Shown here: in pieces, positions 1 through 64,000 of the stretch | Position numbering within the stretch: the first letter of the stretch is position 1 | How the letters are laid out: every line of letters begins with the position of its first letter | Assembly (NCBI GenBank): GCA_041660885.1 | Contig: JBAZVM010000001.1 | Span: forward strand, 102,698-166,697 | Direction: 5' to 3' | Length of the DNA stretch: 64,000 bases | From: Patescibacteria group bacterium | Lineage (GTDB): Bacteria; Patescibacteriota; Patescibacteriia; UBA9570; JAHJKD01 | Made by a program: the position numbers and the translations under genes | Notes under the pieces: model-generated | The model's database searches: none | What the model saw: only the letters and a program-made list of their open reading frames with translations | Told to the model about the DNA's origin: nothing

Positions 1-550
1 CAAATATTTTTTTTGTTTCTTCAAATTTTTCCGGCAGCACATAAACGGTTAAGCCATTATCTTCTTCTTTAATATCTTCCGCGCCGGCATCGATGGCTTT
101 AAGTTGCGTGTCTTCGTTGCTGTTTTCTATGCGTAAAACTCCGCGTTTTTTAAACAAGTAGGCTACGGTATTTGGCCCGCCTAAGCTGCCGCCGTGCTTG
201 GAAAGAGTGCTTTTTATAAAAGCGCTGGAACGGTTCTTATTATCAGTTATGCAATTAATAATAAAAGCTACGCCACCCGGGCCGTAACCTTCATAGACAA
301 CTTCTTCAATTATTTGGCCGGGTAATTCCCCGGCGCCGCGTAGAATGGCTTTTTCAATGCCATCTTTAGGCATGCTGGCGGCTCTGGCCGCGTCTATAGC
401 GCTGCGTAAGGCGGAATTTGATTCAGGATCTTTGCCTTTTTTCGCGGCAATAGAAATATTTTTTGAAAGTTTAGTAAAAACCCCGCTGCGTTTTTGGTCG
501 TTAGCGCCTTTTTGGCGCTTGATTTGAGACCACTTAGAATGTCCAGACAT
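1..550 (-). CDS. yebC: YebC/PmpR family transcriptional regulator (N-terminal ~183 aa; 3' end lies beyond the window edge)
   Basis: Absent from the ORF track because the window edge truncates it. My reverse-strand translation from the ATG (complement of 548-550) reads MSGHSKWSQIKRQKGANDQKRSGVFTKLSKNISIAAKKGKDPESNSALRSAIDAARAASMPKDGIEKAILRG..., the hallmark YebC N-terminus. Confidence 0.85.
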   Translation of the reverse strand, partial: MSGHSKWSQIKRQKGANDQKRSGVFTKLSKNISIAAKKGKDPESNSALRSAIDAARAASMPKDGIEKAILRGAGELPGQIIEEVVYEGYGPGGVAFIINCITDNKNRSSAFIKSTLSKHGGSLGGPNTVAYLFKKRGVLRIENSNEDTQLKAIDAGAEDIKEEDNGLTVYVLPEKFEETKKIF

Positions 551-627
551 GTTGTTATTATAGCAATTTTTGCTTGATTAGTCAAAACAAATACATTATA
601 ATAATAACAAATTATTAATATTTTTTT

Positions 628-1650
628 ATGCCAAACTTAGATGCCCGGAATATGCTCGGTTCCATAGAAATGCTGCCCAAACAATGCCAAGACGCATGGC
701 AAGCCATGAAAAAAATAAAATTGCCCAAGACATATAAAGCCATAAATAAAGTTGCGGTTTTTGGCATGGGCGGTTCTATAATTGGTATGGATGTCATTAA
801 AAATTTGTTCTCCGCTGAAATAAAAATTCCGGTTATTTTAGTTAATGATTATCAAATACCCGCACGTATCGATAACAATACTTTAGCCATATTATCCAGC
901 TATTCCGGATCAACCGAAGAAACCGTTGCCGCAGCGAAAAACATATTACGCAAAACAAAAAAAGTATTTGTGATAACCAGCGGCGGATATCTGGCTAAGT
1001 TTGCCGCGCAGCATAATTTACCTGCTTATATAATCAATCCGCGCTTTAATCCATGCAACCAGCCGCGCATTGCTTTGGGATATTCCGTAGTTTCACAAAT
1101 AGCTTTGCTGTCCAAATTAAACGTATTGAAAGTGACGGAAAAAGATATAAATAATTTAGCGCGCTTTTTAAGTGCTCAACAGAAGAAACAAAAAAAACAA
1201 ACGCTAAATCTAGCAAAAAAAATAAAAAATCACATATTAATATTAGCGGCTTCGGAGTTTTTACTGGGTAACGCGCATGTCATGGCCAATCAAATCAACG
1301 AGAACGGTAAAAATTTCGCGGCTTACTTTCCCATACCAGAATTAAACCATCATTTAATGGAAGGACTTTCTAATCCAAAAAGCAATAAGAATAATCTATT
1401 TTTTATTTTTTTAAATTCTTCCTTATATCATTCTAGAGTAAAAAAGAGATACGCTATTACTCAGAAAGTTTTAGAAAAAAACAGTATAAAATATTTTGAA
1501 CAAACCGAAAACGCGAAAAATAAATTATTACAATCTTTTTCCATTTTGCAATGGGGCGCTTTTTTAAGCTTTTATTTGGCCATAGCCAATAAAATCGACC
1601 CATCTCCCATTCCTTGGGTGAATTATTTTAAAGATGCGCTTAAAAAATAG
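628..1650 (+). CDS. bifunctional phosphoglucose/phosphomannose isomerase family (SIS domain)
   Basis: 340-aa ORF. The N-terminal MLGSIEMLPKQCQDAW...VAVFGMGGSIIGMDV and SYSGSTEET motifs are typical of archaeal/bacterial PGI-PMI SIS proteins. Confidence 0.75.
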   Translation: MPNLDARNMLGSIEMLPKQCQDAWQAMKKIKLPKTYKAINKVAVFGMGGSIIGMDVIKNLFSAEIKIPVILVNDYQIPARIDNNTLAILSSYSGSTEETVAAAKNILRKTKKVFVITSGGYLAKFAAQHNLPAYIINPRFNPCNQPRIALGYSVVSQIALLSKLNVLKVTEKDINNLARFLSAQQKKQKKQTLNLAKKIKNHILILAASEFLLGNAHVMANQINENGKNFAAYFPIPELNHHLMEGLSNPKSNKNNLFFIFLNSSLYHSRVKKRYAITQKVLEKNSIKYFEQTENAKNKLLQSFSILQWGAFLSFYLAIANKIDPSPIPWVNYFKDALKK

Positions 1651-3142
1651 ATTACTGCTAATTTTAATTTTTCTTTTAAGCCTTACTCTTTTTGCTCGGC
1701 TGGAATCGGATTTAACTTTTTCCGATCCCGATTCTTTTTATCACGCGCGCTTTACTAAAATAATAAGCGAGCAAGGAGTAGTTATAAATTTTCCTTGGCA
1801 AACGCAAACGGTATTACAAGATTATTTCACTGACCATCATCTTTTATATCATCTAATATTAGTTCCGTTAGCTAGATATTTCCCCGGGGAAATAGCGGTT
1901 AAAATCGGTTCAATTATTTTCAGCGCTTTTTTTATCGCATTACTTTATTGGTATTTTGCTAAACGGAAAGTTAAGTATGCCTGGGCTTTTATTTTTTTGT
2001 TGCTTACCATCGGACCATTTGTTTTACGGCTTTCTTTGCCCAAGGCCACGCCCTTGGCTTTGATTCTATTATTATTGGGAATATATTATGTTGAAGAAAA
2101 AAAATATTTACTTTTATTTTTAATTTCTTTTTTATACGTTTGGGCGCATGGCGGTTTTTTAATTTTATTTTTGGCGGCTGTAATTTTTTGTACGGCCAAA
2201 TTCGTAGAGACGAAGCATGCTTCTTCCCTACATTCCATCCTAGTTGTATTAGGCGGTTTTTTAGCCGGGCTGGTAATCAACCCCTATTTCCCCAATAATT
2301 TATGGTTCTATTGGCAGCAGGTGGTGCAGATAGGGATTATCAATTATAAAGACCAAATCGATGTTGGCGCGGAATGGTACGCATATTCTTTGCCTGATTT
2401 AATTGGAGCCACGAGCTTAATGTGGATTGTTTCTATTTTAGGTGTATTGATTTTTTGCATATATTTAAAAAAACAAAAAGCATCAAGCATCAGTTGGCTA
2501 ATATTATCCGTCATTTTGTTTGTGGCGACTCTCCGCTCTAGAAGATTTGTGGAATATTTTGTGCCCGCTATGCTTATTTTCAGTTCTTTAACAATATCTT
2601 GGTTTTTAAATTCCATGTATTGGAAAAAGTTTATTAAAGAAGCAAAAGTTTGGTATGAGAGAAAAAAAATATTAAGCATAATTTTGCTTATTTATTTGGC
2701 TTTGGCGATTCCTTTTAGCATGGGCCGCACTTTGTTATCTTTGAAAAAAGAATTAAAAAGCGGTTTTCCCTTTGATACTTTTAAAGGCGCCTCGGAGTAT
2801 CTTCAAAAAAATACGGTGCCAGAAGACATTATTTTCCATGCCCGGTGGGATGATTGGCCGATATTATTTTTTCATAATCAATCCAATTATTATATTGTGG
2901 GTTTAGACGCGACTTTCATGTACAAATATAATAAAGAGCGTTATATTTTATGGGATAAAATCGGTAGCGGCCAAATCAAGGATAATTTGGCGGAAACTAT
3001 AAAAAATAATTTTAACTGCCACTATGTTTTTATCAATAATAAAGAAGAAGATACGCGATTATTTCAAGCTTATTTAGAACGAGATAGCGGCGTTAAAATA
3101 ATTTATGAAGATGACGAGGCTACTGTTTATGAAATTATATAA
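1634..3142 (+). CDS. polytopic GT-C-fold membrane glycosyltransferase-like protein, paralog A (STT3/AglB/PglB-like motifs)
   Basis: 502 aa with more than 10 hydrophobic segments. It has an acidic first-loop motif FSDPDSFYHARF, a mid-protein loop DVGAEWYAY, and a soluble tail starting IIFHARWDDWPILFF...VGLD. Confidence 0.5.
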   Translation: MRLKNRLLLILIFLLSLTLFARLESDLTFSDPDSFYHARFTKIISEQGVVINFPWQTQTVLQDYFTDHHLLYHLILVPLARYFPGEIAVKIGSIIFSAFFIALLYWYFAKRKVKYAWAFIFLLLTIGPFVLRLSLPKATPLALILLLLGIYYVEEKKYLLLFLISFLYVWAHGGFLILFLAAVIFCTAKFVETKHASSLHSILVVLGGFLAGLVINPYFPNNLWFYWQQVVQIGIINYKDQIDVGAEWYAYSLPDLIGATSLMWIVSILGVLIFCIYLKKQKASSISWLILSVILFVATLRSRRFVEYFVPAMLIFSSLTISWFLNSMYWKKFIKEAKVWYERKKILSIILLIYLALAIPFSMGRTLLSLKKELKSGFPFDTFKGASEYLQKNTVPEDIIFHARWDDWPILFFHNQSNYYIVGLDATFMYKYNKERYILWDKIGSGQIKDNLAETIKNNFNCHYVFINNKEEDTRLFQAYLERDSGVKIIYEDDEATVYEII

Positions 3143-4643
3143 ATTAATATTTAATATTTATACCAAATTTTTTTTATTATTTATTTTTTGCGTTTTATTA
3201 TTCACTTATTTTCAATTAAGCGAGAATTTCCCCGATCCTGACGCTTTTTATCATTTAAAAATCGGCCATTTGATTTGGCAGAATGGCGTAGTGGTTGATT
3301 TTCCGTGGGCGCAATATACGGTGCTGAAAGATTATTACATAGATCATCATTTGCTGTATCATTTTGTTCTGTCGCCATTTGTTAATTTGCTACATCCTTT
3401 GGTTGGCGTGAAAGTAGCCACTATACTATTGGCTAGCTCGTTTATTTTTCTTTTTGCTTTGATCGCGCGAGCGTTGAAATTAAAAGCCGGCATTTTATTA
3501 GGTGTTATAATGGCCGTAACCATTCCGCTTACTTTCCGGTTGAATCTGGTTAAGGCCAATTCTTTGTCGTTAATAATATTATTTCTAGGAATTTATTTAG
3601 TAGTCAAGAAAAAATACATTTGGCTTTTTTTATTGTCTTTTTTATATGTCTGGGCGTATGGGGGATTTGCGGTTTTATTATTGGTGGCAATAATTTTTTG
3701 TATGGCCCGTTTTGCAGAGACGAAGCATGCTTCGTCTCTGCTGCCAATCCCCATCGTATTAGGCGGATTCATCGCCGGTATAATCATTAATCCGTATTTT
3801 CCGAAAAATTTATGGTTCTATTGGCAGCAGGTGGTGCAAATCGGTTTGGTGAATTATCAAGATAAAATTGGCGTAGGCGGAGAATGGTATCCCTATGGTT
3901 TTGTGGAATTAATTACCGGATGTTCTTTGCTTACAGTGCTTATGGTGACAGCTCTGCTGATTTTTTTTATTTTTATAAAAAAACAATCAGCTCTTTCGTG
4001 GGCAAGCTTCATTCTTTACGCTTTGGGTTTGTTTTTAGTATTAAAATCCAGGCGCTATATAGAATACTATGTTCCCTTTACCGCCTTTTTTATTGTTAAT
4101 GTTTTTTCTATTTTTAGCGCCAAGCAGATAATAATCTGGCTGATTAAATTTTGGCATTACCATTTTATCAATAAAGTTTTTTGTTTTATTGCCGTAATAT
4201 ATATTTTGCTGGTTGTTCCGGCTATTGCGTATAAAGATTTTAAAATAAATTTGCGCGATTTGCGCGGAGGAATCAGTTATAATAAATTCGCACCGGCCAT
4301 GGAATGGCTGCAAAAAAACGGAGAGAAAAACACCATAGTTTTACATAGCGATTGGGATGAGTTTCCCATGCTTCTTTTTCATAATAGTGATAATTATTAT
4401 ATTGTGGGCTTGGATCCGACTTTTATGTATAAATATGACGAAAAAAAATATTGGCAATGGGTGGATATAACAACCGGAAAACAAAAAGAAAGTTTGCCGA
4501 AAATAATTAAAAACGATTTTCAAGCTAAATACGTATTTTTAGAAAAGGATCATACGGCCATGGATGATAATATGCAAAATTTTTCTCAATTCACTTTGAT
4601 ATACGAAGACGACGAAGCTAAAATATATAAATTAGAAATGTAA
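3105..4643 (+). CDS. polytopic GT-C-fold membrane glycosyltransferase-like protein, paralog B (the start may be the ATG at 3129)
   Basis: 512 aa and collinear with paralog A (FPDPDAFYHLK, ETKHASSL, NPYFPKNLWFYWQQVVQIG, GVGGEWYPY, LHSDWDEFPMLLF...VGLD). Confidence 0.5.
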   Translation: MKMTRLLFMKLYKLIFNIYTKFFLLFIFCVLLFTYFQLSENFPDPDAFYHLKIGHLIWQNGVVVDFPWAQYTVLKDYYIDHHLLYHFVLSPFVNLLHPLVGVKVATILLASSFIFLFALIARALKLKAGILLGVIMAVTIPLTFRLNLVKANSLSLIILFLGIYLVVKKKYIWLFLLSFLYVWAYGGFAVLLLVAIIFCMARFAETKHASSLLPIPIVLGGFIAGIIINPYFPKNLWFYWQQVVQIGLVNYQDKIGVGGEWYPYGFVELITGCSLLTVLMVTALLIFFIFIKKQSALSWASFILYALGLFLVLKSRRYIEYYVPFTAFFIVNVFSIFSAKQIIIWLIKFWHYHFINKVFCFIAVIYILLVVPAIAYKDFKINLRDLRGGISYNKFAPAMEWLQKNGEKNTIVLHSDWDEFPMLLFHNSDNYYIVGLDPTFMYKYDEKKYWQWVDITTGKQKESLPKIIKNDFQAKYVFLEKDHTAMDDNMQNFSQFTLIYEDDEAKIYKLEM

Positions 4644-4671
4644 GGAACGCACATGTGCGTTCCCAACAAAA
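4644..4671 (+). repeat. 28-nt element GGAACGCACATGTGCGTTCCCAACAAAA (20-bp perfect palindrome plus tail), copy 1
   Basis: An exact second copy lies in inverse orientation at 39016-39043. Both sit immediately after the stop codon of a large membrane or secreted protein gene. Confidence 0.8.
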
Positions 4672-4686
4672 TACCCCATAAAACAC

Positions 4687-4724
4687 AAAACCTCTCCCCT
4701 TAAGGATAGAGAGGTTTTGCTTTT
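4687..4724. terminator. bidirectional intrinsic terminator between convergent genes
   Basis: Hairpin aacctctc...gagaggtt, flanked by an A-run upstream and a T-run downstream. Confidence 0.6.
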
Positions 4725-4747
4725 CTGAAACAGAATAGGGGAAAGGT

Positions 4748-5116
4748 TTAGCTGGTGAGGGTTAATAAATTTTCTATGGCATAAACGGAAATACCCCAAG
4801 CCGCTAATATAATCACCAAGCCGATAATGGCCGCGATTAATAATTTTTTAGCGCACTCCACTGTTTCTTCATTGCCGCCGGCAGTCATCCATTTAAAACC
4901 ACCGACAAGAATCATAATAACGGCAACCAAGGCTAAAATACCCAAGATCCAGTTAATAATAGATACAACTAAATCTTCTGGGCTGGCGTTGCCTAAGCCG
5001 ATATTGGACGCGGCGTCCGGCACTACATCCACATCTGCTGCTAAAACGGAGCTGGCAGCTAGCGTGCCGATTCCGACGGCCATCCACTTGCTGATTTTTT
5101 GAGAAATTTTATTCAT
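4748..5116 (-). CDS. VirB2/TrbC-like (T4SS-pilin-like) small membrane protein, paralog 1
   Basis: Signal peptide (..SSVLAAD), a variable segment, then the core ILALVAVIMILVGGFKWMTAGGNEETVECAKKLLIAAIIGLVIILAAWGI. A strong SD (aaggaggtg) precedes the ATG. Confidence 0.65.
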   Translation of the reverse strand: MNKISQKISKWMAVGIGTLAASSVLAADVDVVPDAASNIGLGNASPEDLVVSIINWILGILALVAVIMILVGGFKWMTAGGNEETVECAKKLLIAAIIGLVIILAAWGISVYAIENLLTLTS

Positions 5117-5150
5117 TTAATTCACCTCCTTTCATAAAAATATATAAGAT

Positions 5151-5179
5151 ATTATATAGTATTTTTATATTCATAGCAA
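5151..5179 (-). promoter_or_regulatory. sigma70-like promoter for paralog 1 (TTGCTA-17-TATAAT on the minus strand)
   Basis: The minus strand reads ttgcta tgaatataaaaatacta tataat, about 35 nt upstream of the SD. Confidence 0.5.
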
Positions 5180-5252
5180 ATAAAATAGGGGCAAATAAAG
5201 GGAGAATATATATCCTCTCTTTATTGTATGATTATTTTTTTGGTTGCGTACG

Positions 5253-5282
5253 TTGACCAAAGTGCTAAAAGTGTGTTATAAT
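5253..5282 (+). promoter_or_regulatory. sigma70-like promoter for the six-gene mini-pilin operon (TTGACC-18-TATAAT with an upstream TG)
   Basis: ttgacc aaagtgctaaaagtgtgt tataat, 34 nt upstream of the 5316 start. Confidence 0.55.
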
Positions 5283-5315
5283 TAGAATTAATTAAACATT
5301 CTTCCCTTATTATTT

Positions 5316-5795
5316 ATGGAAAGAAATAAAATAAAAAAATTTATATTACCGGCATTGGGTTTGGTAATTTTTTTTAGCATTATTTTTGGTTTGCCAGCGT
5401 ACTCTTTCCTCGCCGCCGCCACAGCATCTGATTCCGACTTAACCTTTGATCCGGGGGGCACTTTAAGCGATGTTACTGATTTAGGGAACAGAGATCCTGC
5501 CTCCATAACATACGACGTGGTTAATTACGCTTTGCTTTTTCTGGGTTTAATAACGGTTGTGATGATTATTATCAGCGGTTTTATGTGGATATTCGCCGCG
5601 GGCAACGAGGAAAAAATAAAAAAAGCGCAGGAAATATTGAAAGGAGCAGTTATCGGCTTGCTTGTTATCATGATTTCCTACGGTGCAGCGCAATATGTGT
5701 TCGATAAATTAGTAGAAATAACTACAGGGGCTGTACCCACAACAACCAGCTCAACGGAAACAGAGGAAACCGGAGTAATAATACCAGAGGACTAA
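5316..5795 (+). CDS. VirB2/TrbC-like small membrane protein, paralog 2 (with an extra T/S/E-rich C-terminal tail)
   Basis: Core LGLITVVMIIISGFMWIFAAGNEEKIKKAQEILKGAVIGLLVIMISYG. Confidence 0.65.
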   Translation: MERNKIKKFILPALGLVIFFSIIFGLPAYSFLAAATASDSDLTFDPGGTLSDVTDLGNRDPASITYDVVNYALLFLGLITVVMIIISGFMWIFAAGNEEKIKKAQEILKGAVIGLLVIMISYGAAQYVFDKLVEITTGAVPTTTSSTETEETGVIIPED

Positions 5796-5817
5796 TGAAA
5801 TATTATCAGAATAATTT

Positions 5818-6207
5818 ATGAAAATAAAATTTTTTTTACCAATTGTTATTCTTTTATTAGTGCGGTTATTGCCAAATTTAATGCCCGTTTTGGCAGCTGA
5901 TATTTGCTATGATCCGTTTTGCGAACAAGGCCTTATCCAAGCAGGCACCGGGCTTGGCGATGTAGAACCGCAAATTATTTTGGCTAGAATTATTAATGTT
6001 TGTCTCGGCCTCTTAGGCATAGTTAGTATCTGTTTAATGGTCTATGCCGGTGCTCGATGGACGTTGGCCAGAGGTAATGAAGAAGAGGTGAAAAAAGCGC
6101 AGGAAATATTAAAAGGTGCGGTTATCGGGCTGGTTATTGTTCTTACTTCATATTCCGTTGCCTATTTTGTTTTTACCAATTTAGTTAAAGTATCCAATGC
6201 GTATTAA
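5818..6207 (+). CDS. VirB2/TrbC-like small membrane protein, paralog 3
   Basis: Core LGLLGIVSICLMVYAGARWTLARGNEEEVKKAQEILKGAVIGLVIVLTSYS; signal peptide ..PVLAAD. Confidence 0.65.
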   Translation: MKIKFFLPIVILLLVRLLPNLMPVLAADICYDPFCEQGLIQAGTGLGDVEPQIILARIINVCLGLLGIVSICLMVYAGARWTLARGNEEEVKKAQEILKGAVIGLVIVLTSYSVAYFVFTNLVKVSNAY

Positions 6208-6595
6208 TAAATTTGCACAATTATTATTTATTTGTTTATTTTTCGGCATTTTAATATTACCTGTTGCTCAAGCGGAATTATCTTTTGACACAAAAGATAA
6301 TTTTTCTGGCTGGGGTTCCGTTAGTTCTTTGCGCCTTTCTCAGCAAGATGCCACCCCTTTGGCCATAGCCCTTAATTTAATTAACACCGCTCTAACTTTT
6401 TTAGGATTGATCAGCAGTGGATTCATTCTATATGCCGGTTTACTATGGTTTACGGCCAGGGAAAACGAAGAACAGGTAAAGAAGGCTTTGGATATCATTA
6501 AGGGTGCGGTAATAGGCTTGGGTTTGGTATTGTTATCTTACGGTATTTCTTTTACCGTGTATTCTATATTTTTAAGTTCCTCTGTCTCAACTTAA
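6197..6595 (+). CDS. VirB2/TrbC-like small membrane protein, paralog 4
   Basis: Core LGLISSGFILYAGLLWFTARENEEQVKKALDIIKGAVIGLGLVLLSYG. Overlaps paralog 3 by 11 nt. Confidence 0.65.
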   Translation: MRINKFAQLLFICLFFGILILPVAQAELSFDTKDNFSGWGSVSSLRLSQQDATPLAIALNLINTALTFLGLISSGFILYAGLLWFTARENEEQVKKALDIIKGAVIGLGLVLLSYGISFTVYSIFLSSSVST

Positions 6596-7003
6596 ATGAA
6601 AAAAATATTCACCATTATTTTTCTTTCCGCGATGTTCTTATGCTCTGCTACCTTAGCTCTCGAAAGTGATAATACAACACCGGAAATGACTTTTAACCCC
6701 AATGATTCCGACGCTACTCTTGGTTCCAGCACTTTATTAAATTTGGGAACAGCTTCCCCTTTGCAAGTTATTTTTACTTTAGTTTCTATTGCTTCTTCTT
6801 TGCTGGGCATTATTTTTTTGATTCTCATTATTTATGGAGGGTTTGTGTGGATGATGGCCAGGGGCAATGAGGAAGAGGTGAAAAAAGCGCAAAAAATAAT
6901 AGAAAGAGCCGTAATCGGTTTGGTAGTTGTTTTGTTATCCGTTTCCATTGCCTATTTGTTTTATTGGTTATTTTCTGGTTCAGGCGTTGTTGAACAAACT
7001 TAA
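6596..7003 (+). CDS. VirB2/TrbC-like small membrane protein, paralog 5
   Basis: Core LGIIFLILIIYGGFVWMMARGNEEEVKKAQKIIERAVIGLVVVLLSVS. Its start abuts the stop of paralog 4. Confidence 0.65.
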   Translation: MKKIFTIIFLSAMFLCSATLALESDNTTPEMTFNPNDSDATLGSSTLLNLGTASPLQVIFTLVSIASSLLGIIFLILIIYGGFVWMMARGNEEEVKKAQKIIERAVIGLVVVLLSVSIAYLFYWLFSGSGVVEQT

Positions 7004-7023
7004 ATTAGAAATTAATATTATAT

Positions 7024-7428
7024 ATGAAGAATAATTTTGGTGTTAAATTTGTTTCCTTCGTTGTATTACTGATAATTTTTACTTTTGCTTTTTCCGTTTC
7101 AGCCGGAACCGTGTCCTCTTTTTTTCCAGAAGAAGAAGGCGTTGATTTTAATGATTTAGCTTTAAAAAAAGCAGATGTTTTTACTTCAGTATCTTTAATT
7201 ATAAATTACGCATTAACATTTTTAGGCACTGTATCTTTAGTGTTGATTGTTTATTCCGGCGCCAGATGGATGCTGGCCAGGGGCAATGAAGAAGAAATTA
7301 AAAAATCGCAGGAAATTTTAAAAGGCGGGGTTATTGGCTTGGTAATCATTCTTTCTTCTTATGCGCTTTCCTATTTTGTTTTTACTTCGTTGGTTGATAT
7401 AGTAGCCGGAGCCGAATTGCCTGATTAA
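7024..7428 (+). CDS. VirB2/TrbC-like small membrane protein, paralog 6
   Basis: Core LGTVSLVLIVYSGARWMLARGNEEEIKKSQEILKGGVIGLVIILSSYA. Confidence 0.65.
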   Translation: MKNNFGVKFVSFVVLLIIFTFAFSVSAGTVSSFFPEEEGVDFNDLALKKADVFTSVSLIINYALTFLGTVSLVLIVYSGARWMLARGNEEEIKKSQEILKGGVIGLVIILSSYALSYFVFTSLVDIVAGAELPD

Positions 7429-7458
7429 TTATTTTATTTTAAAGATTAAATAAAAAAT

Positions 7459-7863
7459 ATGCTTAAAAAATTTTTAAAGCAAAAAAACAAAATAGCGCTT
7501 TTTTGTCTTGGTTTGGTTATTTGCGCTATGCCTTTGTTGGGCGCTTATGCAGCGGCTTACACGCCGAAAGAAGTAACTTTTGATCCGAACGAGGATATCC
7601 TTCGTAACAGTAAGTTAGGAGAAAACGATCCCGTTGCCGTTGTGGCTAATATTATTAACTGGGTGCTTGGCATATTGGGTTTAGTTGCCTTAGTGCTGAT
7701 TATATACGGCGGCGCTCGATGGATGCTTTCTGGCGGGAACGAAGAACAAATTAAATCAGCTAAAGATACTATTATTGGGGCGATAATTGGCATGGCCATT
7801 ATATTGGCCTCTTATGGCATTTCCAGTTATGTGTTTAATACTCTGGTGAACGTGACGAATTAA
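7459..7863 (+). CDS. VirB2/TrbC-like small membrane protein, paralog 7
   Basis: Core LGILGLVALVLIIYGGARWMLSGGNEEQIKSAKDTIIGAIIGMAIILASYG. Confidence 0.65.
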   Translation: MLKKFLKQKNKIALFCLGLVICAMPLLGAYAAAYTPKEVTFDPNEDILRNSKLGENDPVAVVANIINWVLGILGLVALVLIIYGGARWMLSGGNEEQIKSAKDTIIGAIIGMAIILASYGISSYVFNTLVNVTN

Positions 7864-7885
7864 ATAAATTAGATTCGCAAAAATA

Positions 7886-7916
7886 AAACCCCGCCATGGC
7901 GGGGTTTTATTTTTTT
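7886..7916. terminator. bidirectional intrinsic terminator
   Basis: aaaaccccgccatggcggggtttt hairpin with flanking A and T runs, between convergent genes. Confidence 0.75.
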
Positions 7917-7926
7917 ATGAATTTTT

Positions 7927-8307
7927 CTACGCCCCGGTAGAACCGGCAATGATTTTAAATACGTAGCTTAAGATGGAATAACTAGTGAGCACGATAGCCA
8001 TACCGATTATAGCCCAAATTAATGTTCCTCGTCCTTTTTTTAGCTTCTCTTCATTTCCTTGGGAGAACACCAACATAAACCCGCCATAGATAAACATAAG
8101 TAAAGTAACGGCACCCAATACCCCCAGCATGGCGCGTATCACATTGGCGATTATAATTGTTGGGTTGCTTTCACTAATGGGGTTGGTAAGTTCCGTGCTA
8201 GAAGATGATGCCGCTGTGCTAGCATCCTCAGACAAAATCATATTTGGAACCAATATCGAGAAGCATAGACAAACCATTAAAGTATTAATTAGAATTTTGA
8301 TTTTCAT
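7927..8307 (-). CDS. VirB2/TrbC-like small membrane protein, paralog 8
   Basis: Core LGVLGAVTLLMFIYGGFMLVFSQGNEEKLKKGRGTLIWAIIGMAIVLTSYS. Confidence 0.6.
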   Translation of the reverse strand: MKIKILINTLMVCLCFSILVPNMILSEDASTAASSSSTELTNPISESNPTIIIANVIRAMLGVLGAVTLLMFIYGGFMLVFSQGNEEKLKKGRGTLIWAIIGMAIVLTSYSILSYVFKIIAGSTGA

Positions 8308-8322
8308 ATTTTATAAAATAAT

Positions 8323-9543
8323 TTAATCAGCTGGTTTACAGCATTTATAAGTTGGGTCTTTTCCTTTGGCATGCGGGCATAAGTCTCCAGATAAGCAAGA
8401 TTCTGCGCCCAAGGTTGTCCAAGATTGAGTTTCCACAGATTTGCGACTTGTATCAACGCATTCATATTCCCCGTAAGTTGTCGGGTATTTTCTGGAAATT
8501 TGTTCGCATAAAGAAATGCAATCACAGTCTCCTGCGCATTCCCCATCCAGTATTGGGCTATTTTTATTGCATCCGGCTAAACAATCATCTAATTCTTGTT
8601 CGCATTCAGCATCACAAGCATTTTCGCATTCAGTTTGAATATCCTGATCATCTAAATATCCTAAACAAGTTGATACCACACAGGAGTCATCTCCTGCGCA
8701 ACCCGTTTCGCAGGTGTCATATTCCGGTGTTCTACCAGCAGATTCAATACATGTGTCCATTATGCATGAAGTACCGCAATCAGTGAGATCATGATCAGAA
8801 TTACAGCCATCACTGCAAGTAGTGGCTTGTGATTTTGCGCAAATACATTTCTCAGCTCCGGTAGCACCTTCATTGGTGCAATTATTGCAATAAGTTCCCG
8901 TTGAGGCAGTCTCAGTATTACAATCGGAAACAGTAGTAATTGCGCATGAGGGGAATTGCCACCATACATTTCCGTTTGATAATGTTACACTGCTGTCTAT
9001 ATTTGTTACATTTTTTCCTACAAGTACGCCGATTATAGTATTAACGCCAACCCAGGCGAAGGCCACGATAATAACGCCGGTTATGGCCGCGATGAGAATC
9101 TTTTTGCCTTTTTGCACTCGTTCTTCATTGCCTGAAGATGTTATCCAATAAAAACCACCGAGTACAAACATAAGCAATGTCATAGTGGACAAACTGCCCA
9201 TAATTATTTTTGAATATCCTATAACCGTATTAATCACGTCGCAAACAGTACAAGTGGAGGTACCGCCTTCTCCGCTTGTAGCGCATTCAGGAACTAAATG
9301 GAACTCAGTAGCCGTACTATTTGAAGTACTAGAATCGCTAGAATCAGACGGACAGGTCGGTCGGCTGCCATCAGGGCAATCCTCGCAAGTGGATCCGCCC
9401 GATAAAGTATAAGTACATGTTGCTAAAGCGCTGCCGCAGTAAGGATCTCCACCATCAGAGCATTGGTCATTAGCTGAACTAAAATTCGGAAAATATAAGA
9501 AAGTAATGAAGAATAAAAATAAAATACCAATTTTTTTATACAT
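8323..9543 (-). CDS. cysteine-rich secreted/membrane protein with an embedded VirB2/TrbC-like core (paralog 9, fusion)
   Basis: 406 aa. Signal peptide, then a Cys-rich N-terminal segment, then the core LSTMTLLMFVLGGFYWITSSGNEERVQKGKKILIAAITGVIIVAFAWVG, then a roughly 230-aa Cys/Asp/Thr-rich tail. Confidence 0.6.
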   Translation of the reverse strand: MYKKIGILFLFFITFLYFPNFSSANDQCSDGGDPYCGSALATCTYTLSGGSTCEDCPDGSRPTCPSDSSDSSTSNSTATEFHLVPECATSGEGGTSTCTVCDVINTVIGYSKIIMGSLSTMTLLMFVLGGFYWITSSGNEERVQKGKKILIAAITGVIIVAFAWVGVNTIIGVLVGKNVTNIDSSVTLSNGNVWWQFPSCAITTVSDCNTETASTGTYCNNCTNEGATGAEKCICAKSQATTCSDGCNSDHDLTDCGTSCIMDTCIESAGRTPEYDTCETGCAGDDSCVVSTCLGYLDDQDIQTECENACDAECEQELDDCLAGCNKNSPILDGECAGDCDCISLCEQISRKYPTTYGEYECVDTSRKSVETQSWTTLGAESCLSGDLCPHAKGKDPTYKCCKPAD

Positions 9544-9545
9544 AA

Positions 9546-10922
9546 TTATAGCGTTAATTTCATTTTTTGCGCGGCATCGTCCACTATATCTTCCAAAGGG
9601 AAGGCTTCATTAAGCGCGTTAGTAATCATTTGTGCAAAAATGGAGGCGGCTTCTTCCGGATTCTTGCCATGGTACCAGCTTTGCGCGGTAAGAGCTTGCT
9701 CGCTGAAAGTGGCTAATTCGTAATCTTCCAATTGAGTGCTTATTAAATTGCGGCGGGCCGCGGGTTTTTTGTTGGTATCTAGATATTTTTTAGCATTTGT
9801 TTCGTTCGTTAAGTATTGCACGAAAGCCCAAGCTAAATCGGAGTTTGCGGAATTCAGAGAAACGGATTCAAGCCAATAAGAAGGGTAATTAACTTGGTTG
9901 GAAGCGTTGATTTGCGGCAGGGGAGCCACATCGAAATTTAAGGTCGGAGCCAATTGTTTTATTTCCTGCAAATCGCGGTGATAGCCTATGTAGTAAGCCA
10001 GATTTCCCGCGGCAAATTCATCTAGGGCATTGGTTTTTGTTTCGTTCCAGGTATATGTTTCCCATTTATCTTGTGCGAATTTTACATAAAAATCCAAAGC
10101 TTCTTGGGCTGGTAATCTTTTGCTCCCGTTAATTTCCACTTCGCTGTTAAACTTGATTGAATTATCCGTAGCCATTTCCGCGCCAAATTGCATCATTAAA
10201 ACAGACATGATATCGAAATAATGCGGAATATTATCGGCTGTGCCCATGGCCACGCCGGATTGCAAGATGTTTCCTTGCTTATCTACTTTAGTTAATTCTT
10301 TGGTATGGTCTGCCACGGCTTGCCAATTGGAAGCGGGGACCGCGATGCCGGCTTGATTTAATAAATCTTTATTCCAATAAAGAGCCAAAGTATCAGTAGA
10401 TAGCGGCAAAGCGTATATTTTATTTGTAGCTTCATCTTCATCCTCTCCTTGGATGGCGAATACCGCGTCTTTGTAAACGGTATCGACGAATTGGGTGTTT
10501 AATTCCGAGGAACTGATGGATTTTTGCGCTACTTTCTGCACAATAGTCTGCTTTTTGCCCATAGTACTTTTTTGTTCCACGGTAGTTACCGTTATAGAAC
10601 TGGGCAATGGTGAAATATATTCGGAAAACTTTTTAACTCCGGTGTTTTGCACGGAAAAAATATCCGGCCCTTGGCCTTTAGCCCAGCCGTTGATCACTTC
10701 ATTTTCATATTCATCGTAATCTAACTTTTTAAACTCAATGACCACATAAGGATACATGGCTTGGAAGGACTCGATGAACGGGCTCACTTCTTCTTCGGTT
10801 AAATCGGCGCTCCAATATTGGAGGGTAACTGTGGCCGGCATGGTGCCGCTCTTGCTGCAAATGGCTCCGCTGGTGCTTAGCACCAAGCATAATAAAAATA
10901 AACCAATAATATATTTTTTCAT
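9546..10922 (-). CDS. ABC-transporter-type extracellular solute-binding protein (family 1, sugar-type); probable lipoprotein
   Basis: 458 aa. Signal peptide with Cys (..TSGAICS), then ..TLQYWSADLTEEE...GPDIF...ALYWNKDLL.., typical of SBP_bac_1. No permease or ATPase gene is adjacent. Confidence 0.7.
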   Translation of the reverse strand: MKKYIIGLFLLCLVLSTSGAICSKSGTMPATVTLQYWSADLTEEEVSPFIESFQAMYPYVVIEFKKLDYDEYENEVINGWAKGQGPDIFSVQNTGVKKFSEYISPLPSSITVTTVEQKSTMGKKQTIVQKVAQKSISSSELNTQFVDTVYKDAVFAIQGEDEDEATNKIYALPLSTDTLALYWNKDLLNQAGIAVPASNWQAVADHTKELTKVDKQGNILQSGVAMGTADNIPHYFDIMSVLMMQFGAEMATDNSIKFNSEVEINGSKRLPAQEALDFYVKFAQDKWETYTWNETKTNALDEFAAGNLAYYIGYHRDLQEIKQLAPTLNFDVAPLPQINASNQVNYPSYWLESVSLNSANSDLAWAFVQYLTNETNAKKYLDTNKKPAARRNLISTQLEDYELATFSEQALTAQSWYHGKNPEEAASIFAQMITNALNEAFPLEDIVDDAAQKMKLTL

Positions 10923-10927
10923 ATATT

Positions 10928-10956
10928 ATATTATAACATTTATTAATTTTTGTGGC
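10928..10956 (-). promoter_or_regulatory. sigma70-like promoter (TTGCCA-17-TGtTATAAT on the minus strand) abutting the SBP start codon
   Basis: The minus strand reads ttgcca caaaaattaataaatgt tataat ataat ATG. The -10 element ends only about 6 nt before the ATG, so the mRNA may be leaderless. Confidence 0.5.
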
Positions 10957-10960
10957 AAAA

Positions 10961-10990
10961 ATAAAATAAAAGCCCCAAATTAATTTGGGG
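10961..10990 (-). terminator. intrinsic terminator after the UGPase-family gene
   Basis: Minus strand: agccccaaattaatttggggct followed by tttatttt. Confidence 0.7.
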
Positions 10991-11003
10991 CTGTATATTT
11001 TGG

Positions 11004-12212
11004 CTAAAGATCATATTCCCGTTTAAGCAAATCTTTAAATTTTTTATCTTTCAAATAAATAAGCAGATCCACATAGCGCTTGGCCGGCCAAAAACGCTCA
11101 TCTCGCGGGACAACCAGATAATTGGAAGGAAGATTAACATCGCACGCAAAGTGTTCCAGCTGGAGCACTTCGCCTTCGGCTATTTTTTTCTCCGCGATTA
11201 TCAAGGGAAGATCTTCTTCATAATCAAGCAAGCTTTTCAAAGTAAACCAAAAATTATTCGTGTTAAAATATTTCAGGGAGGATTGCGCGAAATTTTGCGG
11301 GAACTTCATTTGTTCCACGATTTCTATTTTATTATCAACTAAACATGGCGCGCCGCCCTTGTCTCCTTTGGTTTTTGGCGCTACTTCCACGGTGCGGCCT
11401 TTTCTTTGCTGGATATGATAGCCTAAAATTGTTGGATTAATAGTGGACCCGAAGTTATCAATGTTATTGAAAAACATGTATTTTACGCCCGTAATTCCTT
11501 CTTCATTAAAATAATCGCGAGTTAAATATAGAAAATCGCCATGGCCGGCGGGTGCAAAACTCAAATGACCTTTTTGGTCGATAAAAAGTTCTGTTTCCGA
11601 AAGATTTTTCACCTTTTTAAATCTTGGCACTTTCGGCCTTTGTACAATGAAATGAAAGAGTTCCCTTCTTAACTGAGGATATTTTTTAAATAATTGATCC
11701 AGATGATCCCTGGTTGGCTTATCAGTTAAAAAACTGTTCATGATTAAAACCGGCGGGTGATCTTTTAATTTAAGCTCTGCAGTTATTTTTAATAAGTTAA
11801 TTATTTTAAGTTCAAGATAAGTAATATCATGAATCACCGGAGTAATGCCTTTTGGCAAGCTTCTTGTAAAACTGCTAATAAGGCTTAGCTCTTTCTGAAA
11901 TTTTTTCCTTTCTGCTTTTGTTATTTTACTGTCGTCGAAATATCTGGTGGCCGCTCCGCCGTTAAGCCAGAAAACCAATAGTTCCCCTTTTTTAATGGCT
12001 TCTTCGCCAATATTTTTTAAGCCGGATTCTTTCACGCTATCCAAAAAAGCGAACATGCTGTCGCTGGGCGCTTTCAGTTGTTTGGCCGAATAAATAAAGG
12101 AATCGTAGGTTATTTGGCCCAAAGAGAGCTTTAAGTGAAGCTCGTTGATTTGTTCAGGCTCCACCCCCTGTTTTAAAAGTTGGCTGTTTATTTCTTTTTT
12201 TGTTAGAAGCAT
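11004..12212 (-). CDS. UDPGP-family (eukaryotic-type) UTP--hexose-1-phosphate uridylyltransferase
   Basis: Motifs LVFWLNGGAATRY, APAGHGDFLYL and FFNNIDNFG match the LNGGLGT / PxGHGD / NxDNLG signatures of the UGPase/UAP family. Confidence 0.7.
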   Translation of the reverse strand: MLLTKKEINSQLLKQGVEPEQINELHLKLSLGQITYDSFIYSAKQLKAPSDSMFAFLDSVKESGLKNIGEEAIKKGELLVFWLNGGAATRYFDDSKITKAERKKFQKELSLISSFTRSLPKGITPVIHDITYLELKIINLLKITAELKLKDHPPVLIMNSFLTDKPTRDHLDQLFKKYPQLRRELFHFIVQRPKVPRFKKVKNLSETELFIDQKGHLSFAPAGHGDFLYLTRDYFNEEGITGVKYMFFNNIDNFGSTINPTILGYHIQQRKGRTVEVAPKTKGDKGGAPCLVDNKIEIVEQMKFPQNFAQSSLKYFNTNNFWFTLKSLLDYEEDLPLIIAEKKIAEGEVLQLEHFACDVNLPSNYLVVPRDERFWPAKRYVDLLIYLKDKKFKDLLKREYDL

Positions 12213-12216
12213 TCTT

Positions 12217-13080
12217 TTATTTTAGCAGTTTATTCCAGTCTGCGACAAATTTGGTAACGCCTTGATCGGTAAGTTGATGTTGAATATTATACTCTTCCCA
12301 ATTTTTATTAAGATTAATTTCTTCGTAAGGCATTTTTTTTAAATCTTTAGAATTATATTGGTATGTTTGATCAGGCAGTATGAAATTTTTTTCCGCCCAT
12401 AACTTTAATACTTTTGCCGGTACGGTGATGATATCCGTTTGTAATTGCAGGCAGCGCATAAGATGATCGAAAGTGCGTACGCTGGCCGCCAATGTTTGCG
12501 CGTGTCCGTCGCCATTTTTAAACATAGTTAAAGTATTTTCTATGAAATTCATGCCATCTTCATTGATATCATCCAGCCGGCCGATAAACGGAGAAAGAAA
12601 AACATCGCCTTTTTTGGCGGCTTTGGTGGCAGCGTAAACGGCTGCTCCTTGATTTTGGCTGAAACATAAAGTCATATTTACGCGGATGCCCGCGATAGTT
12701 AATATCTCAGCCGCTTTTAGCCCTTCATGAGTAATAGGCAGTTTAATATGGGCGTTATTTATCCATGTGTTCATTTCCATGGCTTGTTTTACCATTTCTT
12801 CAGCCGTGGTATTGGTATCGCAATAAACTTCTATGGAAACGGACCCCGCGGGGATAAGGGCGCTTATTTCTTGAATGGCTTTTTTGTAGGAAGCGTATAT
12901 TTCTTGCTGGGAGAATTTTTGCCCGGCTTTAAGCTTGGCCACTACTTCCGGGTTTTTGGCGAACAAGCTGGGATTGGTGGTTTGGCCGTCTAACCAGCCC
13001 AATAAAGCCAAAGTATCTTTGGTTTCTTGCGGATCCCCGCTGTCTAAAAAAATTTTACTGAATAGATTTTTTGGTTTCAT
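12217..13080 (-). CDS. tal: transaldolase family protein
   Basis: FLDSGDPQETK...DGQTTNPSLF...HIKLPITHEGLKAAEILTIAGIRVNMTLCFSQNQ. I place the start at MKPKNLF (13080); the longer track ORF, which extends to 13188, adds an implausible extension. Confidence 0.85.
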   Translation of the reverse strand: MKPKNLFSKIFLDSGDPQETKDTLALLGWLDGQTTNPSLFAKNPEVVAKLKAGQKFSQQEIYASYKKAIQEISALIPAGSVSIEVYCDTNTTAEEMVKQAMEMNTWINNAHIKLPITHEGLKAAEILTIAGIRVNMTLCFSQNQGAAVYAATKAAKKGDVFLSPFIGRLDDINEDGMNFIENTLTMFKNGDGHAQTLAASVRTFDHLMRCLQLQTDIITVPAKVLKLWAEKNFILPDQTYQYNSKDLKKMPYEEINLNKNWEEYNIQHQLTDQGVTKFVADWNKLLK

Positions 13081-13158
13081 AAAAAAAGTTGTTAGTTTTA
13101 TTATTCTAACAAAAAAATGGCTTTTGTCAATCACTAATATCTCTGTTATAATGCCATT

Positions 13159-13983
13159 ATGTTTGGTTTTAAAAAGAAAAAACTTCATTTAAACCCCAGA
13201 TACGGCAAGGCGGAAACGCCATCCGTGCACGAGTTCACTTTGGAAAAATATTACGATCTCTACAGCCGTAGCACAGAGGGAGCGGAAAAAATTCACACCC
13301 TTATTTTAGGCGCTACTCCGGAATTACGGGATATTGTTTTAAGCTATGGCCATCAATTAACCGTTGTAGACAGAAATAAAGAAGCTTTGGAAGAAAAAAC
13401 CCGATTAATGCATTATAAAAATTCTCCGTTAGAAAAAGTGATAATAGGAGATTGGCTGAATATCGATTTTCCCGCCAATTATTTTGATGTGATTCTAGGC
13501 GATGGCGTTTTAACCGCTTTGGATAAAGCAGAACAGCAAAAGCTATTAAAAATATTAAAGAAAATATTAAAGCCGACCGGCAGCCTGCTTTTGCGCGAGG
13601 AGGCTAAGGCTACGGAAAAAATAAATTTTGATCCATCGGATATAGTCAGCCACTATCGCTCCGGGCATTATAATATTTTTGATTTATTTTTTGGTCTTAG
13701 ATTGCATAATAAAAATTACAAAGCGGTTGATCCTAAAACTCAGCGCATTCGCTTGCAAGATTTTTTAAATAAATTGGACGAATACAATAAAAACGGAATT
13801 ATCAGCCAAGAAGAGCTAAAGCAATTAAAAAGTGTAGCCGAAGAGCTAGAGCATACTTTACTAAGCAAGACAGAAATTGAGCAGGCTCTGCATAACCAAT
13901 TCAGCCCCAGAGAAATCACCCATGATATTGGTTCGGGCCATTTATCACCTTGGTATTTTTTTCTGCACCAGCCGCGCGATTAG
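13159..13983 (+). CDS. class I SAM-dependent methyltransferase
   Basis: Motif I-like ILGATPELRD...VVDRN and DVILGDGVLTAL..LKPTGSLLL. Confidence 0.6.
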   Translation: MFGFKKKKLHLNPRYGKAETPSVHEFTLEKYYDLYSRSTEGAEKIHTLILGATPELRDIVLSYGHQLTVVDRNKEALEEKTRLMHYKNSPLEKVIIGDWLNIDFPANYFDVILGDGVLTALDKAEQQKLLKILKKILKPTGSLLLREEAKATEKINFDPSDIVSHYRSGHYNIFDLFFGLRLHNKNYKAVDPKTQRIRLQDFLNKLDEYNKNGIISQEELKQLKSVAEELEHTLLSKTEIEQALHNQFSPREITHDIGSGHLSPWYFFLHQPRD

Positions 13984-16093
13984 CCAATTTTGTTAGAAAC
14001 TCTTTTATAATACCTGTTTTATAAACCAGAAAGATTATTCCCGCCGTCAAAACGGCTATAGCTATTAATAAATAATTAATAATATTTTTGTTGTCGGATA
14101 TTTTATTCAGGCTCATATTGCTCCCTGTTTCCTCGGCATAAGCCGCTTTGATAATTCCACCACTTTCTTCGTTTGTGGCGCCTTCTTCGGTTGTGATATC
14201 TTCCGCGCTTCTGATTAATAAGCGGTATTCTTCTTTATATTGGCTGACAATGCCCGTGGCTTTTATCATCTGGCCTTCTTGGTATTTGCTTTTGTCGAAT
14301 TCCACATTGGATTTTATATAGATTATTACGCCGTTGGCCAAGGTGACTCTCGTGGTGGTTAATTCCAGAATTTGACCTTGCGTAGTTATTAATTTGCCTT
14401 CTAAATCTTCATCTAGAGACTCCGCCTCAGTCATATCTAAATCTTGTTCTTGATCAATTATTTCTATATCTTCCGCTAAGCTGATATTTATTCGTTTCTC
14501 GTTATATGCTTCAGATACTTTGCCTTTAACACGAATCAAATCTCCCACTTTCAAATCCGGAAAAAGTTTTTGCGAGGAATATATCTGCATGCCGGAAGAC
14601 GCATCTTGAATATAAAAATATTGGCTGCCTAAAATATTAGGGAGTACCGTAACCACCCCCTCGATACTGACCTTGGCATCTTTTTCCTGTTCGCGCGCTT
14701 CTTGAATACTAAGCAGAGGGTATTCTTCGCTTTCTGTTGTTGCCTCTTCCTCTTCTGTTGTTTGCTCCACTATATCGTTGCTCTCGTTAGGAGTGATTTT
14801 AGAAGACCAAGCCCATTCCGTGCCATCCGCGCTGTAACTGAAGCCGGTTATGGATTTAGGATATGTGACTTGTGAGATGGTTTTATCTTCCGGGTCCGTC
14901 AAAGTTATAGCCTCTCCCAAGTTATTTAAAGAAATTTTCGTTTCCGTTATATAAAATGCTTTATATTCATGCGCTTTTAATTTTATACTTTCTTCGAACG
15001 TGAAAGTGCGGCTTAAATCGGAAATGTTCCAGCCGAATAAATCCATTTCATTATCTTCGCCATTATAAATTTCGATAAATTCATCTTGCGTATCCGACCC
15101 CTCGGGATCAGGGAGTAATTCCGTAATTTTTATTTTATCGGAAAAGAAATATTTTTGCTCGTTTGCCGCATCTTCTATTTTATTATCATTATTTGGTGTG
15201 GGTTGATTTGTCCAATACCATTTTTGATCTTTATAACTATAGCTTTGGCCTTTTTCTCCGCCCGTATATTCTAAAGTTTGAGCTATGGTACCGTCTGGCT
15301 TATATAATTTTATAGTGTCACCATCATTATTAAGGGATATTTTAGTTTCATCTCCGTAAACCGTGTAATATTTTTCTATTTCCGCGCTAATAGTAAATTT
15401 TTTATCGGTGGCATCGCTCAGTTGCCAGCCATTTAAATTTACTTTTTTGTCTCCTTTATTTTTTAGTTCTATAAATTCAATTTCTCCTTCAACAGGATCG
15501 GCGTAAATTTCGTTTATTATAATATCATCGGAAAGTTCATATGTTGAATTATTTTGGTTGCTTTCAGGAAAAACATTCTCCGCGTTTGGCGTTGCCGGAG
15601 TAACCCAACTCCAATTATTATTACTATCACGGCTATAGCTATAGTCTTCTTGCGCGCTATCGGTAAATGATACGGCTTCCAGCTGCGTATTATCTGGTTG
15701 AAGAAGAGAGACAGTTTCACCGGAGTTGTTTAGGGATATGTTAGAGATAGAAGCGTAAATCGTAAAAAATCCGCCGGCTTTTATAGTTGTGTCGCTATAA
15801 TCGTCCGCGCTAATTTTATAGATTTTTTCCGACGCGTCTTTTAATTGCCAATCGGTTAGGCAGACATCGTCGCTTCCTAAATTTTTTAGTTCGATAAATT
15901 CAAACTCGCTATCTGTGCCAGAGGGGTTGGGCATAATTTCGTTGAGAATGATTTGATTTGAATAAGTAATCGGCCCTGTTTCCGGGTCTGTTGGGCATTC
16001 GCACGGGCAGGTGCAGTCTTCGGCAAACAAGATTCCAGGCATTATGGCTACTCCCCATGCTAGCCATAAGGTCATGATAATTTTTTTTGTCAT
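13916..16093 (-). CDS. lamin-tail-domain (LTD) repeat surface protein with an OB-fold-like region and a C-terminal membrane anchor
   Basis: Signal peptide. Three LTD starts (IILNEIMPNPSGTDSEFEFIELKN, IIINEIYADPVEGEIEFIELKN, IKITELLPDPEGSDTQDEFIEIYN) and a C-terminal TM segment NYLLIAIAVLTAGIIFLVY. Confidence 0.7.
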   Translation of the reverse strand: MTKKIIMTLWLAWGVAIMPGILFAEDCTCPCECPTDPETGPITYSNQIILNEIMPNPSGTDSEFEFIELKNLGSDDVCLTDWQLKDASEKIYKISADDYSDTTIKAGGFFTIYASISNISLNNSGETVSLLQPDNTQLEAVSFTDSAQEDYSYSRDSNNNWSWVTPATPNAENVFPESNQNNSTYELSDDIIINEIYADPVEGEIEFIELKNKGDKKVNLNGWQLSDATDKKFTISAEIEKYYTVYGDETKISLNNDGDTIKLYKPDGTIAQTLEYTGGEKGQSYSYKDQKWYWTNQPTPNNDNKIEDAANEQKYFFSDKIKITELLPDPEGSDTQDEFIEIYNGEDNEMDLFGWNISDLSRTFTFEESIKLKAHEYKAFYITETKISLNNLGEAITLTDPEDKTISQVTYPKSITGFSYSADGTEWAWSSKITPNESNDIVEQTTEEEEATTESEEYPLLSIQEAREQEKDAKVSIEGVVTVLPNILGSQYFYIQDASSGMQIYSSQKLFPDLKVGDLIRVKGKVSEAYNEKRINISLAEDIEIIDQEQDLDMTEAESLDEDLEGKLITTQGQILELTTTRVTLANGVIIYIKSNVEFDKSKYQEGQMIKATGIVSQYKEEYRLLIRSAEDITTEEGATNEESGGIIKAAYAEETGSNMSLNKISDNKNIINYLLIAIAVLTAGIIFLVYKTGIIKEFLTKLANRAAGAEKNTKVINGPNQYHG

Positions 16094-16488
16094 AATGGTT
16101 TGTCCTCTCCCCTTGATCCCCTCCCCATGTCTGGGGAGGGGCAGGAGAGTTGTTTGGTTAATTTTATTAAAATTGATAATACTTCAGTTAAATTATATTC
16201 AATCTCATAATTAGAAAAACGAATAAATGTAATGCCGTATTTTTCTAAATATTTTTGTCTGAATTGATCACGCATAATTTGTTTTTTATGCACTTCGCCA
16301 TCTATTTCAATCGCCAGCTTTATTTTAGGGCAATAGAAATCTATTATATATTTATCAACTATATATTGGCGCTTGAATTTCATGTCATAAAATTTACCGG
16401 CTTGAACTTGTTGCCAAAAAATTCTTTCGGCATCTGTTAAATTCTTCCTAAATTTTTTAGCAATATATAAACTTTCTTTATATTTCAT
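16090..16488 (-). CDS. DUF559 / Vsr-like endonuclease-domain protein
   Basis: AERIFWQQV...KFKRQYIVDKYIIDFYCPKIKLAIEIDGEVH is the DUF559 core. I place the start at MKYKESLY (16488). The 3' end reads through a G/C hairpin repeat, and the stop overlaps the LTD gene start (ATGA). Confidence 0.7.
   Translation of the reverse strand: MKYKESLYIAKKFRKNLTDAERIFWQQVQAGKFYDMKFKRQYIVDKYIIDFYCPKIKLAIEIDGEVHKKQIMRDQFRQKYLEKYGITFIRFSNYEIEYNLTEVLSILIKLTKQLSCPSPDMGRGSRGEDKPL
16104..16149. repeat. G/C-rich hairpin repeat, copy L (CCCCTCCCC-ATGTCT-GGGGAGGGG nested in CTCTCC...GGAGAG)
   Basis: Read directly; related copies lie at 16509-16547 and 57545-57618. Confidence 0.75.
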
Positions 16489-16508
16489 AGTGTTGTGCAA
16501 TAATTTTG

Positions 16509-16547
16509 TCCCCCTCTCCGGAAACGGAGAGGGGTAAGGGGAGAGGC
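16509..16547. repeat. G/C-rich hairpin repeat, copy R (CCCCCTCTCC-GGAAAC-GGAGAGGGG...GGGGAGAGG)
   Basis: Read directly; it flanks the other side of the DUF559 gene. Confidence 0.75.
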
Positions 16548-16624
16548 AAACAAAAAAACGGCTCACAAAGAGAGCCGCCTATATTATTTTCTATTATATA
16601 TAAGAAAAAAAACCTGTCAAATAT

Positions 16625-17155
16625 TAAAAAAGAACGGACCCTGGCGTTGGAAGGACAAGCGGAGACGCATGCTTGCTGCTTGTCCTTCCCGTACGCCAGA
16701 GTGAAGCGTTCCTACCCCGAACGCTTCCTAGCCTTGCCTCCCACTGTGGCAAGACTAGCCGTTAGAAACGAGCCTCGGACTTCGTCGGATGGCTCCGGTG
16801 GGGCGAGGAGATCCCCTTTTTACGAAGCCCGAGGCAAAATAGCGGGACTCCGGACGTGCAACAGAATAGTGTGTCCCCCGAGACACTAACTGTTGCACGC
16901 CGGAGCGAAGTGCTCCCTCCGTATGGTACGCGCTTCCTAGCCAAATTGCCCCGCCCGAAGCAAATGGCTAGCCCTGAAAGTTTCCCGGCCCATCAAGCCT
17001 TGGCTACCCCCCTCGCTTCTTCAAAAAAGGGGTGCCTAAGCGAGAGCCGGGAAGATTAACCCCACACCTAAAGCTGCTACTTCTCGTCTCTCCCGGGAGG
17101 GGTGATGGAGAGCGGAGGAATGAGAAGGCAGCTAATTAGGTGAGGGGATTTCGTG
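16625..17155 (-). ncRNA. unassigned large GC-rich structured RNA candidate (strand tentative)
   Basis: About 530 nt, markedly GC-richer than its neighbours, with stop-free junk ORFs in several frames. At least 8 helices are visible by eye (for example 16641-16660/16678-16699, 16703-16727, 16772-16784/16823-16835, 16856-16864/16890-16898, 17060-17085/17122-17147). The minus strand has TTGACT-N14-TGtTAGGTT upstream and a hairpin plus T-run at the 16625 end. Confidence 0.45.
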
Positions 17156-17188
17156 CACAACCTAACAATTATTATTAAAATAGTCAAT

Positions 17189-17227
17189 AAAAAAGTAGAG
17201 ACGCATTGCAATGCGTCTCTACTTTTT
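17189..17227. terminator. bidirectional intrinsic terminator downstream of metK
   Basis: aaaaagtagagacgcattgcaatgcgtctctacttttt. Confidence 0.8.
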
Positions 17228-17242
17228 ATGTGTGATATTAAA

Positions 17243-18400
17243 TTATAGCATTTTTTTCAATTCATCCACCTTATCCGTCTTTTCCCAAGATAAATTCAAA
17301 TCCGTGCGGCCGAAGTGGCCATAAGCCGCGGTTTGTTTATAGATCGGTTTTTTTAGATCTAATTGTTTAATGATATCCGCGGGCTTTACTGGGAAAATTT
17401 TTCTAACAGCTTGGGATAATTTATCATTATCTACTTTACCCGTGCCAAAGGTGTCTACTAAAATGGAAACCGGTTCAGCCACGCCAATGGCATAGGAAAG
17501 CTGCACTTCGCATTTATCAGCTAAGCCGGCTGCCACGATATTTTTCGCGATATAGCGCGCCGCGTAAGCCGCGGACCTGTCTACCTTGGAGCAATCTTTT
17601 CCGGAAAAAGCTCCGCCGCCGTGCCGGCCCATGCCGCCGTAGGTATCCACGATAATTTTTCTGCCGGTTAAGCCGCAATCGCCCGGAGGCCCGCCAATAA
17701 TGAATTTACCTGTAGGATTGATGTGATAAATGGTTTTATCATCCAGATATTTTCCGCAAACCGGTTTTATAATTTTTTCAATAATGTCTTTTTCTATTTG
17801 GTCGTGCGTGGCTTCGGGCCCATGTTGGCAGGAAACAACCACCGTATCCACTCTTTTTGGTTTGCCGTCTTCGTATTCCACGGTTACCTGGCTTTTGCCA
17901 TCCGGGCGCAAATAAGTGAGCTCTTTATTTTTTCTCACTTCGGCTAATTTTCTGGTTAATTTGTGCGCTAAGCTAATAGGCAAAGGCATCAACTCCTCGG
18001 TTTCGTTAATGGCAAAGCCGAACATCATGCCTTGGTCTCCGGCGCCCTGCTCTTTGTGCAAACCTTCGCCGGTATTTACTCCTTGGGCGATATCCGGGCT
18101 TTGTTCGTCGATGCTGGAAATAATGGCGCAAGCTTTATAGTCAAAGCCATAAGTGGCATCATCGTATCCCACTTGGCGAATGGCTTCGCGCGCGATTTTT
18201 GGAATGTCCGCGTAGCACTTGGTGGAAATTTCACCAGCCACTACTACCAATCCGGTGGTTACTAAAACTTCGCAGGCCACGCGGCCGTCCGGATCTTCCG
18301 CCATGATATGGTCTAGCACCGCGTCGGAAATTTGATCGGCCAACTTATCAGGATGACCTTCAGTTACCGATTCCGAAGTGAATAATTTTTTTTCTGGCAT
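17243..18400 (-). CDS. metK: S-adenosylmethionine synthetase
   Basis: [30 protein letters not shown]...[12 protein letters not shown]...[15 protein letters not shown]. The start is set at 18400; the 5' extension in the track ORF overlaps the riboswitch terminator. Confidence 0.95.
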
Positions 18401-18424
18401 AATATTATTTAATAATTGATAAAT

Positions 18425-18461
18425 AAAAAACTTCTTAGCCCGAAATTCAGGATAAGAAGTC
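18425..18461 (-). terminator. riboswitch expression-platform terminator
   Basis: Minus strand: gacttcttatcctgaatttcgggctaagaagtttttt, lying between the aptamer and the metK start. Confidence 0.7.
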
Positions 18462-18484
18462 TTTTGTCTTTGGCAAGCCAAACA

Positions 18485-18585
18485 TCTATCCCGATTATCG
18501 GGTAGGAGTTACCACACAGCATTACCTGCGCTGGCGAGCAGTCTACGGGCCTAGTCCCTCGTGCTTCTCTTGATATTGTTAATTG
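18485..18585 (-). promoter_or_regulatory. SAM riboswitch (S-box / SAM-I clan aptamer)
   Basis: Minus strand: AUCAAGAGAAGCACGAGGGACUAGGCCCGUAGACUGCUCGCCAGC...GGUAACUCCUACC...GAUAGAUG. It matches the AGAG..GAGGGAC.GGCCC..GA core and sits upstream of metK. Confidence 0.75.
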
Positions 18586-18637
18586 CTAAAGTACTCTGTT
18601 TAAAATAACAAAAATTATTTTTTATGTCAATAATAGC

Positions 18638-18666
18638 TTGTCAAAAGTCATTTTTTTTGCTATAAT
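18638..18666 (+). promoter_or_regulatory. sigma70-like promoter (TTGTCA-17-TATAAT) for the giant gene
   Basis: ttgtca aaagtcattttttttgc tataat, 27 nt upstream of the ATG at 18693. Confidence 0.55.
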
Positions 18667-18692
18667 ATAGATATAAAATCGTATAAATTACG

Positions 18693-21600
18693 ATGAACAA
18701 AAATAAAAATAAAATAAACAAATTACTCTTTGTAATTGATAAAAATTATTATCATTCTTTCATTATTTTTCTTGCGAGCATTTTTATTGTGTCGTTTTTT
18801 TGTATTTGCGGTTTTTTTCAGCCGGTCTTAGCCGATACTACTTTTACCGTAAATGATCTAGGTGATGCCACGGATGACAACGCTGGCGATGGTGTTTGCC
18901 ATACAGCCGGAGGCGTTTGCACTTTTCGCGCCGCTATCGTTGAAATCAACGCTCTCGCCGGAAACCACACAATAAATTTTAGCGTAGCCGGAACTATCGA
19001 AGTGGCTTCAGTAGTAACATTAAGCCGTGCTAATACTACCATTGATGGCGGAACCAATCACGACGTGGTTATTAATGGCACCGGCACCGCCGGCATCCAT
19101 TGCATCACCATTAATGGCGTGGATAATAATATTATCAATGGGTTGGTAGTTCAGAATTGCCAATATGGATTTAATTTAGCTAACGACTCGGACAACAATA
19201 AAATCCAGAATAATTACATTGGCACCAACGCGGCGGGTACCGCAGCCGTGGCTAATAGCAGGGGAATTAGCGCATCCGCTTCCACTACCGGAAACATCAT
19301 CGGCACGGACGGAGATGGCGTGAACGACGCCAGTGAAAAAAATTTGGTATCCGGCAATGTCGGCGGCATATATATGGCCACTGCGACCAATTGGATTGTT
19401 GCGGGAAATTATATTGGTACGAATTTGGCTGGTACTGCCGCCATTGCTAATACTAATTACGGAATGTATCTTACTACCTCAAGTAATAGCAATACCATAG
19501 GCACGGATGGTGACGGAGTTTCCGATGATCTGGAAAGAAACGTTATTTCCGGTAACTCAGGAGCGACTTATGGAGCTTTATATATAACTGGTTCCAATAA
19601 CAATATCATTGCCGGCAATTATATTGGTACCAATGCTGCTGGCACTGCCGCCATTGCCAATATTTATGGAGTATATATTACTGGCGCCTCGCAATCCAAT
19701 ATAGTCGGCACCAATGGTGACGGCGTCGGAGACGCGGCGGAAAGAAATATTATTTCCGGCCATACTGCTGGTTTTGGCGTTTATATTGTTGGCGCAAACT
19801 CAAATACAAATCGCGTGGCAGGCAATTATATTGGTATTAATGCGGCCGGCACAGCAGCCGTGGCTAATAGCAGCGGTGTTGTTATTTCCACAGCCGCTCA
19901 ATCAAACATTGTGGGCACTAACGGCGATGGCGTGGCAGACGCGGCTGAGCAAAATGTTATTTCAGGTAATACAAATTACGGTGTTTATATCACGAGCGCT
20001 AATTCATACTATAACCGTGTAGCTGGAAATTATATTGGCTTAAACGCGGCTGGAGACACAGCCATACCTAATACTCATGGCGTGTATATTTATAGCTCTG
20101 CTTCATATAATACTGTCGGTACAAACGGCGATGGTGTTTCCGACGATTTGGAAAGAAATATTATCTCGGGCAATACCACAGCAACAGGCTATGGCGTTTA
20201 TATAAACTTATCTTCTAATTCTACCACTGTAGCTGGAAATTATATCGGCTTAAACGCGGCCGGCACAGCGGCTATTGCCAATGACAGCGGCCTTGTTATT
20301 GTCTCGTCCTCTTCAAATACTGTCGGTACAAACGGCGATGGTGTTTCCGACGATCTAGAGAAAAATGTCATATCGGGAAATACCGCCGGTTATGGCATAT
20401 ATATGGTGACATCTTCAAATTCCAATACCGTAGCTGGCAACTACGTTGGCACCAACCCGGCCGGAGACGCGGCCATCCCCAATGCTTATGGCGTTTATAT
20501 GGGCGGAGCTTCGAACTCAAACATTGTCGGCAACAATAGCGATGGCGTATCCGACGATTTGGAAAGAAATATTATTTCGGGTAATAATGGAACTTACGGG
20601 GGCGTTAGCATATCCGGTTCCAGTAGTAATATTGTTGCCGGAAATTATATTGGTACCAACGCGGCCGGCACAGCGGCTATTGCTAATGCTAATGGTGTTT
20701 ACATATTCAGCGCTTCGCAATCGAATATTATCGGCACCAATGGCGATGGGACGGCTGATGCCACTGAGCGTAATGTAATTTCCGGAAATACTAGTTATGG
20801 TGTTTACATATTAAATGCAAATTCAAATTCCAATCGCATAGCGGGCAATTATATTGGTACCAACGCGGCCGGCACAGCAGCCGTGGCTAATGGCCATAGC
20901 GGTGTTGTTATTTCTGCGTCCGCACAATCAAATATTGTAGGCACTAACGGTGATGGCGTGGCAGACGCGGCTGAGCAAAATATTATTTCAGGTAATACTA
21001 ATTACGGCGTTTATATAGTGAATGCTAATACATACTATAACCGTGTAGCCGGAAACTATATCGGCTTAAACGCGGCCGGAGACACAGCTATATCCAATAC
21101 TTATGGCGTGTATATTTATAGCTTTGCTTCATATAATACTGTTGGCACCAACGGCGATGGTGTTTCCGATGATCTAGAAAGAAACATCATATCTGGAAAT
21201 ACCACCGCGACTGCTTATGGTGTTGTAATATCAACTTCCGCCAACTCCAATACCGTAGCTGGCAACTACGTTGGCACCAACCCGGCTGGCAACGCGGCCA
21301 TTGCTAATGATAATGGCGTCTATATTGTTAGTGGTGCGCAATCTAACTTTGTTGGTACTAATGGAGATGAATCTGGCGATGCGGTTGAACGTAATATTAT
21401 ATCCGGTAATACTGGTTATGGCGTGGTGATAAATAGTGTTACCACTATTTCTAACACTGTGGCCGGCAACTACATCGGCTTAAACGCGGCCGGAGACGCA
21501 GCCGTGCCAAACGTTAGCAGAGGAATGATAATTATTGCTGCCATCTCAAATACTATTGGTACAAATAGCGATGGCGCCTCGGATGATTTGGAAAGAAATA

Positions 21601-24600
21601 TTATTTCCGGTAATACCGGTTATGGCATAGAATTAAACACTACAATCACTGGCAGTAATAAGATTTCTGGAAATTATATAGGAACTAATCCGGCCGGAAC
21701 GAGCGCTATTGCCAATAATACTGGCATTGGTTTAACTTATGCGGCTTATCAAATGATCGGTACCGACGGCGACGGCATAAGCGATAGCATAGAAGGTAAT
21801 TTGATTTCGGGGAACACAAATTATCAAATATATACCCATCCTTCTTATAACAATGATTATAATACGATTGCCGGAAACTACATTGGTTTAAACGTAGCCG
21901 GAGACGCGGCTATTGGGGCTGGAAGTTATGGCATAGGCATTAACGGATTATCAAGTGATAATATTATTGGTACGGACGGCGACGGCGTATCCGATGATTT
22001 GGAAAGAAACGTGATCGCGTCTCAAACTAACATGATTTATGTTAATAATGGAGATACTAATACCATAGCCGGCAACTACATCGGTTTAAATGCGGCTGGC
22101 ACTGCTAAAGTAGGTTCTTGTACTCAAGGCATTTGGTTAAATACCGGGGCATCAAATAATTTAATCGGTACGGACGGCGACGGCGTATCCGATGATTTGG
22201 AAAGAAACGTAGTGGCCGGCTGCACTTATAATTATTACATTACTTCTGCCGGAATTAATGACGGCAATACTATCGCGGGCAATTACTCGGGTTTAGACGC
22301 GGATGGCGATACTGGTTTGGGAGGAACAAACGGTATATATTTTTATAATACCGGGACAAACACTAATAATATTATTGGTACTAATGGAGATGGAAATGGT
22401 GATGCCGTGGAAGGTAATGTGGTTTCCGGTAATACCACGGGGATTACGATTTACGGAAGCAACAACACTTTAAATACCGTGGCTGGAAATATTGTGGGTT
22501 TGGATGCTACTGGAAGCGCGGCCATACCCAACACAACCTACGGTATATATATTTATTCCGGAGCCGCTTCCAATACCATTGGCACGGATTCAGATGGCAC
22601 CTCCGATGATTTGGAAAAAAATATAGTTTCAGGCAACACTACCACCGGCATATATTTGTCTGATGCCAGCACTTCCAATAATATGATAAAAGGCAATTAT
22701 ATCGGCGCAGGTTTAGACGGAGTCACGGACTATGGTAATGGTACTCATGGAATCATGATAGACGACACAGCCACTTCCAATACTATAGGAGGCAGCGGTA
22801 CTTACGATGCCAATATAATCGCTTATAACGGAGATGGCGCATCGGAATACGGTATTTCCATAGAAGATGTAAATACTGATCTGCATAAAATATCAAGAAA
22901 TTCTATTCATGACAATCAAAACGAGGGCATTAAATTATCCGGAGGTTCCAATGATGCCATTGCCGTTCCCAGCATCACTGGCTTGGCTGACGGCGGGGCT
23001 TCGGCCACCATTACTCTTTCCGGAACTTGTTTGGTGGACGCCGGAACAGCCACAGTGGAACTTTTTGAATCAGACGGTTCCGGAGAAGGTGAAACATATA
23101 TAACCAGCACCACTTCTACCGATGGCAATTGGAGTACTAATATTACGGGAAGCTATACCACGATAGGCACAAAAATAGTAGCCACGGCTACTAGCTCGAC
23201 AAACAATACTTCCGAATTTTCTTCAGAATACACCATTACAGATTTAGCCGCTCAAGCCAGCACTACTGGTACGGCTGATTCTATAGATGAAGAGCATAAC
23301 GCCAGCTTGGTGGGTACTAGCAGTTACGATCCAAATAGCGGAGATGTTATTACATATCTTTGGGAAAGAACAGCCGGAGAAAATATTGTTATTAATGATG
23401 CCGACCATGCCACGGCTAATTTTGACGCTCCAGACATCACCGGAGCAGATAGTTCCGTAACCGTGAGATTATCTGTAAACGGGGGAGACACTGACTCTAA
23501 AGTAATTAATATAGTAAACACTAATGACGCTCCTATTCTTTCTATAAATATTCCAGACCAAAGTTTAGACGAAGACATATCAGAAAACGCCAAATTCGAT
23601 TTAGATGATTATTTTACGGATGTTATTCCTCCAGGAGATACTTTATCCTATACCGCTATCGATGATTTTAATCCTGCTCTAGGCACTATAGATATTAATG
23701 CCGATGGCACCATAGATTTTAATCTTGCGGCTAACGCCAATGGTTCTGATACCATTCAATTTAGAGCTACGGATGATTTAAGCGCAATAGCCGATTCTAA
23801 CATCATAACAGTTACCGTAGACCCGATTAATGACGCGCCAACATTTTCCGGTCCCATCACCGTAACCGCGTGGGACGAAGATACGGACAAGAATCTCGCT
23901 TTTGACCTTGATGATAATTTTTCAGATATCGATGCCGGAGACTCTTGCACTTATTCCGTTGCTACTGATCCGGCCAACATAAATGCCACCATCGACGCAG
24001 ACAACAAAGTTTCCTTTTCGCCTGACGCCAACTGGAACGGCAACCAGACCGTAAAGTTTATATGCACCGATACAGGTTTAGCCACTGTGGATAGCAATGA
24101 TATTGCTTTAACGGTTAATCCCGTGAACGATACACCAATAGCGAATGCCGGTAGTAACCAAACTGTCACAGAAGATGACGCCGTAGTTTATTTAAACGGA
24201 TCCGGATCAAGCGATATTGATACGGTGGATGTTTTAACTTATCAATGGATGGAAATGTCAGACTCTGCCGATGCCTGTAGTTTATCCGGATCAACCAACG
24301 TAAGCTCGGAGGTGGCTGTTCAAAATAAAAATTCCAATTATTCCTGCTTATATTCTTTAACTGTAAATGATGGAACAATTGATTCTTTAGCAGATGATAT
24401 ATTAATAGAAGTAACCGCAGATAATGACGCGCCAACAATTGTTGGCATATCCGATGTTATAATAGACGAAAATGAACCATTGATATTTTCCGTCGCCGTC
24501 AATGATATTGATTCGTCTGATATAACTTTGCTAGCCTTGGACGAGCATAATGATTTTGCTGCTAAAAGCATTGATGTTAATTCAATATTTACAGATCATG

Positions 24601-25244
24601 GCAATAATACCGGTACTATAAATTGGACGCCAGGCCTAACGCAATCTGGCAATTATCAGCTGACTATTGATGCCGGAGATGAGATTAATCATACGAAAGA
24701 AATCATTAATATTACGGTGAATAATACTTATGATGAAAACACAGAGGAAACGGAGATTGCTTATTTGAGAGGGCGCGATAGAGGAAAGGGCGTAGTGGAT
24801 GCTTATAGTGCGGATGATGAAATTATTTGTTCCATCAACGCGTTCTCGACGGGTGGAGCTATTCCCCGCTTGGTAAAATTAAATGGCGTTTATTATATTT
24901 CCGTAGTTAAATATCGAAGTGGATCTACCATGCATATTTATAATAAAGATTGCGAATTTATGGCCAAGAAAAAACTTTCTCCTAAATTGCATATCAGGCG
25001 CATAGATATTGGTAATTTAAAAAAGAATAATCATGCTCAAGAAATTGTAGTTTCCGCCAGAAGGGACGGCCATGTTTCTATAAAAATATATAGATACGAT
25101 CTTGTTTATAACCGATGGCATCTTTTGAAAAGAACCATGATTAATAATGTACCTCGCGGATATTCTTTAGAAACAGAGGGGAAAGTAGTCCAAATTAGAA
25201 ATAAATATGATAAGTTACTGTATACTTGGAAAGTTAATTTATAG
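18693..25244 (+). CDS. giant (2183 aa) secreted/surface protein: CSLREA-like N-terminal domain, about 30 right-handed parallel beta-helix repeats, cadherin-like/Ig-like modules, and a conserved C-terminal domain
   Basis: N-terminal TM/signal segment, then TFTVNDLGDATDDNAGDGVCHTAGGVCTFRAAIVEINAL. A repeating unit follows: AGNYIGTNAAGTAAIAN..GVYI...SNIVGTNGDGVSDDLERNIISGN. It ends with several ..NDAP(I/T).. modules. Confidence 0.85.
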   Translation: MNKNKNKINKLLFVIDKNYYHSFIIFLASIFIVSFFCICGFFQPVLADTTFTVNDLGDATDDNAGDGVCHTAGGVCTFRAAIVEINALAGNHTINFSVAGTIEVASVVTLSRANTTIDGGTNHDVVINGTGTAGIHCITINGVDNNIINGLVVQNCQYGFNLANDSDNNKIQNNYIGTNAAGTAAVANSRGISASASTTGNIIGTDGDGVNDASEKNLVSGNVGGIYMATATNWIVAGNYIGTNLAGTAAIANTNYGMYLTTSSNSNTIGTDGDGVSDDLERNVISGNSGATYGALYITGSNNNIIAGNYIGTNAAGTAAIANIYGVYITGASQSNIVGTNGDGVGDAAERNIISGHTAGFGVYIVGANSNTNRVAGNYIGINAAGTAAVANSSGVVISTAAQSNIVGTNGDGVADAAEQNVISGNTNYGVYITSANSYYNRVAGNYIGLNAAGDTAIPNTHGVYIYSSASYNTVGTNGDGVSDDLERNIISGNTTATGYGVYINLSSNSTTVAGNYIGLNAAGTAAIANDSGLVIVSSSSNTVGTNGDGVSDDLEKNVISGNTAGYGIYMVTSSNSNTVAGNYVGTNPAGDAAIPNAYGVYMGGASNSNIVGNNSDGVSDDLERNIISGNNGTYGGVSISGSSSNIVAGNYIGTNAAGTAAIANANGVYIFSASQSNIIGTNGDGTADATERNVISGNTSYGVYILNANSNSNRIAGNYIGTNAAGTAAVANGHSGVVISASAQSNIVGTNGDGVADAAEQNIISGNTNYGVYIVNANTYYNRVAGNYIGLNAAGDTAISNTYGVYIYSFASYNTVGTNGDGVSDDLERNIISGNTTATAYGVVISTSANSNTVAGNYVGTNPAGNAAIANDNGVYIVSGAQSNFVGTNGDESGDAVERNIISGNTGYGVVINSVTTISNTVAGNYIGLNAAGDAAVPNVSRGMIIIAAISNTIGTNSDGASDDLERNIISGNTGYGIELNTTITGSNKISGNYIGTNPAGTSAIANNTGIGLTYAAYQMIGTDGDGISDSIEGNLISGNTNYQIYTHPSYNNDYNTIAGNYIGLNVAGDAAIGAGSYGIGINGLSSDNIIGTDGDGVSDDLERNVIASQTNMIYVNNGDTNTIAGNYIGLNAAGTAKVGSCTQGIWLNTGASNNLIGTDGDGVSDDLERNVVAGCTYNYYITSAGINDGNTIAGNYSGLDADGDTGLGGTNGIYFYNTGTNTNNIIGTNGDGNGDAVEGNVVSGNTTGITIYGSNNTLNTVAGNIVGLDATGSAAIPNTTYGIYIYSGAASNTIGTDSDGTSDDLEKNIVSGNTTTGIYLSDASTSNNMIKGNYIGAGLDGVTDYGNGTHGIMIDDTATSNTIGGSGTYDANIIAYNGDGASEYGISIEDVNTDLHKISRNSIHDNQNEGIKLSGGSNDAIAVPSITGLADGGASATITLSGTCLVDAGTATVELFESDGSGEGETYITSTTSTDGNWSTNITGSYTTIGTKIVATATSSTNNTSEFSSEYTITDLAAQASTTGTADSIDEEHNASLVGTSSYDPNSGDVITYLWERTAGENIVINDADHATANFDAPDITGADSSVTVRLSVNGGDTDSKVINIVNTNDAPILSINIPDQSLDEDISENAKFDLDDYFTDVIPPGDTLSYTAIDDFNPALGTIDINADGTIDFNLAANANGSDTIQFRATDDLSAIADSNIITVTVDPINDAPTFSGPITVTAWDEDTDKNLAFDLDDNFSDIDAGDSCTYSVATDPANINATIDADNKVSFSPDANWNGNQTVKFICTDTGLATVDSNDIALTVNPVNDTPIANAGSNQTVTEDDAVVYLNGSGSSDIDTVDVLTYQWMEMSDSADACSLSGSTNVSSEVAVQNKNSNYSCLYSLTVNDGTIDSLADDILIEVTADNDAPTIVGISDVIIDENEPLIFSVAVNDIDSSDITLLALDEHNDFAAKSIDVNSIFTDHGNNTGTINWTPGLTQSGNYQLTIDAGDEINHTKEIINITVNNTYDENTEETEIAYLRGRDRGKGVVDAYSADDEIICSINAFSTGGAIPRLVKLNGVYYISVVKYRSGSTMHIYNKDCEFMAKKKLSPKLHIRRIDIGNLKKNNHAQEIVVSARRDGHVSIKIYRYDLVYNRWHLLKRTMINNVPRGYSLETEGKVVQIRNKYDKLLYTWKVNL

Positions 25245-25317
25245 TATATTTATTCTTGCCAGGTTTTATTGACAATATGCTATAATCTACACTAGATTAT
25301 AATAGTTTGTATGCAGA

Positions 25318-25397
25318 GCCGCGGTGGCGGAATTGGTATACGCGCATGGCTTAGGACCATGTGGGAAACCTTGAGAGTTCGAGTCTCTCCCGCGGCA
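25318..25397 (+). tRNA. tRNA-Leu (anticodon TAG), class II long variable arm, no encoded CCA
   Basis: Hand-folded cloverleaf. Acceptor GCCGCGG/CCGCGGC, anticodon stem CATGG/CCATG with loop CTTAGGA, T-arm GAGAG-TTCGAGT-CTCTC. Confidence 0.85.
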
Positions 25398-25725
25398 CAT
25401 TACTCAAATTTATGCCAGAACGATCAAGCCCAGCTCCAAAGAGAATATATCCTGAAATGAGCGCTAAAGCCATTGAGTTTTTTATTTCTGGTCCACGCCA
25501 AAAAAAATAAAATAAAAGAAAAATATCGAAGAATGAAAGAAGCCGTGGGCGAAACTGTAACTGATGAGCAAGTGGAGGAATATTATCAAAATTTATTGCA
25601 CCAAATAGAAGAATTAAAAAAGAAAGAAAATGCAGAATTAGATGAAGAACCGATAACAGATGAAGTTCTGAGAGAAAAATAAAAATGTGCTATAATAGTA
25701 TTATAAAAATAAAATTATCAATATT

Positions 25726-26283
25726 ATGAAGAAAAAAATAAAAACAGACGATTTAAACAAAAAGTGTCCGCTGAACAAACAAATAAAAATAATTACCGAT
25801 TCCTACGACGATATTTTTTCCGATTTCGATCCCCGACCCTTTAATGTGCGTGAATTATCAGAAGATTTTTTACGGGAGCTAAAAAGAGCCAGCTTGCAAA
25901 AGGATGAGTGCGGATTATTATTGACGATCATGGTGCCGAAAGCCAAACGAAAAATAAAAGAAGAAGACGTAATAAGAAAGAGAATCGCTTCTTATATAGG
26001 AGATAATTGCAAGTTAATAAAAAGAGACATAGCAAATTTTAGAATAAAGGGTTTAATTTTTTTGGTAATCGGCTTGGCCATGATGATGTCCGCTAGTTAC
26101 ATCGCCACCTTGGAATCAAAACTAATTTATATACAATTTCTTTTTGTTTTATTGGAACCGACCGGTTGGTTTACCACTTGGCAAGGGCTGGAGCACTTAA
26201 CGGATAAAATAATTTTGAAAAGAAAAGATTTGGCTTTTTACAGAAAGATGGCCAATTGTACTATAAGATTTATTTCTTACTAA
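25726..26283 (+). CDS. hypothetical membrane protein
   Basis: 185-aa ORF with two C-terminal hydrophobic segments; no family recognised. Confidence 0.4.
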   Translation: MKKKIKTDDLNKKCPLNKQIKIITDSYDDIFSDFDPRPFNVRELSEDFLRELKRASLQKDECGLLLTIMVPKAKRKIKEEDVIRKRIASYIGDNCKLIKRDIANFRIKGLIFLVIGLAMMMSASYIATLESKLIYIQFLFVLLEPTGWFTTWQGLEHLTDKIILKRKDLAFYRKMANCTIRFISY

Positions 26284-26933
26284 AAGAGAAAGTTTTTGCG
26301 AAAATTTTTTATTATCAAATCAGCATGCTTTAAATCGGAAGCGGGCTGCGTGTTGGTAATGCCTATGGCTTTATAAAATTTTCCCGCTTTGGCCGCGTTT
26401 ATGCCTAATGGCGCATCTTCGATCACAATGGCCTCTTGCGGCCGTACCTTTATTTTTTTCGCGGCGAGCAAATAACAATCCGGATGCGGCTTGCCGTGCC
26501 TAATATCTTTAGCTGTAACGATGCGATCAAAATATTTTTTTATTTTGAGCTTATTCAGTAAAAAACTCATCATGTGGGGTTGCGCTGAAGTGGCGATAGC
26601 GGTTTTAATTTTATTTTTCTTTAAAAATTTTAAAAAGTCTGTTAATCCCGGAGTCGGCTTTATATTTCTAAGAAATTTTTTACTGTATTTATCTTTTATT
26701 TCCGTCAGACGCACCCTTTCTGAATAAGGAATATTCAAACCGGTAACTCTGGTTATGGTATCCGGCCCCTGGCGCGCGTTTAAATATTCAAAGAAATATT
26801 TTTTTGTTAAGCGCACATTAAATTTTTCCTTGAATAATTGTTGCCAGGATTTTAAATGCGCGGGAATAGTATCTGCCACTACGCCATCCATATCAAATAT
26901 TACTGCTTTTATTTTTTTCTTTTGTAATTTCAT
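26280..26933 (-). CDS. HAD-IA hydrolase, beta-phosphoglucomutase-like
   Basis: KAVIFDMDGVVADT (motif I), TSA (motif II), and EDAPLGINAAKAAG-like motif IV. The start is set at MKLQKKK. Confidence 0.7.
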   Translation of the reverse strand: MKLQKKKIKAVIFDMDGVVADTIPAHLKSWQQLFKEKFNVRLTKKYFFEYLNARQGPDTITRVTGLNIPYSERVRLTEIKDKYSKKFLRNIKPTPGLTDFLKFLKKNKIKTAIATSAQPHMMSFLLNKLKIKKYFDRIVTAKDIRHGKPHPDCYLLAAKKIKVRPQEAIVIEDAPLGINAAKAGKFYKAIGITNTQPASDLKHADLIIKNFRKNFLF

Positions 26934-27030
26934 ATTCATAAGAATATAAATTAATAGTGAATCTGGCAAGTGTTTTGATATTTATTGGAATATGAGATAA
27001 TATTAAATAATAATAAATTAATAAATATAT

Positions 27031-27996
27031 ATGCATAGTTTAGAAGCAGCACTTAATAGTGGACTGAAAAAAGGAGAAACTGGGAATAACGATGAGATAG
27101 ACAGAGAAATAAATGAGATAACCAGAGAAACAGTAGAAAGAAATTACGGTGAAGTTATCAGTGCTAGGGACGAAGGGTATAATAACGATGTAGCGGCAGA
27201 TGAAAAAAGAGGGCCGATGCGAGAATCGTTAAATGTGCACAACGGTATAGTATTGGATTACGCGATCGCGTTGATTAAAGCGCGACATCTTACTGCCGAG
27301 CAAGAAGTGGCTGCGATTACCGCTACTATTTTGCACGATGGAGGTAAATTGAATTCTTCTTTGTTAGAGCATCATATAGCGGGCAAAGAGCGAGCGGGAG
27401 CCATCTTGGATAAATTGGCAAAAACCGCCAACGGTACTATCGATGGCATTAATATCAGCGCTATCAGAGAAAAAGTGTTGGAAGCCATTGATCGGCACAT
27501 GAATCATCCTTTTCTGGTTATGCTAAATAAAGGAAAAGAATTCCCCCAGCCGCAAGATGAAGTTGATGAAGTTGTTTTTGACGCTGATATGCTAGCCAAT
27601 ATTGGTTTTAAAAATGTCGGCCTCCGTTTAAACAGCCCTAAATATTTAGAAGAAGACGCGGGAAAAGCAAAAGCCAATGGTACCAGTGTAATTGAGGAGT
27701 CGTTTAAAAATGTCATGGAAGGCGTTGAAGGCATGCAAAGCACGGTTCTTTCTAAAGAAGCGGAAAAAATTTGCAGAGATACCATAAACAAAGCCACTGC
27801 CATATTTGAAGATATGCAAAGTAAAGGTGTATTTGAAAAATATACCCCAAAGGAAGAAACAGATAAAGTCATTGAGGACCCTAGCTTGGTTATTAGCAAA
27901 TGTTCTGAGATAAAAACTAGCCTTAATCAAGAAATTTTAAAGACTGCCGGAGAAAAAGGCATTGATGAATCACTCGCCAAGAAATTTATAATGTAA
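27031..27996 (+). CDS. HD-domain phosphohydrolase-like protein
   Basis: VHNGIVLDYAIAL...AATILHDGGKL...EHHIAG...DADMLANIG fits the H..HD..H..D pattern. Confidence 0.4.
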   Translation: MHSLEAALNSGLKKGETGNNDEIDREINEITRETVERNYGEVISARDEGYNNDVAADEKRGPMRESLNVHNGIVLDYAIALIKARHLTAEQEVAAITATILHDGGKLNSSLLEHHIAGKERAGAILDKLAKTANGTIDGINISAIREKVLEAIDRHMNHPFLVMLNKGKEFPQPQDEVDEVVFDADMLANIGFKNVGLRLNSPKYLEEDAGKAKANGTSVIEESFKNVMEGVEGMQSTVLSKEAEKICRDTINKATAIFEDMQSKGVFEKYTPKEETDKVIEDPSLVISKCSEIKTSLNQEILKTAGEKGIDESLAKKFIM

Positions 27997-28038
27997 TTTC
28001 TTAGAATAAAAAAATAACCCCACGTTTTAACGTGTGGG

Positions 28039-28827
28039 TTATTTTAGTTTAGTTAATAATTCCCTTAGATTTTCAAAAACATAATCCGGTTCTAAATCTG
28101 ATTTTTGTAAATCTGATTTTTTTGTTTCACCGGATAAAACTAAAATAGATGTAAGCTTATGGTTTATGGCCATTTTCATGTCCGTATATAATCTATCTCC
28201 TATTATGGCCATGGTTTCCGGCTTTAAGCCAAGGCGCTTAGCCGCAGCCAGCACCATGCCTTTATTGGGCTTTCCTATATATAGCGGTATCCGACCCGTA
28301 GCTTTCTCTAGCAAGGCGGCTATGGCCCCACAATCGGGAATTGGGCCATTAATCGTTGGGCACACCAAATCCGGATTGGTGGCAATGTATTTAATTTTCT
28401 TGTTTGCCAGCAAATGCGCGGCAGTTTCCAACTTTTTATAAGTTAAAGTTTTATCAAAACTTAAAATTACGGCTTGCGGATTTCTATCTGTTAATTTTAT
28501 TTTTGCTTTTTTTATTTCTGCCTCGTAACTCGGCGTAGCTAATAAATATATTTTATTAATTTTATGGCTTTTTAAATATTCTATAGTCGCTTGGCCGGAA
28601 GTGATAATATTTTTTTCTTTAACTTGAGTAAGCCCCAGCTCATGAAATTTTTTAACATAATCTTTTACCGAAGAAGAAGGGTTATTCGTAAAAAATAAAT
28701 ACGGCTTTTTATTTCTATGCAAAAAATCTAAAAAATCTTTGGCACCAGGCAAAAGCCGGTGGCTTAAGTAAGTGGTGCCGTCCATGTCTATTAAGAAACC
28801 CTTAATATTTTTTAGATCCATATTCAT
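28039..28827 (-). CDS. HAD-IIA family hydrolase (NagD-like sugar phosphatase)
   Basis: GFLIDMDGTTYL...FFTNN...GKP...IGDRLYTDM. The start is set at MNMDLKN (28827); the 174-nt extension in the track ORF runs into GC-rich noncoding RNA-like sequence. Confidence 0.75.
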   Translation of the reverse strand: MNMDLKNIKGFLIDMDGTTYLSHRLLPGAKDFLDFLHRNKKPYLFFTNNPSSSVKDYVKKFHELGLTQVKEKNIITSGQATIEYLKSHKINKIYLLATPSYEAEIKKAKIKLTDRNPQAVILSFDKTLTYKKLETAAHLLANKKIKYIATNPDLVCPTINGPIPDCGAIAALLEKATGRIPLYIGKPNKGMVLAAAKRLGLKPETMAIIGDRLYTDMKMAINHKLTSILVLSGETKKSDLQKSDLEPDYVFENLRELLTKLK

Positions 28828-28861
28828 AGAATATAGATTACGCGGTCTTTTGACAAGCTTG

Positions 28862-29262
28862 GAGAGACCTGTTATTTTCTTGGTACTTGTTTCCAGTTCC
28901 GGCATGTCCAACGCAACCCCCATTAGCATGTTCCACTGCGCGTTGGGTGTGCCGGGACTTTTTTGCCCGTGCTTGTTCTGGGAGGGACAAGCCGCGGGCA
29001 AATAGCCGCTGCAAAGCGGGGGCTGACTTTCCGCCTAGGAAACGGATTGTTGGTCTGGTCCAGGTACGTGGTGCTGAAAAGCGGCTGTCTCCTAGTCCGG
29101 GCGGACGAGGGGAGAGACGGCCGAGCGAAGCTATTAAGCTTTCGCTCCCACGTACCTGCGGCCCTATTTTTCGGGGACGCACACAAGAGCTTAACGCTCT
29201 TCAGGAAGAGAAGAAGATATATTTGTTGATCACTGGCCGCTTCTCTTCCTGTTTGATTAGCT
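28862..29262 (-). ncRNA. unassigned GC-rich structured RNA candidate (strand tentative)
   Basis: About 400 nt and GC-rich, with junk ORFs on both strands. Helices include 29061-29071/29148-29158 (11 bp) enclosing hairpins 29082-29090/29114-29122 and 29123-29131/29138-29147. Further helices are 29203-29213/29240-29250, 28965-28999 and 28899-28955. An extended -10 (TGTATAAT, minus strand, 29263-29270) lies just upstream. Confidence 0.4.
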
Positions 29263-29332
29263 ATTATACATTTTGCGATATTTATAAAAATCATATAAAC
29301 TGCTGGCACCGTTGAGGCAGGAGGGTGAAGTT

Positions 29333-29503
29333 TTGGAAAAGTGTGTCAAATGTGGCACCCCGTGTATAACTACGTGGGGACCAGTTTGTATGAATTGTGT
29401 AGGAACTCTTTCGGAACTCGAACTGTCGATTCTCTGTCAGACGATAGAGAAAAAAAAGTTCGAAAAAGAAAAAGTCAAACCATCAAAAAAGGGGGACAAC
29501 TAA
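29333..29503 (+). CDS. small zinc-ribbon protein (CxxC...CxxC); start uncertain (TTG at 29333 follows a GGAGG)
   Basis: EKCVKCGTPCITTWGPVCMNCVG followed by a Lys-rich tail. GC-richer codons than the host genes. Confidence 0.4.
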   Translation: MEKCVKCGTPCITTWGPVCMNCVGTLSELELSILCQTIEKKKFEKEKVKPSKKGDN

Positions 29504-29677
29504 ACGGTGGGGTGCGCGCGAGATGAAATCGTCGACGCACCCCAAGAGAAAGACATTACTACTTTATATATTAAAAAAGGTTATTTACTATTCTACCCCC
29601 CGATCACTTGTCGTCGTGATCAGGGGTGGGTTTTTAAAAACCCTTCCCTCCGAATTTACCGCTAAAACCCCCTCCGT

Positions 29678-30280
29678 TTACGGGGTTTGGCCGGGCGATT
29701 TTTCTTCGTTTATCGCCCCAATCTCGTAGATCATGAGAGTTTGATCAATTGAGTCAACTCTTTCCTTGATGTTAGTCACAGCCCCGAGGCACATGGCCAG
29801 TACATCGAAGGTCTCTTCGGCCTTATCGATGCAGAATTTCTTCGCCTCTCGTTTTCTTTGATTCTCGATTATTACCTCGTCGAGGCTTTCGCGTTGGGCA
29901 TCTAACGACGCGTGGCAACCAGCAATTATCAATCCCGATTGCAAAAGCTCAGCTTCCTGTATCTGGTAGTTTTGGTAATTTTTGAGCGCTTCGGGGTGAT
30001 CTAGCGTCCATCTGTCGTGTTTCACGATGATTTCCCGCAGGTGGTCTCTGAATTCATCCGTTTCACGGTCTCCGCGTTCAAGCTGATCTCGCAGCTCGTC
30101 GATATGGCCAGGGAGTTCATTCGGATTTGTTTTAGCACAGATTTGGAGCATGGCTTGTTCTTCAAGCCTAACTAAATAGGCCCTCTGCCCACCAGCACTC
30201 CTCCCATTAGTGGAATCTTCCGGCTCCTCGGCGAACGAGAACACGGAGAACAGGGACACCATGACAACGATGAACATCAT
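29678..30280 (-). CDS. secreted hypothetical protein with atypical GC-rich codon usage
   Basis: 200 aa. Signal peptide MMFIVVMVSLFSVFSFAEE, SD aaggaga upstream, and frequent ctg/gag/ttc/gac codons, unlike neighbouring genes. Confidence 0.55.
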   Translation of the reverse strand: MMFIVVMVSLFSVFSFAEEPEDSTNGRSAGGQRAYLVRLEEQAMLQICAKTNPNELPGHIDELRDQLERGDRETDEFRDHLREIIVKHDRWTLDHPEALKNYQNYQIQEAELLQSGLIIAGCHASLDAQRESLDEVIIENQRKREAKKFCIDKAEETFDVLAMCLGAVTNIKERVDSIDQTLMIYEIGAINEEKSPGQTP

Positions 30281-30366
30281 TGGATTCTCCTTTGGCCATT
30301 GGCCGAGTGTGTTTTATCAGTAAAATGACGGCTATGTCAACGATAGGGGTTGTTGAATAGGGACTA

Positions 30367-30395
30367 TTGACAGCTTTCCCGACTTTGCCTATAAT
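30367..30395 (+). promoter_or_regulatory. perfect-consensus sigma70 promoter TTGACA-17-TATAAT
   Basis: ttgaca gctttcccgactttgcc tataat, read directly; about 280 nt upstream of the 23S 5' stem. Confidence 0.65.
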
Positions 30396-30523
30396 TACGG
30401 ATGCTAAACGAAAAAAGTGATAAGTTAGCCAAAAAATTAACGATTAACCGGAGGAATATGCAACATTTAACCAATAATCTTACAAAATCAAGCGGTTGAT
30501 TAATTTTCTTGCAATATTCTTTG

Positions 30524-30548
30524 AAGCCGCTTGAAAGCGGTTTTTTTA
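30524..30548 (+). terminator. short hairpin plus T7 run (possible terminator or attenuator)
   Basis: gaagccgcttgaaagcggttttttt. Confidence 0.4.
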
Positions 30549-30674
30549 GTCCTTAGCTATAGATATGTGCACAACCTGTAGATATGTGTAGCTAAAACGA
30601 GAACTTTGACAATTGAATACTAGTATAGTGATTTAATCAAAAGTGTTTTGAATTTTTTAACCGACAATATGTCG

Positions 30675-33597
<2,923 letters not shown>

Positions 33598-33781
33598 ATA
33601 TTGACGGTTAAATCCAAATATTTTATACTAGTCCAATGGAACATTTAAAACGTTATTCGGTTGCCTGGAAACTAGTCGGAGTATTCTTTGCCTTAACGAT
33701 GATAATTACATTCGTTTTGCTCAATACCACTCCCGCTATTGCCGGTAACTAAACACCATACCTCATGAGAGGGTGATGGTG

Positions 33782-33891
33782 TTCTGGTGCTTCAAGCGAA
33801 GGGGTCACACCTGTTCCCATTCCGAACACAGTCGTTAAGCCCTTCAGCGCCGATGATACTACTTCGTGGAAAAGTAGGTCAGCGCCAGAAC
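33782..33891 (+). rRNA. rrf: 5S ribosomal RNA
   Basis: TCTGGTGCTTCAAGCGAAGGGGTCACACCTGTTCCCATTCCGAACACAGTCGTTAAGCCCTTCAGCGCCGATGATACT...GCGCCAGAAC. Confidence 0.9.
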
Positions 33892-33928
33892 ATTGTCACT
33901 CTCTTTTTTGTTTGTTATAAATATTATT

Positions 33929-35119
33929 ATGAAAACAGTCGCGGGAAACATTAAGAAATTCTATTTATACCGCTTTTTAATCGGCGGGCATTTTATCATT
34001 GCCGTGATGATTCCTTTTTATACCGAATGGGGACATCTTAATATCGGCCAAATAATGACTCTGCAAACCATTTTTTTGTTGAGTTCTTTGTTTTTCGAAA
34101 TACCCACCGGAGTAATCGCCGATAAATATACCAGAAAACTCTCCATGATTATCGGCGCGGTTATTAGCGTTTTAGGAGTTTTGGTTTACGTGGCTTATCC
34201 CAGCTTTTGGATATTCGCTTTGGGCGAAATTATCTGGGGTTTGGGCATGGCTTTTTATTCCGGAGCGGACGAAGCATTTTTATACGACTCCTTAAAGCAG
34301 TTAAAAAGGGAAAAAGAATCAAAAAAAATTATCGGCCGCGCGCAAAATTATTATTTATTCGGTTTATTGGTTGCGGCACCTATCGGCAGTTTGATATATT
34401 TTTTTTCGCATCATTTGCAATATCCAATTTTTTTTATGTCCATTCCTTTCGGCTTAGCCGCCATCGTTTGTATGGCTATGGTAGAGCCTAAAAGGTTTTC
34501 CGAGGAATCGGAAGCTGCCAAATATATTACCATTTTAACAGAAGGCACTAAGCATCTTATTAACCATAAAGTTCTTAGAATTTTAGTTTGGGACGGGATA
34601 TTGGTGGGAACCATGCTTTATTTCATTATTTTTTTTGACCAAGCCATATTCATGAAATTGAATATCGATATTAAATATTTTGGTTTATTAAAATCATTGG
34701 TCATTGGCACGGAAATAATTGTGATTACTCAATTTAATCGACTGGAGAAAATTTTTCATTCCAAAAAAGGCTTCCTGATGTTTACCGGCATATTTTCCGG
34801 AATAATGTTTCTGGCCATAGGTTACAGCACTCTAGTGCCCTTAGTTATTCTAGCCGTTACTTGCGCCGCGGGCTTTGGCTTGTCGCGCGAAACTTTGTAT
34901 ACCAATTATTATAATAAATTCATTCCATCGGATAAACGCGCTACTATTCTTTCTTCCATAAGTATGATTCGCTGTTTGTCTATCGCCATTATTAATCCTT
35001 TGGTTGGTTTACTGGCTGATTGGTCGCTCTCATATACCTTTTTAACTTTAGGAAGCTTGATATTAGTTTTTTCTTTGATTTCCAGCTTTAGAATTAAAGA
35101 AAAAATGCTGATTGATTAA
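33929..35119 (+). CDS. MFS transporter
   Basis: About 12 hydrophobic segments; ..EIPTGVIADKYTRKLSM.. resembles the MFS loop 2-3 motif. The start is set at MKTVAGN so the CDS does not overlap the 5S gene. Confidence 0.7.
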   Translation: MKTVAGNIKKFYLYRFLIGGHFIIAVMIPFYTEWGHLNIGQIMTLQTIFLLSSLFFEIPTGVIADKYTRKLSMIIGAVISVLGVLVYVAYPSFWIFALGEIIWGLGMAFYSGADEAFLYDSLKQLKREKESKKIIGRAQNYYLFGLLVAAPIGSLIYFFSHHLQYPIFFMSIPFGLAAIVCMAMVEPKRFSEESEAAKYITILTEGTKHLINHKVLRILVWDGILVGTMLYFIIFFDQAIFMKLNIDIKYFGLLKSLVIGTEIIVITQFNRLEKIFHSKKGFLMFTGIFSGIMFLAIGYSTLVPLVILAVTCAAGFGLSRETLYTNYYNKFIPSDKRATILSSISMIRCLSIAIINPLVGLLADWSLSYTFLTLGSLILVFSLISSFRIKEKMLID

Positions 35120-36433
35120 AATTTTTCTATCATTTTTCATAAGTAGCGGTATTGAAACGATAAAGAATAGCGTAAAGCTGAGCCAAATGGGAGCAACATA
35201 GGAAACTATGCCGATAATAGTAAAAGCCATTAACCATTTAAATTGTCCGTTAATAACTGCCCACGGTAAAATCCATAAAAAATACCAAGGCATAATCCAG
35301 GTGAGCGGAATGAAAATTAAGAAAAAAATAATATTAAATCCAGCTTGAAAAAAATTATTAGAACTTATTTTGTCCGTAAGAAAATATTTTTTTATAAGAA
35401 AAAGATACACTAAGCCGTATAATCCGATAACTAAATATTTCGTAATTTCGGCTGGAAAATTAAAAAATGATTGACCCAATAGCCTAATAAAATAAAATAT
35501 TGGCGAATTCGAATAAACATGAATCATGCCGTTTTGAGTTATTAAGCCGTTTAAAGTAGCCCATCCTTGCCAAATTGGCGCATACGCAGTTGCTACTAAT
35601 GTTAGTCCCAATAGAATTAAAAAAATAAGATATTTTTTTTTCTTTTTCAAACAAAAAAGAAAAATTAAGTAAGCGGCAATTATAGGCAAAGTAACAAATT
35701 TAATTAAAAAAGAGATTAACAATGCCAAATAAGTCAAAGTGTATTTTTTTTGCATCACAAAATAAATAGCCGCGATGACAAAAAAAAGCAGAGCCGCGTC
35801 GTTGTGTCCATTTACGGCTGTTTCAAAAATAAATAATGGATTAAAAATAATTAAATAAAAGCCGGTTTTTGCTTGAACAGGATTAAGTGTCTTTAGAATC
35901 TTATATAATAATAAAGAACCGCCTAGAAAGAAAAACACAGCCAACAAACGCATTAATATAATATTCAAAAAGTAGTTATTATTGGCCAAATAGCTGGGGA
36001 TCAAAGTCATATAAAACCATAATGGGCCATAATTATTGGTTAGATTGCTCCAGATGCCTTCGCAAACAAAAGCGCAAAAAGAATCGCCTGTATAATTTTC
36101 TGGCGATGCTATATAAGGATTCTGATGATAATGAGTAAAAATACGTGCATGAAAATTATAATAAAGAATATCCGATGAAGCTAAGAAGCTTTGACTTACT
36201 AAAACGCCGCAAAAAAATAAAGAAATTAATAAAATAACCCACCAAGGCACTTTAGCAATCCACCATGATCGAAAATAGTATAGTAAAAAATAAAATAAAA
36301 AAATAATAAGCAGATAAAAAAGTTTGCTATCAACGATATCGTAGTTAATTCGTGTTATTAAAAAAAAGCAATAGAAAATTAACAAAGAAATTAAATAAAA
36401 GACCAAATATTTTTGCCGGAACGGCTTAATCAT
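35063..36433 (-). CDS. GT-C-fold polytopic membrane glycosyltransferase (DUF2029/GT87-like)
   Basis: 456 aa and highly hydrophobic, with a ..NGHNDAALLFFVIAAIY.. motif. Overlaps the upstream GT2 gene by 8 nt. Confidence 0.5.
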   Translation of the reverse strand: MIKPFRQKYLVFYLISLLIFYCFFLITRINYDIVDSKLFYLLIIFLFYFLLYYFRSWWIAKVPWWVILLISLFFCGVLVSQSFLASSDILYYNFHARIFTHYHQNPYIASPENYTGDSFCAFVCEGIWSNLTNNYGPLWFYMTLIPSYLANNNYFLNIILMRLLAVFFFLGGSLLLYKILKTLNPVQAKTGFYLIIFNPLFIFETAVNGHNDAALLFFVIAAIYFVMQKKYTLTYLALLISFLIKFVTLPIIAAYLIFLFCLKKKKKYLIFLILLGLTLVATAYAPIWQGWATLNGLITQNGMIHVYSNSPIFYFIRLLGQSFFNFPAEITKYLVIGLYGLVYLFLIKKYFLTDKISSNNFFQAGFNIIFFLIFIPLTWIMPWYFLWILPWAVINGQFKWLMAFTIIGIVSYVAPIWLSFTLFFIVSIPLLMKNDRKILINQHFFFNSKAGNQRKN

Positions 36434-37130
36434 GTGTACGAAATTTTAGTTGCCACATGCCGGAAAGGTCATTGGCTATAGTTGGTATAATTCTAACTTT
36501 TGTATGCGGGTCGTCTTGCCAGGAAACCGGTTGTTCAAAAATTTTATATTTTTTTTGGCTGGCCAAAATTAACAATTCGGTATCAAAAAACCATTGCTCG
36601 TTGCGTATATGCGGCAATACGTTTTTTTGGACTGTTCGAGAAATAAATTTACATCCGCATTGGGCATCGGAAAAATTTATCCTAAAAAAAATTTTCAATA
36701 ACAAATTATATGTGCGTGAAAGGATTTCGCGTTTGAAAGAACGCTTAGTATTAGCCGAGGGAGACAAACGGTTACCAATAGCCAGGTCGAATCCTTTGGA
36801 GATGGAATCGATCATTGGTAAAATATCAATTAAGCTTGTAGATAAATCAATATCCATATAGCCATATATATCAACGGAATTTTCCAGCCAGGTAGTTTTT
36901 AAAGCCAGGCCGCGACCGGCTCGGTTGATACGCCGATATTGAACATGGGAGTATGATTCGGCTAATTGTCGGCCGATGCGACTTGTTCGATCGGTAGAGC
37001 CGTTATCGGCAATGATTAATTTCCAAGGCGTAGAAATATTTTTTTGTAAAAATTTATGCAGAATTGGCAGATTTTTTGGTAAGTCTGTTTCTTCATTATA
37101 GACCGGTAAAACTATACATATTTTTAGCAT
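36426..37130 (-). CDS. family 2 glycosyltransferase (polyprenol-phosphate sugar synthase-like)
   Basis: MLKICIVLPVYNEE...IIADNGSTDRT...MDIDLS. The start is set at 37130. Confidence 0.75.
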   Translation of the reverse strand: MLKICIVLPVYNEETDLPKNLPILHKFLQKNISTPWKLIIADNGSTDRTSRIGRQLAESYSHVQYRRINRAGRGLALKTTWLENSVDIYGYMDIDLSTSLIDILPMIDSISKGFDLAIGNRLSPSANTKRSFKREILSRTYNLLLKIFFRINFSDAQCGCKFISRTVQKNVLPHIRNEQWFFDTELLILASQKKYKIFEQPVSWQDDPHTKVRIIPTIANDLSGMWQLKFRTHD

Positions 37131-37172
37131 TGTTTGATTATAACAATTTTTAGTGTAAAATGAAATAATTAT

Positions 37173-38420
37173 ATGCCATATATCACCGACTTTCATATCC
37201 ATTCCCGATATTCTCGGGCCACCTCCAAACAGATTACTCTCGAGAATTTGGATAAATACGCCCGCATTAAAGGCATAGATATTTTAGCCACGGCGGATTT
37301 TACGCATCCGGCTTGGTTTAGGGAATTAGAAAACAAACTAGTATTACAAGATAATGGGTTTTATCAATTAAAGAATTCCGAAAATGAAACAAAATTTATT
37401 TTATCTACAGAAATATCCTGCATTTACAAAAAAGGAGGCAAATGCCGGCGCATTCACTTGGTGGTTATCTGTTCTTCGCTTACAAAAGTTAAAAAAGTAA
37501 ACGAGTATTTAGAAAAAAAAGGCTATAATATAAAATCCGATGGCCGGCCGATTTTGGGCTTGGATGTGAAAGAACTAGCGAAAATTTATTTAGAGTATGA
37601 TGACAAAGCCATAATCATTCCGGCGCACATTTGGACTCCGTGGTTTTCGCTTTTCGGTTCTTATTCAGGGTTTGATAGTTTGAAAGAATGTTTTGAAGAA
37701 ATAAGCGATCAAATACCGGCCATAGAAACAGGGTTATCTTCAGACCCGCGAATGAACTGGAGGATATCTCAGCTAAATAATCGCATGATCTTATCCAATT
37801 CCGATGCCCACTCTTTAGATAAATTGGGCAGAGAAGCCAATGTTTTTAATTTAAAAGAATTAAGCTATAAGAATTTATATCAATCTATAAAAAATAATAA
37901 AAATTTAGAATACACCATAGAGTTTTATCCGGAAGAAGGAAAATACCATTACGACGGCCATGTCGATTGCCATTATTCTTGCGATCCGAAACAAAGCAAG
38001 AAGAATAAAAATTTATGCCCCAAATGCAGCAAGCCATTAACTATCGGAGTAATGAATCGCGTAGAAGTTTTGGCAGACCAAGATGAAAAGACTCAAGAAA
38101 AAAAGCGCCCGCCTTTTAAATCTTTGGTGCCCTTGGCAGAAATATTAGCGGAAGTGAATAATACCGGCGTAAACACAAAAGCCATTAAAAAAGAACACGA
38201 CCTATTAATTAATAGATTTACTTCTGAATTTAATTTATTGCTAAACACGCCAGTAGAGGAAATAAAAGAAGCAAATAATATGCTAGGAATAGCCATAAAT
38301 AAAATGAGAAAAGGAGATATTGTTATTAAACCGGGATATGATGGAATTTTTGGCACGGTTAAAATATTTTCCGACAAGGAAAGAGAAAAATTAGAACCAA
38401 AGCAAAATAAATTGTTTTAA
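37173..38420 (+). CDS. endonuclease Q-like PHP-domain nuclease with a C-terminal zinc finger
   Basis: MPYITDFHIHSRYSRATS...ATADFTHP...NSDAHS...CPKCSKPLTIGVMNRV. The architecture and N-terminal motif recall archaeal EndoQ. Confidence 0.6.
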   Translation: MPYITDFHIHSRYSRATSKQITLENLDKYARIKGIDILATADFTHPAWFRELENKLVLQDNGFYQLKNSENETKFILSTEISCIYKKGGKCRRIHLVVICSSLTKVKKVNEYLEKKGYNIKSDGRPILGLDVKELAKIYLEYDDKAIIIPAHIWTPWFSLFGSYSGFDSLKECFEEISDQIPAIETGLSSDPRMNWRISQLNNRMILSNSDAHSLDKLGREANVFNLKELSYKNLYQSIKNNKNLEYTIEFYPEEGKYHYDGHVDCHYSCDPKQSKKNKNLCPKCSKPLTIGVMNRVEVLADQDEKTQEKKRPPFKSLVPLAEILAEVNNTGVNTKAIKKEHDLLINRFTSEFNLLLNTPVEEIKEANNMLGIAINKMRKGDIVIKPGYDGIFGTVKIFSDKEREKLEPKQNKLF

Positions 38421-38427
38421 ATATAAA

Positions 38428-38456
38428 TAAAAAACCCCGCCGTGGCGGGGTTTTTA
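38428..38456. terminator. bidirectional intrinsic terminator
   Basis: aaaaaaccccgccgtggcggggttttt. Confidence 0.75.
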
Positions 38457-38468
38457 TGTGTGTGAATA

Positions 38469-39011
38469 TTATTCCTCAACTGCGAAGGTGTCGTATCCCA
38501 ACTCAATGCCGCCATCCAATTCGGAATCATAAGCGCGGATATCGTAATCACCTGGTTCAGTAGGAGCACTGAAAGTCATGGTGCCGGAAGTGGAACCATT
38601 CAAATATTGCCAATCAACATCAGCCGCGTCGCCGTCTTCTTCAGAGCCGTGCGCAGTTTCCGTTGGAACTATGCCGATCCAAGCGCCGTCCTTTATAGTT
38701 TCCTTGATATCGTAAGTTACGGTTATGTCATCTCCTGCTGCGTAAGAGATGGAATCTGTAGTTATAGAGGTTTCTTCAGTTGCGGTATTCGTGTTGCTGT
38801 TAACAGTGCTGTTGGTGTTGGTTGTTTTGTTGGTGTTCGTTGTAACTTTATTTACGTTTTTGTTCACGGTTACCGCGTTGGTATTTTTTGTGGCGTTTTT
38901 GTTCGCGTTGGCATTAGTGCTCTTTTCGCCGAACAAAGAACATCCCGCGCCAGTGGTGGCTAGCGTTAGCACTAAGGCGAACGCGATTAAACCCATTGAT
39001 TTTGCTTTCAT
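38469..39011 (-). CDS. lipoprotein with an Asn/Thr-rich low-complexity linker
   Basis: Lipobox ..TTGAGC. Linker NANANKNATKNTNAVTVNKNVNKVTTNTNKTTNTNSTVNSNTNTATEE, then a globular C-terminus. The start is set at MKAKSMG (39011) so the 28-nt palindrome stays outside the CDS. Confidence 0.55.
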   Translation of the reverse strand: MKAKSMGLIAFALVLTLATTGAGCSLFGEKSTNANANKNATKNTNAVTVNKNVNKVTTNTNKTTNTNSTVNSNTNTATEETSITTDSISYAAGDDITVTYDIKETIKDGAWIGIVPTETAHGSEEDGDAADVDWQYLNGSTSGTMTFSAPTEPGDYDIRAYDSELDGGIELGYDTFAVEE

Positions 39012-39015
39012 AGAT

Positions 39016-39043
39016 TTTTGTTGGGAACGCACATGTGCGTTCC
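39016..39043 (-). repeat. 28-nt element GGAACGCACATGTGCGTTCCCAACAAAA, copy 2 (inverse orientation)
   Basis: Exact match to 4644-4671 when read on the minus strand. Confidence 0.8.
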
Positions 39044-39085
39044 TTACTAATTATTAATAATAAACCAGCCAATAGTATAGCAGTT

Positions 39086-42000
39086 TTACAGTTCCGTGTT
39101 AAGAGTATGCCTGGTTAGGAAATCCATCTTACCATTAGGTGTTAAAGCCCAATCAATTTGGTAATGGAGCAACGCCTCTTTGGTTTTTTCCGTGAATTTA
39201 TTATCCGGATCTTCGGTAAAGTATCCGTAATTAGTTAAGCGTTTTTCCAAGGCTAATACTTGTTCATCAGTATCTCCTTCTTTAAGAACCTTGGTAAAGC
39301 CCACCCTTACTTTAAGAGCTTTAGCCAATTGGCTGGCCGTGCTTTGCGGATTTTTTACCTTAACGGTGTAAGTTCCGGCGGTATAATTCTTTGGCACTGT
39401 TAAAGTTATTTGAGTGGCGTTATCCACAACGAATCCCGTCTGCTGCTCTTTGTTCAAGTATACAGCGGTTTTTTTGGTAAAGTTATTGCCGTAAAGAATC
39501 ACTTCCTGTTTTTCATGATTGGCAATAAATTCCGGCGCTATGGATTCTAAATAAGCCCCGCCTTTTTTAACCAATACCGCTTTTTTCTTGGTGTCTTTTT
39601 GGCCGTCCGGATTTGTTACTTTTAATTTATAATATTGCGGTTTTAATCCGGCGGGAATCGTGGCCGTGATCTTGGTGCGGCTAACAACAGTGACATTGGA
39701 AAGAGCTTGGGTGCCTAGCTTTACTTTAGTGGTTCCGGTAGTAATAAAACCAGTACCTTTTATGGAAATATCAGTATCATGGTTGTTTCTGACGGTAGCG
39801 TGGTTAACGCGCGTAATGGTCGGGCCGTCTTCCAATAAGTAATCGGCGATGGCGCCAAGCATATAGGCTTTGGTAGTGTTGCCTGATCCGTCATTTATGG
39901 CTTCCAAACCAAAGCTTAAAAATACGGAGCGGTAAGTGCCATTATCTACGGCTATGCCGGCTGTTTTAGCGGTGGTGTTGCCGACATCGTAAGAGAAAAT
40001 GGCCGAAGCGTCATCAGCTTCATTCAGCTCAAGCTCATTAGCATAATATGTGTCATGCACACCGTTGCCGTTTAGATCGTAGTAATCGATATTATATGTT
40101 AAGCCATCAAACATGCTTCCGCTGATGCCGTCTACTTTATCCGGCATCAAATTTTCGCTGATGTATCTGGCGTGCATATAATTCCATAAGAAATCAGAAG
40201 CTACCCCGCTGTAGGATTCGTTGTAAGCGGTTTCTTCGGATGTCAGCAGCAAGTTTCCGCCATTATCCAAATAAGTTTGCAGAGAATAGCTATCAGCATA
40301 ATTAATGCCGGCATCTGCCCAAATGACCATGGGGAAAAGGGACAAATCAGTGTCATATGGTGTTCCTAAATCAGTTGTGTCCCAAAGCATAACTTCATAA
40401 CCGAGATTTTCCATTTCTTCGGCTATAACATGGCCGGTTTTATTGCACATGGTAATATAACCGAAATCCATGCCTTCTAATTGCGTGTCGCTGCAGTAAC
40501 CGGAATTATAAACCACTAAAATATCAGGTGTTTTTGTTACCCAGAAATGCATGGTGCGTGATGCCGTTTCCAACGATTCGGTATCAGTGGTGGTAATGCT
40601 TAAAGTATATTCACCAGTCGCGCTATCCGCGGGAAGAGTTAAAGGTTTGCTGTTTATGCGGGTTTGCGGGAAATAATAGCCATAATAATCTTCGCCGACC
40701 GTCACTTCTTCAGAAGTACCGGACAAATCAGTAACCGCATTGCCATTAGGATCAGTTACGCTATAAGACATAGTGACTTTATGGTCTTCTCTGTCATATC
40801 CCGTGGCATAAGCCCAAATAGTCAGTTGGTCTCCTGGGGCGAATAAATTATTTGATAATGTTCCATCAGTTGTTGGTTCTTCCGATTCTTCATCTGTTTC
40901 TTCGTTATAAACTTCTTCTTCATAAGTTACATCATATTTTGTCACGCCTATGCTATCCGGTTGCACTGCGTCTTCGGCAATGGCGATTTGCATAGTGCCG
41001 GCCGTAGCGCTCGTTGGCGTGGCCGTGATAGTGGATAATCCTACGGTATCATGAGCCGTCAGAGCAACGCTGGCAATACCGCTGGCATTAGTGGCGCTGC
41101 TGCTGGCGGAAAGCGTGCCCTTGGAAGCAGACCAAGTAACGGTTTCACCGACTATAGCGGCTCCGGCCGCGTCGCGCACTGAAGCGTATAAAACCGCGTC
41201 ATCCACTCCGTCTGATTTAATCCATCCATCGTCCGCGTATATAAAAGTTTCGGCAGATAGGGTTCCCGTGGCAGCTAAGGCGTTTACCATGCCTTGGCCG
41301 GTTACGTAATCCGGTCCGGCTTGGGTGCCGAAATCGGAAGTAGTGGTTTCTAATACATGGCGCACAGCCGCGGGCGTGGTTAAGCTTTTCACCTGCATGA
41401 TAAGCGCGGCAACTCCGGCCACATGCGGGGAAGCCATGCTGGTACCGGAATAAGAAGCATACAAATTTCCCGGAGTGGAAGAAAGAATATCATGGCCCGG
41501 AGCCATTACATCTACTTTTCCCCAGTTGGAGTAATATGTTTTATAACCGTCTTCATCACTGGCGCCGACAGAAACCACATTGCTGAATATGGCCGGATAC
41601 TGAATAGTAGAATAAGTGGCACTATTTCCGGAAGAAGCAACTACCAATACATTGTTGGTTTCCGCGTAATCTACTGCTTCTTTTAAAGTGCGGGAATAAT
41701 AGCTGCCGCCCAAACTCATATTAATAATATTCGCACCATTATCCACGGCATAGCGAATACCTTCAGCAATGGCGCTATCCCATCCCCATCCGCTGGAATC
41801 GAGCACTTTTACTGGCATAATAGTGGCGGAAGAAGCGACTCCGCGCACTCCGACGCTGTTATTTTCCGCGGCAATGATGCCGGAAACATGCGTACCATGG
41901 CCGTATTCATCATCCGGATCGTTATCTGCGTGCACTTCCGTGTATATGCTTCCAATAAAATCATAACCGTATTTGTCATCAACATATCCGTTTCCATCAT

Positions 42001-42463
42001 CGTCTACGTTGTTGCCCGCGGTTTCACCGGAATTTTCCCAATTATTGGCATCCAAATCTTCATGATTATAATCTACGCCGGTATCAACAACGGCAACTAT
42101 AATTCCAGAACCGGTTGCTCCATTAGTATCAGTGGCTGATTCCGCTTGTACGGTGGCATAGCCCCATGATTCTTCTTGCGCCATGGCTCTGGATAATCCG
42201 TCCATTTCCGCGTATTCTATATTGGGTAATTTACTCCAGGCTTCTAAAAGATTAGGCACATCGGATTGGTTAGCCACTTTCATGGTAATCACATCTCCGT
42301 TGGTTTTTTTTATGATAATTTGCGGAGGTACGGTTGGTTGATCATTTTGCACGGTATCTTTCGATTGCCATGCATTTTCCTCTTTTGCGGCGCCATTGGC
42401 CCAATTAAAAGAGAGCGCTAGGCCGAAAAGGCAGAGCGACGCGAGCACGATTTTTTTCATCAT
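39086..42463 (-). CDS. secreted S8 (subtilisin-family) serine protease with Ig-like/IPT modules and a C-terminal peptidoglycan-binding domain
   Basis: Catalytic motifs VAVVDTGVDYNHEDL, HGTHVSGIIAA and GTSMASPHVAGVAAL. The C-terminus LEKRLTNYGYF...TKEALLHYQ is PG_binding_1-like. Confidence 0.85.
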   Translation of the reverse strand: MMKKIVLASLCLFGLALSFNWANGAAKEENAWQSKDTVQNDQPTVPPQIIIKKTNGDVITMKVANQSDVPNLLEAWSKLPNIEYAEMDGLSRAMAQEESWGYATVQAESATDTNGATGSGIIVAVVDTGVDYNHEDLDANNWENSGETAGNNVDDDGNGYVDDKYGYDFIGSIYTEVHADNDPDDEYGHGTHVSGIIAAENNSVGVRGVASSATIMPVKVLDSSGWGWDSAIAEGIRYAVDNGANIINMSLGGSYYSRTLKEAVDYAETNNVLVVASSGNSATYSTIQYPAIFSNVVSVGASDEDGYKTYYSNWGKVDVMAPGHDILSSTPGNLYASYSGTSMASPHVAGVAALIMQVKSLTTPAAVRHVLETTTSDFGTQAGPDYVTGQGMVNALAATGTLSAETFIYADDGWIKSDGVDDAVLYASVRDAAGAAIVGETVTWSASKGTLSASSSATNASGIASVALTAHDTVGLSTITATPTSATAGTMQIAIAEDAVQPDSIGVTKYDVTYEEEVYNEETDEESEEPTTDGTLSNNLFAPGDQLTIWAYATGYDREDHKVTMSYSVTDPNGNAVTDLSGTSEEVTVGEDYYGYYFPQTRINSKPLTLPADSATGEYTLSITTTDTESLETASRTMHFWVTKTPDILVVYNSGYCSDTQLEGMDFGYITMCNKTGHVIAEEMENLGYEVMLWDTTDLGTPYDTDLSLFPMVIWADAGINYADSYSLQTYLDNGGNLLLTSEETAYNESYSGVASDFLWNYMHARYISENLMPDKVDGISGSMFDGLTYNIDYYDLNGNGVHDTYYANELELNEADDASAIFSYDVGNTTAKTAGIAVDNGTYRSVFLSFGLEAINDGSGNTTKAYMLGAIADYLLEDGPTITRVNHATVRNNHDTDISIKGTGFITTGTTKVKLGTQALSNVTVVSRTKITATIPAGLKPQYYKLKVTNPDGQKDTKKKAVLVKKGGAYLESIAPEFIANHEKQEVILYGNNFTKKTAVYLNKEQQTGFVVDNATQITLTVPKNYTAGTYTVKVKNPQSTASQLAKALKVRVGFTKVLKEGDTDEQVLALEKRLTNYGYFTEDPDNKFTEKTKEALLHYQIDWALTPNGKMDFLTRHTLNTEL

Positions 42464-42521
42464 ACTTTTCTTTAAGTTATTTATTTTATCTGGCTTTTAT
42501 TATACAATAGATAAGAACATT

Positions 42522-43394
42522 ATGCCAGAATTGCCAGAAGTACAAACAATTGTTAATGATTTAAATCAATATATACCTAATAAAAAGGTAGTAAATATTG
42601 AAATAAAAAAGAAAAAGCTGATAAAAAGCGATTATGCCGGATTTAGAAAATTGATTATCGGCTCGTCCATAAAAAAAATTGAGCGTCGGGGAAAATTATT
42701 AATTTTTTTTCTTAATAAACCCGATGCTTTCCTGCTTATTCATTTGAAAATGACGGGGCAGCTTATTTATGAGAATAAAAAAAAGATTATTGCCGGCGGT
42801 CACAGCTTGCCCAAAGTTTTTAGAAAAGATTTGCCAGGGAAATATACTCATGTAATTTTTACCTTTGCCGATAAATCGCAATTATTTTTCAACGACATGC
42901 GGCAGTTCGGCTATTTGAAAATAGTTAATAGCGCGAAAAAAGAAGAAATTATTTCCGCTTTTGGCATAGAGCCTCTTTCCTCCGAGTTTAATTTAAAAAA
43001 ATTCCAAGAAATAATAAAAACCAAAAAAACCAGCGTTAAGGCTATTTTAATGGATCAAAAATTTATTGCTGGCATTGGCAATATTTACGCGGATGAAATC
43101 TGCTTCGCGGCTAAAATAAAACCAGATCGTCTAACCTCGTCTTTAAAAAATCAAGAAATAATTTTTTTGCATCAATCAATAAAAAAGGTTTTGCGCGCTG
43201 CTATAAAACATCGCGGCACTACTTTTTCCGATTATTTGGACGCCAGCGGAAAAAAAGGCAATTATGTGCGTTTTCTTAAAGTATATCAGCGAGAAAAAAT
43301 GTCTTGTCCGCGTTGCAAAAAAAGTGTTATTATAAAATCAAATAATAAAATTGCTGGCAGAGGTACGAGATACTGCCCGAAGTGCCAAAAATAA
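42522..43394 (+). CDS. mutM: formamidopyrimidine-DNA glycosylase
   Basis: MPELPEVQTIVNDL... plus the C-terminal zinc finger CPRCKK..RGTRYCPKCQ. The start is set at 42522. Confidence 0.9.
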   Translation: MPELPEVQTIVNDLNQYIPNKKVVNIEIKKKKLIKSDYAGFRKLIIGSSIKKIERRGKLLIFFLNKPDAFLLIHLKMTGQLIYENKKKIIAGGHSLPKVFRKDLPGKYTHVIFTFADKSQLFFNDMRQFGYLKIVNSAKKEEIISAFGIEPLSSEFNLKKFQEIIKTKKTSVKAILMDQKFIAGIGNIYADEICFAAKIKPDRLTSSLKNQEIIFLHQSIKKVLRAAIKHRGTTFSDYLDASGKKGNYVRFLKVYQREKMSCPRCKKSVIIKSNNKIAGRGTRYCPKCQK

Positions 43395-43395
43395 T

Positions 43396-44379
43396 ATGAT
43401 TGTCGTTACCGGTGGCACAGGCCACATAGGAAATGTATTGGTGCGAGAGCTTATAAAAAAAGGGGAAAAAGTCCGCCTGTTGCTTTTACCCGGAGAAAAA
43501 ACAGAGTCTCTTGAAGGGTTATCATTCGAAAAAGTCGAAGGGGACGTACAAAAAATAGCTACTCTGGAAAAAGCTTTTGCCGGCGCCAAAGCGGTTTTTC
43601 ATTTAGCCGGCATTATTTCCATTTCCCCCGGTCAAAAGAAATTGATTTATCAGGTAAATGTGGAAGGCACAAAAAATGTTATAAAAGCTTGTTTGAAAAC
43701 CGGGGTTAAGCGTTTGGTTTATACTAGCTCTATTCATGCTTTTGTCGAACCGCCATCAGATGAAACTATTAATGAAGACCAATTGATTATACCCGAAGGA
43801 GTCAGCGGCCATTATGCCAAATCCAAAGCCATGGCCACTTTAGCCGTATTAAAAGCGGTAAAAGAAAAAAAATTAAACGCGGTTATTGTGGCACCTTCCG
43901 GAGTGATCGGGCCGTATGATTATAAAATATCCGAGCTCGGGCATTTGATTATCGATTTCGCGCATAAAAAATTAAAAGCTTTTATCAATGGCGCTTATGA
44001 TTTTGTTGATGTGCGCGATGTGGTGGCCGGGTTAATCGCGGCTATGGAAAAAGGGCGAAAGGGAGAGATATATATTTTATCCGGAGAGCAGATAAAAATT
44101 AAAGAAATTTTAAAAATATTAACAAAAGTTACCGGAAAAAAAGCGCCGGTATACGCCATGCCCGCCTGGCTGGCCATTGCCACTGCCCCGTTTTCCATTT
44201 TGTATTACCGTATTTTAAAAGCTAAACCCCTGTTTACCGCTTATTCCGTACGCGTGCTCATGAGTAATTCCAAGACCGACCATTCCAAAGCCCGTCAAGA
44301 ATTAGGGTATAATCCGCGCACGGTAAGAGAGTCGATAAATGATTCTTATATTTGGTTTAAAGAACACGGATATATTTAA
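43396..44379 (+). CDS. NAD-dependent epimerase/dehydratase (extended SDR)
   Basis: MIVVTGGTGHIGNVLVRELIKKG...YAKSK. Confidence 0.75.
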   Translation: MIVVTGGTGHIGNVLVRELIKKGEKVRLLLLPGEKTESLEGLSFEKVEGDVQKIATLEKAFAGAKAVFHLAGIISISPGQKKLIYQVNVEGTKNVIKACLKTGVKRLVYTSSIHAFVEPPSDETINEDQLIIPEGVSGHYAKSKAMATLAVLKAVKEKKLNAVIVAPSGVIGPYDYKISELGHLIIDFAHKKLKAFINGAYDFVDVRDVVAGLIAAMEKGRKGEIYILSGEQIKIKEILKILTKVTGKKAPVYAMPAWLAIATAPFSILYYRILKAKPLFTAYSVRVLMSNSKTDHSKARQELGYNPRTVRESINDSYIWFKEHGYI

Positions 44380-44382
44380 AAT

Positions 44383-45147
44383 ATGCACAAAGAAAAAATA
44401 ACCAAACGCATTTTAATTCTCTTCGGCTTATTTCTTGCCGGATGCGCCATAGTATTAATATTCAGACCGGATTATTTATGGAATATTATTATTGTTTACG
44501 CGCCCGCTTCGTTGCTTAATTTTTATTGGTTAAGAAAATCCAAATTTAAAATACTATTATTTTCCGTGGTTACTACTTTGCTTTTTGCCATTCCCATAGA
44601 ACTAATGGCCCGCTTAACCGACTCCTGGGATGTGCAATCCACCCTGCCCAGGCTTTTTGGCATCGCCCCGCTAGAAAACACGCTATACGCGTTTATTAAT
44701 TTTTTCTGGCCGCTATGCTTTTATGAAGCTTTTGTGGATAGGGATAGAAGCAAGAGAATTTCCAGAAGATGGAAATATTTAGTCACAACCTATATCGCGC
44801 TTAGTTTTATTGTGTATCTCTTGTTTTCCGTTAACAGGCAAATGATCTCTTTGGATTATTGGCAGCTAGCTATTTTTATCTTGGTAATTCCGGGGATACT
44901 ATTATTCAGTCGCAATACAAAACTTATTAAAAAAGCCATACCGGTTACTATTTTTTTCGGAATTATTTTTTTCTGCCACGAAGTAATGTCTCTTTATTTG
45001 GGGCACTGGTGGTGGCCCGGAGAATATCTAATGCCTTTTACTCTCTGGGGAAAAACATTCCCGCTGGATGATGTGATTATTTGGTATCTTCTTTCCACTC
45101 CCGTGCTTATCGGCGGATATGAATTTTTTATGGATGACTTTCGATAA
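44383..45147 (+). CDS. lycopene-cyclase-domain-like polytopic membrane protein (two repeats)
   Basis: Two halves each carry W....G..(A/F)P(L)(E/D)(N/D)..(Y/W) (GIAPLENTLYAF and KTFPLDDVIIWYL), resembling the PxE(E/D) motif of CrtYc/Yd-type domains. Confidence 0.35.
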   Translation: MHKEKITKRILILFGLFLAGCAIVLIFRPDYLWNIIIVYAPASLLNFYWLRKSKFKILLFSVVTTLLFAIPIELMARLTDSWDVQSTLPRLFGIAPLENTLYAFINFFWPLCFYEAFVDRDRSKRISRRWKYLVTTYIALSFIVYLLFSVNRQMISLDYWQLAIFILVIPGILLFSRNTKLIKKAIPVTIFFGIIFFCHEVMSLYLGHWWWPGEYLMPFTLWGKTFPLDDVIIWYLLSTPVLIGGYEFFMDDFR

Positions 45148-45150
45148 ATA

Positions 45151-45783
45151 TTATTCTGTAAATTGAACATCATCTAATCTGCCCACCAATTGCCATTGGC
45201 CATCTGGAGTGTAAAGGTAAGCGTCGACGCGATAAAGGCCGGCTTCAGGCGGCTCATATCCACCGTGAATATAATATGAAGCGCCGGAAGAATTGGCTGA
45301 AGTGGGAGTGAACCCATCAGCTTTTGGCGGAAATTCATCAATGGATTTGTTATCGGCATTGCATATTTGAAGGTAACCGGCGTAACCGGGCATGTTTCCT
45401 CCATCTGTTTTGCTGAGATCAAAAAAAATGTCGTTTTTCAAAGTTGTTTCCGGAATAGGCGCGCTCCAATCCGTCACTTCATTTTCTTCTTCATCGGCAT
45501 AATCCGCTAAAGACAAGGAAACTGGATCTATTTCCTCTCCCGCGCTGCGGTAATTGTTTAATTCGGCGAAATAAAGCTTCGTAGTAATTCCGGAAACGGT
45601 TGTTAACGGAGTAGTGGAACTAGACGAACAATCAAATAAAACAGCTGTTTCAGTTTTTGAGTTTGCATTGCTTTTGTTTGAAGTAGTGCCGCTGTTTTCT
45701 TGCTTGCCATTACAACCGCAAAGTAAAATTACTGCGACTAGCATTGCGCTGAGCATGCTCATTGATTTAGATGCTTTGATCAT
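45151..45783 (-). CDS. lipoprotein, hypothetical
   Basis: Lipobox VILLCGC; no family recognised. Confidence 0.45.
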   Translation of the reverse strand: MIKASKSMSMLSAMLVAVILLCGCNGKQENSGTTSNKSNANSKTETAVLFDCSSSSTTPLTTVSGITTKLYFAELNNYRSAGEEIDPVSLSLADYADEEENEVTDWSAPIPETTLKNDIFFDLSKTDGGNMPGYAGYLQICNADNKSIDEFPPKADGFTPTSANSSGASYYIHGGYEPPEAGLYRVDAYLYTPDGQWQLVGRLDDVQFTE

Positions 45784-45788
45784 ATTGT

Positions 45789-46244
45789 TTATTTGTTAAT
45801 TAATTCTATTTTTTTATGATATTCATCCAACATTTTATGCCATTCATCTGGTTTTATAAAAGAATCAGAAACGGGGTATTGAATTTTTTGCTCTCTCGCC
45901 AAATGTTTTTTTAATGCGCTATAAACATTCTCTCCCATCATTTTTGTTTTCTCAAAGTCGTGCGCCAAATCAGCTTGTTCAACAAATGACAATAATTTTA
46001 AAATAGTACCATGGTCGCGCCGCACTTGTTCTGTCAATCCGGATTTTTTTTCAAAACCGAGATACTCGCTCAAACGCGGAAATAAAAAATCTTCCTCCAG
46101 TTTCATATGCAGCAAAAGATTTTTTTTAAACTGTTGAAAATGTTTAGACGAGTTATTTGTATCATTGATATTGTCAAAAAATAAAGACCAAAGTTTATCA
46201 AGGTGATTATGATCAGTTTGCATAAATTTAGAAACAAGATTCAT
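45789..46244 (-). CDS. hemerythrin (HHE cation-binding) domain protein
   Basis: The H / HxxxE / H / HxxxE pattern: DHNHLDKLW, LLLHMKLEE, RRDHGTI, LKKHLAREQ. Confidence 0.65.
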   Translation of the reverse strand: MNLVSKFMQTDHNHLDKLWSLFFDNINDTNNSSKHFQQFKKNLLLHMKLEEDFLFPRLSEYLGFEKKSGLTEQVRRDHGTILKLLSFVEQADLAHDFEKTKMMGENVYSALKKHLAREQKIQYPVSDSFIKPDEWHKMLDEYHKKIELINK

Positions 46245-46301
46245 AAATTACTAAGTCTTAATTTTATCTTTCATAATTTTCAAAATTTATTGGCACACCA
46301 T

Positions 46302-46646
46302 TTATTTTATATGCAATAAACATTCGCAAGGTTTATTTTTTAAAATTGATTTTTGCTCTTTAATCGTGTTAATAAACACCAGCTGGCTGCTCAAACCCTT
46401 AGCCAATTTTTTATTAAGCGGAGAATTGTGCTTGTATCCGCGACGGATAAATTCTTCCACTAATGCCCCATGTCTCTCGTAAAGCGCCTTTGTTTTTCCG
46501 ACCCAGCGCAATGTTTCCGGATGTCGCGAGTAGCCACCCTTGCCGCCGTGTTTGGTTAAAATATTCCAAAGTCCGTGCAGTTCGCGATGTTCGGCGAGCA
46601 GGTGTTTACGGCACAAATGCTTTGGATTAATATCCCATACACGCAT
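46302..46646 (-). CDS. pyrimidine-dimer DNA glycosylase (T4 endonuclease V / DenV-like)
   Basis: MRVWDINPKHLCRKHLLAEHRELHGLWNILT...GGYSRHPETLRW matches the Pyr_excise family consensus as I remember it. The start is set at 46646. Confidence 0.75.
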   Translation of the reverse strand: MRVWDINPKHLCRKHLLAEHRELHGLWNILTKHGGKGGYSRHPETLRWVGKTKALYERHGALVEEFIRRGYKHNSPLNKKLAKGLSSQLVFINTIKEQKSILKNKPCECLLHIK

Positions 46647-46803
46647 AGGTTTTTTTGCAATGTGATTCTTGGCCGTATTTGCTGGACAAAGCTCAAGACT
46701 ATTCCGAGCAAAATCCAAAAGGCATCAGCATTTATTTCACTCAACTATTTAAAAAAAATGCTATAATACAATTATAGCATAATTAACTAGTTAAAATATA
46801 ATA

Positions 46804-47145
46804 ATGGTTAATAAAAGAAGGCTGATCATTGCTTTAATATGCGGAGCTTTATTGGGCATTATTTGCATTCTGGGCGTTGGCATAAGATTGGGTTTCGGGG
46901 GCAATGAACTCTTTATTTTGGCTACCTGGTATAATCGAGTAATTATGGGGTTGGTAATTGGCTTGGCTGGAGGAATTACTGTAATTAAAGGAAAATTTAA
47001 TCCTTTAGTGCGCGGACTCCTTTTAGGTTTAATGGTCAGCTTGGCTTTATTTTTAAGTACTGAGTTGCGTGATCCTCTTGGTTTTATGGCTGGCGTAGTT
47101 TACGGAGTGATAATTGACCATCTGGCCAGCAAATATTCCCAATAA
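46804..47145 (+). CDS. small Gly-rich 4-TM membrane protein, hypothetical
   Basis: 113 aa with four hydrophobic segments. Confidence 0.4.
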   Translation: MVNKRRLIIALICGALLGIICILGVGIRLGFGGNELFILATWYNRVIMGLVIGLAGGITVIKGKFNPLVRGLLLGLMVSLALFLSTELRDPLGFMAGVVYGVIIDHLASKYSQ

Positions 47146-47204
47146 CAAATTTTTTCTTGTTTTTTTAAAACATTCAAAAAATACACACAAGACCAAACAT
47201 ACAA

Positions 47205-47693
47205 TTATTTTAGATAACTATCAAAATAAATAGCATGGCAAGTATACCCACCGGGATTTTTTTGTAAGTAATCCTGATGATAGTCTTCTGCCGGATAAAA
47301 CTTTTTTAATGGTTCCAATGTCGTCACCACACGATCTTTCCACCGTTGGGATTTATTTACAATTTCAATAAAATTTTCAGCCTCTCTTTTTTCCTCCTCG
47401 TCACCGTAAAAAATTGCTGAACGATAAGAAGTACCAGTATCATTACCTTGCTGATTTAAGGTTGTAGGATTATGAATTTGAAAGAAAAAATCCAACAATT
47501 TACGGTATGAGGTTTTTCCGCTATCATAGTCTACTTGAACCGCTTCAGCATGACCTTCGTGATTTTCATAGGTTGGATTTTCTACCTGGCCGCCGGTATA
47601 GCCGACGACGGTGTCTATTACTCCAGGCTGTTTTTTGATCAGTTCTTCCATGCCCCAAAAACAACCACCGGCTAATACTATTTTTTTAACCAT
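47205..47693 (-). CDS. msrA: peptide-methionine (S)-S-oxide reductase
   Basis: [11 protein letters not shown]...GYTGG...NPTYE. Confidence 0.9.
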
Positions 47694-47722
47694 ATTTTTT
47701 GCTTTCGAACCCGATTTCGTTT

Positions 47723-47815
<93 letters not shown>

Positions 47816-47919
47816 GTAATTACTTTTACCATAATAATAACAGCAAAGCAATATTTCCCAAAATCAAAAAAAATGGTTATAATTTACGAAGGAGATAATA
47901 ATTATCATTAAAAAATATT

Positions 47920-48684
47920 ATGGAAGCAAAATTCACAAAATTAAGGAAGTTTAATTTACTCATGTCCTTTTTTCATTTCGCCCAAGGCGTGGCTATGTTG
48001 CTTTTAAGCACCGATTTTAAGCTGCCTGTCACCACGGCTTTCGTGGAATTCGTTCCGCAATCCGGAAAATTAGAACCGGTTATGAAAACAGCGTTTGAAT
48101 TGCCTATTGGGCCTTTAGTGGCCGCGTTTTTATTTATTTGTTCTTTGGCGCATCTAATGATAGCTTTGCCGAAAATTAACGAGTGGTATGTAAAAAATCT
48201 GCAGAAGGGGGTTAATTTAGCCAGATGGATAGAATATTCTTTCAGTTCTTCCTTGATGATCGTAATAGTGGCCATGCTCACGGGCATGTATGATGGCGTA
48301 AGCTTGATGTTAATGTTCTTTTTAAACGCCACTATGCTTTTATTCGGGTGGATGATGGAAATTCATAATCAAACCACGGAAAAAACCAATTGGACTTCTT
48401 ATTTCTTCGGTTGCCTGGCCGGAGCCATTCCCTGGGTAGCCATTGCCTTGTATTTATTCTTATCCGGCGGGGATACCGGTAAAGCGCCTACCTTTGTTTA
48501 CTGGATTTTCTTCTCCATATTTCTATTCTTTAATGTTTTTGCCGTTAACATGATTTTGCAGTATAAAAAAGTGGGAAAATGGAAAAATTATATGTATGGC
48601 GAATACGTTTACATAATTTTAAGCTTGGTAGCCAAATCATTATTGGCTTGGCAGGTTTGGGCCGGAACATTAAGGCCGGTTTAA
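47920..48684 (+). CDS. heliorhodopsin
   Basis: 254 aa, 7 TM. ARWIEYSFSSSLMIVIVA and YIILSLVAKSLLAWQVWAGTLRPV align with RWVEYSLSSSVMIVLIA / YIVLSLVAKSALAWQIFSGTLIPA of the reference heliorhodopsin 48C12 as I recall it. The Schiff-base Lys (K239, nt 48634-48636), counterion Glu (E105) and both conserved His (H19, H78) are present. Confidence 0.85.
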   Translation: MEAKFTKLRKFNLLMSFFHFAQGVAMLLLSTDFKLPVTTAFVEFVPQSGKLEPVMKTAFELPIGPLVAAFLFICSLAHLMIALPKINEWYVKNLQKGVNLARWIEYSFSSSLMIVIVAMLTGMYDGVSLMLMFFLNATMLLFGWMMEIHNQTTEKTNWTSYFFGCLAGAIPWVAIALYLFLSGGDTGKAPTFVYWIFFSIFLFFNVFAVNMILQYKKVGKWKNYMYGEYVYIILSLVAKSLLAWQVWAGTLRPV

Positions 48685-49361
48685 AGAAGCGCTAAAGTTA
48701 AAGCGGCTATGGCCGCGGTTTCCGCCCGTAAAACGCGAGGGCCTAAAGTGTAAATTGTCGCTTGGGAGTTTTTAAACATGGCTAGTTCTTCCGGCGTCCA
48801 CCCGCCTTCGGGGCCGATAAATATGCTGGCTTTTTCGGTAATAGTGTTTTTGGAAAAGGGCTTTCCGGAAAAATCAAAAGCAATAATCGGCTTCGGCGCA
48901 GAAGCTAAAGCTTGTTTTAAATCCATTATCTTATTTAATTTGGGAATAATCACGCGGCCGGATTGCTCTGTGGCTTCTTTTAATATTTTTTCGCAGCGCT
49001 CTATTTTAATACTTTTTTTCTCACTGCGTTGCGCCAATACCGGTGTGAACGAGTCCGCTCCGATTTCCGTACCTTTTTGTAAAATCAATTCAAAATTATC
49101 GCGCTTGACTAAAGATTGGTACAAATGAATTTTATTTTTTGCTTCGCTAATATTTTTAAATTCCTTCATGATTTGAAAAGTTATTTGTTTTTTGTTAATA
49201 GTTTCTATTTGCGCTTGAAATTCTTTTTGTTTATTATCGAATAAAATAATATTTTCCCCAGCATGAAAACGCAACACATCTTTTAACTGATGAATGATCT
49301 CTTCATTTTCACAAGTAAAAGTTTTTCCGGAAATAGTTTGGTTGATATAGAATCGATGCAT
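48681..49361 (-). CDS. rsmE: 16S rRNA (uracil1498-N3)-methyltransferase
   Basis: MHRFYI... N-terminus and C-terminal IGPEGGWTPEE...LGPRVLRAETA. Confidence 0.85.
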   Translation of the reverse strand: MHRFYINQTISGKTFTCENEEIIHQLKDVLRFHAGENIILFDNKQKEFQAQIETINKKQITFQIMKEFKNISEAKNKIHLYQSLVKRDNFELILQKGTEIGADSFTPVLAQRSEKKSIKIERCEKILKEATEQSGRVIIPKLNKIMDLKQALASAPKPIIAFDFSGKPFSKNTITEKASIFIGPEGGWTPEELAMFKNSQATIYTLGPRVLRAETAAIAALTLALL

Positions 49362-49444
49362 TGGTAAAGCATAGCAATTTTTAGATTTTTTTCAACATTA
49401 CTCTTTGACAAAAGAGCAAAAATTTGCTAAAATATAGATAATAT

Positions 49445-50593
49445 ATGGTGGAATTAGTTGTTTTGAAAAAACGCCTCGGCCCTGTTTTGGGCAGGCATCC
49501 ATGGGTTTTCTCCGGCGCCTTGCAAAAAATCCCGGAAGGATTGCAAAACGGAGAGCCAATTCGGCTGGTTTCGGAAAACGGCCGTTTTTTAGCTTTGGGG
49601 TACTTCAATTCCTATTCCCAAATGGCCGTGCGCTTATGGGGCTTTGAGGAAAACGAAGAAGTGGATCAAAATTTTTTCACCAAGCGCGTAAAAAAAGCCT
49701 GGGCTATCAGGGAAAAATATTTAGATCAGAAAAAAAATAACGCCTTTCGCGTAATAAATAGCGAGAACGATTTTTTGCCCGGCTTGGTGGCGGATAAATA
49801 CGCCAATTATTTATCCATACAATTTCATAATCCCGGCATTAGGCGCTGGCAGCCGGAAATAATAAAAGCTTTGCAAGAGACGTTCCAACCAAAAGGGATA
49901 TTAATACGCGAAGAAAATAAAGTATCAGCCATAATAGGCGAGATTCCTGAGAAAGTGGAGATTTCAGAGAACGGCTATAAATTTCTAGTGAATTTAAAAG
50001 AAGGCCAGAAGACCGGATTTTTTTTAGACCAGCGCGACAAACGCGAAGCCATAAAAAAATATGTTTTTGGTAAAAAAGTGCTTAATTGTTTTTCGTACAC
50101 CGGCGGTTTTTCCGTTTATGCCTTGGCGGCGGGGGCTTCCCAGGTTATAAATGTGGATTCTTCTAAAGAAGCTATGGCTTTGGCTGAAGAAAATATTAAA
50201 ATAAACAATCTGCCATTGGAAAAAAGTGAATTTATTTGCGAAGATGTGAAAAAATATTTTTCGCAAGATATAAAAAATAAATTTGATGTGATTATTCTTG
50301 ATCCCCCGGCATTTATCAAAGACAGAAGAAAAATACGAGAAGGAATAGTGGGCTATAAAAAAATAAACGAATTGGCCATGGCGGCCTTGCCGGAAAACGG
50401 CATTTTAATAACCTGCTCCTGCTCCCAGCACTTGCCCATGAGAGATTTTCGCTTTTTATTATCCGAAGCCGCGGGCAAAGCGGGGCGCAACGCGCAGATT
50501 TTGGAAAGCTATACGCATGGCATAGACCATCCGCAGATAACTTCTTTTTCCGAAGCCGAGTATTTAAAATGTTTAATAATTTTAATAAGCTAA
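49445..50593 (+). CDS. class I SAM-dependent rRNA methyltransferase with PUA-like N-terminus (RlmI-like)
   Basis: GRHPWVFSGAL..., VLNCFSYTGGFSVYA, ILDPPAF. Confidence 0.7.
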   Translation: MVELVVLKKRLGPVLGRHPWVFSGALQKIPEGLQNGEPIRLVSENGRFLALGYFNSYSQMAVRLWGFEENEEVDQNFFTKRVKKAWAIREKYLDQKKNNAFRVINSENDFLPGLVADKYANYLSIQFHNPGIRRWQPEIIKALQETFQPKGILIREENKVSAIIGEIPEKVEISENGYKFLVNLKEGQKTGFFLDQRDKREAIKKYVFGKKVLNCFSYTGGFSVYALAAGASQVINVDSSKEAMALAEENIKINNLPLEKSEFICEDVKKYFSQDIKNKFDVIILDPPAFIKDRRKIREGIVGYKKINELAMAALPENGILITCSCSQHLPMRDFRFLLSEAAGKAGRNAQILESYTHGIDHPQITSFSEAEYLKCLIILIS

Positions 50594-50594
50594 C

Positions 50595-51671
50595 ATGAAT
50601 GTTTTTTTATTTGTTCTTTATTTAGCCGGAATCGCTGTAATTTTTTATTTGCTGGCGAAAATTTGCACGCATTATTTCGTGGAAAGCCTGGAGCTTTTCG
50701 CCAGAAAATTGAAAATGTCCGAAGATATTGCCGGAGCCACGCTCATGGCTCTGGGCGGCAGCGCTCCGGAGTTTTTAATAGTGATTATCAGTTTGTTGTA
50801 TCCCGGAAACCACGCTAATATCGGTGCCGGCGCTATCGTGGGCTCAGCCATATTCAATATATTAATGGTTATCGGAGCAGCCGCCGTACTGCATACGGCC
50901 AAGCTATCTTGGAAACCGGTGGTGCGGGATGTTACTTTTTATTTGATCGCCATTTTATCTTTATTTTTAATATTCCAAGATGGCGCCGTGCATTGGCACG
51001 AAGCCTTAACGCTGGTTTCTATATACTGCATTTATTTGTTCGCTTTGCGCACTTGGCAAAAGTTCTTGCCGAAAAAAGACAAGAAAATAATGCTGGATGA
51101 TTTTTCCGAAGACGTGGAAGCGCACGAGAAAAAAAGATTTTTCTTTGTGGAAAAATTATTGGGAAAAATTTTTATCGATCTTGATAAAAAACCAAAATAT
51201 TATTTATTCGTTTTCTTTGAATGTTTATTCTTTATCGCGCTGTTAAGCTGGGGGTTGGTAACCATTGCCATGAAAATAAGCAACATGCTGAATATTCCCG
51301 AAGCGTTTATCGCCTTAACCATCGTGGCCATCGGCACTTCCATACCCGATCTCATGGCCGCCAGCTTCATGGCCAAACGGGGCCGCGGCGGCATGGCCAT
51401 TGCCGATGCCCTGGGCAGCAATATATTCGATATCCTTTTCGGGTTCGGCTTTCCTTGGCTGGTTTACACCTTATTAACGCAAAGAGATTTGCTGGTAAGC
51501 ACGGAAAATTTGCACGGTTCGGTTTTATTGCTTTCCGCCACGGTAATCATGATTTTTTTACTGCTTTTATTGCGCCATTTCAAGATCGGCCGGTCCGTGG
51601 GCGTGCTATTGATTAGTTGCTATGGTTTATATATTATTTATACTATACTGCAAGTATTAAAAATCGCTTAA
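50595..51671 (+). CDS. CaCA-family sodium/calcium exchanger (YrbG-like)
   Basis: Alpha-repeat motifs GATLMALGGSAPEF and AIGTSIPDL. Confidence 0.75.
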   Translation: MNVFLFVLYLAGIAVIFYLLAKICTHYFVESLELFARKLKMSEDIAGATLMALGGSAPEFLIVIISLLYPGNHANIGAGAIVGSAIFNILMVIGAAAVLHTAKLSWKPVVRDVTFYLIAILSLFLIFQDGAVHWHEALTLVSIYCIYLFALRTWQKFLPKKDKKIMLDDFSEDVEAHEKKRFFFVEKLLGKIFIDLDKKPKYYLFVFFECLFFIALLSWGLVTIAMKISNMLNIPEAFIALTIVAIGTSIPDLMAASFMAKRGRGGMAIADALGSNIFDILFGFGFPWLVYTLLTQRDLLVSTENLHGSVLLLSATVIMIFLLLLLRHFKIGRSVGVLLISCYGLYIIYTILQVLKIA

Positions 51672-51682
51672 ATATTAACTAT

Positions 51683-52006
51683 ATGACAGATGTCGTAGCC
51701 TATTACGAATATTGGGACAATATAAGAAAAGGCATTAATGCTTTATACGCAGCGCATAAAATAGACGAAAAAAAGTTTGCACTTTGCCGAAAATTTATAG
51801 AAGATAACAGAATATTGTTTAATAGCAATATTGATGAATTTTTACAAAAAGTTGAAACAGAACTGGCCCCGCAACTGGGCTATACTACAGATGAATTAGC
51901 CACAATAGGAGTGGACAACGAGCATGGTTTGGAAGTGGTGGAAGCAGAACGCATAACGGAAGAAGCTAAAATTTTACCTTTTGATCCCGGCAGAAGAAGA
52001 AAATAA
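51683..52006 (+). CDS. hypothetical protein
   Basis: ORF starting MTDVVAYYEYWDN; no family recognised. Confidence 0.35.
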   Translation: MTDVVAYYEYWDNIRKGINALYAAHKIDEKKFALCRKFIEDNRILFNSNIDEFLQKVETELAPQLGYTTDELATIGVDNEHGLEVVEAERITEEAKILPFDPGRRRK

Positions 52007-52030
52007 TTTAATAATTATTAATATAAATAT

Positions 52031-52510
52031 ATGCCAACAGTTCAAGATTTATTAGACGGTTTAAGCAATGTCCCTTTTATCGAAAGAGGATTTGAAGGCG
52101 ATAATAAAGGAAAACGAGCAAAATTTGTTATGGGAATTAGCGAAGCAAAAAATAAGCTAGAAGCAAATATTGCAGCGGTTGATCCTTTATTATTAAATAA
52201 AGAAGTTCCGCCAGAAGCTTTAAATGAAGTCAAACATGCTTTTTTAGGGAGCATGACTCTCTTTGAAAAAGGCGAACACTTAGAGCGCCAGGCTGAAATA
52301 TTATCTAACAGAATCAGAAAATCTTTGGGATTGCCATCATTTGATGTTGAAAACGAGGAAACTCCTACCGAGGAAATTGAAATATTTGAACCTCATTTAG
52401 TAGATCAATCTAGCAAAGATGCAAACTCGGCTGATGAGAGAAAAAATCCAGATATTGACCCAAATAATGATCCGGAAAAAAGAAGAAAAGGAATTCATTT
52501 AGTAAGATAA
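52031..52510 (+). CDS. hypothetical acidic protein
   Basis: 159-aa ORF; no family recognised. Confidence 0.35.
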   Translation: MPTVQDLLDGLSNVPFIERGFEGDNKGKRAKFVMGISEAKNKLEANIAAVDPLLLNKEVPPEALNEVKHAFLGSMTLFEKGEHLERQAEILSNRIRKSLGLPSFDVENEETPTEEIEIFEPHLVDQSSKDANSADERKNPDIDPNNDPEKRRKGIHLVR

Positions 52511-52515
52511 TATAA

Positions 52516-53082
52516 ATGATTGCCTATATAAAAGGAAAAATAAAATTTAAAGGAAGCTACTTAATAGTAGAGACGCACGGCGTGGGATACAAAGTGGCCG
52601 TGGTTTTGGATATACTGAATAATAAGAAAGTGGGAGACGAAGTAGAATTTTTCGTGCATCAGCACTTACGGGATGACGCCGATGATTTGTACGGTTTTGT
52701 TACCATGGAAGAGTTGAATTTTTTTGAAGATTTGATTTCCGTTTCCGGGGTCGGACCGAAATCGGCCATGAATATTATCGCCCGGTTTAAGATAGACGAA
52801 ATAAAAAAGTCTATCGTGAATGAAGATGCTACCTTGCTTACCAAAGTTTCTGGCATTGGCAAAAAAACCGCGGCGCGCTTGATACTGGAACTGAAAAATA
52901 AATTGGATTTCGTGGATGTACCGGGAAAGAAAGCCTCTTCTCATTCCAAAACAGAAGACGAAGCCATCGACGCTTTAATTTCCTTGGGTTATTCCCGCTC
53001 CCAAGCCTGGCAGGCTTTGCAGAAAATAGATAAAAATCTTTCTTTAGAGGACAAAGTGAGGCAAGCTTTAAAACATGTATAA
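52516..53082 (+). CDS. ruvA: Holliday junction DNA helicase subunit RuvA
   Basis: MIAYIKGKI...VETHGVGYKV...ISVSGVGPKSA...VSGIGKKTAARL. Confidence 0.9.
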   Translation: MIAYIKGKIKFKGSYLIVETHGVGYKVAVVLDILNNKKVGDEVEFFVHQHLRDDADDLYGFVTMEELNFFEDLISVSGVGPKSAMNIIARFKIDEIKKSIVNEDATLLTKVSGIGKKTAARLILELKNKLDFVDVPGKKASSHSKTEDEAIDALISLGYSRSQAWQALQKIDKNLSLEDKVRQALKHV

Positions 53083-54019
53083 AATCTTTGAAATAAACAA
53101 TCAAGAAAAATGGGACAAATGGATCCAAAAGAATAATGGATCCTTTTTGCAGTCTTGGCTTTGGGGCCAATTTCAAAAAATATACGGCCGGAAAATTTTT
53201 TATATGGGTTTGGAAGAAGATGGCCAGATGATCGCTGGAGCTTTGCTTATAAAATACCCTTTGCCCATGGGAAAACATTATTTTTTTACTCCGGCCGGAC
53301 CCGTGGTTTATCATCATGAATTGGAAAAAGCCATGCGCGAGTTGGCGAAAAAAGAAGGCGTGCTTTTTTGGCGTTTGGAAAACGGCAAAAGTAAATTAGC
53401 CAAAAAAGTGAAAGACATTCACCCCGCGTGCACTTTAATTTTGTCCCTAAAAGGAAAAAGTGAAGAGGATTTACTGAAAGAGATGAAGCCAAAAACAAGA
53501 TATAATATAAAATTGGCGCAAAAAAAAGGAGTAGTTATTAAAATCACCGACAATATAGAAAAATTTTATGAGTTAGCCAGAAAAACCGCCAGCCGGCAGA
53601 AGATCGGCCTCCACCCCAAAGGTTATTACGCGGCTATGCTGGCTTCTTTGGAAGATAAAGGTTTTTTAAAATTATATACCGCCGAATATCAAGGAAAGAT
53701 TATTGCGGCTAACTTGGTGGTTTTTTATAACGATACCGTAGTGTATCTTCATGGCGGTACCGGAGATGAATATCGCGAAGTAATGGCCCCGCATCTTTTG
53801 CAGTGGCAAGCCATTTGCGACGCCCTGAAAAAAGGGTACGCTAATTATGATTTTTTTGGCATCACGGAAAGTGAAGACCCAAACCATCCTTGGGCCGGCA
53901 TTACCAGATTTAAAAAAGGGTTTGGCGGCAGCATTAAGAAGTTTACAGGTACCTACGAGATTCCCATAGACAAAACATGGTATAATATATATAGGATGGT
54001 AAAAAAAATAAGGCCATGA
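53075..54019 (+). CDS. FemAB-family peptidoglycan interpeptide-bridge aminoacyltransferase
   Basis: FLQSWLWGQFQ..., KTRYNIKLAQKKG, YLHGGTGDEY. Confidence 0.75.
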   Translation: MYKIFEINNQEKWDKWIQKNNGSFLQSWLWGQFQKIYGRKIFYMGLEEDGQMIAGALLIKYPLPMGKHYFFTPAGPVVYHHELEKAMRELAKKEGVLFWRLENGKSKLAKKVKDIHPACTLILSLKGKSEEDLLKEMKPKTRYNIKLAQKKGVVIKITDNIEKFYELARKTASRQKIGLHPKGYYAAMLASLEDKGFLKLYTAEYQGKIIAANLVVFYNDTVVYLHGGTGDEYREVMAPHLLQWQAICDALKKGYANYDFFGITESEDPNHPWAGITRFKKGFGGSIKKFTGTYEIPIDKTWYNIYRMVKKIRP

Positions 54020-54720
54020 AAATATTCGTTGCCGCGGCCGGAAAAGGCACGCGCATGAAAGAATTGACTTTGAACAAACCCAAGCACCTGATTGAAATAA
54101 AAGGCCGGTCTTTTTTGCATTATTTATTAGAGAATATAAAAAAAGCGGGGTATAAAGAAATATACGTTATCGGCGGATATAAAATCGATGAAATGAAAGA
54201 ATTTATTTCCGATTATGACCATAAAATTGTTTTAATTAATCAACATGAAATTATCAAGGATGGAAGCTATGGCACTATTCCTCCGGTAAAAAGCATTAAG
54301 CATCTTGTTAAGGAAGAAAATTTTATTTTTGTGGCCGGCGATAATTTATATTCTGAAAAAGACTTAAGAAATTTTAATACTCTGGAAGATAATTATTGTT
54401 ATGTGGGCGGTTTTATCCATGAACATCCGGAACATTATGGAGTATTAAAAACCGACGGAGATTTTTTAGATTCTATACACGAAAAGCCTAAAGAGAAAAT
54501 CGGCAACTTAATCAATACCGGATTATATAAATTTACCAAAGATATTTTTCCGGCTATTGACCAAGTAAAGATTTCTCAGCGCGGTGAATATGAGTTAACG
54601 GACGCGATAAATAATTTAGCCAAAGAGAAAAAAGTTAAAGTAGCTAATCTGGAAGATTATTGGTATGATTTTGGCAAGCCGGAAGACATAAAGATTATTG
54701 AAAATTTTTTAAATAAATGA
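54016..54720 (+). CDS. sugar-phosphate nucleotidyltransferase
   Basis: MKIFVAAAGKGTRMKELTLNKPKHLI. Confidence 0.7.
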   Translation: MKIFVAAAGKGTRMKELTLNKPKHLIEIKGRSFLHYLLENIKKAGYKEIYVIGGYKIDEMKEFISDYDHKIVLINQHEIIKDGSYGTIPPVKSIKHLVKEENFIFVAGDNLYSEKDLRNFNTLEDNYCYVGGFIHEHPEHYGVLKTDGDFLDSIHEKPKEKIGNLINTGLYKFTKDIFPAIDQVKISQRGEYELTDAINNLAKEKKVKVANLEDYWYDFGKPEDIKIIENFLNK

Positions 54721-55634
54721 AGAATATAGTCACCATCGGCGGCGGCAACGGGCAATCCATGTTATTGCGCGAATTAAAAAAATATAATTGGCATATTACC
54801 TCCGTGGTTTCCATGGTAGATAACGGCGGATCCACGGGCCGATTGCGCGAAGAATTCGGCGTGCTTCCCTCGGGGGACATTCGCCGCTGTTTGTCCGCGC
54901 TGGCCACCAAGAATAAGCCGTTGCAGGAATTAATGGCGTATCGCTTTCCTCAAGGTGATTTAAAAGGGCATAATTTGGGAAATTTATTAATGCTGATATT
55001 GGAAAAAGAGCTGGGCGGTTACGAAAAAATGATCGAGCACTTAAGCAAGGAGTTAAAAATAAAAGGGCGGGCTTTACCTGTCACTCTGCAGCCGACAAAT
55101 TTGATAGCCGAACTTAATAACGGAAAAAAAATATTCGGTGAAACCAATATTGATGTTCCCAAGCATAATACTGATTCTAAAATAAAAAAAGTTTATTTGG
55201 AAAAAAAAGTTAAAGCTAATCCGAAAGTTCTCTCCGCCATCAAACAAGCCGATTATATCGTTTATACCATTGGCGATTTATATACCAGCATTATTCCTAA
55301 TTTATTGGTTGCTGGGGTTAAAGAAGCTATTGAAAAATCTAAAGCCCAAAAAATTTATACTTGCAATCGCACTACGAAAAAAGGAGAAACTCATGGTTTT
55401 ACCGTGGCCGATTATGTTTTTGTGCTAAAGCAATATTTGGGAAAGAATTCTTTGGATTATATAATAGTAGATAAAAATATCGCCAAGCCTCCAAAAGGTT
55501 ATGAACTAGTAAAATGCATCGAGCCAGTAGAGGCCGAGGTTATTAAAGCGGATATATCTTCTGAGGAAGATCGGGCGCATATTAATGCAAAAAAATTAGC
55601 CAAAGCAATCTGGAATTTATGCCAAAAACCATAA
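54717..55634 (+). CDS. YvcK/CofD-family (UPF0052) protein
   Basis: IVTIGGGNGQSMLLRELK...VSMVDNGGSTGRLR...GDIRRCL. Confidence 0.8.
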   Translation: MKNIVTIGGGNGQSMLLRELKKYNWHITSVVSMVDNGGSTGRLREEFGVLPSGDIRRCLSALATKNKPLQELMAYRFPQGDLKGHNLGNLLMLILEKELGGYEKMIEHLSKELKIKGRALPVTLQPTNLIAELNNGKKIFGETNIDVPKHNTDSKIKKVYLEKKVKANPKVLSAIKQADYIVYTIGDLYTSIIPNLLVAGVKEAIEKSKAQKIYTCNRTTKKGETHGFTVADYVFVLKQYLGKNSLDYIIVDKNIAKPPKGYELVKCIEPVEAEVIKADISSEEDRAHINAKKLAKAIWNLCQKP

Positions 55635-56188
55635 TAATAGATTTCGACCATACTCTATTTAACGCCCAACTTTTTAAAAAAGCTATTGCCAAAGCTTTAG
55701 GCATGTCTTTAGCTGATTGGGAAAAAGATTATCAGAAAAACAAGAAAAAGTTCACGCATTATAATTATAAACAGCAAATTAAAAATCTGCCTTTAGCCAA
55801 TCAAAAGAAGTTTTTAAATATTCTAAAGAATTCCAATAAATATTTATATAAAGACGCGATTATTTTTTTGCGTTCTATTAAAAATAATAAAATCATCCTC
55901 TTATCTAAGGGGGAGCCATCTTTGCAGGAACAGAAGATTATTAATTCTGGGGTGAAAAAATATCTGCAAATAAAAACAACTGATCGTCCGAAAGTTGAAT
56001 TTATTAAGAAAATAAAAAATAAAGAAAATATTATTTTTATTAATGATAGAGGAAAAGAAATAGACGAGATAAAAAAAGTATACCCGAATGTTTACGTCAT
56101 CTGGGTGCGCCGAACTAATGGCCAATATAAAAACGAGCCGTGTAAAAAATACGATAAAAAAGTAAATAATTTAAAAATTAAATTATAA
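55619..56188 (+). CDS. HAD-like hydrolase
   Basis: IIIDFDHTLF (the DxDxT motif). Confidence 0.5.
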   Translation: MPKTIIIDFDHTLFNAQLFKKAIAKALGMSLADWEKDYQKNKKKFTHYNYKQQIKNLPLANQKKFLNILKNSNKYLYKDAIIFLRSIKNNKIILLSKGEPSLQEQKIINSGVKKYLQIKTTDRPKVEFIKKIKNKENIIFINDRGKEIDEIKKVYPNVYVIWVRRTNGQYKNEPCKKYDKKVNNLKIKL

Positions 56189-56193
56189 AAACT

Positions 56194-56454
56194 ATGGAAT
56201 TAATATTCAGCGGTGGTAAACCATGTTTTCCTTTTGGGAAACATAATTTGTATTTTATCAGCGAACAAACAGATAAGGCCAATGGTATTGAACTTGGAGT
56301 AGCAAAAGAAATTGCTGGTTTAATAAAAGAAAAATATGGTGATTTATCTGCAGCGACTGTTGGAACCGGTAAAGAAGGAATAAAAAGTACACACGATGCA
56401 AGAAGATATTGTGTTCGAAATAATGGAGGAGTGTATTACCTGGAAATTAAGTAA
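56194..56454 (+). CDS. hypothetical protein
   Basis: 86-aa ORF in operon context; no family recognised. Confidence 0.3.
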   Translation: MELIFSGGKPCFPFGKHNLYFISEQTDKANGIELGVAKEIAGLIKEKYGDLSAATVGTGKEGIKSTHDARRYCVRNNGGVYYLEIK

Positions 56455-56460
56455 ATTTTA

Positions 56461-57542
56461 ATGAAAATTTATTCAGTAACGGAATTTAACAAAGAAGTTA
56501 ATACTCTGCTTTCGGATATAACGGTTGCGTGCAAGGAGAAGTGGCTAATTTTAAAATCAGCCAGAATCGTTTTGTTTGGTTTGAGCTGAAAGACAACAAA
56601 AGTTACTTCTCTTGTTTTTTAATGGTTTTTAATTTGCGCGTGCAGTTAGAGGATGGCATGTCCGTGCAGCTGATCGGCTGCCCGGGATTGTTTACCAAAT
56701 CCGGACGGTTTCATTTCGCGGTAAAAGAAATAAAATTAGTGGGAGAGGGAACTTTAAAGAAAGAATTTGAGTTGCTCAAAAAAAAGTTAGAGCAAGAAGG
56801 CTTGTTTGCCACGGAAAGAAAAAGAATTATCCCGCGGTTTCCGCAAAAAATTGGCTTGATAACTTCGCAAGACGCGGCTGCATATACAGATGTAATGCGC
56901 ATATTGAAAAATCGCTGGGCTGGCTTATCTATTTATTTTTATCCGGTTTCCGTGCAAGGGCAGTCGGCTGTTAATGATATTGTTGGCGCGTTTCACTATT
57001 TTAATGCTCATGATTATAAATTTGACGCAGTAATTCTCACCAGGGGCGGGGGTTCCATGGAAGATCTTTGGGCTTTTAATACCGAAGAAATATGCCGCGC
57101 GGTTTTCGGAAGCCGCTACCCTGTGGTTTCCGCCATAGGCCACGAGCGAGATGTAACTTTGGTAGATTACGTGGCTGATGTGCGCGCGGCCACGCCTTCT
57201 AATGCCGCGGAAATGGTAGTGCCGCACAAAGATGATGTGATTTTTCAAATCAACACACTGGTAGAAAGCCAGAGCAGAAATATGGAAGCGTATTTTGAAG
57301 AAAAAAATTTAATTCTTGATAATTTCAGTAATTCTTTAGATAATTTGGTTGCTTCTTTGCAAGAAAAAATAGAACATAATATCAGCTTGCTGAAATCGTA
57401 TAATCCGCGCCAAGTTTTATCCCGTGGATACAGCATCACTAAACATCAGGGTAAGATTATTAAAGATGGAAAAAAGCTAAAGAAAAATGATATAATAGAA
57501 ACGCAGTTTTTTAATGGTAAAAGATTATCTAAAGTAAATTAA
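56461..57542 (+). pseudogene. xseA: exodeoxyribonuclease VII large subunit with an apparent frameshift near 56525-56531 (or an assembly error)
   Basis: The frame from ATG 56461 gives the canonical N-terminus MKIYSVTEFNKEVNTLLSDITVA and then stops at about 56587. The rest (VQGEVANFKISQNRFVWFELKD...GGGS.EDLW.FN) is in the -1 frame, starting at 56529. Confidence 0.65.
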
Positions 57543-57544
57543 GT

Positions 57545-57618
57545 CCTCTCCCCTTTACCCCAAACCCCTTTTCCCCTCCCCGTTTCCGGGGATGGGCAAA
57601 GGGGAAAAAGGGAAAGAG
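57545..57618. repeat. G/C-rich hairpin repeat, solo copy (…CCCCTCCCC-GTTTCC-GGGGATGGG…)
   Basis: A long imperfect hairpin related to the two repeats flanking DUF559; lies between xseA and xseB. Confidence 0.7.
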
Positions 57619-57632
57619 TAAATAATAAATTT

Positions 57633-57827
57633 ATGGCAAAAAAAGAATTTAATTTCACGCAAAAATTTAATGAATTGGAAAAAATAACACAGGAATTGGA
57701 AAACGGAGATTTGGATTTGGAAGTCAGCTTAAAGCAATTTGAAAAAGGATTGAAGATTGCTTCAGAATTAAAGAGACATTTAAATGAAGCGGAAAATAAA
57801 ATTAAAACATTAAAGAAGAATAAATAA
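57633..57827 (+). CDS. xseB: exodeoxyribonuclease VII small subunit
   Basis: FNELEKITQELENGDLDLEVSLKQFEKGLKIASELKRHL. Confidence 0.85.
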   Translation: MAKKEFNFTQKFNELEKITQELENGDLDLEVSLKQFEKGLKIASELKRHLNEAENKIKTLKKNK

Positions 57828-57828
57828 T

Positions 57829-58647
57829 ATGAAGTTTGTATTAAAATTTATTCTGGGGTTAGTTGTTATCGTCGCCATGATATTATTAATGGTTTATTTA
57901 TTCGCTCCCAGCCGATATAATATTTTAGTTATCGGGTCGGATCAGCGCGCGGAAGGCTTGAAAGAAGGAGACGCAACAGTCACGCGAGGAAGATCCGATG
58001 TACTTATGGTGGTTTCCGTTCCAAAGAGTTATAAGGAAAAAATTTCCATAGTAATGATTCCGCGTGACTCTAAAATCGATGATGATGATTACGGCGTGCA
58101 AAAAATAACGCATTATTACGCCATGGAAGAGCGTTATGAAAGCGATACTTTGGGCAATCTGCCGTTAACGCAGAAAAAAGTGGAAACATTGCTAAACAAA
58201 AGAATGAACGCCACTTTTGAAGTAACCTTTTCCGGGTTTGCCGATATTATAACCTTGCTCGATGGCGTTGACACGGCCAGCGGCCATTTAAACGCCGATG
58301 ACGCTGTAGAGCTGGTGCGCAATCGCTATAGCCAGAAGAACGGTGATTTCGGCCGCGCCGCGGAACAGCGAGAAATTATTAAAGGAGCTATGATAAAAAT
58401 AAAACAGATGTCCTATGCGAAAAAAGTTTATGAATATATTAATACCGCGCCTGATGCCAGGCTAAAATGGGATCGTGCCGCCACTTATGCTTTTGGCTTG
58501 GCTTTTTTAATGGGGCATATCGGGCATTTGGACATTGGCGAGATTGAAGAAGTGGAGCTGCCCGGCCAAGGTATGCGCTATAATGGCTTGTATTATTGGG
58601 AGCTGGATCAAGAAAAAGTAGAAGAAATCGTTAAAGAGTATTTATAA
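57829..58647 (+). CDS. LytR-CpsA-Psr (LCP) family cell-wall polymer transferase
   Basis: N-terminal TM segment, NILVIGSDQR...RSDVLMVVSV...IPRDS. Confidence 0.8.
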   Translation: MKFVLKFILGLVVIVAMILLMVYLFAPSRYNILVIGSDQRAEGLKEGDATVTRGRSDVLMVVSVPKSYKEKISIVMIPRDSKIDDDDYGVQKITHYYAMEERYESDTLGNLPLTQKKVETLLNKRMNATFEVTFSGFADIITLLDGVDTASGHLNADDAVELVRNRYSQKNGDFGRAAEQREIIKGAMIKIKQMSYAKKVYEYINTAPDARLKWDRAATYAFGLAFLMGHIGHLDIGEIEEVELPGQGMRYNGLYYWELDQEKVEEIVKEYL

Positions 58648-58649
58648 TC

Positions 58650-59393
58650 ATGTTTAAAGCTTCGGCTTTTAAATTGAAAATGTTTGCTCTCTGCCCGCAG
58701 CAGTATAAGTTTTATTATATCGATGATCTGGCCAAAGAATTTAAAAAGCCCAAGCCCTACCTTACCATGGGCGCACACGTGCACAACGCATTGCACGATT
58801 TTTACGAGAAGTTTCCGCCGAAACAGCGCACTTGGGAAAATTTAGAGAAACTATTGCGCAAGCGCTGGCTGGAAAATCGCGATGGCTTTGCCGGAAAAGA
58901 AGAAGAAAAAAAATTCGGCATGAAGGCTCTGCAAATGCTTAAGTTCTATTTTCATAAAAATGACGTATTAAAAACACCGGTGATGCTGGAAGATTATTAT
59001 GATACCGAAGTGGATGAAAACTTAAAAGTTTTAGGGCGCATAGACAGGGTAGATGAAGAAGAAACGGGACTGCATGTGATAGATTATAAGACAGGAAAGG
59101 TAGACGAAGAAGATATATCTGATTTACAGCTTATTCTTTACTCCTTGATCATGGCGCGCAACACTAAAAAGCCGGTGGTAAAAGCTTCTTACTTATATTT
59201 GCAAAATAATCAATGGCATACTATAAATATAACTGAAGAGAAATTTAATGAAGCAGTGGAAACCATAAAAAAGCAAGTGGAGAAAATTAGAGCGGAAAAA
59301 GAATTCGCACCAAGAATAAATAAGCTCTGCAAACATTGCGATTTTATGGAGATTTGTCCAAAACGAGAAGAAATAAGTAAAATACATGAATAA
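58650..59393 (+). CDS. PD-(D/E)XK nuclease, Cas4/RecB-like with a 4-Cys cluster
   Basis: C15 (FALCP) plus C-terminal CKHCDFMEIC. Nuclease motifs GRIDRVD, HVIDYKTGK and QLILYSL. Confidence 0.7.
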   Translation: MFKASAFKLKMFALCPQQYKFYYIDDLAKEFKKPKPYLTMGAHVHNALHDFYEKFPPKQRTWENLEKLLRKRWLENRDGFAGKEEEKKFGMKALQMLKFYFHKNDVLKTPVMLEDYYDTEVDENLKVLGRIDRVDEEETGLHVIDYKTGKVDEEDISDLQLILYSLIMARNTKKPVVKASYLYLQNNQWHTINITEEKFNEAVETIKKQVEKIRAEKEFAPRINKLCKHCDFMEICPKREEISKIHE

Positions 59394-60180
59394 CAAAATA
59401 GTCTACGATATCGAAACGCAAAAAACCTTCGGCGAGGTGGGCGGACTCAACAGCAATCATCATAAATTGGGTGTTTCTTTTGTTGGGGTTTATTCTTATT
59501 CGCAGAATAAGTATTTTGGTTTTTTAGAAAAAGACATACCAGTCTTAGAAAAAATATTAATAAACGAAAAGCCGCAGATAATCGGTTTTAACAGCAAGGG
59601 TTTTGATAATAAAGTTATTAAGCCGTATCTAAAAAAGCTGGATATAGATGAATTGCCGCAGATGGATATATTGGAAGAAATAGCCAGGGTGCTTGGTTTT
59701 CGTATAAAGCTGGAAAGCGCGGCTCAAGCCACTTTGGGCGAAGGTAAAAGCGGCACCGGGCTGGATGCCATTCGCTATTATAAAGAAAAGGATTTTGATT
59801 CCTTGGCTAAGTATTGCTTGGATGATGTGCGCATTACCAAAGATTTATTTGAATACGGCCGTGCGCATGGCCGGCTTTACTATTTTGCCGGCGGACAAAA
59901 AATGCCCATTCCCATTTCTTGGGGAGACGCGCCAACCGTAGAGGAAAAAATAATAAAAGCGCATAATGAACATAAACGCGTAAAAATAAAATATTTCATG
60001 CTCGATGAAAAGCAAAAAAAAAGCGTGCTTGATACCAATATAGACATTTTAAAAATTAAAGGCCAAATTCTCACCGCCTTCTGCCACCTTAGCTGCAAAC
60101 AAAAAGATTTTATCATTAATCAAATACTGGAAGCGGAATTAACGGGCGAGGTTTACGCCCATCAAGCTTCTCTGGTATAA
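59386..60180 (+). CDS. DEDD (RNase H-fold) 3'-5' exonuclease with an extra WYL-like C-terminal domain
   Basis: Exo motifs VYDIET, GFNSKGFDNKVI and YCLDDV. The C-terminal ~80 aa, RVKIKYFMLDE...ILTAFCHLSCKQKDFIINQI, resembles the WYL pattern (weak call). Confidence 0.55.
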   Translation: MNNKIVYDIETQKTFGEVGGLNSNHHKLGVSFVGVYSYSQNKYFGFLEKDIPVLEKILINEKPQIIGFNSKGFDNKVIKPYLKKLDIDELPQMDILEEIARVLGFRIKLESAAQATLGEGKSGTGLDAIRYYKEKDFDSLAKYCLDDVRITKDLFEYGRAHGRLYYFAGGQKMPIPISWGDAPTVEEKIIKAHNEHKRVKIKYFMLDEKQKKSVLDTNIDILKIKGQILTAFCHLSCKQKDFIINQILEAELTGEVYAHQASLV

Positions 60181-60187
60181 TAAAATT

Positions 60188-60748
60188 ATGCAAGCTCAAG
60201 AATATCGTTTAACCGTTCCCAACGAAGAAGTATATAATCAAATATATAAAGATTACGTTGGCTCTTTAAAGCAAGCTAAAATAATGATTAGCGATTATTA
60301 TGATACGAAAGATTTAACTATGCTTAAAGAAGGGGTTGTTCTACGCCAAAGGGTAGATGACGGCCGCACCATCGTGCAGATGAAAAAGCAACTGAAATTA
60401 ACAGAAGATAATTTATTTATTTCCGAATCTAAAGAAGAAGTGCAAAGCAATTTAGAAGGATCTAAAATGTATCATTTTGTGTTAAACCAGTTTAAGCAAG
60501 CTAAATTGGAAAATGTTTTAACTCTGCGCACGTTGCGCCAAATGTATTTTGCTCAGGATTTTGATTTTATTTTAGATAAAACTTTTTACGAAGATAAAAT
60601 CCATAACAAAAAAGGGCAATTATTTGAAATAGAAATGGAGATCTTAAACTTAAATACCGGAGATAAAGCGTTTATCGAAAGAATGGAGAAGAAATACCAT
60701 TTGGAGAAAAGCCATTACACGAAGATGGAAAGAATTTTATTGAAATAA
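60188..60748 (+). CDS. CYTH-like (triphosphate tunnel) domain protein
   Basis: Weak pattern only: N-terminal EYRL, LRQR, QMKK, and C-terminal FEIEMEI (ExExE). Confidence 0.35.
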   Translation: MQAQEYRLTVPNEEVYNQIYKDYVGSLKQAKIMISDYYDTKDLTMLKEGVVLRQRVDDGRTIVQMKKQLKLTEDNLFISESKEEVQSNLEGSKMYHFVLNQFKQAKLENVLTLRTLRQMYFAQDFDFILDKTFYEDKIHNKKGQLFEIEMEILNLNTGDKAFIERMEKKYHLEKSHYTKMERILLK

Positions 60749-60978
60749 AAAGGATTTTTCTTATATTTTTTTCTTGTTTTTCTTCGAGCATTTATTCCAT
60801 GGGTTTGCCAATAAGCTTTTTTAATACTGGGGCCGAATATTTCAACCAATACTTTTTCCGGCATTTGTTTGAATTGGCCGATGGTTTTTATTTCAAATTT
60901 TCGTAATACCAAAGCAGTGCGCTGGCCAATGCCAGGCAGAAGTTCGATGGGGACTGTGCTTTGCTTTGAGTAAGACAT
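60715..60978 (-). pseudogene. remnant of a Y-family DNA polymerase (DinB); only the helix-hairpin-helix thumb segment remains
   Basis: 87 aa. VPIELLPGIGQRTALVLRKFEIKTIGQF...LVEIFG...HGI matches the LPGVG..T...L...GI.TIGDL...L...FG region of Pol IV. The palm and little-finger domains are absent. It lies directly downstream of lexA. Confidence 0.5.
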
Positions 60979-61018
60979 ATAAATTAATTTTCAATTTGTA
61001 ATTATCAATTTTCAATGA

Positions 61019-61630
61019 TTAGAACTTCCTTATTATTCCGGCGACTTTGCCTTGGATAACGACATTCTTAACTAATAACGGTTTATAATTTCTATTTCTC
61101 GGCTGTAAGCGAATGTATTTTTTTTCTCTGTGAAACTCTTTTAAAGTGGCTGTGCCATCTTCCAATAAAGCGACAACGATATCGCCGTTATTGGCGTAGT
61201 CGCGTTTTTCCACGACAACATAATCGCCATCGGCTATCAGGCTTTCTACCATGGAATCTCCTTTTACTTTTAGAATATAAGAATTGGGATTGCTAATTAA
61301 CTCTTTGGGCACGGCGATGCTTTCGCTTTTATCTTCTATGGCTTCTATAGGAGCGCCGGCGGTAATCAAACCGGCTATGGGCAGTTCTATCATGCTTCCG
61401 GTTTCCTGTAACGGTCGCTCCATATTTATTTGTAGATCACGCGGTTTATTTTCCGCGCGTTTTATCAAACCCATTTTTTGCAGCTCGGACATATGTTGAT
61501 GCACCGTGGCTACGGAAGATACTTTAATTTTTTTAGCTATCTCCATAAGAGTAGGGTAGTACTGATGCTCTTGAAAATAAGCTTCTAAATAATCGAGTAT
61601 TTTTTTCTTTTTTGGTGTGAGATTGTTCAT
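61019..61630 (-). CDS. lexA: LexA repressor
   Basis: N-terminal wHTH (YPTLMEIAKKIKVSSVATVHQHMSELQKMGLI), an A/G cleavage region, and S24 peptidase motifs GDSM ... GKV. Confidence 0.9.
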   Translation of the reverse strand: MNNLTPKKKKILDYLEAYFQEHQYYPTLMEIAKKIKVSSVATVHQHMSELQKMGLIKRAENKPRDLQINMERPLQETGSMIELPIAGLITAGAPIEAIEDKSESIAVPKELISNPNSYILKVKGDSMVESLIADGDYVVVEKRDYANNGDIVVALLEDGTATLKEFHREKKYIRLQPRNRNYKPLLVKNVVIQGKVAGIIRKF

Positions 61631-61639
61631 AGTGTAATC

Positions 61640-61668
61640 AGCTTAACCGAAAGAAAACCGAAAGTCAA
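61640..61668 (-). promoter_or_regulatory. lexA promoter (TTGACT-17-TAAGCT, minus strand) whose spacer is filled by a direct repeat CTTTCGGTT x2 (11-bp period)
   Basis: The plus strand shows AACCGAAAG at 61645-61653 and again at 61656-61664. The -35 lies at 61663-61668 and the -10 at 61640-61645. Confidence 0.45.
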
Positions 61669-61710
61669 GACTGGCTTGTGGATAAGCTGTTTATGCCCTA
61701 TAATATGGGT

Positions 61711-62133
61711 ATGAAATTAAATATTTTTTCTATCGGGCAGAATAAAAATCAAGCGATAAAAAGCTTGGAACAAGAGTATTTAAAACGCTTAAGCCGTTTT
61801 GTTAAAATTAATGCCCAAGAATTTAAAACAGAAGATAAGCTTGTGAGTTTTTTAAAGAATAATAAATACTATCTTATTGGTCTGGAAGAAAACGGCAAAG
61901 TAATGGATAGTAAATCGTTTAGCGCGTGGCTGAATAAAACCATGCAACATGAAAAAGAAATTGCCTTCGTAATAGCAGATGAATCTGGATTTTCTGCAGA
62001 TCTAAAAAATACTTTTAATTTTCGCCTCTCGCTTTCCCCATTAACTTTCCCGCACGAAATCGCGCGGTTGCTTTTATGCGAACAAGTTTACCGGGCTTTT
62101 ACCATCATAAATCATCATCCTTATCATAAATAG
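61711..62133 (+). CDS. rlmH: 23S rRNA (pseudouridine1915-N3)-methyltransferase
   Basis: MKLNIFSIGQNK...LIGLEENGK...FVIADESGFS...LSLSPLTFPHE (SPOUT family). The start is set at 61711. Confidence 0.85.
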   Translation: MKLNIFSIGQNKNQAIKSLEQEYLKRLSRFVKINAQEFKTEDKLVSFLKNNKYYLIGLEENGKVMDSKSFSAWLNKTMQHEKEIAFVIADESGFSADLKNTFNFRLSLSPLTFPHEIARLLLCEQVYRAFTIINHHPYHK

Positions 62134-62190
62134 TTAAAAAGTATTGTTGTTTCTTTAACATACTAAAATATGGTATAATAATTCTTGCTT

Positions 62191-64000
62191 ATGAAGAATT
62201 ATTTACTTTTATTATTCCTCCTTCTCGCCTTTCCCTTAGCCACCTTTTCCCAAGAAGAATACAGCTTGTCTTTGTTTGAGGAGTTTACCGGTGAAGGGGC
62301 AAGCGACTGGGCTGGTGCGCGAGTTTCTTCTGTTGGTGATGTGAATAATGATGGCTATGATGATATTTTAGTAGGAGCGTGGGGTGACGGTTCAGGGGCC
62401 GGAGCGGCTTATCTTATTTACGGTCAAAGCACGTCATATACCGGCACTATTAGCCTGTCTGACGCGGATGCCAAGTTTACCGGTGAAGCGGCTGGCGATT
62501 ATGCCAGCACTTCCATTTCTTCAGCCGGAGATATAAATGGTGATAGCTACGATGATTTTTTAATAGGCGCGATTTATAATTCTGACGGCGGCTTATATAC
62601 CGGCGCGGCTTATCTTATCTACGGCCAAGCAACGCCATATGCCGGTACTATCAGTTTAGCAGACGCGGATGCCAAGTTTACCGGTGAAGCTGCTGATGAT
62701 GGTGCTGGCATTTCCGTTGCTTCCGCCGGAGACGTAAACAACGATAGCTATGATGATTTTTTAATAGGGGCGAATTGTAATTCTGACGCAGGCTTATATG
62801 CCGGCGCGGCTTATCTTATCTACGGCCAAGCAACGCCATATGCCGGTACTATCAGTTTAGCAGACGCAGATGTCGAGTTTACCGGAGAGGCATCTCGTGA
62901 CGGTGCTGGCAGTTCCGTTTCTTCCGCTGGAGACGTAAACAGCGACAGTTACGATGATATTTTAGTGGGTGCATATTTTAGTGATGACGCAGGCTTATAT
63001 GCCGGCGCCGCTTACCTTATCTACGGCCAAGCAACGCCATATGCCGGTACTATCAGTTTAGCAGACGCGGATGCCAAGTTTACCGGTGAAGCGGCTTTCG
63101 ATTGGGCTTATAATGCCTCTTCTGCCGGAGATGTTAATAGCGACGGCTATGATGATATTTTAGTAGGAGCACCTGATAACGATGATGCCGGCTATGAAGC
63201 CGGTGCCGCCTACTTAGGCTATCTCTATATAGACGCAGACCACGACGGCCTACTTGGTTCTTCTATTCTCTCTTCCGGCACAGACACCAATGACAATGAT
63301 CATGATAATGATGACATAGAAACAGACATAGACTGTAATGATGATGATATTAATGTGGGAAGTGAGATAACCTATTATCAAGATAATGACTTAGACGGTT
63401 TAGGTAATAGTTTAGTAGATTTAGACAGTTGTACTGTTCTTTCAGGGTATGTCACTAATAATACTGATCTTAACGATAATGATCATGATAATGACGGGGT
63501 AAACACAGCAAATGATTGTAATGACGATGATAATACTATTTCAGAAGAAGAAACATATTATAAAGATGGTGATAACGATGGCAAAGGCAATCCTGATAAA
63601 ACCATAGATGTTTGTTCCTATACAGCTCCAGCAGGATACGTAGCCAATGACTATGAAAAGTATAATGAAGGCGCGGTATACGCAAGAGGAACAAAGAAAG
63701 GAGCAGGTGTCGTTAGCCTTTATGACATTAACAATGTTAAGTTAAATCATTGGAAAGCTTTTTTAGAAGGAGGAGTAATAGCAAGATTAGTTGCCATAAA
63801 GAATACTACTTATGTTTTAGCCATAAAAAGAAGATCCGGTTCTACTATGCATATGTATAATACCAATGGAGATATTCTAAAGAAGGAAAGGCTATCACCG
63901 AGATTACATTGGAGAAAACCCGCCATAGGCAATTTAGACAACCAAACAAACACCGAAGAAATAGTAATATCGGCCCAAAGAGGAGAAACAGTTTATTTTA
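62191..64000 (+). CDS. FG-GAP-repeat surface protein with Asp-rich metal-binding-like repeats and the same C-terminal domain as the giant protein (3' end lies beyond the window)
   Basis: Absent from the ORF track because it is truncated. Reads MKNYLLLLFLLLAFPLATFSQ.., then five or more units of ..AGDVNNDGYDDILVGA....GAAYLIYGQ... These are followed by DCNDDD..YYQDNDLDGLG units and then ..RSGSTMHMYN..LSPRLH..IGNL... Confidence 0.8.
   Translation, partial: MKNYLLLLFLLLAFPLATFSQEEYSLSLFEEFTGEGASDWAGARVSSVGDVNNDGYDDILVGAWGDGSGAGAAYLIYGQSTSYTGTISLSDADAKFTGEAAGDYASTSISSAGDINGDSYDDFLIGAIYNSDGGLYTGAAYLIYGQATPYAGTISLADADAKFTGEAADDGAGISVASAGDVNNDSYDDFLIGANCNSDAGLYAGAAYLIYGQATPYAGTISLADADVEFTGEASRDGAGSSVSSAGDVNSDSYDDILVGAYFSDDAGLYAGAAYLIYGQATPYAGTISLADADAKFTGEAAFDWAYNASSAGDVNSDGYDDILVGAPDNDDAGYEAGAAYLGYLYIDADHDGLLGSSILSSGTDTNDNDHDNDDIETDIDCNDDDINVGSEITYYQDNDLDGLGNSLVDLDSCTVLSGYVTNNTDLNDNDHDNDGVNTANDCNDDDNTISEEETYYKDGDNDGKGNPDKTIDVCSYTAPAGYVANDYEKYNEGAVYARGTKKGAGVVSLYDINNVKLNHWKAFLEGGVIARLVAIKNTTYVLAIKRRSGSTMHMYNTNGDILKKERLSPRLHWRKPAIGNLDNQTNTEEIVISAQRGETVYF

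Follow-up and report, generated by a model that had tools for sequence, protein, structure and literature searches.

Nine open reading frames, here called W1 to W9, encode related small proteins in the 64,000-nucleotide stretch of DNA that we analysed (the window). Their coordinates and strands are exactly those given in the original prediction. In a Pfam profile search, all nine proteins matched PF18895 (T4SS_pilin), with E values from 3e-14 to 1e-5; seven passed the gathering score of 26.6 and the other two fell within about 1 bit below it. This search, which the original prediction had proposed, bears out its assignment of the copies to a CPR-enriched T4SS pilin family. The TrbC/VirB2 profile gave weak matches from W1 and W8 (PF04956 against W1: 26.3 bits, E = 9e-6, under the Pfam gathering score), and NF045849 was the best NCBIfam match for every protein, at 14.5-35.4 bits, under the cut-off of 40 in all cases. 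An HMM made from the nine cores recovered these nine copies alone in the window. Core identity among the nine averages 39% (z = 16 against shuffles, with z > 3 in 36 of 36 pairs); identity to W1 is 25-39% over the whole protein and 27-64% over the core. No solved homolog was detectable by sequence, and Foldseek gave no match at E <= 1e-3 and did not tell a VirB2 fold from other helical hairpins. The locus is a set of nine VirB2-like pilin genes of the kind already published as Patescibacteria (CPR) arrays.

Each protein begins with a hydrophobic, signal-peptide-like segment (signal peptides were called from charge, hydrophobicity and AXA-type patterns), which is followed by two hydrophobic segments around an invariant NEE loop. 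The AlphaFold2 model of W7 is a hairpin (helices 58-89 and 95-133, pLDDT 81-93), and both the model and the hydrophobic-segment analysis fit the proposed topology of a signal peptide plus a two-helix hairpin. The alignment columns invariant in the nine copies are L, G, N, E, E and G, and the consensus quoted in the original prediction is that of the alignment. The loop is also conserved as DNA, as had been noticed: the 20-mer AAAAAAGCGCAGGAAATATT occurs exactly at 5619 and 6091 and recurs with 3 mismatches at 6881 and with 2 at 7300, where 0.06 matches are expected by chance. The mature N-terminal segments (N-segments) had been described as completely different in length and sequence. Pairwise similarity between paralogs is indeed weak (mean z = 1.5; z > 3 in 7 of 36 pairs), but the lengths are mostly alike (19-32 aa in eight proteins, 78 aa in W9 alone) and several copies have motifs in common, [ST]F[DN]P right after the signal peptide and LGxxxP ahead of helix 1.

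The copies W2 to W7 form the expected unit of six co-directional genes on the plus strand, a packed operon devoid of Shine-Dalgarno (SD) sites. A promoter had been placed at 5253-5282; the consensus scan predicts there a promoter-like site, TTGACC-18-TATAAT (5253..5282, +), which carries a TG extension and agrees with the consensus at 11 of 12 positions. W2 (5316..5795, PF18895 33.5 bits, ortholog L021.2) is a protein of 159 aa with a Thr/Ser/Glu-rich C-tail, while W3 (5818..6207, 32.0 bits) has a conserved two-Cys N-segment, ICYDPFC, identical to that of L021.3 at 19 of 24 residues. W4 (6197..6595, ortholog L021.4) overlaps W3 by 11 nt, and the first base of W5 (6596..7003, 37.1 bits, ortholog L021.5) directly adjoins the W4 stop codon. 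These are followed by W6 (7024..7428, ortholog L021.6) and W7 (7459..7863, 44.9 bits), the latter an exact match to P0001, that is, NCBI WC752_00580. W4 and W6 score just below the PF18895 gathering score (26.2 and 25.5 bits) and match our own core HMM at E = 5e-31 and E = 5e-34, respectively. Between the convergent W7 and W8, where a terminator had been proposed, lies a perfect inverted repeat of 18+18 nt (I5, 7879..7914, no strand, 100% complementary; AAAAATAAAACCCCGCCA / TGGCGGGGTTTTATTTTT) with A and T runs on either side. This palindrome is probably a bidirectional intrinsic terminator of the two convergent units.

The minus-strand unit that faces this operon consists of a solute-binding-protein (SBP) gene, W9 and W8, in that order. 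The SBP gene (SBP_bac_1, 9546..10922, -; PF01547, E = 7e-19) is immediately upstream of W9 (8323..9543, -), with a gap of 2 nt. W9, already annotated 'pilin' by NCBI, is a long pilin-core protein of 406 aa in which the PF18895 match (30.9 bits) covers residues 105-166; it also carries a Cys-rich N-extension of 78 aa (9 Cys) and a Cys-rich C-terminal ectodomain of 230 aa (29 Cys). Its orthologs are L021.9 and L018.10, and it clusters with a clade of solo copies that follow an SBP gene. Orthologs of the SBP (36-40% identity) lie just before the solo pilin copy in L002, L003, L004, L005, L006, L008, L012 and L014, and the pairing of SBP and W9-class genes is kept in at least 9 genomes, with no ABC permease genes alongside. 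The long, Cys-rich W9 and the SBP gene are a conserved gene pair. W8 (7927..8307, -, PF18895 38.8 bits) is the last gene of the unit; its ortholog L021.8 (216 aa) has a Cys-rich insert, and the W8 class acquires Cys-rich N-extensions in relatives.

W1 (4748..5116, -) is a monocistronic VirB2-like pilin gene that scores highest of all against PF18895 (53.1 bits). It sits in the op1 clade, and its orthologs are L021.1 and L018.1. An extended SD, GAAAGGAGGTGA (5122..5133, -), ends 5 nt upstream of its start codon. The SD duplex energy is -21.5 kcal/mol, against -10.6 for the runner-up among 56 window genes and a median of -2.0, all computed on the assumption of a canonical anti-SD tail, the 16S gene lying outside the window. 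In each of the 11 genomes compared, the SD motif GAAAGGnGGTGA precedes the W1-class gene and none of the remaining pilin genes. The scans further predict a promoter-like site, TTGCTA-17-TATAAT (5151..5179, -; 10 of 12 positions), and a terminator-like hairpin with a T-run downstream of W1 (4694..4713, -); all 8 distant loci have a stable hairpin (z -3.0 to -11.8) right after their op1 gene. Such a terminator or hairpin after W1 suggests one major subunit and eight minor ones, abundance being read here through the indirect proxies of SD strength and 3' hairpins. Together with the comparison with relatives, these signals suggest that W1 is a highly expressed main subunit and that the other eight are conserved accessory subunits.

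We compared the array with the same locus in two closer relatives (L021 and L018), where each of the nine genes has a one-to-one ortholog at the corresponding position, scoring 111-201 bits against 54-107 for the best paralog. Identity to the orthologs in these two relatives falls from 76% and 69% in the core to 63% and 45% in the exposed N-segments; for the signal peptides it is 46% and 34%, for the C-tails 26% and 19%. In distant loci of the Falkowbacteria and Uhrbacteria types, every operon position forms a separate orthologous clade whose N-segment is conserved (38% identity within ortholog groups versus 21% between the paralogs of one genome). Since orthology is one-to-one and the N-segments are conserved class by class, the differences between paralogs are old and fixed. 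The original prediction had read the divergent tips as a variable or antigen-diversifying repertoire, an idea also raised for Patescibacteria arrays in the sections of PMC12102498 covered here; on this reading, the copies act as alternative subunits of a filament or as alternative adhesins, their tips widening host range or evading recognition. The paralogs do diverge in the exposed segment relative to the core, copy number varies somewhat among relatives (in L018, W2 is duplicated and an additional copy adjoins the PGI gene) and Cys-rich modules are gained and lost from relative to relative in the W8 and W9 classes. However, all nine classes keep their order and identity in relatives, and their N-segments are constrained, more so than the signal peptides, and class-specific even in distant genomes. 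Six of the genes share one operon and are therefore probably co-expressed rather than switched; all nine are full-length, truncated or silent cassettes being absent, and there are no long identical recombination tracts, as the DNA repeats between copies are only 66-76% identical. A rapidly varying surface repertoire is not supported by these comparisons, and we regard it as improbable; host attachment is a possible role of the array.

The original prediction had noted that the window lacks VirB4, VirB6, VirD4 and relaxase genes, and we found none among its ORFs or in the 6.5 kb upstream. In relatives, the flanks of the array, out to about 10-20 kb, likewise showed no T4SS machinery, so that homology is the one link to a T4SS. 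The flanking genes are housekeeping genes (PGI, UDP-glucose pyrophosphorylase, transaldolase, MetK, rRNA, RuvA), the synteny around the array is kept in relatives, and the GC of 2-kb windows over the array (0.36-0.41) is inside the range of the whole window (0.34-0.47). This setting and the window's lack of a detectable relaxase, coupling protein, integrase or VirB4 make it very improbable that the array came with a conjugative mobile element (ICE or plasmid) integrated here by chance and encodes its pilins, as could be suggested by the family name and by the remote resemblance to a Mycoplasma ICE protein and to conjugative pilins. The missing linkage to T4SS genes also fits a membrane hetero-oligomer (a ring, channel or platform) that forms no extracellular filament, maybe serves uptake with the SBP and maybe works independently of a T4SS. 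Natural fusions joining 6-17 hairpins in one polytopic chain agree with such an assembly, but tandem fusions are also compatible with a filament, since in conjugative pili both termini face outside, as the structures of F and T pili show. The conserved SBP pairing in the absence of adjacent ABC permease genes is a further point in its favour, and a pilus made of PF18895 proteins has never been seen experimentally (PMC12857230). We nevertheless find a hetero-oligomer doubtful, given that the family resembles TrbC/VirB2 and the Mycoplasma ICE pilin-like protein, that the Saccharibacteria array lies within a T4SS cluster (PMC10633639, PMC12857230) and that a pilin gene is found near virB4 in 1135 of 1948 assemblies (PMC12102498, sections covered).

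We favour, with a probability of roughly 0.6, nine distinct and individually conserved VirB2-like subunits of a Patescibacteria T4SS-associated pilus-like apparatus, W1 being the major subunit and the other eight minor. Sec would export each of the nine proteins, which would then form a helical hairpin in the membrane, its GNEE..KK loop facing the cytoplasm and both termini outside; hydropathy and AlphaFold2 support such a topology. Assembly would rely on a VirB4/VirB6-type machine whose genes lie in another part of the genome, as homology and the published Saccharibacteria genetics suggest. Being monocistronic, with a dedicated promoter-like site, a terminator and the only strong SD of the region, W1 would be made at a higher level than the other copies and act as the major building block. 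W2 to W9 would be low-abundance minor subunits, each with an exposed segment that is fixed and specific to its paralog, W8 and W9 being co-transcribed with the SBP gene. The nine would not be interchangeable variants, and W9, like W8 in relatives, would contribute cysteine-rich ectodomains. Pilin cores exist naturally fused in single chains, 2-17 per protein (P0026 has six hairpins behind one signal peptide), which hints at co-assembly. We infer both this co-assembly and the major/minor division from sequence signals and comparative genomics.

Among known systems, TrbC/VirB2/TraA proteins (PF04956; Agrobacterium T-pilus, RP4, F) are likewise small, with a signal peptide and two hydrophobic helices around a short charged loop; here, in contrast, the host is a monoderm, scores are under gathering, many paralogs replace one, and VirB3-B11 genes are not adjacent. 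Mbov_0395 / MMCAP2_0565 (NF045849), a pilin-like conjugal transfer protein of Mycoplasma ICEs, comes from a monoderm with an MPF-FATA type T4SS, whereas the setting here is chromosomal and the scores are below the cut-off. Type IV pili and type II secretion pseudopili offer a working analogy, with one highly expressed major gene, a low-expression accessory cluster and a common hydrophobic core; their fold and biogenesis are unrelated, and our proteins belong to another family, with a Sec-type and not a class III (N-methyl) signal. VirB2-like genes are also multiplied in tandem in the host-associated Bartonella and Anaplasma phagocytophilum. Those paralogs are interpreted as antigenic or host-range variation, whereas the orthologs here are conserved class by class, exposed segment included.

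Multi-gene pilin arrays in Patescibacteria are already published: the sections of PMC12102498 covered here (Quinonero-Coronel et al. 2025) report 441 VirB2 arrays of 2-11 genes each in 383 assemblies, defined as tandem PF18895 or PF04956 genes of low within-array identity (mean 25%, max 54%), a definition that includes the window array. They are commonest in Microgenomatia and Saccharimonadia, whereas the relatives in our comparison are named Falkowbacteria, Uhrbacteria and Parcubacteria. Those sections describe no positional orthology, single SD-bearing class or SBP pairing; an SD confined to the W1 class, a terminator or hairpin after W1 and the W9-SBP pair were not found in the literature compared. 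Epibiotic growth of Southlakia epibionticum ML1 requires a six-gene VirB2-like array in the T4SS locus SEML1_0006-0019 (Wang et al. 2023 Cell, PMC10633639; reviewed in PMC12857230). Like ours, that array is chromosomal, with six co-directional VirB2-like genes alike in structure and divergent in sequence, no relaxase is linked to it, and its role is likely in the epibiotic lifestyle rather than conjugation. It differs in lying inside a T4SS cluster, while we found no T4SS gene in the window or sampled flanks, and the locus described here has three extra copies, the inverted, monocistronic W1 and, behind the SBP gene, W8 and W9.

The nine pilin-paralog ORFs lie exactly at the coordinates and on the strands of the original prediction: W1 at 4748-5116 (-), the six ORFs W2-W7 in 5316-7863 (+), W8 at 7927-8307 (-) and W9 at 8323-9543 (-). 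An HMM built from their cores, the two-helix hairpins with the GNEE loop, retrieves these nine copies from the 64 kb window and no more. Each protein has the predicted layout of an N-terminal hydrophobic, signal-peptide-like segment (called heuristically) and then two hydrophobic stretches around an N-E-E loop, which is invariant in W1-W9 by alignment and hydropathy. Core identity averages 39% (range 27-64%; z = 16 versus shuffles, z > 3 in 36 of 36 pairs), and the other paralogs are 25-39% identical to W1 over the whole protein. The features claimed at the DNA level were also recovered. A promoter-like site is seen at 5253-5282, where the operon promoter had been placed; the proposed terminator corresponds to a palindrome at 7879-7914, perfect over 18+18 nt and placed between convergent genes; and the conserved loop DNA is a 20-mer found exactly at 5619 and 6091, with variants at 6881 and 7300 (0.06 matches expected by chance). 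This 20-mer, common to W2 and W3, encodes the conserved KKAQEIL motif; gene conversion is unnecessary as its explanation, the surrounding DNA being just 66-76% identical. One description did not hold. The N-segments, the mature exposed stretches between signal peptide and core, had been called completely different in length and sequence; eight of them measure 19-32 aa and that of W9 alone is longer (78 aa), and several share an [ST]F[DN]P motif and an LGxxxP motif.

The proposed membership of a T4SS pilin family was borne out by HMM search, since PF18895 'T4SS_pilin' matches all nine proteins (E = 3e-14 to 1e-5). Seven exceed its gathering score of 26.6 bits (30.9-53.1 bits). W4 (26.2 bits) and W6 (25.5 bits) are marginally under it; both are clearly homologous, with E = 5e-31 and 5e-34, respectively, against the local core HMM, and their orthologs agree. 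The PF18895 architecture, in which a signal peptide leads into a hydrophobic hairpin of two helices joined by a short polar loop, is seen both in hydropathy and in the AlphaFold2 model of W7, a helical hairpin with helices at 58-89 and 95-133 (pLDDT 81-93). None of the nine reaches the gathering score of PF04956 TrbC/VirB2 (27.9 bits): W1 scores best (26.3 bits, E = 8.6e-6), W8 scores 20.3 and the remaining seven have no match, and one ortholog (L021.1) has a precomputed TrbC match. The best NCBIfam match is in every case NF045849, the Mycoplasma ICE 'Mbov_0395 pilin-like conjugal transfer protein', at 14.5-35.4 bits, all under its cut-off of 40 bits. At NCBI, W7 has an identical entry, WC752_00580, encoded on a 168,742-bp contig of a MAG annotated as 'Patescibacteria group bacterium', and W9 is already named 'pilin'. 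Members of the family are very numerous, with 92,415 representatives (clustered at 50% identity) collected by a profile search at E <= 1e-3.

When the W7 model was compared with the PDB by Foldseek, no match was obtained at E <= 1e-3; the top matches were generic helical hairpins (SipB, EmrA and ATP synthase subunit c), and the search is non-discriminating because the hairpin fold is too simple. A profile search of PDB sequences detected no solved homolog, its matches to designed 'Pizza' proteins and cytochrome oxidase being spurious. The AlphaFold2 model of W9, built from 6 sequences, is unreliable (mean pLDDT 43), so that its Cys-rich ectodomain is not interpretable. Homologous proteins also occur as natural single-chain fusions of 2-17 pilin cores. 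In P0026, P0029 and P0033, with 2, 6 or 17 tandem cores behind one signal peptide each, internal signal peptides are absent, and these fusions therefore look genuine rather than products of tandem-gene read-through. They suggest that different hairpins stand side by side within one assembly, and are equally compatible with a filament and with a membrane ring.

We analysed the genomic context of the array. The window is ordinary chromosome, with genes for PGI, UDP-glucose pyrophosphorylase, transaldolase, MetK, RuvA, FemAB, CofD, XseA and LexA and for 23S and 5S rRNA; on this context we rejected the reading of the array as the pilus of a mobile element. The absence of T4SS machinery from the window had been claimed correctly, because its ORFs of at least 110 aa hold no VirB4, VirB6, VirD4 or relaxase domain, even at lenient Pfam thresholds. 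None of the four was found in the 6.5 kb preceding the window, nor any T4SS machinery in the ~10-20 kb around the pilin arrays of relatives. The genetic linkage of a T4SS pilin to VirB4, VirB6, VirB3 and the like is thus absent from the window and the sampled flanks. Directly upstream of the array, two paralogous polytopic membrane proteins of ~500 aa are encoded at 1634-3142 (+) and 3105-4643 (+), both without a Pfam match. The same gene block in one relative (L018) includes two MptA_B-family (GT-C mannosyltransferase-like) genes, and in another (L012) the array is flanked by GT87-like and GT2 genes; these glycosyltransferase-like neighbours possibly act in envelope or pilin glycosylation. 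Several large surface proteins are predicted in the window: one of 725 aa with lamin-tail and OB-fold domains (13916-16093, -), one of 2183 aa with Big_9, cadherin-like and beta-helix domains (18693-25244, +), an 1125-aa S8 subtilase with Ig-like and peptidoglycan-binding domains (39086-42463, -) and an FG-GAP repeat protein that continues past the window end (62191->64000, +). The 23S and 5S rRNA genes (30673-33890, +) have no 16S gene directly upstream and hence form an unlinked rRNA operon. A full-length heliorhodopsin gene (47920-48684, +; PF18761, E = 4e-98) adjoins genes for tRNA-Ser and methionine sulfoxide reductase.

With W7 as query on species-representative genomes, we recovered 14 loci at 32-60% identity, and all relatives found are Patescibacteria. 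Ten of these distant loci have a co-directional six-pilin operon, and seven have a solo pilin copy ~3-6 kb upstream of it. When the cores are placed in a tree, every operon position has an orthologous clade to itself in six of the loci (L002, L003, L008, L012, L014 and L015); W1 falls within the clade of op1, the first operon position, and W9 with the solo copies. W2-W4 and W6-W8 group with one another in a 77-column NJ tree that includes the distant genomes, a clustering that could reflect either lineage-specific expansion or long-branch attraction. For the distant genomes, identity over the 25 residues that precede the core is 38% among members of an ortholog group, against 21% when paralogs from a single genome are compared. 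Closer relatives were recovered via W7 homologs, namely L021 (W7 ortholog 71% identical) and L018/L022 (61%), and the whole locus layout is common to them and the window: PGI, polytopic membrane proteins, pilin (-), six or seven pilins (+), pilin (-), long Cys-rich pilin (-), solute-binding protein (SBP) and UDPGP. Each of W1-W9 is matched one-to-one by a positional ortholog in L021 and in L018, with scores of 111-201 bits versus 54-107 for the best paralog. Pooled over W1-W7, ortholog identity to L021 and L018, respectively, is 76% and 69% in the core, 63% and 45% in the N-segment, 46% and 34% in the signal peptide, and 26% and 19% in the C-tail. Constraint and class specificity, rather than hypervariability, thus characterise the exposed segments; W3, for instance, retains its ICYDPFC...GLGD segment across the three genomes. 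Only in the W8 and W9 classes does length truly vary, through gain and loss of cysteine-rich modules. In L018 the W2 class is duplicated, which brings the co-directional genes to seven (L018 7523-8361), and an extra pilin gene, missing from the window, stands between PGI and YebC (L022 10001-10375), so copy number does change, slowly. In a different Patescibacteria MAG (L009), the pilin core lies inside very long ORFs (7163-9841 and 9860-15286; 893 and 1809 codons stop to stop), which may encode giant pilin-anchored surface proteins.

Expression signals set one gene apart. An extended Shine-Dalgarno (SD) site, GAAAGGAGGTGA, precedes W1 alone (5122-5133). Its duplex, with a canonical anti-SD tail assumed, reaches -21.5 kcal/mol, against -10.6 for the next best and a median of -2.0 among the 56 window genes. 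The W1 site stands out because these genes are nearly all without SD sites, 4 of them lying at -8 kcal/mol or lower. The motif GAAAGGnGGTGA was found in each of the 11 genomes examined, always before the W1-class gene and never before another pilin gene. W1 is monocistronic in the window, with its own predicted promoter-like and terminator-like sites. In the distant loci, where op1 is the first operon gene, very stable hairpins follow it in 8 of 8 cases (z from -3.0 to -11.8); the remaining gene junctions, among those listed, are <= 30 nt or overlapping. Several genomes share a hairpin motif downstream of op1, GTGGTTCTCAT..ATGGGAATCACTGGC..GCCAGTGA (L002 8146-8198; L003 10403-10493; L015 1157-1245; L008 7875-7978), which could be a conserved attenuator or mRNA-stabilising element. 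Judged from sequence, the combined SD and hairpin pattern suggests a major structural subunit expressed above accessory partners, of which it is typical. The literature searched does not describe these signals.

W8 and W9 lie downstream of an SBP_bac_1 gene (9546-10922, -), W9 2 nt and W8 15 nt behind their respective upstream genes. SBP orthologs are found directly upstream of the solo or W9-class pilin in at least 8 other genomes, and the tight pair of an orphan SBP and a Cys-rich pilin-core protein is conserved in at least 9 (window 9546-10922 with 8323-9543, -; L012 1136-2907; L014 5523-7546). No ABC permease or ATPase gene is adjacent to the pair.

The original prediction was essentially right in its observation and right in its family assignment, and its interpretation as a diversified repertoire is unsupported, N-segments being more conserved between orthologs than the signal peptide. 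A variable surface repertoire of pilin paralogs is disfavoured by the conservation of orthologs in relatives and by N-segments that are class-specific across distant genomes. Antigenic or phase-variable pilins (Neisseria pilE/pilS; VirB2 of Anaplasma and Bartonella) have a hypervariable exposed region, unlike W1-W9, and come with silent or truncated donor cassettes and near-identical tracts, whereas W1-W9 are all complete ORFs with start codon and signal peptide, and repeats shared by the copies match at the DNA level over 114-164 nt with only 66-76% identity. What the comparative signals together suggest instead is one major and several minor subunits: nine ortholog classes have been retained, their exposed segments are under constraint, a strong SD site with a 3' hairpin or terminator marks one class alone, and a Cys-rich member is paired with the SBP. 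We thus favour, with a probability of about 0.6, nine fixed, non-redundant paralogs serving as subunits of a VirB2-like, T4SS-associated apparatus, in which W1 would be the major subunit and W2-W9 eight minor ones, assembled by machinery whose genes would lie elsewhere in the genome. Of this reading, the data show the family, the topology, the orthology, the constraint on the N-segments and the SD and hairpin pattern; T4SS dependence, filament formation and the major and minor roles are inferred. We consider it unlikely that the proteins form a complex within the membrane that does not depend on a pilus. It is also doubtful that the set forms a heteromeric filament or conduit of fixed stoichiometry, with W1 as major subunit, eight conserved minors and a Cys-rich tip or adaptor that, with the SBP, captures or channels host-derived molecules; the assignment of the W9 class, plus W8 in relatives, to that tip or adaptor is equally speculative. 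If true, it would mean a nutrient-uptake organelle built from T4SS pilin parts, its subunit genes detached from the T4SS gene cluster. Through the comparative signals, the loosely defined variable repertoire gives way to a structural hypothesis open to testing, and the major/minor signal guides which gene experimenters might choose first; the moderate interest of the locus rests mainly on this signal and on the SBP pairing.

W1-W9 differ from the type IV pilins of T4P and T2SS, which carry a class III signal peptide with the N-methylation motif PF07963: their N-termini are Sec-type and none has an N_methyl match. Multi-gene VirB2-like pilin arrays have already been published, and this locus is nothing categorically new. 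In Southlakia epibionticum, the predicted pilins encoded in series within the T4SS locus were shown to be essential (Wang et al. 2023, PMC10633639); a 2025 review (PMC12857230) describes this set as six sequence-divergent VirB2-like pilins and notes that a VirB4-dependent extracellular filament is not yet demonstrated for any PF18895 protein. VirB2-like arrays are among the few Patescibacteria-specific features found to be essential for epibiotic growth. In Quinonero-Coronel et al. 2025 (PMC12102498), PF18895 and PF04956 were used to find 441 VirB2 arrays with 2-11 members across 383 assemblies of Patescibacteria, with a within-array identity of 25% on average and 54% at most and a pilin gene near virB4 in only 1135 of 1948 assemblies, and the paralogs are already proposed to help, perhaps, in adapting to different hosts. 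An array is defined there as at least two PF18895 or PF04956 genes in tandem or one non-pilin gene apart. The locus described here has nine contiguous copies and shares the low identity of those arrays, at 25-39% between W1 and the others and 27-64% between cores.

Follow-up and report, generated by a model that had tools for sequence, protein, structure and literature searches.

The CPR/Patescibacteria have tiny genomes, in which non-coding RNA has hardly been explored. Directly behind metK, in a 64-kb stretch of DNA from one such genome (hereafter the window), lies a GC-rich block that was originally predicted, from its sequence, to encode an unassigned structured RNA with an internally duplicated module, either a very divergent housekeeping RNA or a new large ornate RNA class. 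The question raised by this locus is whether the block is a gene for an RNA of a known family, the founding member of a new one, a lineage-specific RNA, or a piece of DNA whose hairpins were never selected as RNA at all.

A strongly folded block with a duplicated four-way junction

Over positions 16600-17100 the GC content is 0.53-0.59, against ~0.28-0.42 in the flanks and a mean of 0.39 in the window, and the interval 16626-17152 is the longest GC island of the window, rRNA excepted, in agreement with the claim that the block is GC-richer than its surroundings. The minus strand of 16625-17155 folds at − 268.5 kcal/mol (z − 10.5 vs. dinucleotide shuffles) and the plus strand at − 245.7 kcal/mol (z − 10.1), and on neither strand did any shuffle match the real folding energy. 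A real, GC-rich and very strongly folded non-coding block of ~525 nt after metK is thus confirmed. All of the long helices that had been listed by eye were recovered by folding at their coordinates (Table 1), and a 28-bp hairpin at 16982-17053 was missing from that list. One of the listed helices, described as a "perfect 13-bp" pairing, is indeed fully paired on the minus strand, where a G.U wobble completes it; however, as written on the plus strand, it contains one A.C mismatch (93% complementary).

The frames across the block are open, and the translations had been considered junk. Five frames contained no Pfam family, a search of 5.8 billion proteins with six-frame pseudo-peptides gave no match at E<=10, and the longest stop-free translation, compared without a word index with 1.84 billion representative proteins, gave no match at E<=0.001. 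A protein-coding gene or pseudogene was rejected, as no homologous protein or domain was found in these Pfam and protein searches. The same searches, together with the folding and the Rfam searches described below, support the description of the block as unassigned, non-coding and highly structured in the manner of an RNA.

Table 1. Coordinates (positions in the window) of the predicted structural units and helices of the block and of the elements that border it
Feature	Positions	Strand	Size or pairing	Description	Folding alone
Downstream boundary unit	16556..16620	-		perfect TTGACAG-N15-TATAAT, ~12 nt, short GC hairpin, T-run; outside the RNA
U6 tract	16626..16631	-		one nt (C) past the closing stem of domain B; putative RNA 3′ end
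Domain B	16633..16763	-	131 nt	perfect four-way junction, paralogous to domain A	z -8.6
Helix	16638-16660 / 16678-16702		22 bp	predicted fold
Hairpin	16703-16727		9 bp	predicted fold
Hairpin	16728-16758		11 bp	predicted fold
Unit P	16772..16835	-	64 nt	14-bp stem closing two mini-hairpins	z -5.8
Helix	16772-16785 / 16822-16835		14 bp	predicted fold
Domain A	16844..16974	-	131 nt	perfect four-way junction	-70 kcal/mol, z -7.1
Helix with inner stem	16855-16864 / 16890-16899			predicted fold
Hairpin	16937-16971			predicted fold
Unit H2	16982..17053	-	72 nt, 28 bp	hairpin, several G.U pairs included	z -3.9
Unit H1	17060..17147	-	88 nt, 23 bp	irregular hairpin	-40.4 kcal/mol, z -5.6
Helix	17060-17085 / 17122-17147		23 bp	predicted fold
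Putative promoter P1	17159..17187	-		TTGACT 17187-17182; 17-nt spacer ending TGT (extended -10); TAGGTT 17164-17159
metK terminator	17190..17227		19+19 nt	perfect palindrome (100% complementary), T-runs on both sides; upstream boundary of the RNA unit

In minus-strand orientation, the predicted RNA consists of five consecutive units, and every one of them also folds in isolation (z − 3.9 to − 8.6). The loops of the first hairpin, H1, are C/U-rich (AUUCCUCCG and AUCACCCCUCCCG). The two junction domains, A and B, are equal in length and have the same junction topology, with zero linker nucleotides in either: domain A is closed by a 3-bp stem and has hairpins of 35, 30 and 60 nt, and domain B is closed by a 5-bp stem and has hairpins of 31, 25 and 65 nt. 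The 12-mer CGCTTCCTAGCC, which had been reported as a repeat, was found at both 16722 and 16931, and its copies lie one in domain B (16722-16733) and one in domain A (16931-16942). It forms the junction core, at which hairpin 1 ends with its 3′ strand (GGCUAG) and hairpin 2 follows directly with its 5′ strand (GAAGCG); the core common to the two domains reads G/CUAG ... CUAG/GAAG ... CUUC/.

The relationship between the two domains was examined with a covariance model made from domain B alone. This model recovered domain A end to end (model positions 1-131, 19.4 bits), as expected from the predicted internal duplication. In a search of 337 kb, domain A was the best non-self match on the strand of the RNA (E 0.27), outscored only by domain B's own long hairpin in antisense; in a search of the block only, with filters off, its E-value was 5.7e-4. 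In a structure-guided alignment of A and B, 20 of the 27 confidently aligned pairs are identical, four are wobble-compatible, two are compensatory (C-G to U-A in hairpin 3, and U-A to C-G in hairpin 2) and one is broken, and hairpin 3 is unrelated between the domains in its apical parts. The full-length recovery and the pair comparison therefore show that the duplication is real and that pairing was kept through some divergence, i.e., that domains A and B are paralogous products of a module duplication. These two internal paralogues are the sole comparative signal, which a neutral duplication would also show for a while.

Overall, the architecture consists mostly of long helices that are almost perfectly paired, and few junction nucleotides look conserved; this pattern is more typical for hairpin-rich spacer or inserted DNA than for catalytic or ligand-binding RNAs. 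Loop-loop complementarity was not above that of shuffled loops (P 0.76), giving no sign of pseudoknots or kissing contacts, and the idea that the C-rich H1 loops kiss the G-rich loops of domains A and B was rejected on the same value. Such a geometry brings to mind a DNA-level element, in which single-stranded hairpins or Holliday-like junctions would signal the replication, recombination or integration of an integrated plasmid- or phage-like element. The zero-linker perfect four-way junctions, the long and nearly perfect stems and the location in an insertion hotspot (see below) would all suit this explanation. However, the surrounding ~10 kb contain no gene for an integrase, Rep or transposase, no match was obtained in phage, plasmid or viral collections, and the strand-specific wobble changes between the domains, along with the framing by a promoter and a U-tract, suit an RNA better. 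We consider a DNA-level signal of this kind quite improbable.

Strand, promoter and ends of the putative RNA

In the original prediction the RNA is read from the minus strand, where a plausible promoter sits right behind the metK terminator and a hairpin plus T-run lies near 16625. Folding on the minus strand is favoured by 16-23 kcal/mol, in comparison with either the same fold or the best fold on the plus strand. The one-sided changes between the paralogous domains point the same way, as all four of them are G.U pairs on the minus strand and would be A.C if the RNA were on the plus strand. A GC-rich sister block at the same site in a relative (L085) is likewise asymmetric, with z − 7.8 in the sense of metK vs. 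− 4.1 in antisense. Within the block itself the asymmetry is modest, with 11 vs. 9 G.U pairs between the strands. Based on the wobble asymmetry, the fold energy, the asymmetry in L085 and the promoter/U-tract context, the minus strand is favoured as the strand of the predicted RNA.

The putative promoter P1 directly follows the metK terminator and predicts a start near 17152. Its architecture (TTGACY, a 17-nt spacer ending TGN, and TANNTT) recurs at the equivalent site in two relatives, L085 and L088, and at the level of consensus the reading of P1 supports the promoter that had been proposed. P1 lies below the threshold of a consensus scan, with a -10 hexamer that matches at three of six positions, and is for this reason treated here as putative. 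At the other end, a T-run at ~16626-16631 does follow domain B; this U6 tract was missed by a simple terminator scan because the structure that precedes it is branched. Transcription of the block thus probably starts at an extended -10 promoter of its own, directly behind the metK terminator; both the transcription and the end positions (~17152 to 16627) are those that we infer from the sequence. As a side observation, two contigs from other samples (L081 and L082) break inside the metK terminator palindrome.

The position of the block immediately 3′ of metK also suggests a cis-acting appendage, either a REP/BIME-like 3′ extension that would protect the metK mRNA on read-through or an insulator before the downstream promoter. 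The block is GC-rich, palindromic and strain-variable like REP/BIME clusters, and other hairpin blocks occur at the same place in sister lineages. On the other hand, a very strong terminator (a 19-bp perfect stem with a T-run) stands between metK and the block, the block has a promoter-like site of its own, and it is single-copy, with hairpins outside any repeated family. A cis-acting role is thus very unlikely.

Known RNA families and systems

An Rfam search, which had been suggested along with the original prediction, gave no significant family match. With Rfam 15 at gathering scores, nothing matched over the block, and at E<=10 with permissive filters, in searches with 851 nt and with 541 nt, the matches were confined to noise of the terminator and miRNA-precursor type, which means generic long hairpins. 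RNase P gave no Rfam match at E<=10, in a search in which other large models were listed down to ~9-12 bits and which covers scores from ~10 bits upwards, and neither did SRP RNA or 6S RNA; tmRNA was found neither by ARAGORN in the window nor in Rfam at E<=10, and OLE, ROOL, GOLLD, raiA and HEARO were absent at both the gathering score and E<=10. The misfit to tmRNA and SRP RNA that had been noted by eye is thereby borne out. Group I and group II introns also had no Rfam match, and the block sits between a terminator and a promoter, outside any gene; the Rfam group I model is known to be insensitive.

The possibility that the block is a housekeeping RNA of a very divergent form (RNase P RNA, perhaps with a rearranged order, tmRNA, SRP RNA or 6S RNA) drew on several features: the minus strand contains CGAAGUCCGAGGCUC, which is CR-I-like, and GUGCAACAG, and an Rfam scan of the window found no rnpB, ssrA or ffs. 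Furthermore, RNase P RNAs fell below Rfam thresholds in 10 of 35 circular CPR genomes (Lui et al., PMC8172020), and for this reason the features of RNase P were tested directly. Even with up to 3 mismatches allowed, the block contains neither CR-I (GAGGAAAGUCCGGGC) nor CR-V (ACAGAAnnCGGCUUA), and string matches to them elsewhere in the window occur at chance frequency. There is only a gapped 7+5 nt likeness to CR-I, at 16772-16786. This CR-I-like string, CGAAGUCCGAGGC, belongs to unit P, where it forms a local 14-bp hairpin with a segment 38 nt upstream rather than a long-range P4, the position of J2/4 ACAGAA reads UAUUUU, and no P1-like pairing of the 5′ and 3′ ends exists in the predicted fold. 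Since the CR-V-like strand comes before the CR-I-like one, a circular permutation of RNase P was also considered, and was rejected at the level of signatures, given the lack of J2/4 and J3/4 signatures and of long-range helices.

The block thus resembles RNase P RNA (RF00010/RF00011 and the CPR forms in PMC8172020) in size range, GC-rich structure, CPR host, a CR-I-like string (GAAGUCCG.GGCUC) and a P4-like partner (GGGCUUC). It differs in lacking a covariance-model signal, the adenosines of J3/4 and J2/4 and S-domain signatures, in having a local "P4" whose strands come in the wrong order, and in the absence of a homologue within ~10 kb of metK in the eight relatives. The resemblance, judged from these motifs, is a short, gapped, one-motif coincidence, in keeping with the earlier observation that the order and pairing of the motifs do not fit the RNase P architecture. 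The other housekeeping RNAs fare no better, as the block alone, searched in Rfam at E<=10 with the laxest filters, gave none of the four families, ARAGORN gave no tmRNA, and relatives carry no homologue within ~10 kb on each side of metK, with unrelated sequence instead. Housekeeping function was one of the two identities originally offered. With the block absent downstream of metK in all eight relatives and CR-I and CR-V absent from it, that identity is extremely unlikely.

The other identity, a new large ornate RNA class, would put the block beside OLE, ROOL, GOLLD, raiA and HEARO. Like these, it is several hundred nt long, multi-domain and non-coding, and their functions are unknown or only lately glimpsed, as is the case for the block. 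However, those families are defined by hundreds to thousands of covarying homologues, conserved junction nucleotides, and pseudoknots or kissing loops, whereas the block is a single clonal sequence with no model match and no loop-loop excess. No second member was found in the collections searched and no tertiary contacts above chance were seen. A new RNA class cannot be claimed, because there is one clonal sequence and no covariation.

Other likenesses are found among smaller RNAs. Lineage-specific small or medium ncRNA genes of bacteria, such as the candidates from GC-rich intergenic regions (GC-IGRs) in Breaker-lab-type screens (e.g., PMC11109978), share with the block a GC-rich non-coding island in an AT-rich genome, a putative promoter and U-tract, strong predicted structure and rapid turnover. 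The block differs from them in its length of ~525 nt, which is unusual for an orphan sRNA, in its two duplicated 131-nt junctions, and in having no homologue and hence no covariation-backed motif. A functional analogy may also be drawn with the decoy/scaffold RNAs CsrB and RsmZ, to which the block has no sequence or model similarity: both would be stand-alone chains of hairpins that repeat a motif at the same structural position, with many GGA loop motifs in CsrB/RsmZ vs. only two 12-nt junction-core repeats in the block.

A variable site downstream of metK

The MetK of the source organism (MFA6027418.1) is closest to those of Peregrinibacteria-like bins. The top-scoring MetK match (P0001) was set aside as an unrelated organism with a duplicated MetK, and the comparison set comprised the metK neighbourhoods, ~10 kb on each side, of eight relatives with MetK 83-90% identical (L085, L087, L088, L089, L091, L093, L094 and L134). 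In none of these neighbourhoods was a homologue of the block found by blastn, nhmmer or the domain-B covariance model. In five of them (L087, L089, L091, L093 and L094) the gap between metK and the next gene is only ~150-230 nt, which leaves no room for the RNA. The remaining three (L085, L088 and L134) carry GC-rich inserts that are unrelated to the block and to each other. Two of these three inserts are hyper-structured on the sense strand (L085, z − 7.8; L088, two blocks with z − 6.6 and − 8.4), and the one in L134 is weaker and favours the antisense strand. As far as these relatives reach, there is no conservation of the block among them, and the claim of a new class fails.

The frame around the inserts is shared. 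The site has in common a P1-type promoter, promoter/hairpin units and short leaders, and a short hairpin sRNA unit lies downstream of metK in L093 and L088. The downstream promoter/hairpin unit is kept in all eight relatives, with TTGACA(G) at -35 and a T-run; its -10 is TATAAT in seven of the eight, and the sequence of its short hairpin differs in every lineage. The same gap also houses genes of nuclease-fold or IVS type, namely DUF559 (in the window and in L089), PDDEXK_3 (in L087, flanked by inverted repeats) and 23S_rRNA_IVP (in L085). A derivation of the block as a mosaic of the DUF559 5′ hairpin and half of the metK terminator was rejected, as the alignments were not above shuffles (p 0.07-0.84).

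Further copies of the block come from three other samples and show 0 mismatches over 2.7-9.3 kb. Because these sequences (L081-L084) are one identical clone, strain-level covariation was ruled out as a source of data. The clone is present in the samples SRR18595301, ERZ27249449 and JGI 3300014208. Searches with blastn, nhmmer and the covariance model found no second copy in the window or in the fetched loci. In distant mode, blastn matched nothing in the phage and plasmid collections, and three pattern scans of the viral collection gave nothing beyond unrelated hairpins and matches by chance in coding DNA. In metagenomes, the two-anchor pattern GCTTCCTAGCC-N183-213-GCTTCCTAGCC hit 38 loci, all of them unrelated CRISPR or tandem-repeat arrays. 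The synteny of MetK in species-representative genomes was uninformative, as MetK is too conserved and its matches were scattered across phyla. As judged from these searches, the absence of a homologue is strong for the syntenic loci of the relatives and weaker globally, where the large collections were probed by exact patterns only, with limited sensitivity.

Repeat elements were considered as well. The block resembles REP/BIME and MITE elements in being GC-rich palindromic DNA that lies directly 3′ of a gene and varies between strains, and differs from them in being single-copy, in having neither terminal inverted repeats nor a target duplication, and in the membership of its hairpins in no repeated family. 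A MITE or REP/BIME repeat was rejected, as the block has no terminal inverted repeats and no second copy within the window or the fetched loci.

The variability of the site gives weight to the main rival explanation, in which the block is functionless or selfish inserted DNA, i.e., a foreign GC-rich piece or a decayed mobile cassette in a hotspot, whose transcription would be incidental and whose hairpins would be a property of the DNA (palindromes, old terminators) rather than of a selected RNA. It would account for the mutually unrelated GC-rich inserts at the same spot in three relatives, for the small nuclease-fold/IVS-type genes that also occur there, for the absence of the block from most relatives and of any homologue from every collection searched, and for the long, nearly perfect helices with no tertiary-contact signal. 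However, inserted DNA has here left no terminal inverted repeats, no second copy in the 64 kb and the fetched loci, and no protein remnant detected by the Pfam and protein searches, and the block has a putative promoter of locus-typical architecture and a correctly oriented U-tract. In addition, the junction duplicates kept their pairing via wobble and compensatory changes on one strand, and a streamlined genome of ~1 Mb rarely retains 0.5 kb of junk for long. We regard inserted DNA as possible, although doubtful.

We prefer, at about an even chance, to explain the block as an ncRNA gene that is strain-specific and dispensable and that grew by duplication of a junction module in a hypervariable small-RNA/insertion hotspot. 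The gene, of ~525 nt on the minus strand (~17152 to 16627), would be transcribed from its own extended -10 promoter directly behind the strong metK terminator. Its RNA would fold into two long hairpins, a 131-nt junction, a 64-nt stem with two mini-hairpins and a second, paralogous 131-nt junction, and would end at the U6 tract past the last closing stem, with the tandem duplication of the junction module as the step by which it may have grown. The site would extend from the metK stop codon to the conserved promoter/hairpin unit, and in relatives it would hold nothing, a hairpin sRNA, GC-rich blocks or nuclease-like genes. Since the content of the site varies among related lineages, the block is taken to be dispensable and evolutionarily young. 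Because both junctions keep the same core, it may be speculated that two equivalent junction platforms serve one binding partner, such that the RNA would act as a scaffold or decoy. The block is thus an orphan, real, unusually large and neatly modular, of the general kind of lineage-specific structured ncRNAs.

A more far-reaching possibility, which we hold to be unlikely, is that the block is the founding member of a modular four-way-junction type of RNA, or that the site is a dedicated locus for fast-diversifying RNA cassettes. In the latter case, conserved promoters and terminators would express fast-diversifying, hyper-structured, GC-rich RNAs, such as those of the window, L085 and L088. 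If this were true, the turnover of cassettes might reflect conflict-driven selection, with decoys directed against phage or host factors, rather than neutral drift.

The practical outcome for annotators of CPR genomes is mostly negative, as the block is very probably not the missing or divergent RNase P RNA, tmRNA or SRP RNA that they often seek. The site downstream of metK, with a conserved promoter/terminator frame and with GC-rich blocks and nuclease-like genes that vary between sister lineages, may serve as a study case for a hotspot of RNA gene birth and turnover. The block itself may offer a clean natural example of the growth of an RNA by duplication of a perfect 131-nt four-way junction, and a putative hyper-structured RNA of 0.5 kb in a CPR genome of ~1 Mb is worth recording.

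Contents of the metK-to-LTD spacer

The spacer between metK and the LTD gene beyond it is a single intergenic insertion hotspot, the content of which changes by lineage: it is empty, or it holds unrelated GC-rich structured blocks, or it holds small nuclease-fold or IVS-type genes, i.e., DUF559, PDDEXK_3 with flanking TAGAATCGCGAA inverted repeats, and 23S_rRNA_IVP. In the window, positions 16090-16093 are shared by the stop of DUF559 and the LTD gene start, and the GC-rich hairpin ahead of DUF559 is 84% identical over 51 nt to that of a relative, L089. This hairpin looks like a component of a DUF559 cassette.

Two further relatives, L093 and L088, carry a short sRNA-like unit with the same order of elements, namely TTGACA, a spacer with a TGN end, TAAGGT, a GGUGC...GCACC hairpin, a CCCAG...CUGGG hairpin and a T-run. 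The two copies share 82% identity over 45 nt, and the L088 copy is longer, with additional hairpins. In the relative L134, the metK terminator-like hairpin (GGGACG...CGTCCC) occurs twice, at 1222-1245 and 1553-1578, i.e., about 330 nt apart, and the second is followed by an insert of about 60% GC (~1590-2030), which folds somewhat better in the antisense orientation (z -5.95 vs. -4.67). Inspection by eye suggests a possible short ORF near 1680-1840, rich in GC and with AAGGAG as its ribosome-binding site.

Coordinates of features in the window and at the metK loci of its relatives (L numbers)
Feature	Position	Strand	Remarks
metK-to-LTD spacer	window 16090-17242; L085 11159-11999; L087 3360-3821; L088 2559-3380; L089 1927-2491; L134 1203-2047
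GC-rich hairpin 5' of DUF559 gene	window 16504-16555; L089 ~1985-2035	- (window)	CCCCUCUCCG-UUUC-CGGAGAGGGG
Promoter/hairpin unit	window 16556-16620	-	perfect TTGACAG-N15-TATAAT, ~12 nt, short GC hairpin, T-run
Promoter/hairpin unit, relatives	L085 ~11497-11565; L088 ~3285-3350; L091 ~11164-11245; L087 ~3393-3460; L093 ~3655-3715
sRNA-like unit	L093 ~3510-3650; L088 ~3010-3130
SAM-I riboswitch (RF00162)	window 18479-18579	-	Rfam, 50.3 bits (gathering score 44.4)
2183-aa ORF	window 18693-25244	+	rich in internal repeats ('GNYIGTNAAGTAAIAN ... GTNGDGVSDDLERNIISGN')
tRNA-Leu	window 25318-25398		downstream of 2183-aa ORF
23S rRNA	window 30673-33597	+
5S rRNA	window 33783-33890	+

The promoter/hairpin unit downstream of metK

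All eight relatives possess the promoter/hairpin unit 3' of metK. Its promoter is near-invariant; its hairpin differs in sequence in every lineage, with the pairing kept throughout. Elsewhere in the 64 kb, this promoter is matched perfectly just once, at 30367, by that of the 23S rRNA. The unit may represent a tiny RNA or act as an attenuator for the LTD gene; alternatively, it may be the terminator of metK, with the next promoter overlapping it.

Other RNAs and repeats

A SAM-I riboswitch precedes metK in the window and likewise in L085, L087, L088, L089 and L091. An Rfam run over the whole window at the gathering threshold did not report this above-threshold element, and therefore genuine RNAs can escape large-input filters. 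In the metagenome scan, the 11-mer anchor recurs in L128 (313-2147), an unrelated contig, because the repeat of a CRISPR-like array there ends in ...AAATCGGCTTCCTAGCC.

The 2183-aa ORF probably encodes a giant surface protein; register-shifted self-matches of 700-780 nt at 72-79% occur in this region of L081, a contig of the same clone from another sample. Finally, 16S rRNA is absent from the 30 kb upstream of the window's 23S rRNA, and this 23S/5S arrangement agrees with the unlinked rRNA genes reported from many CPR genomes (PMC8172020).
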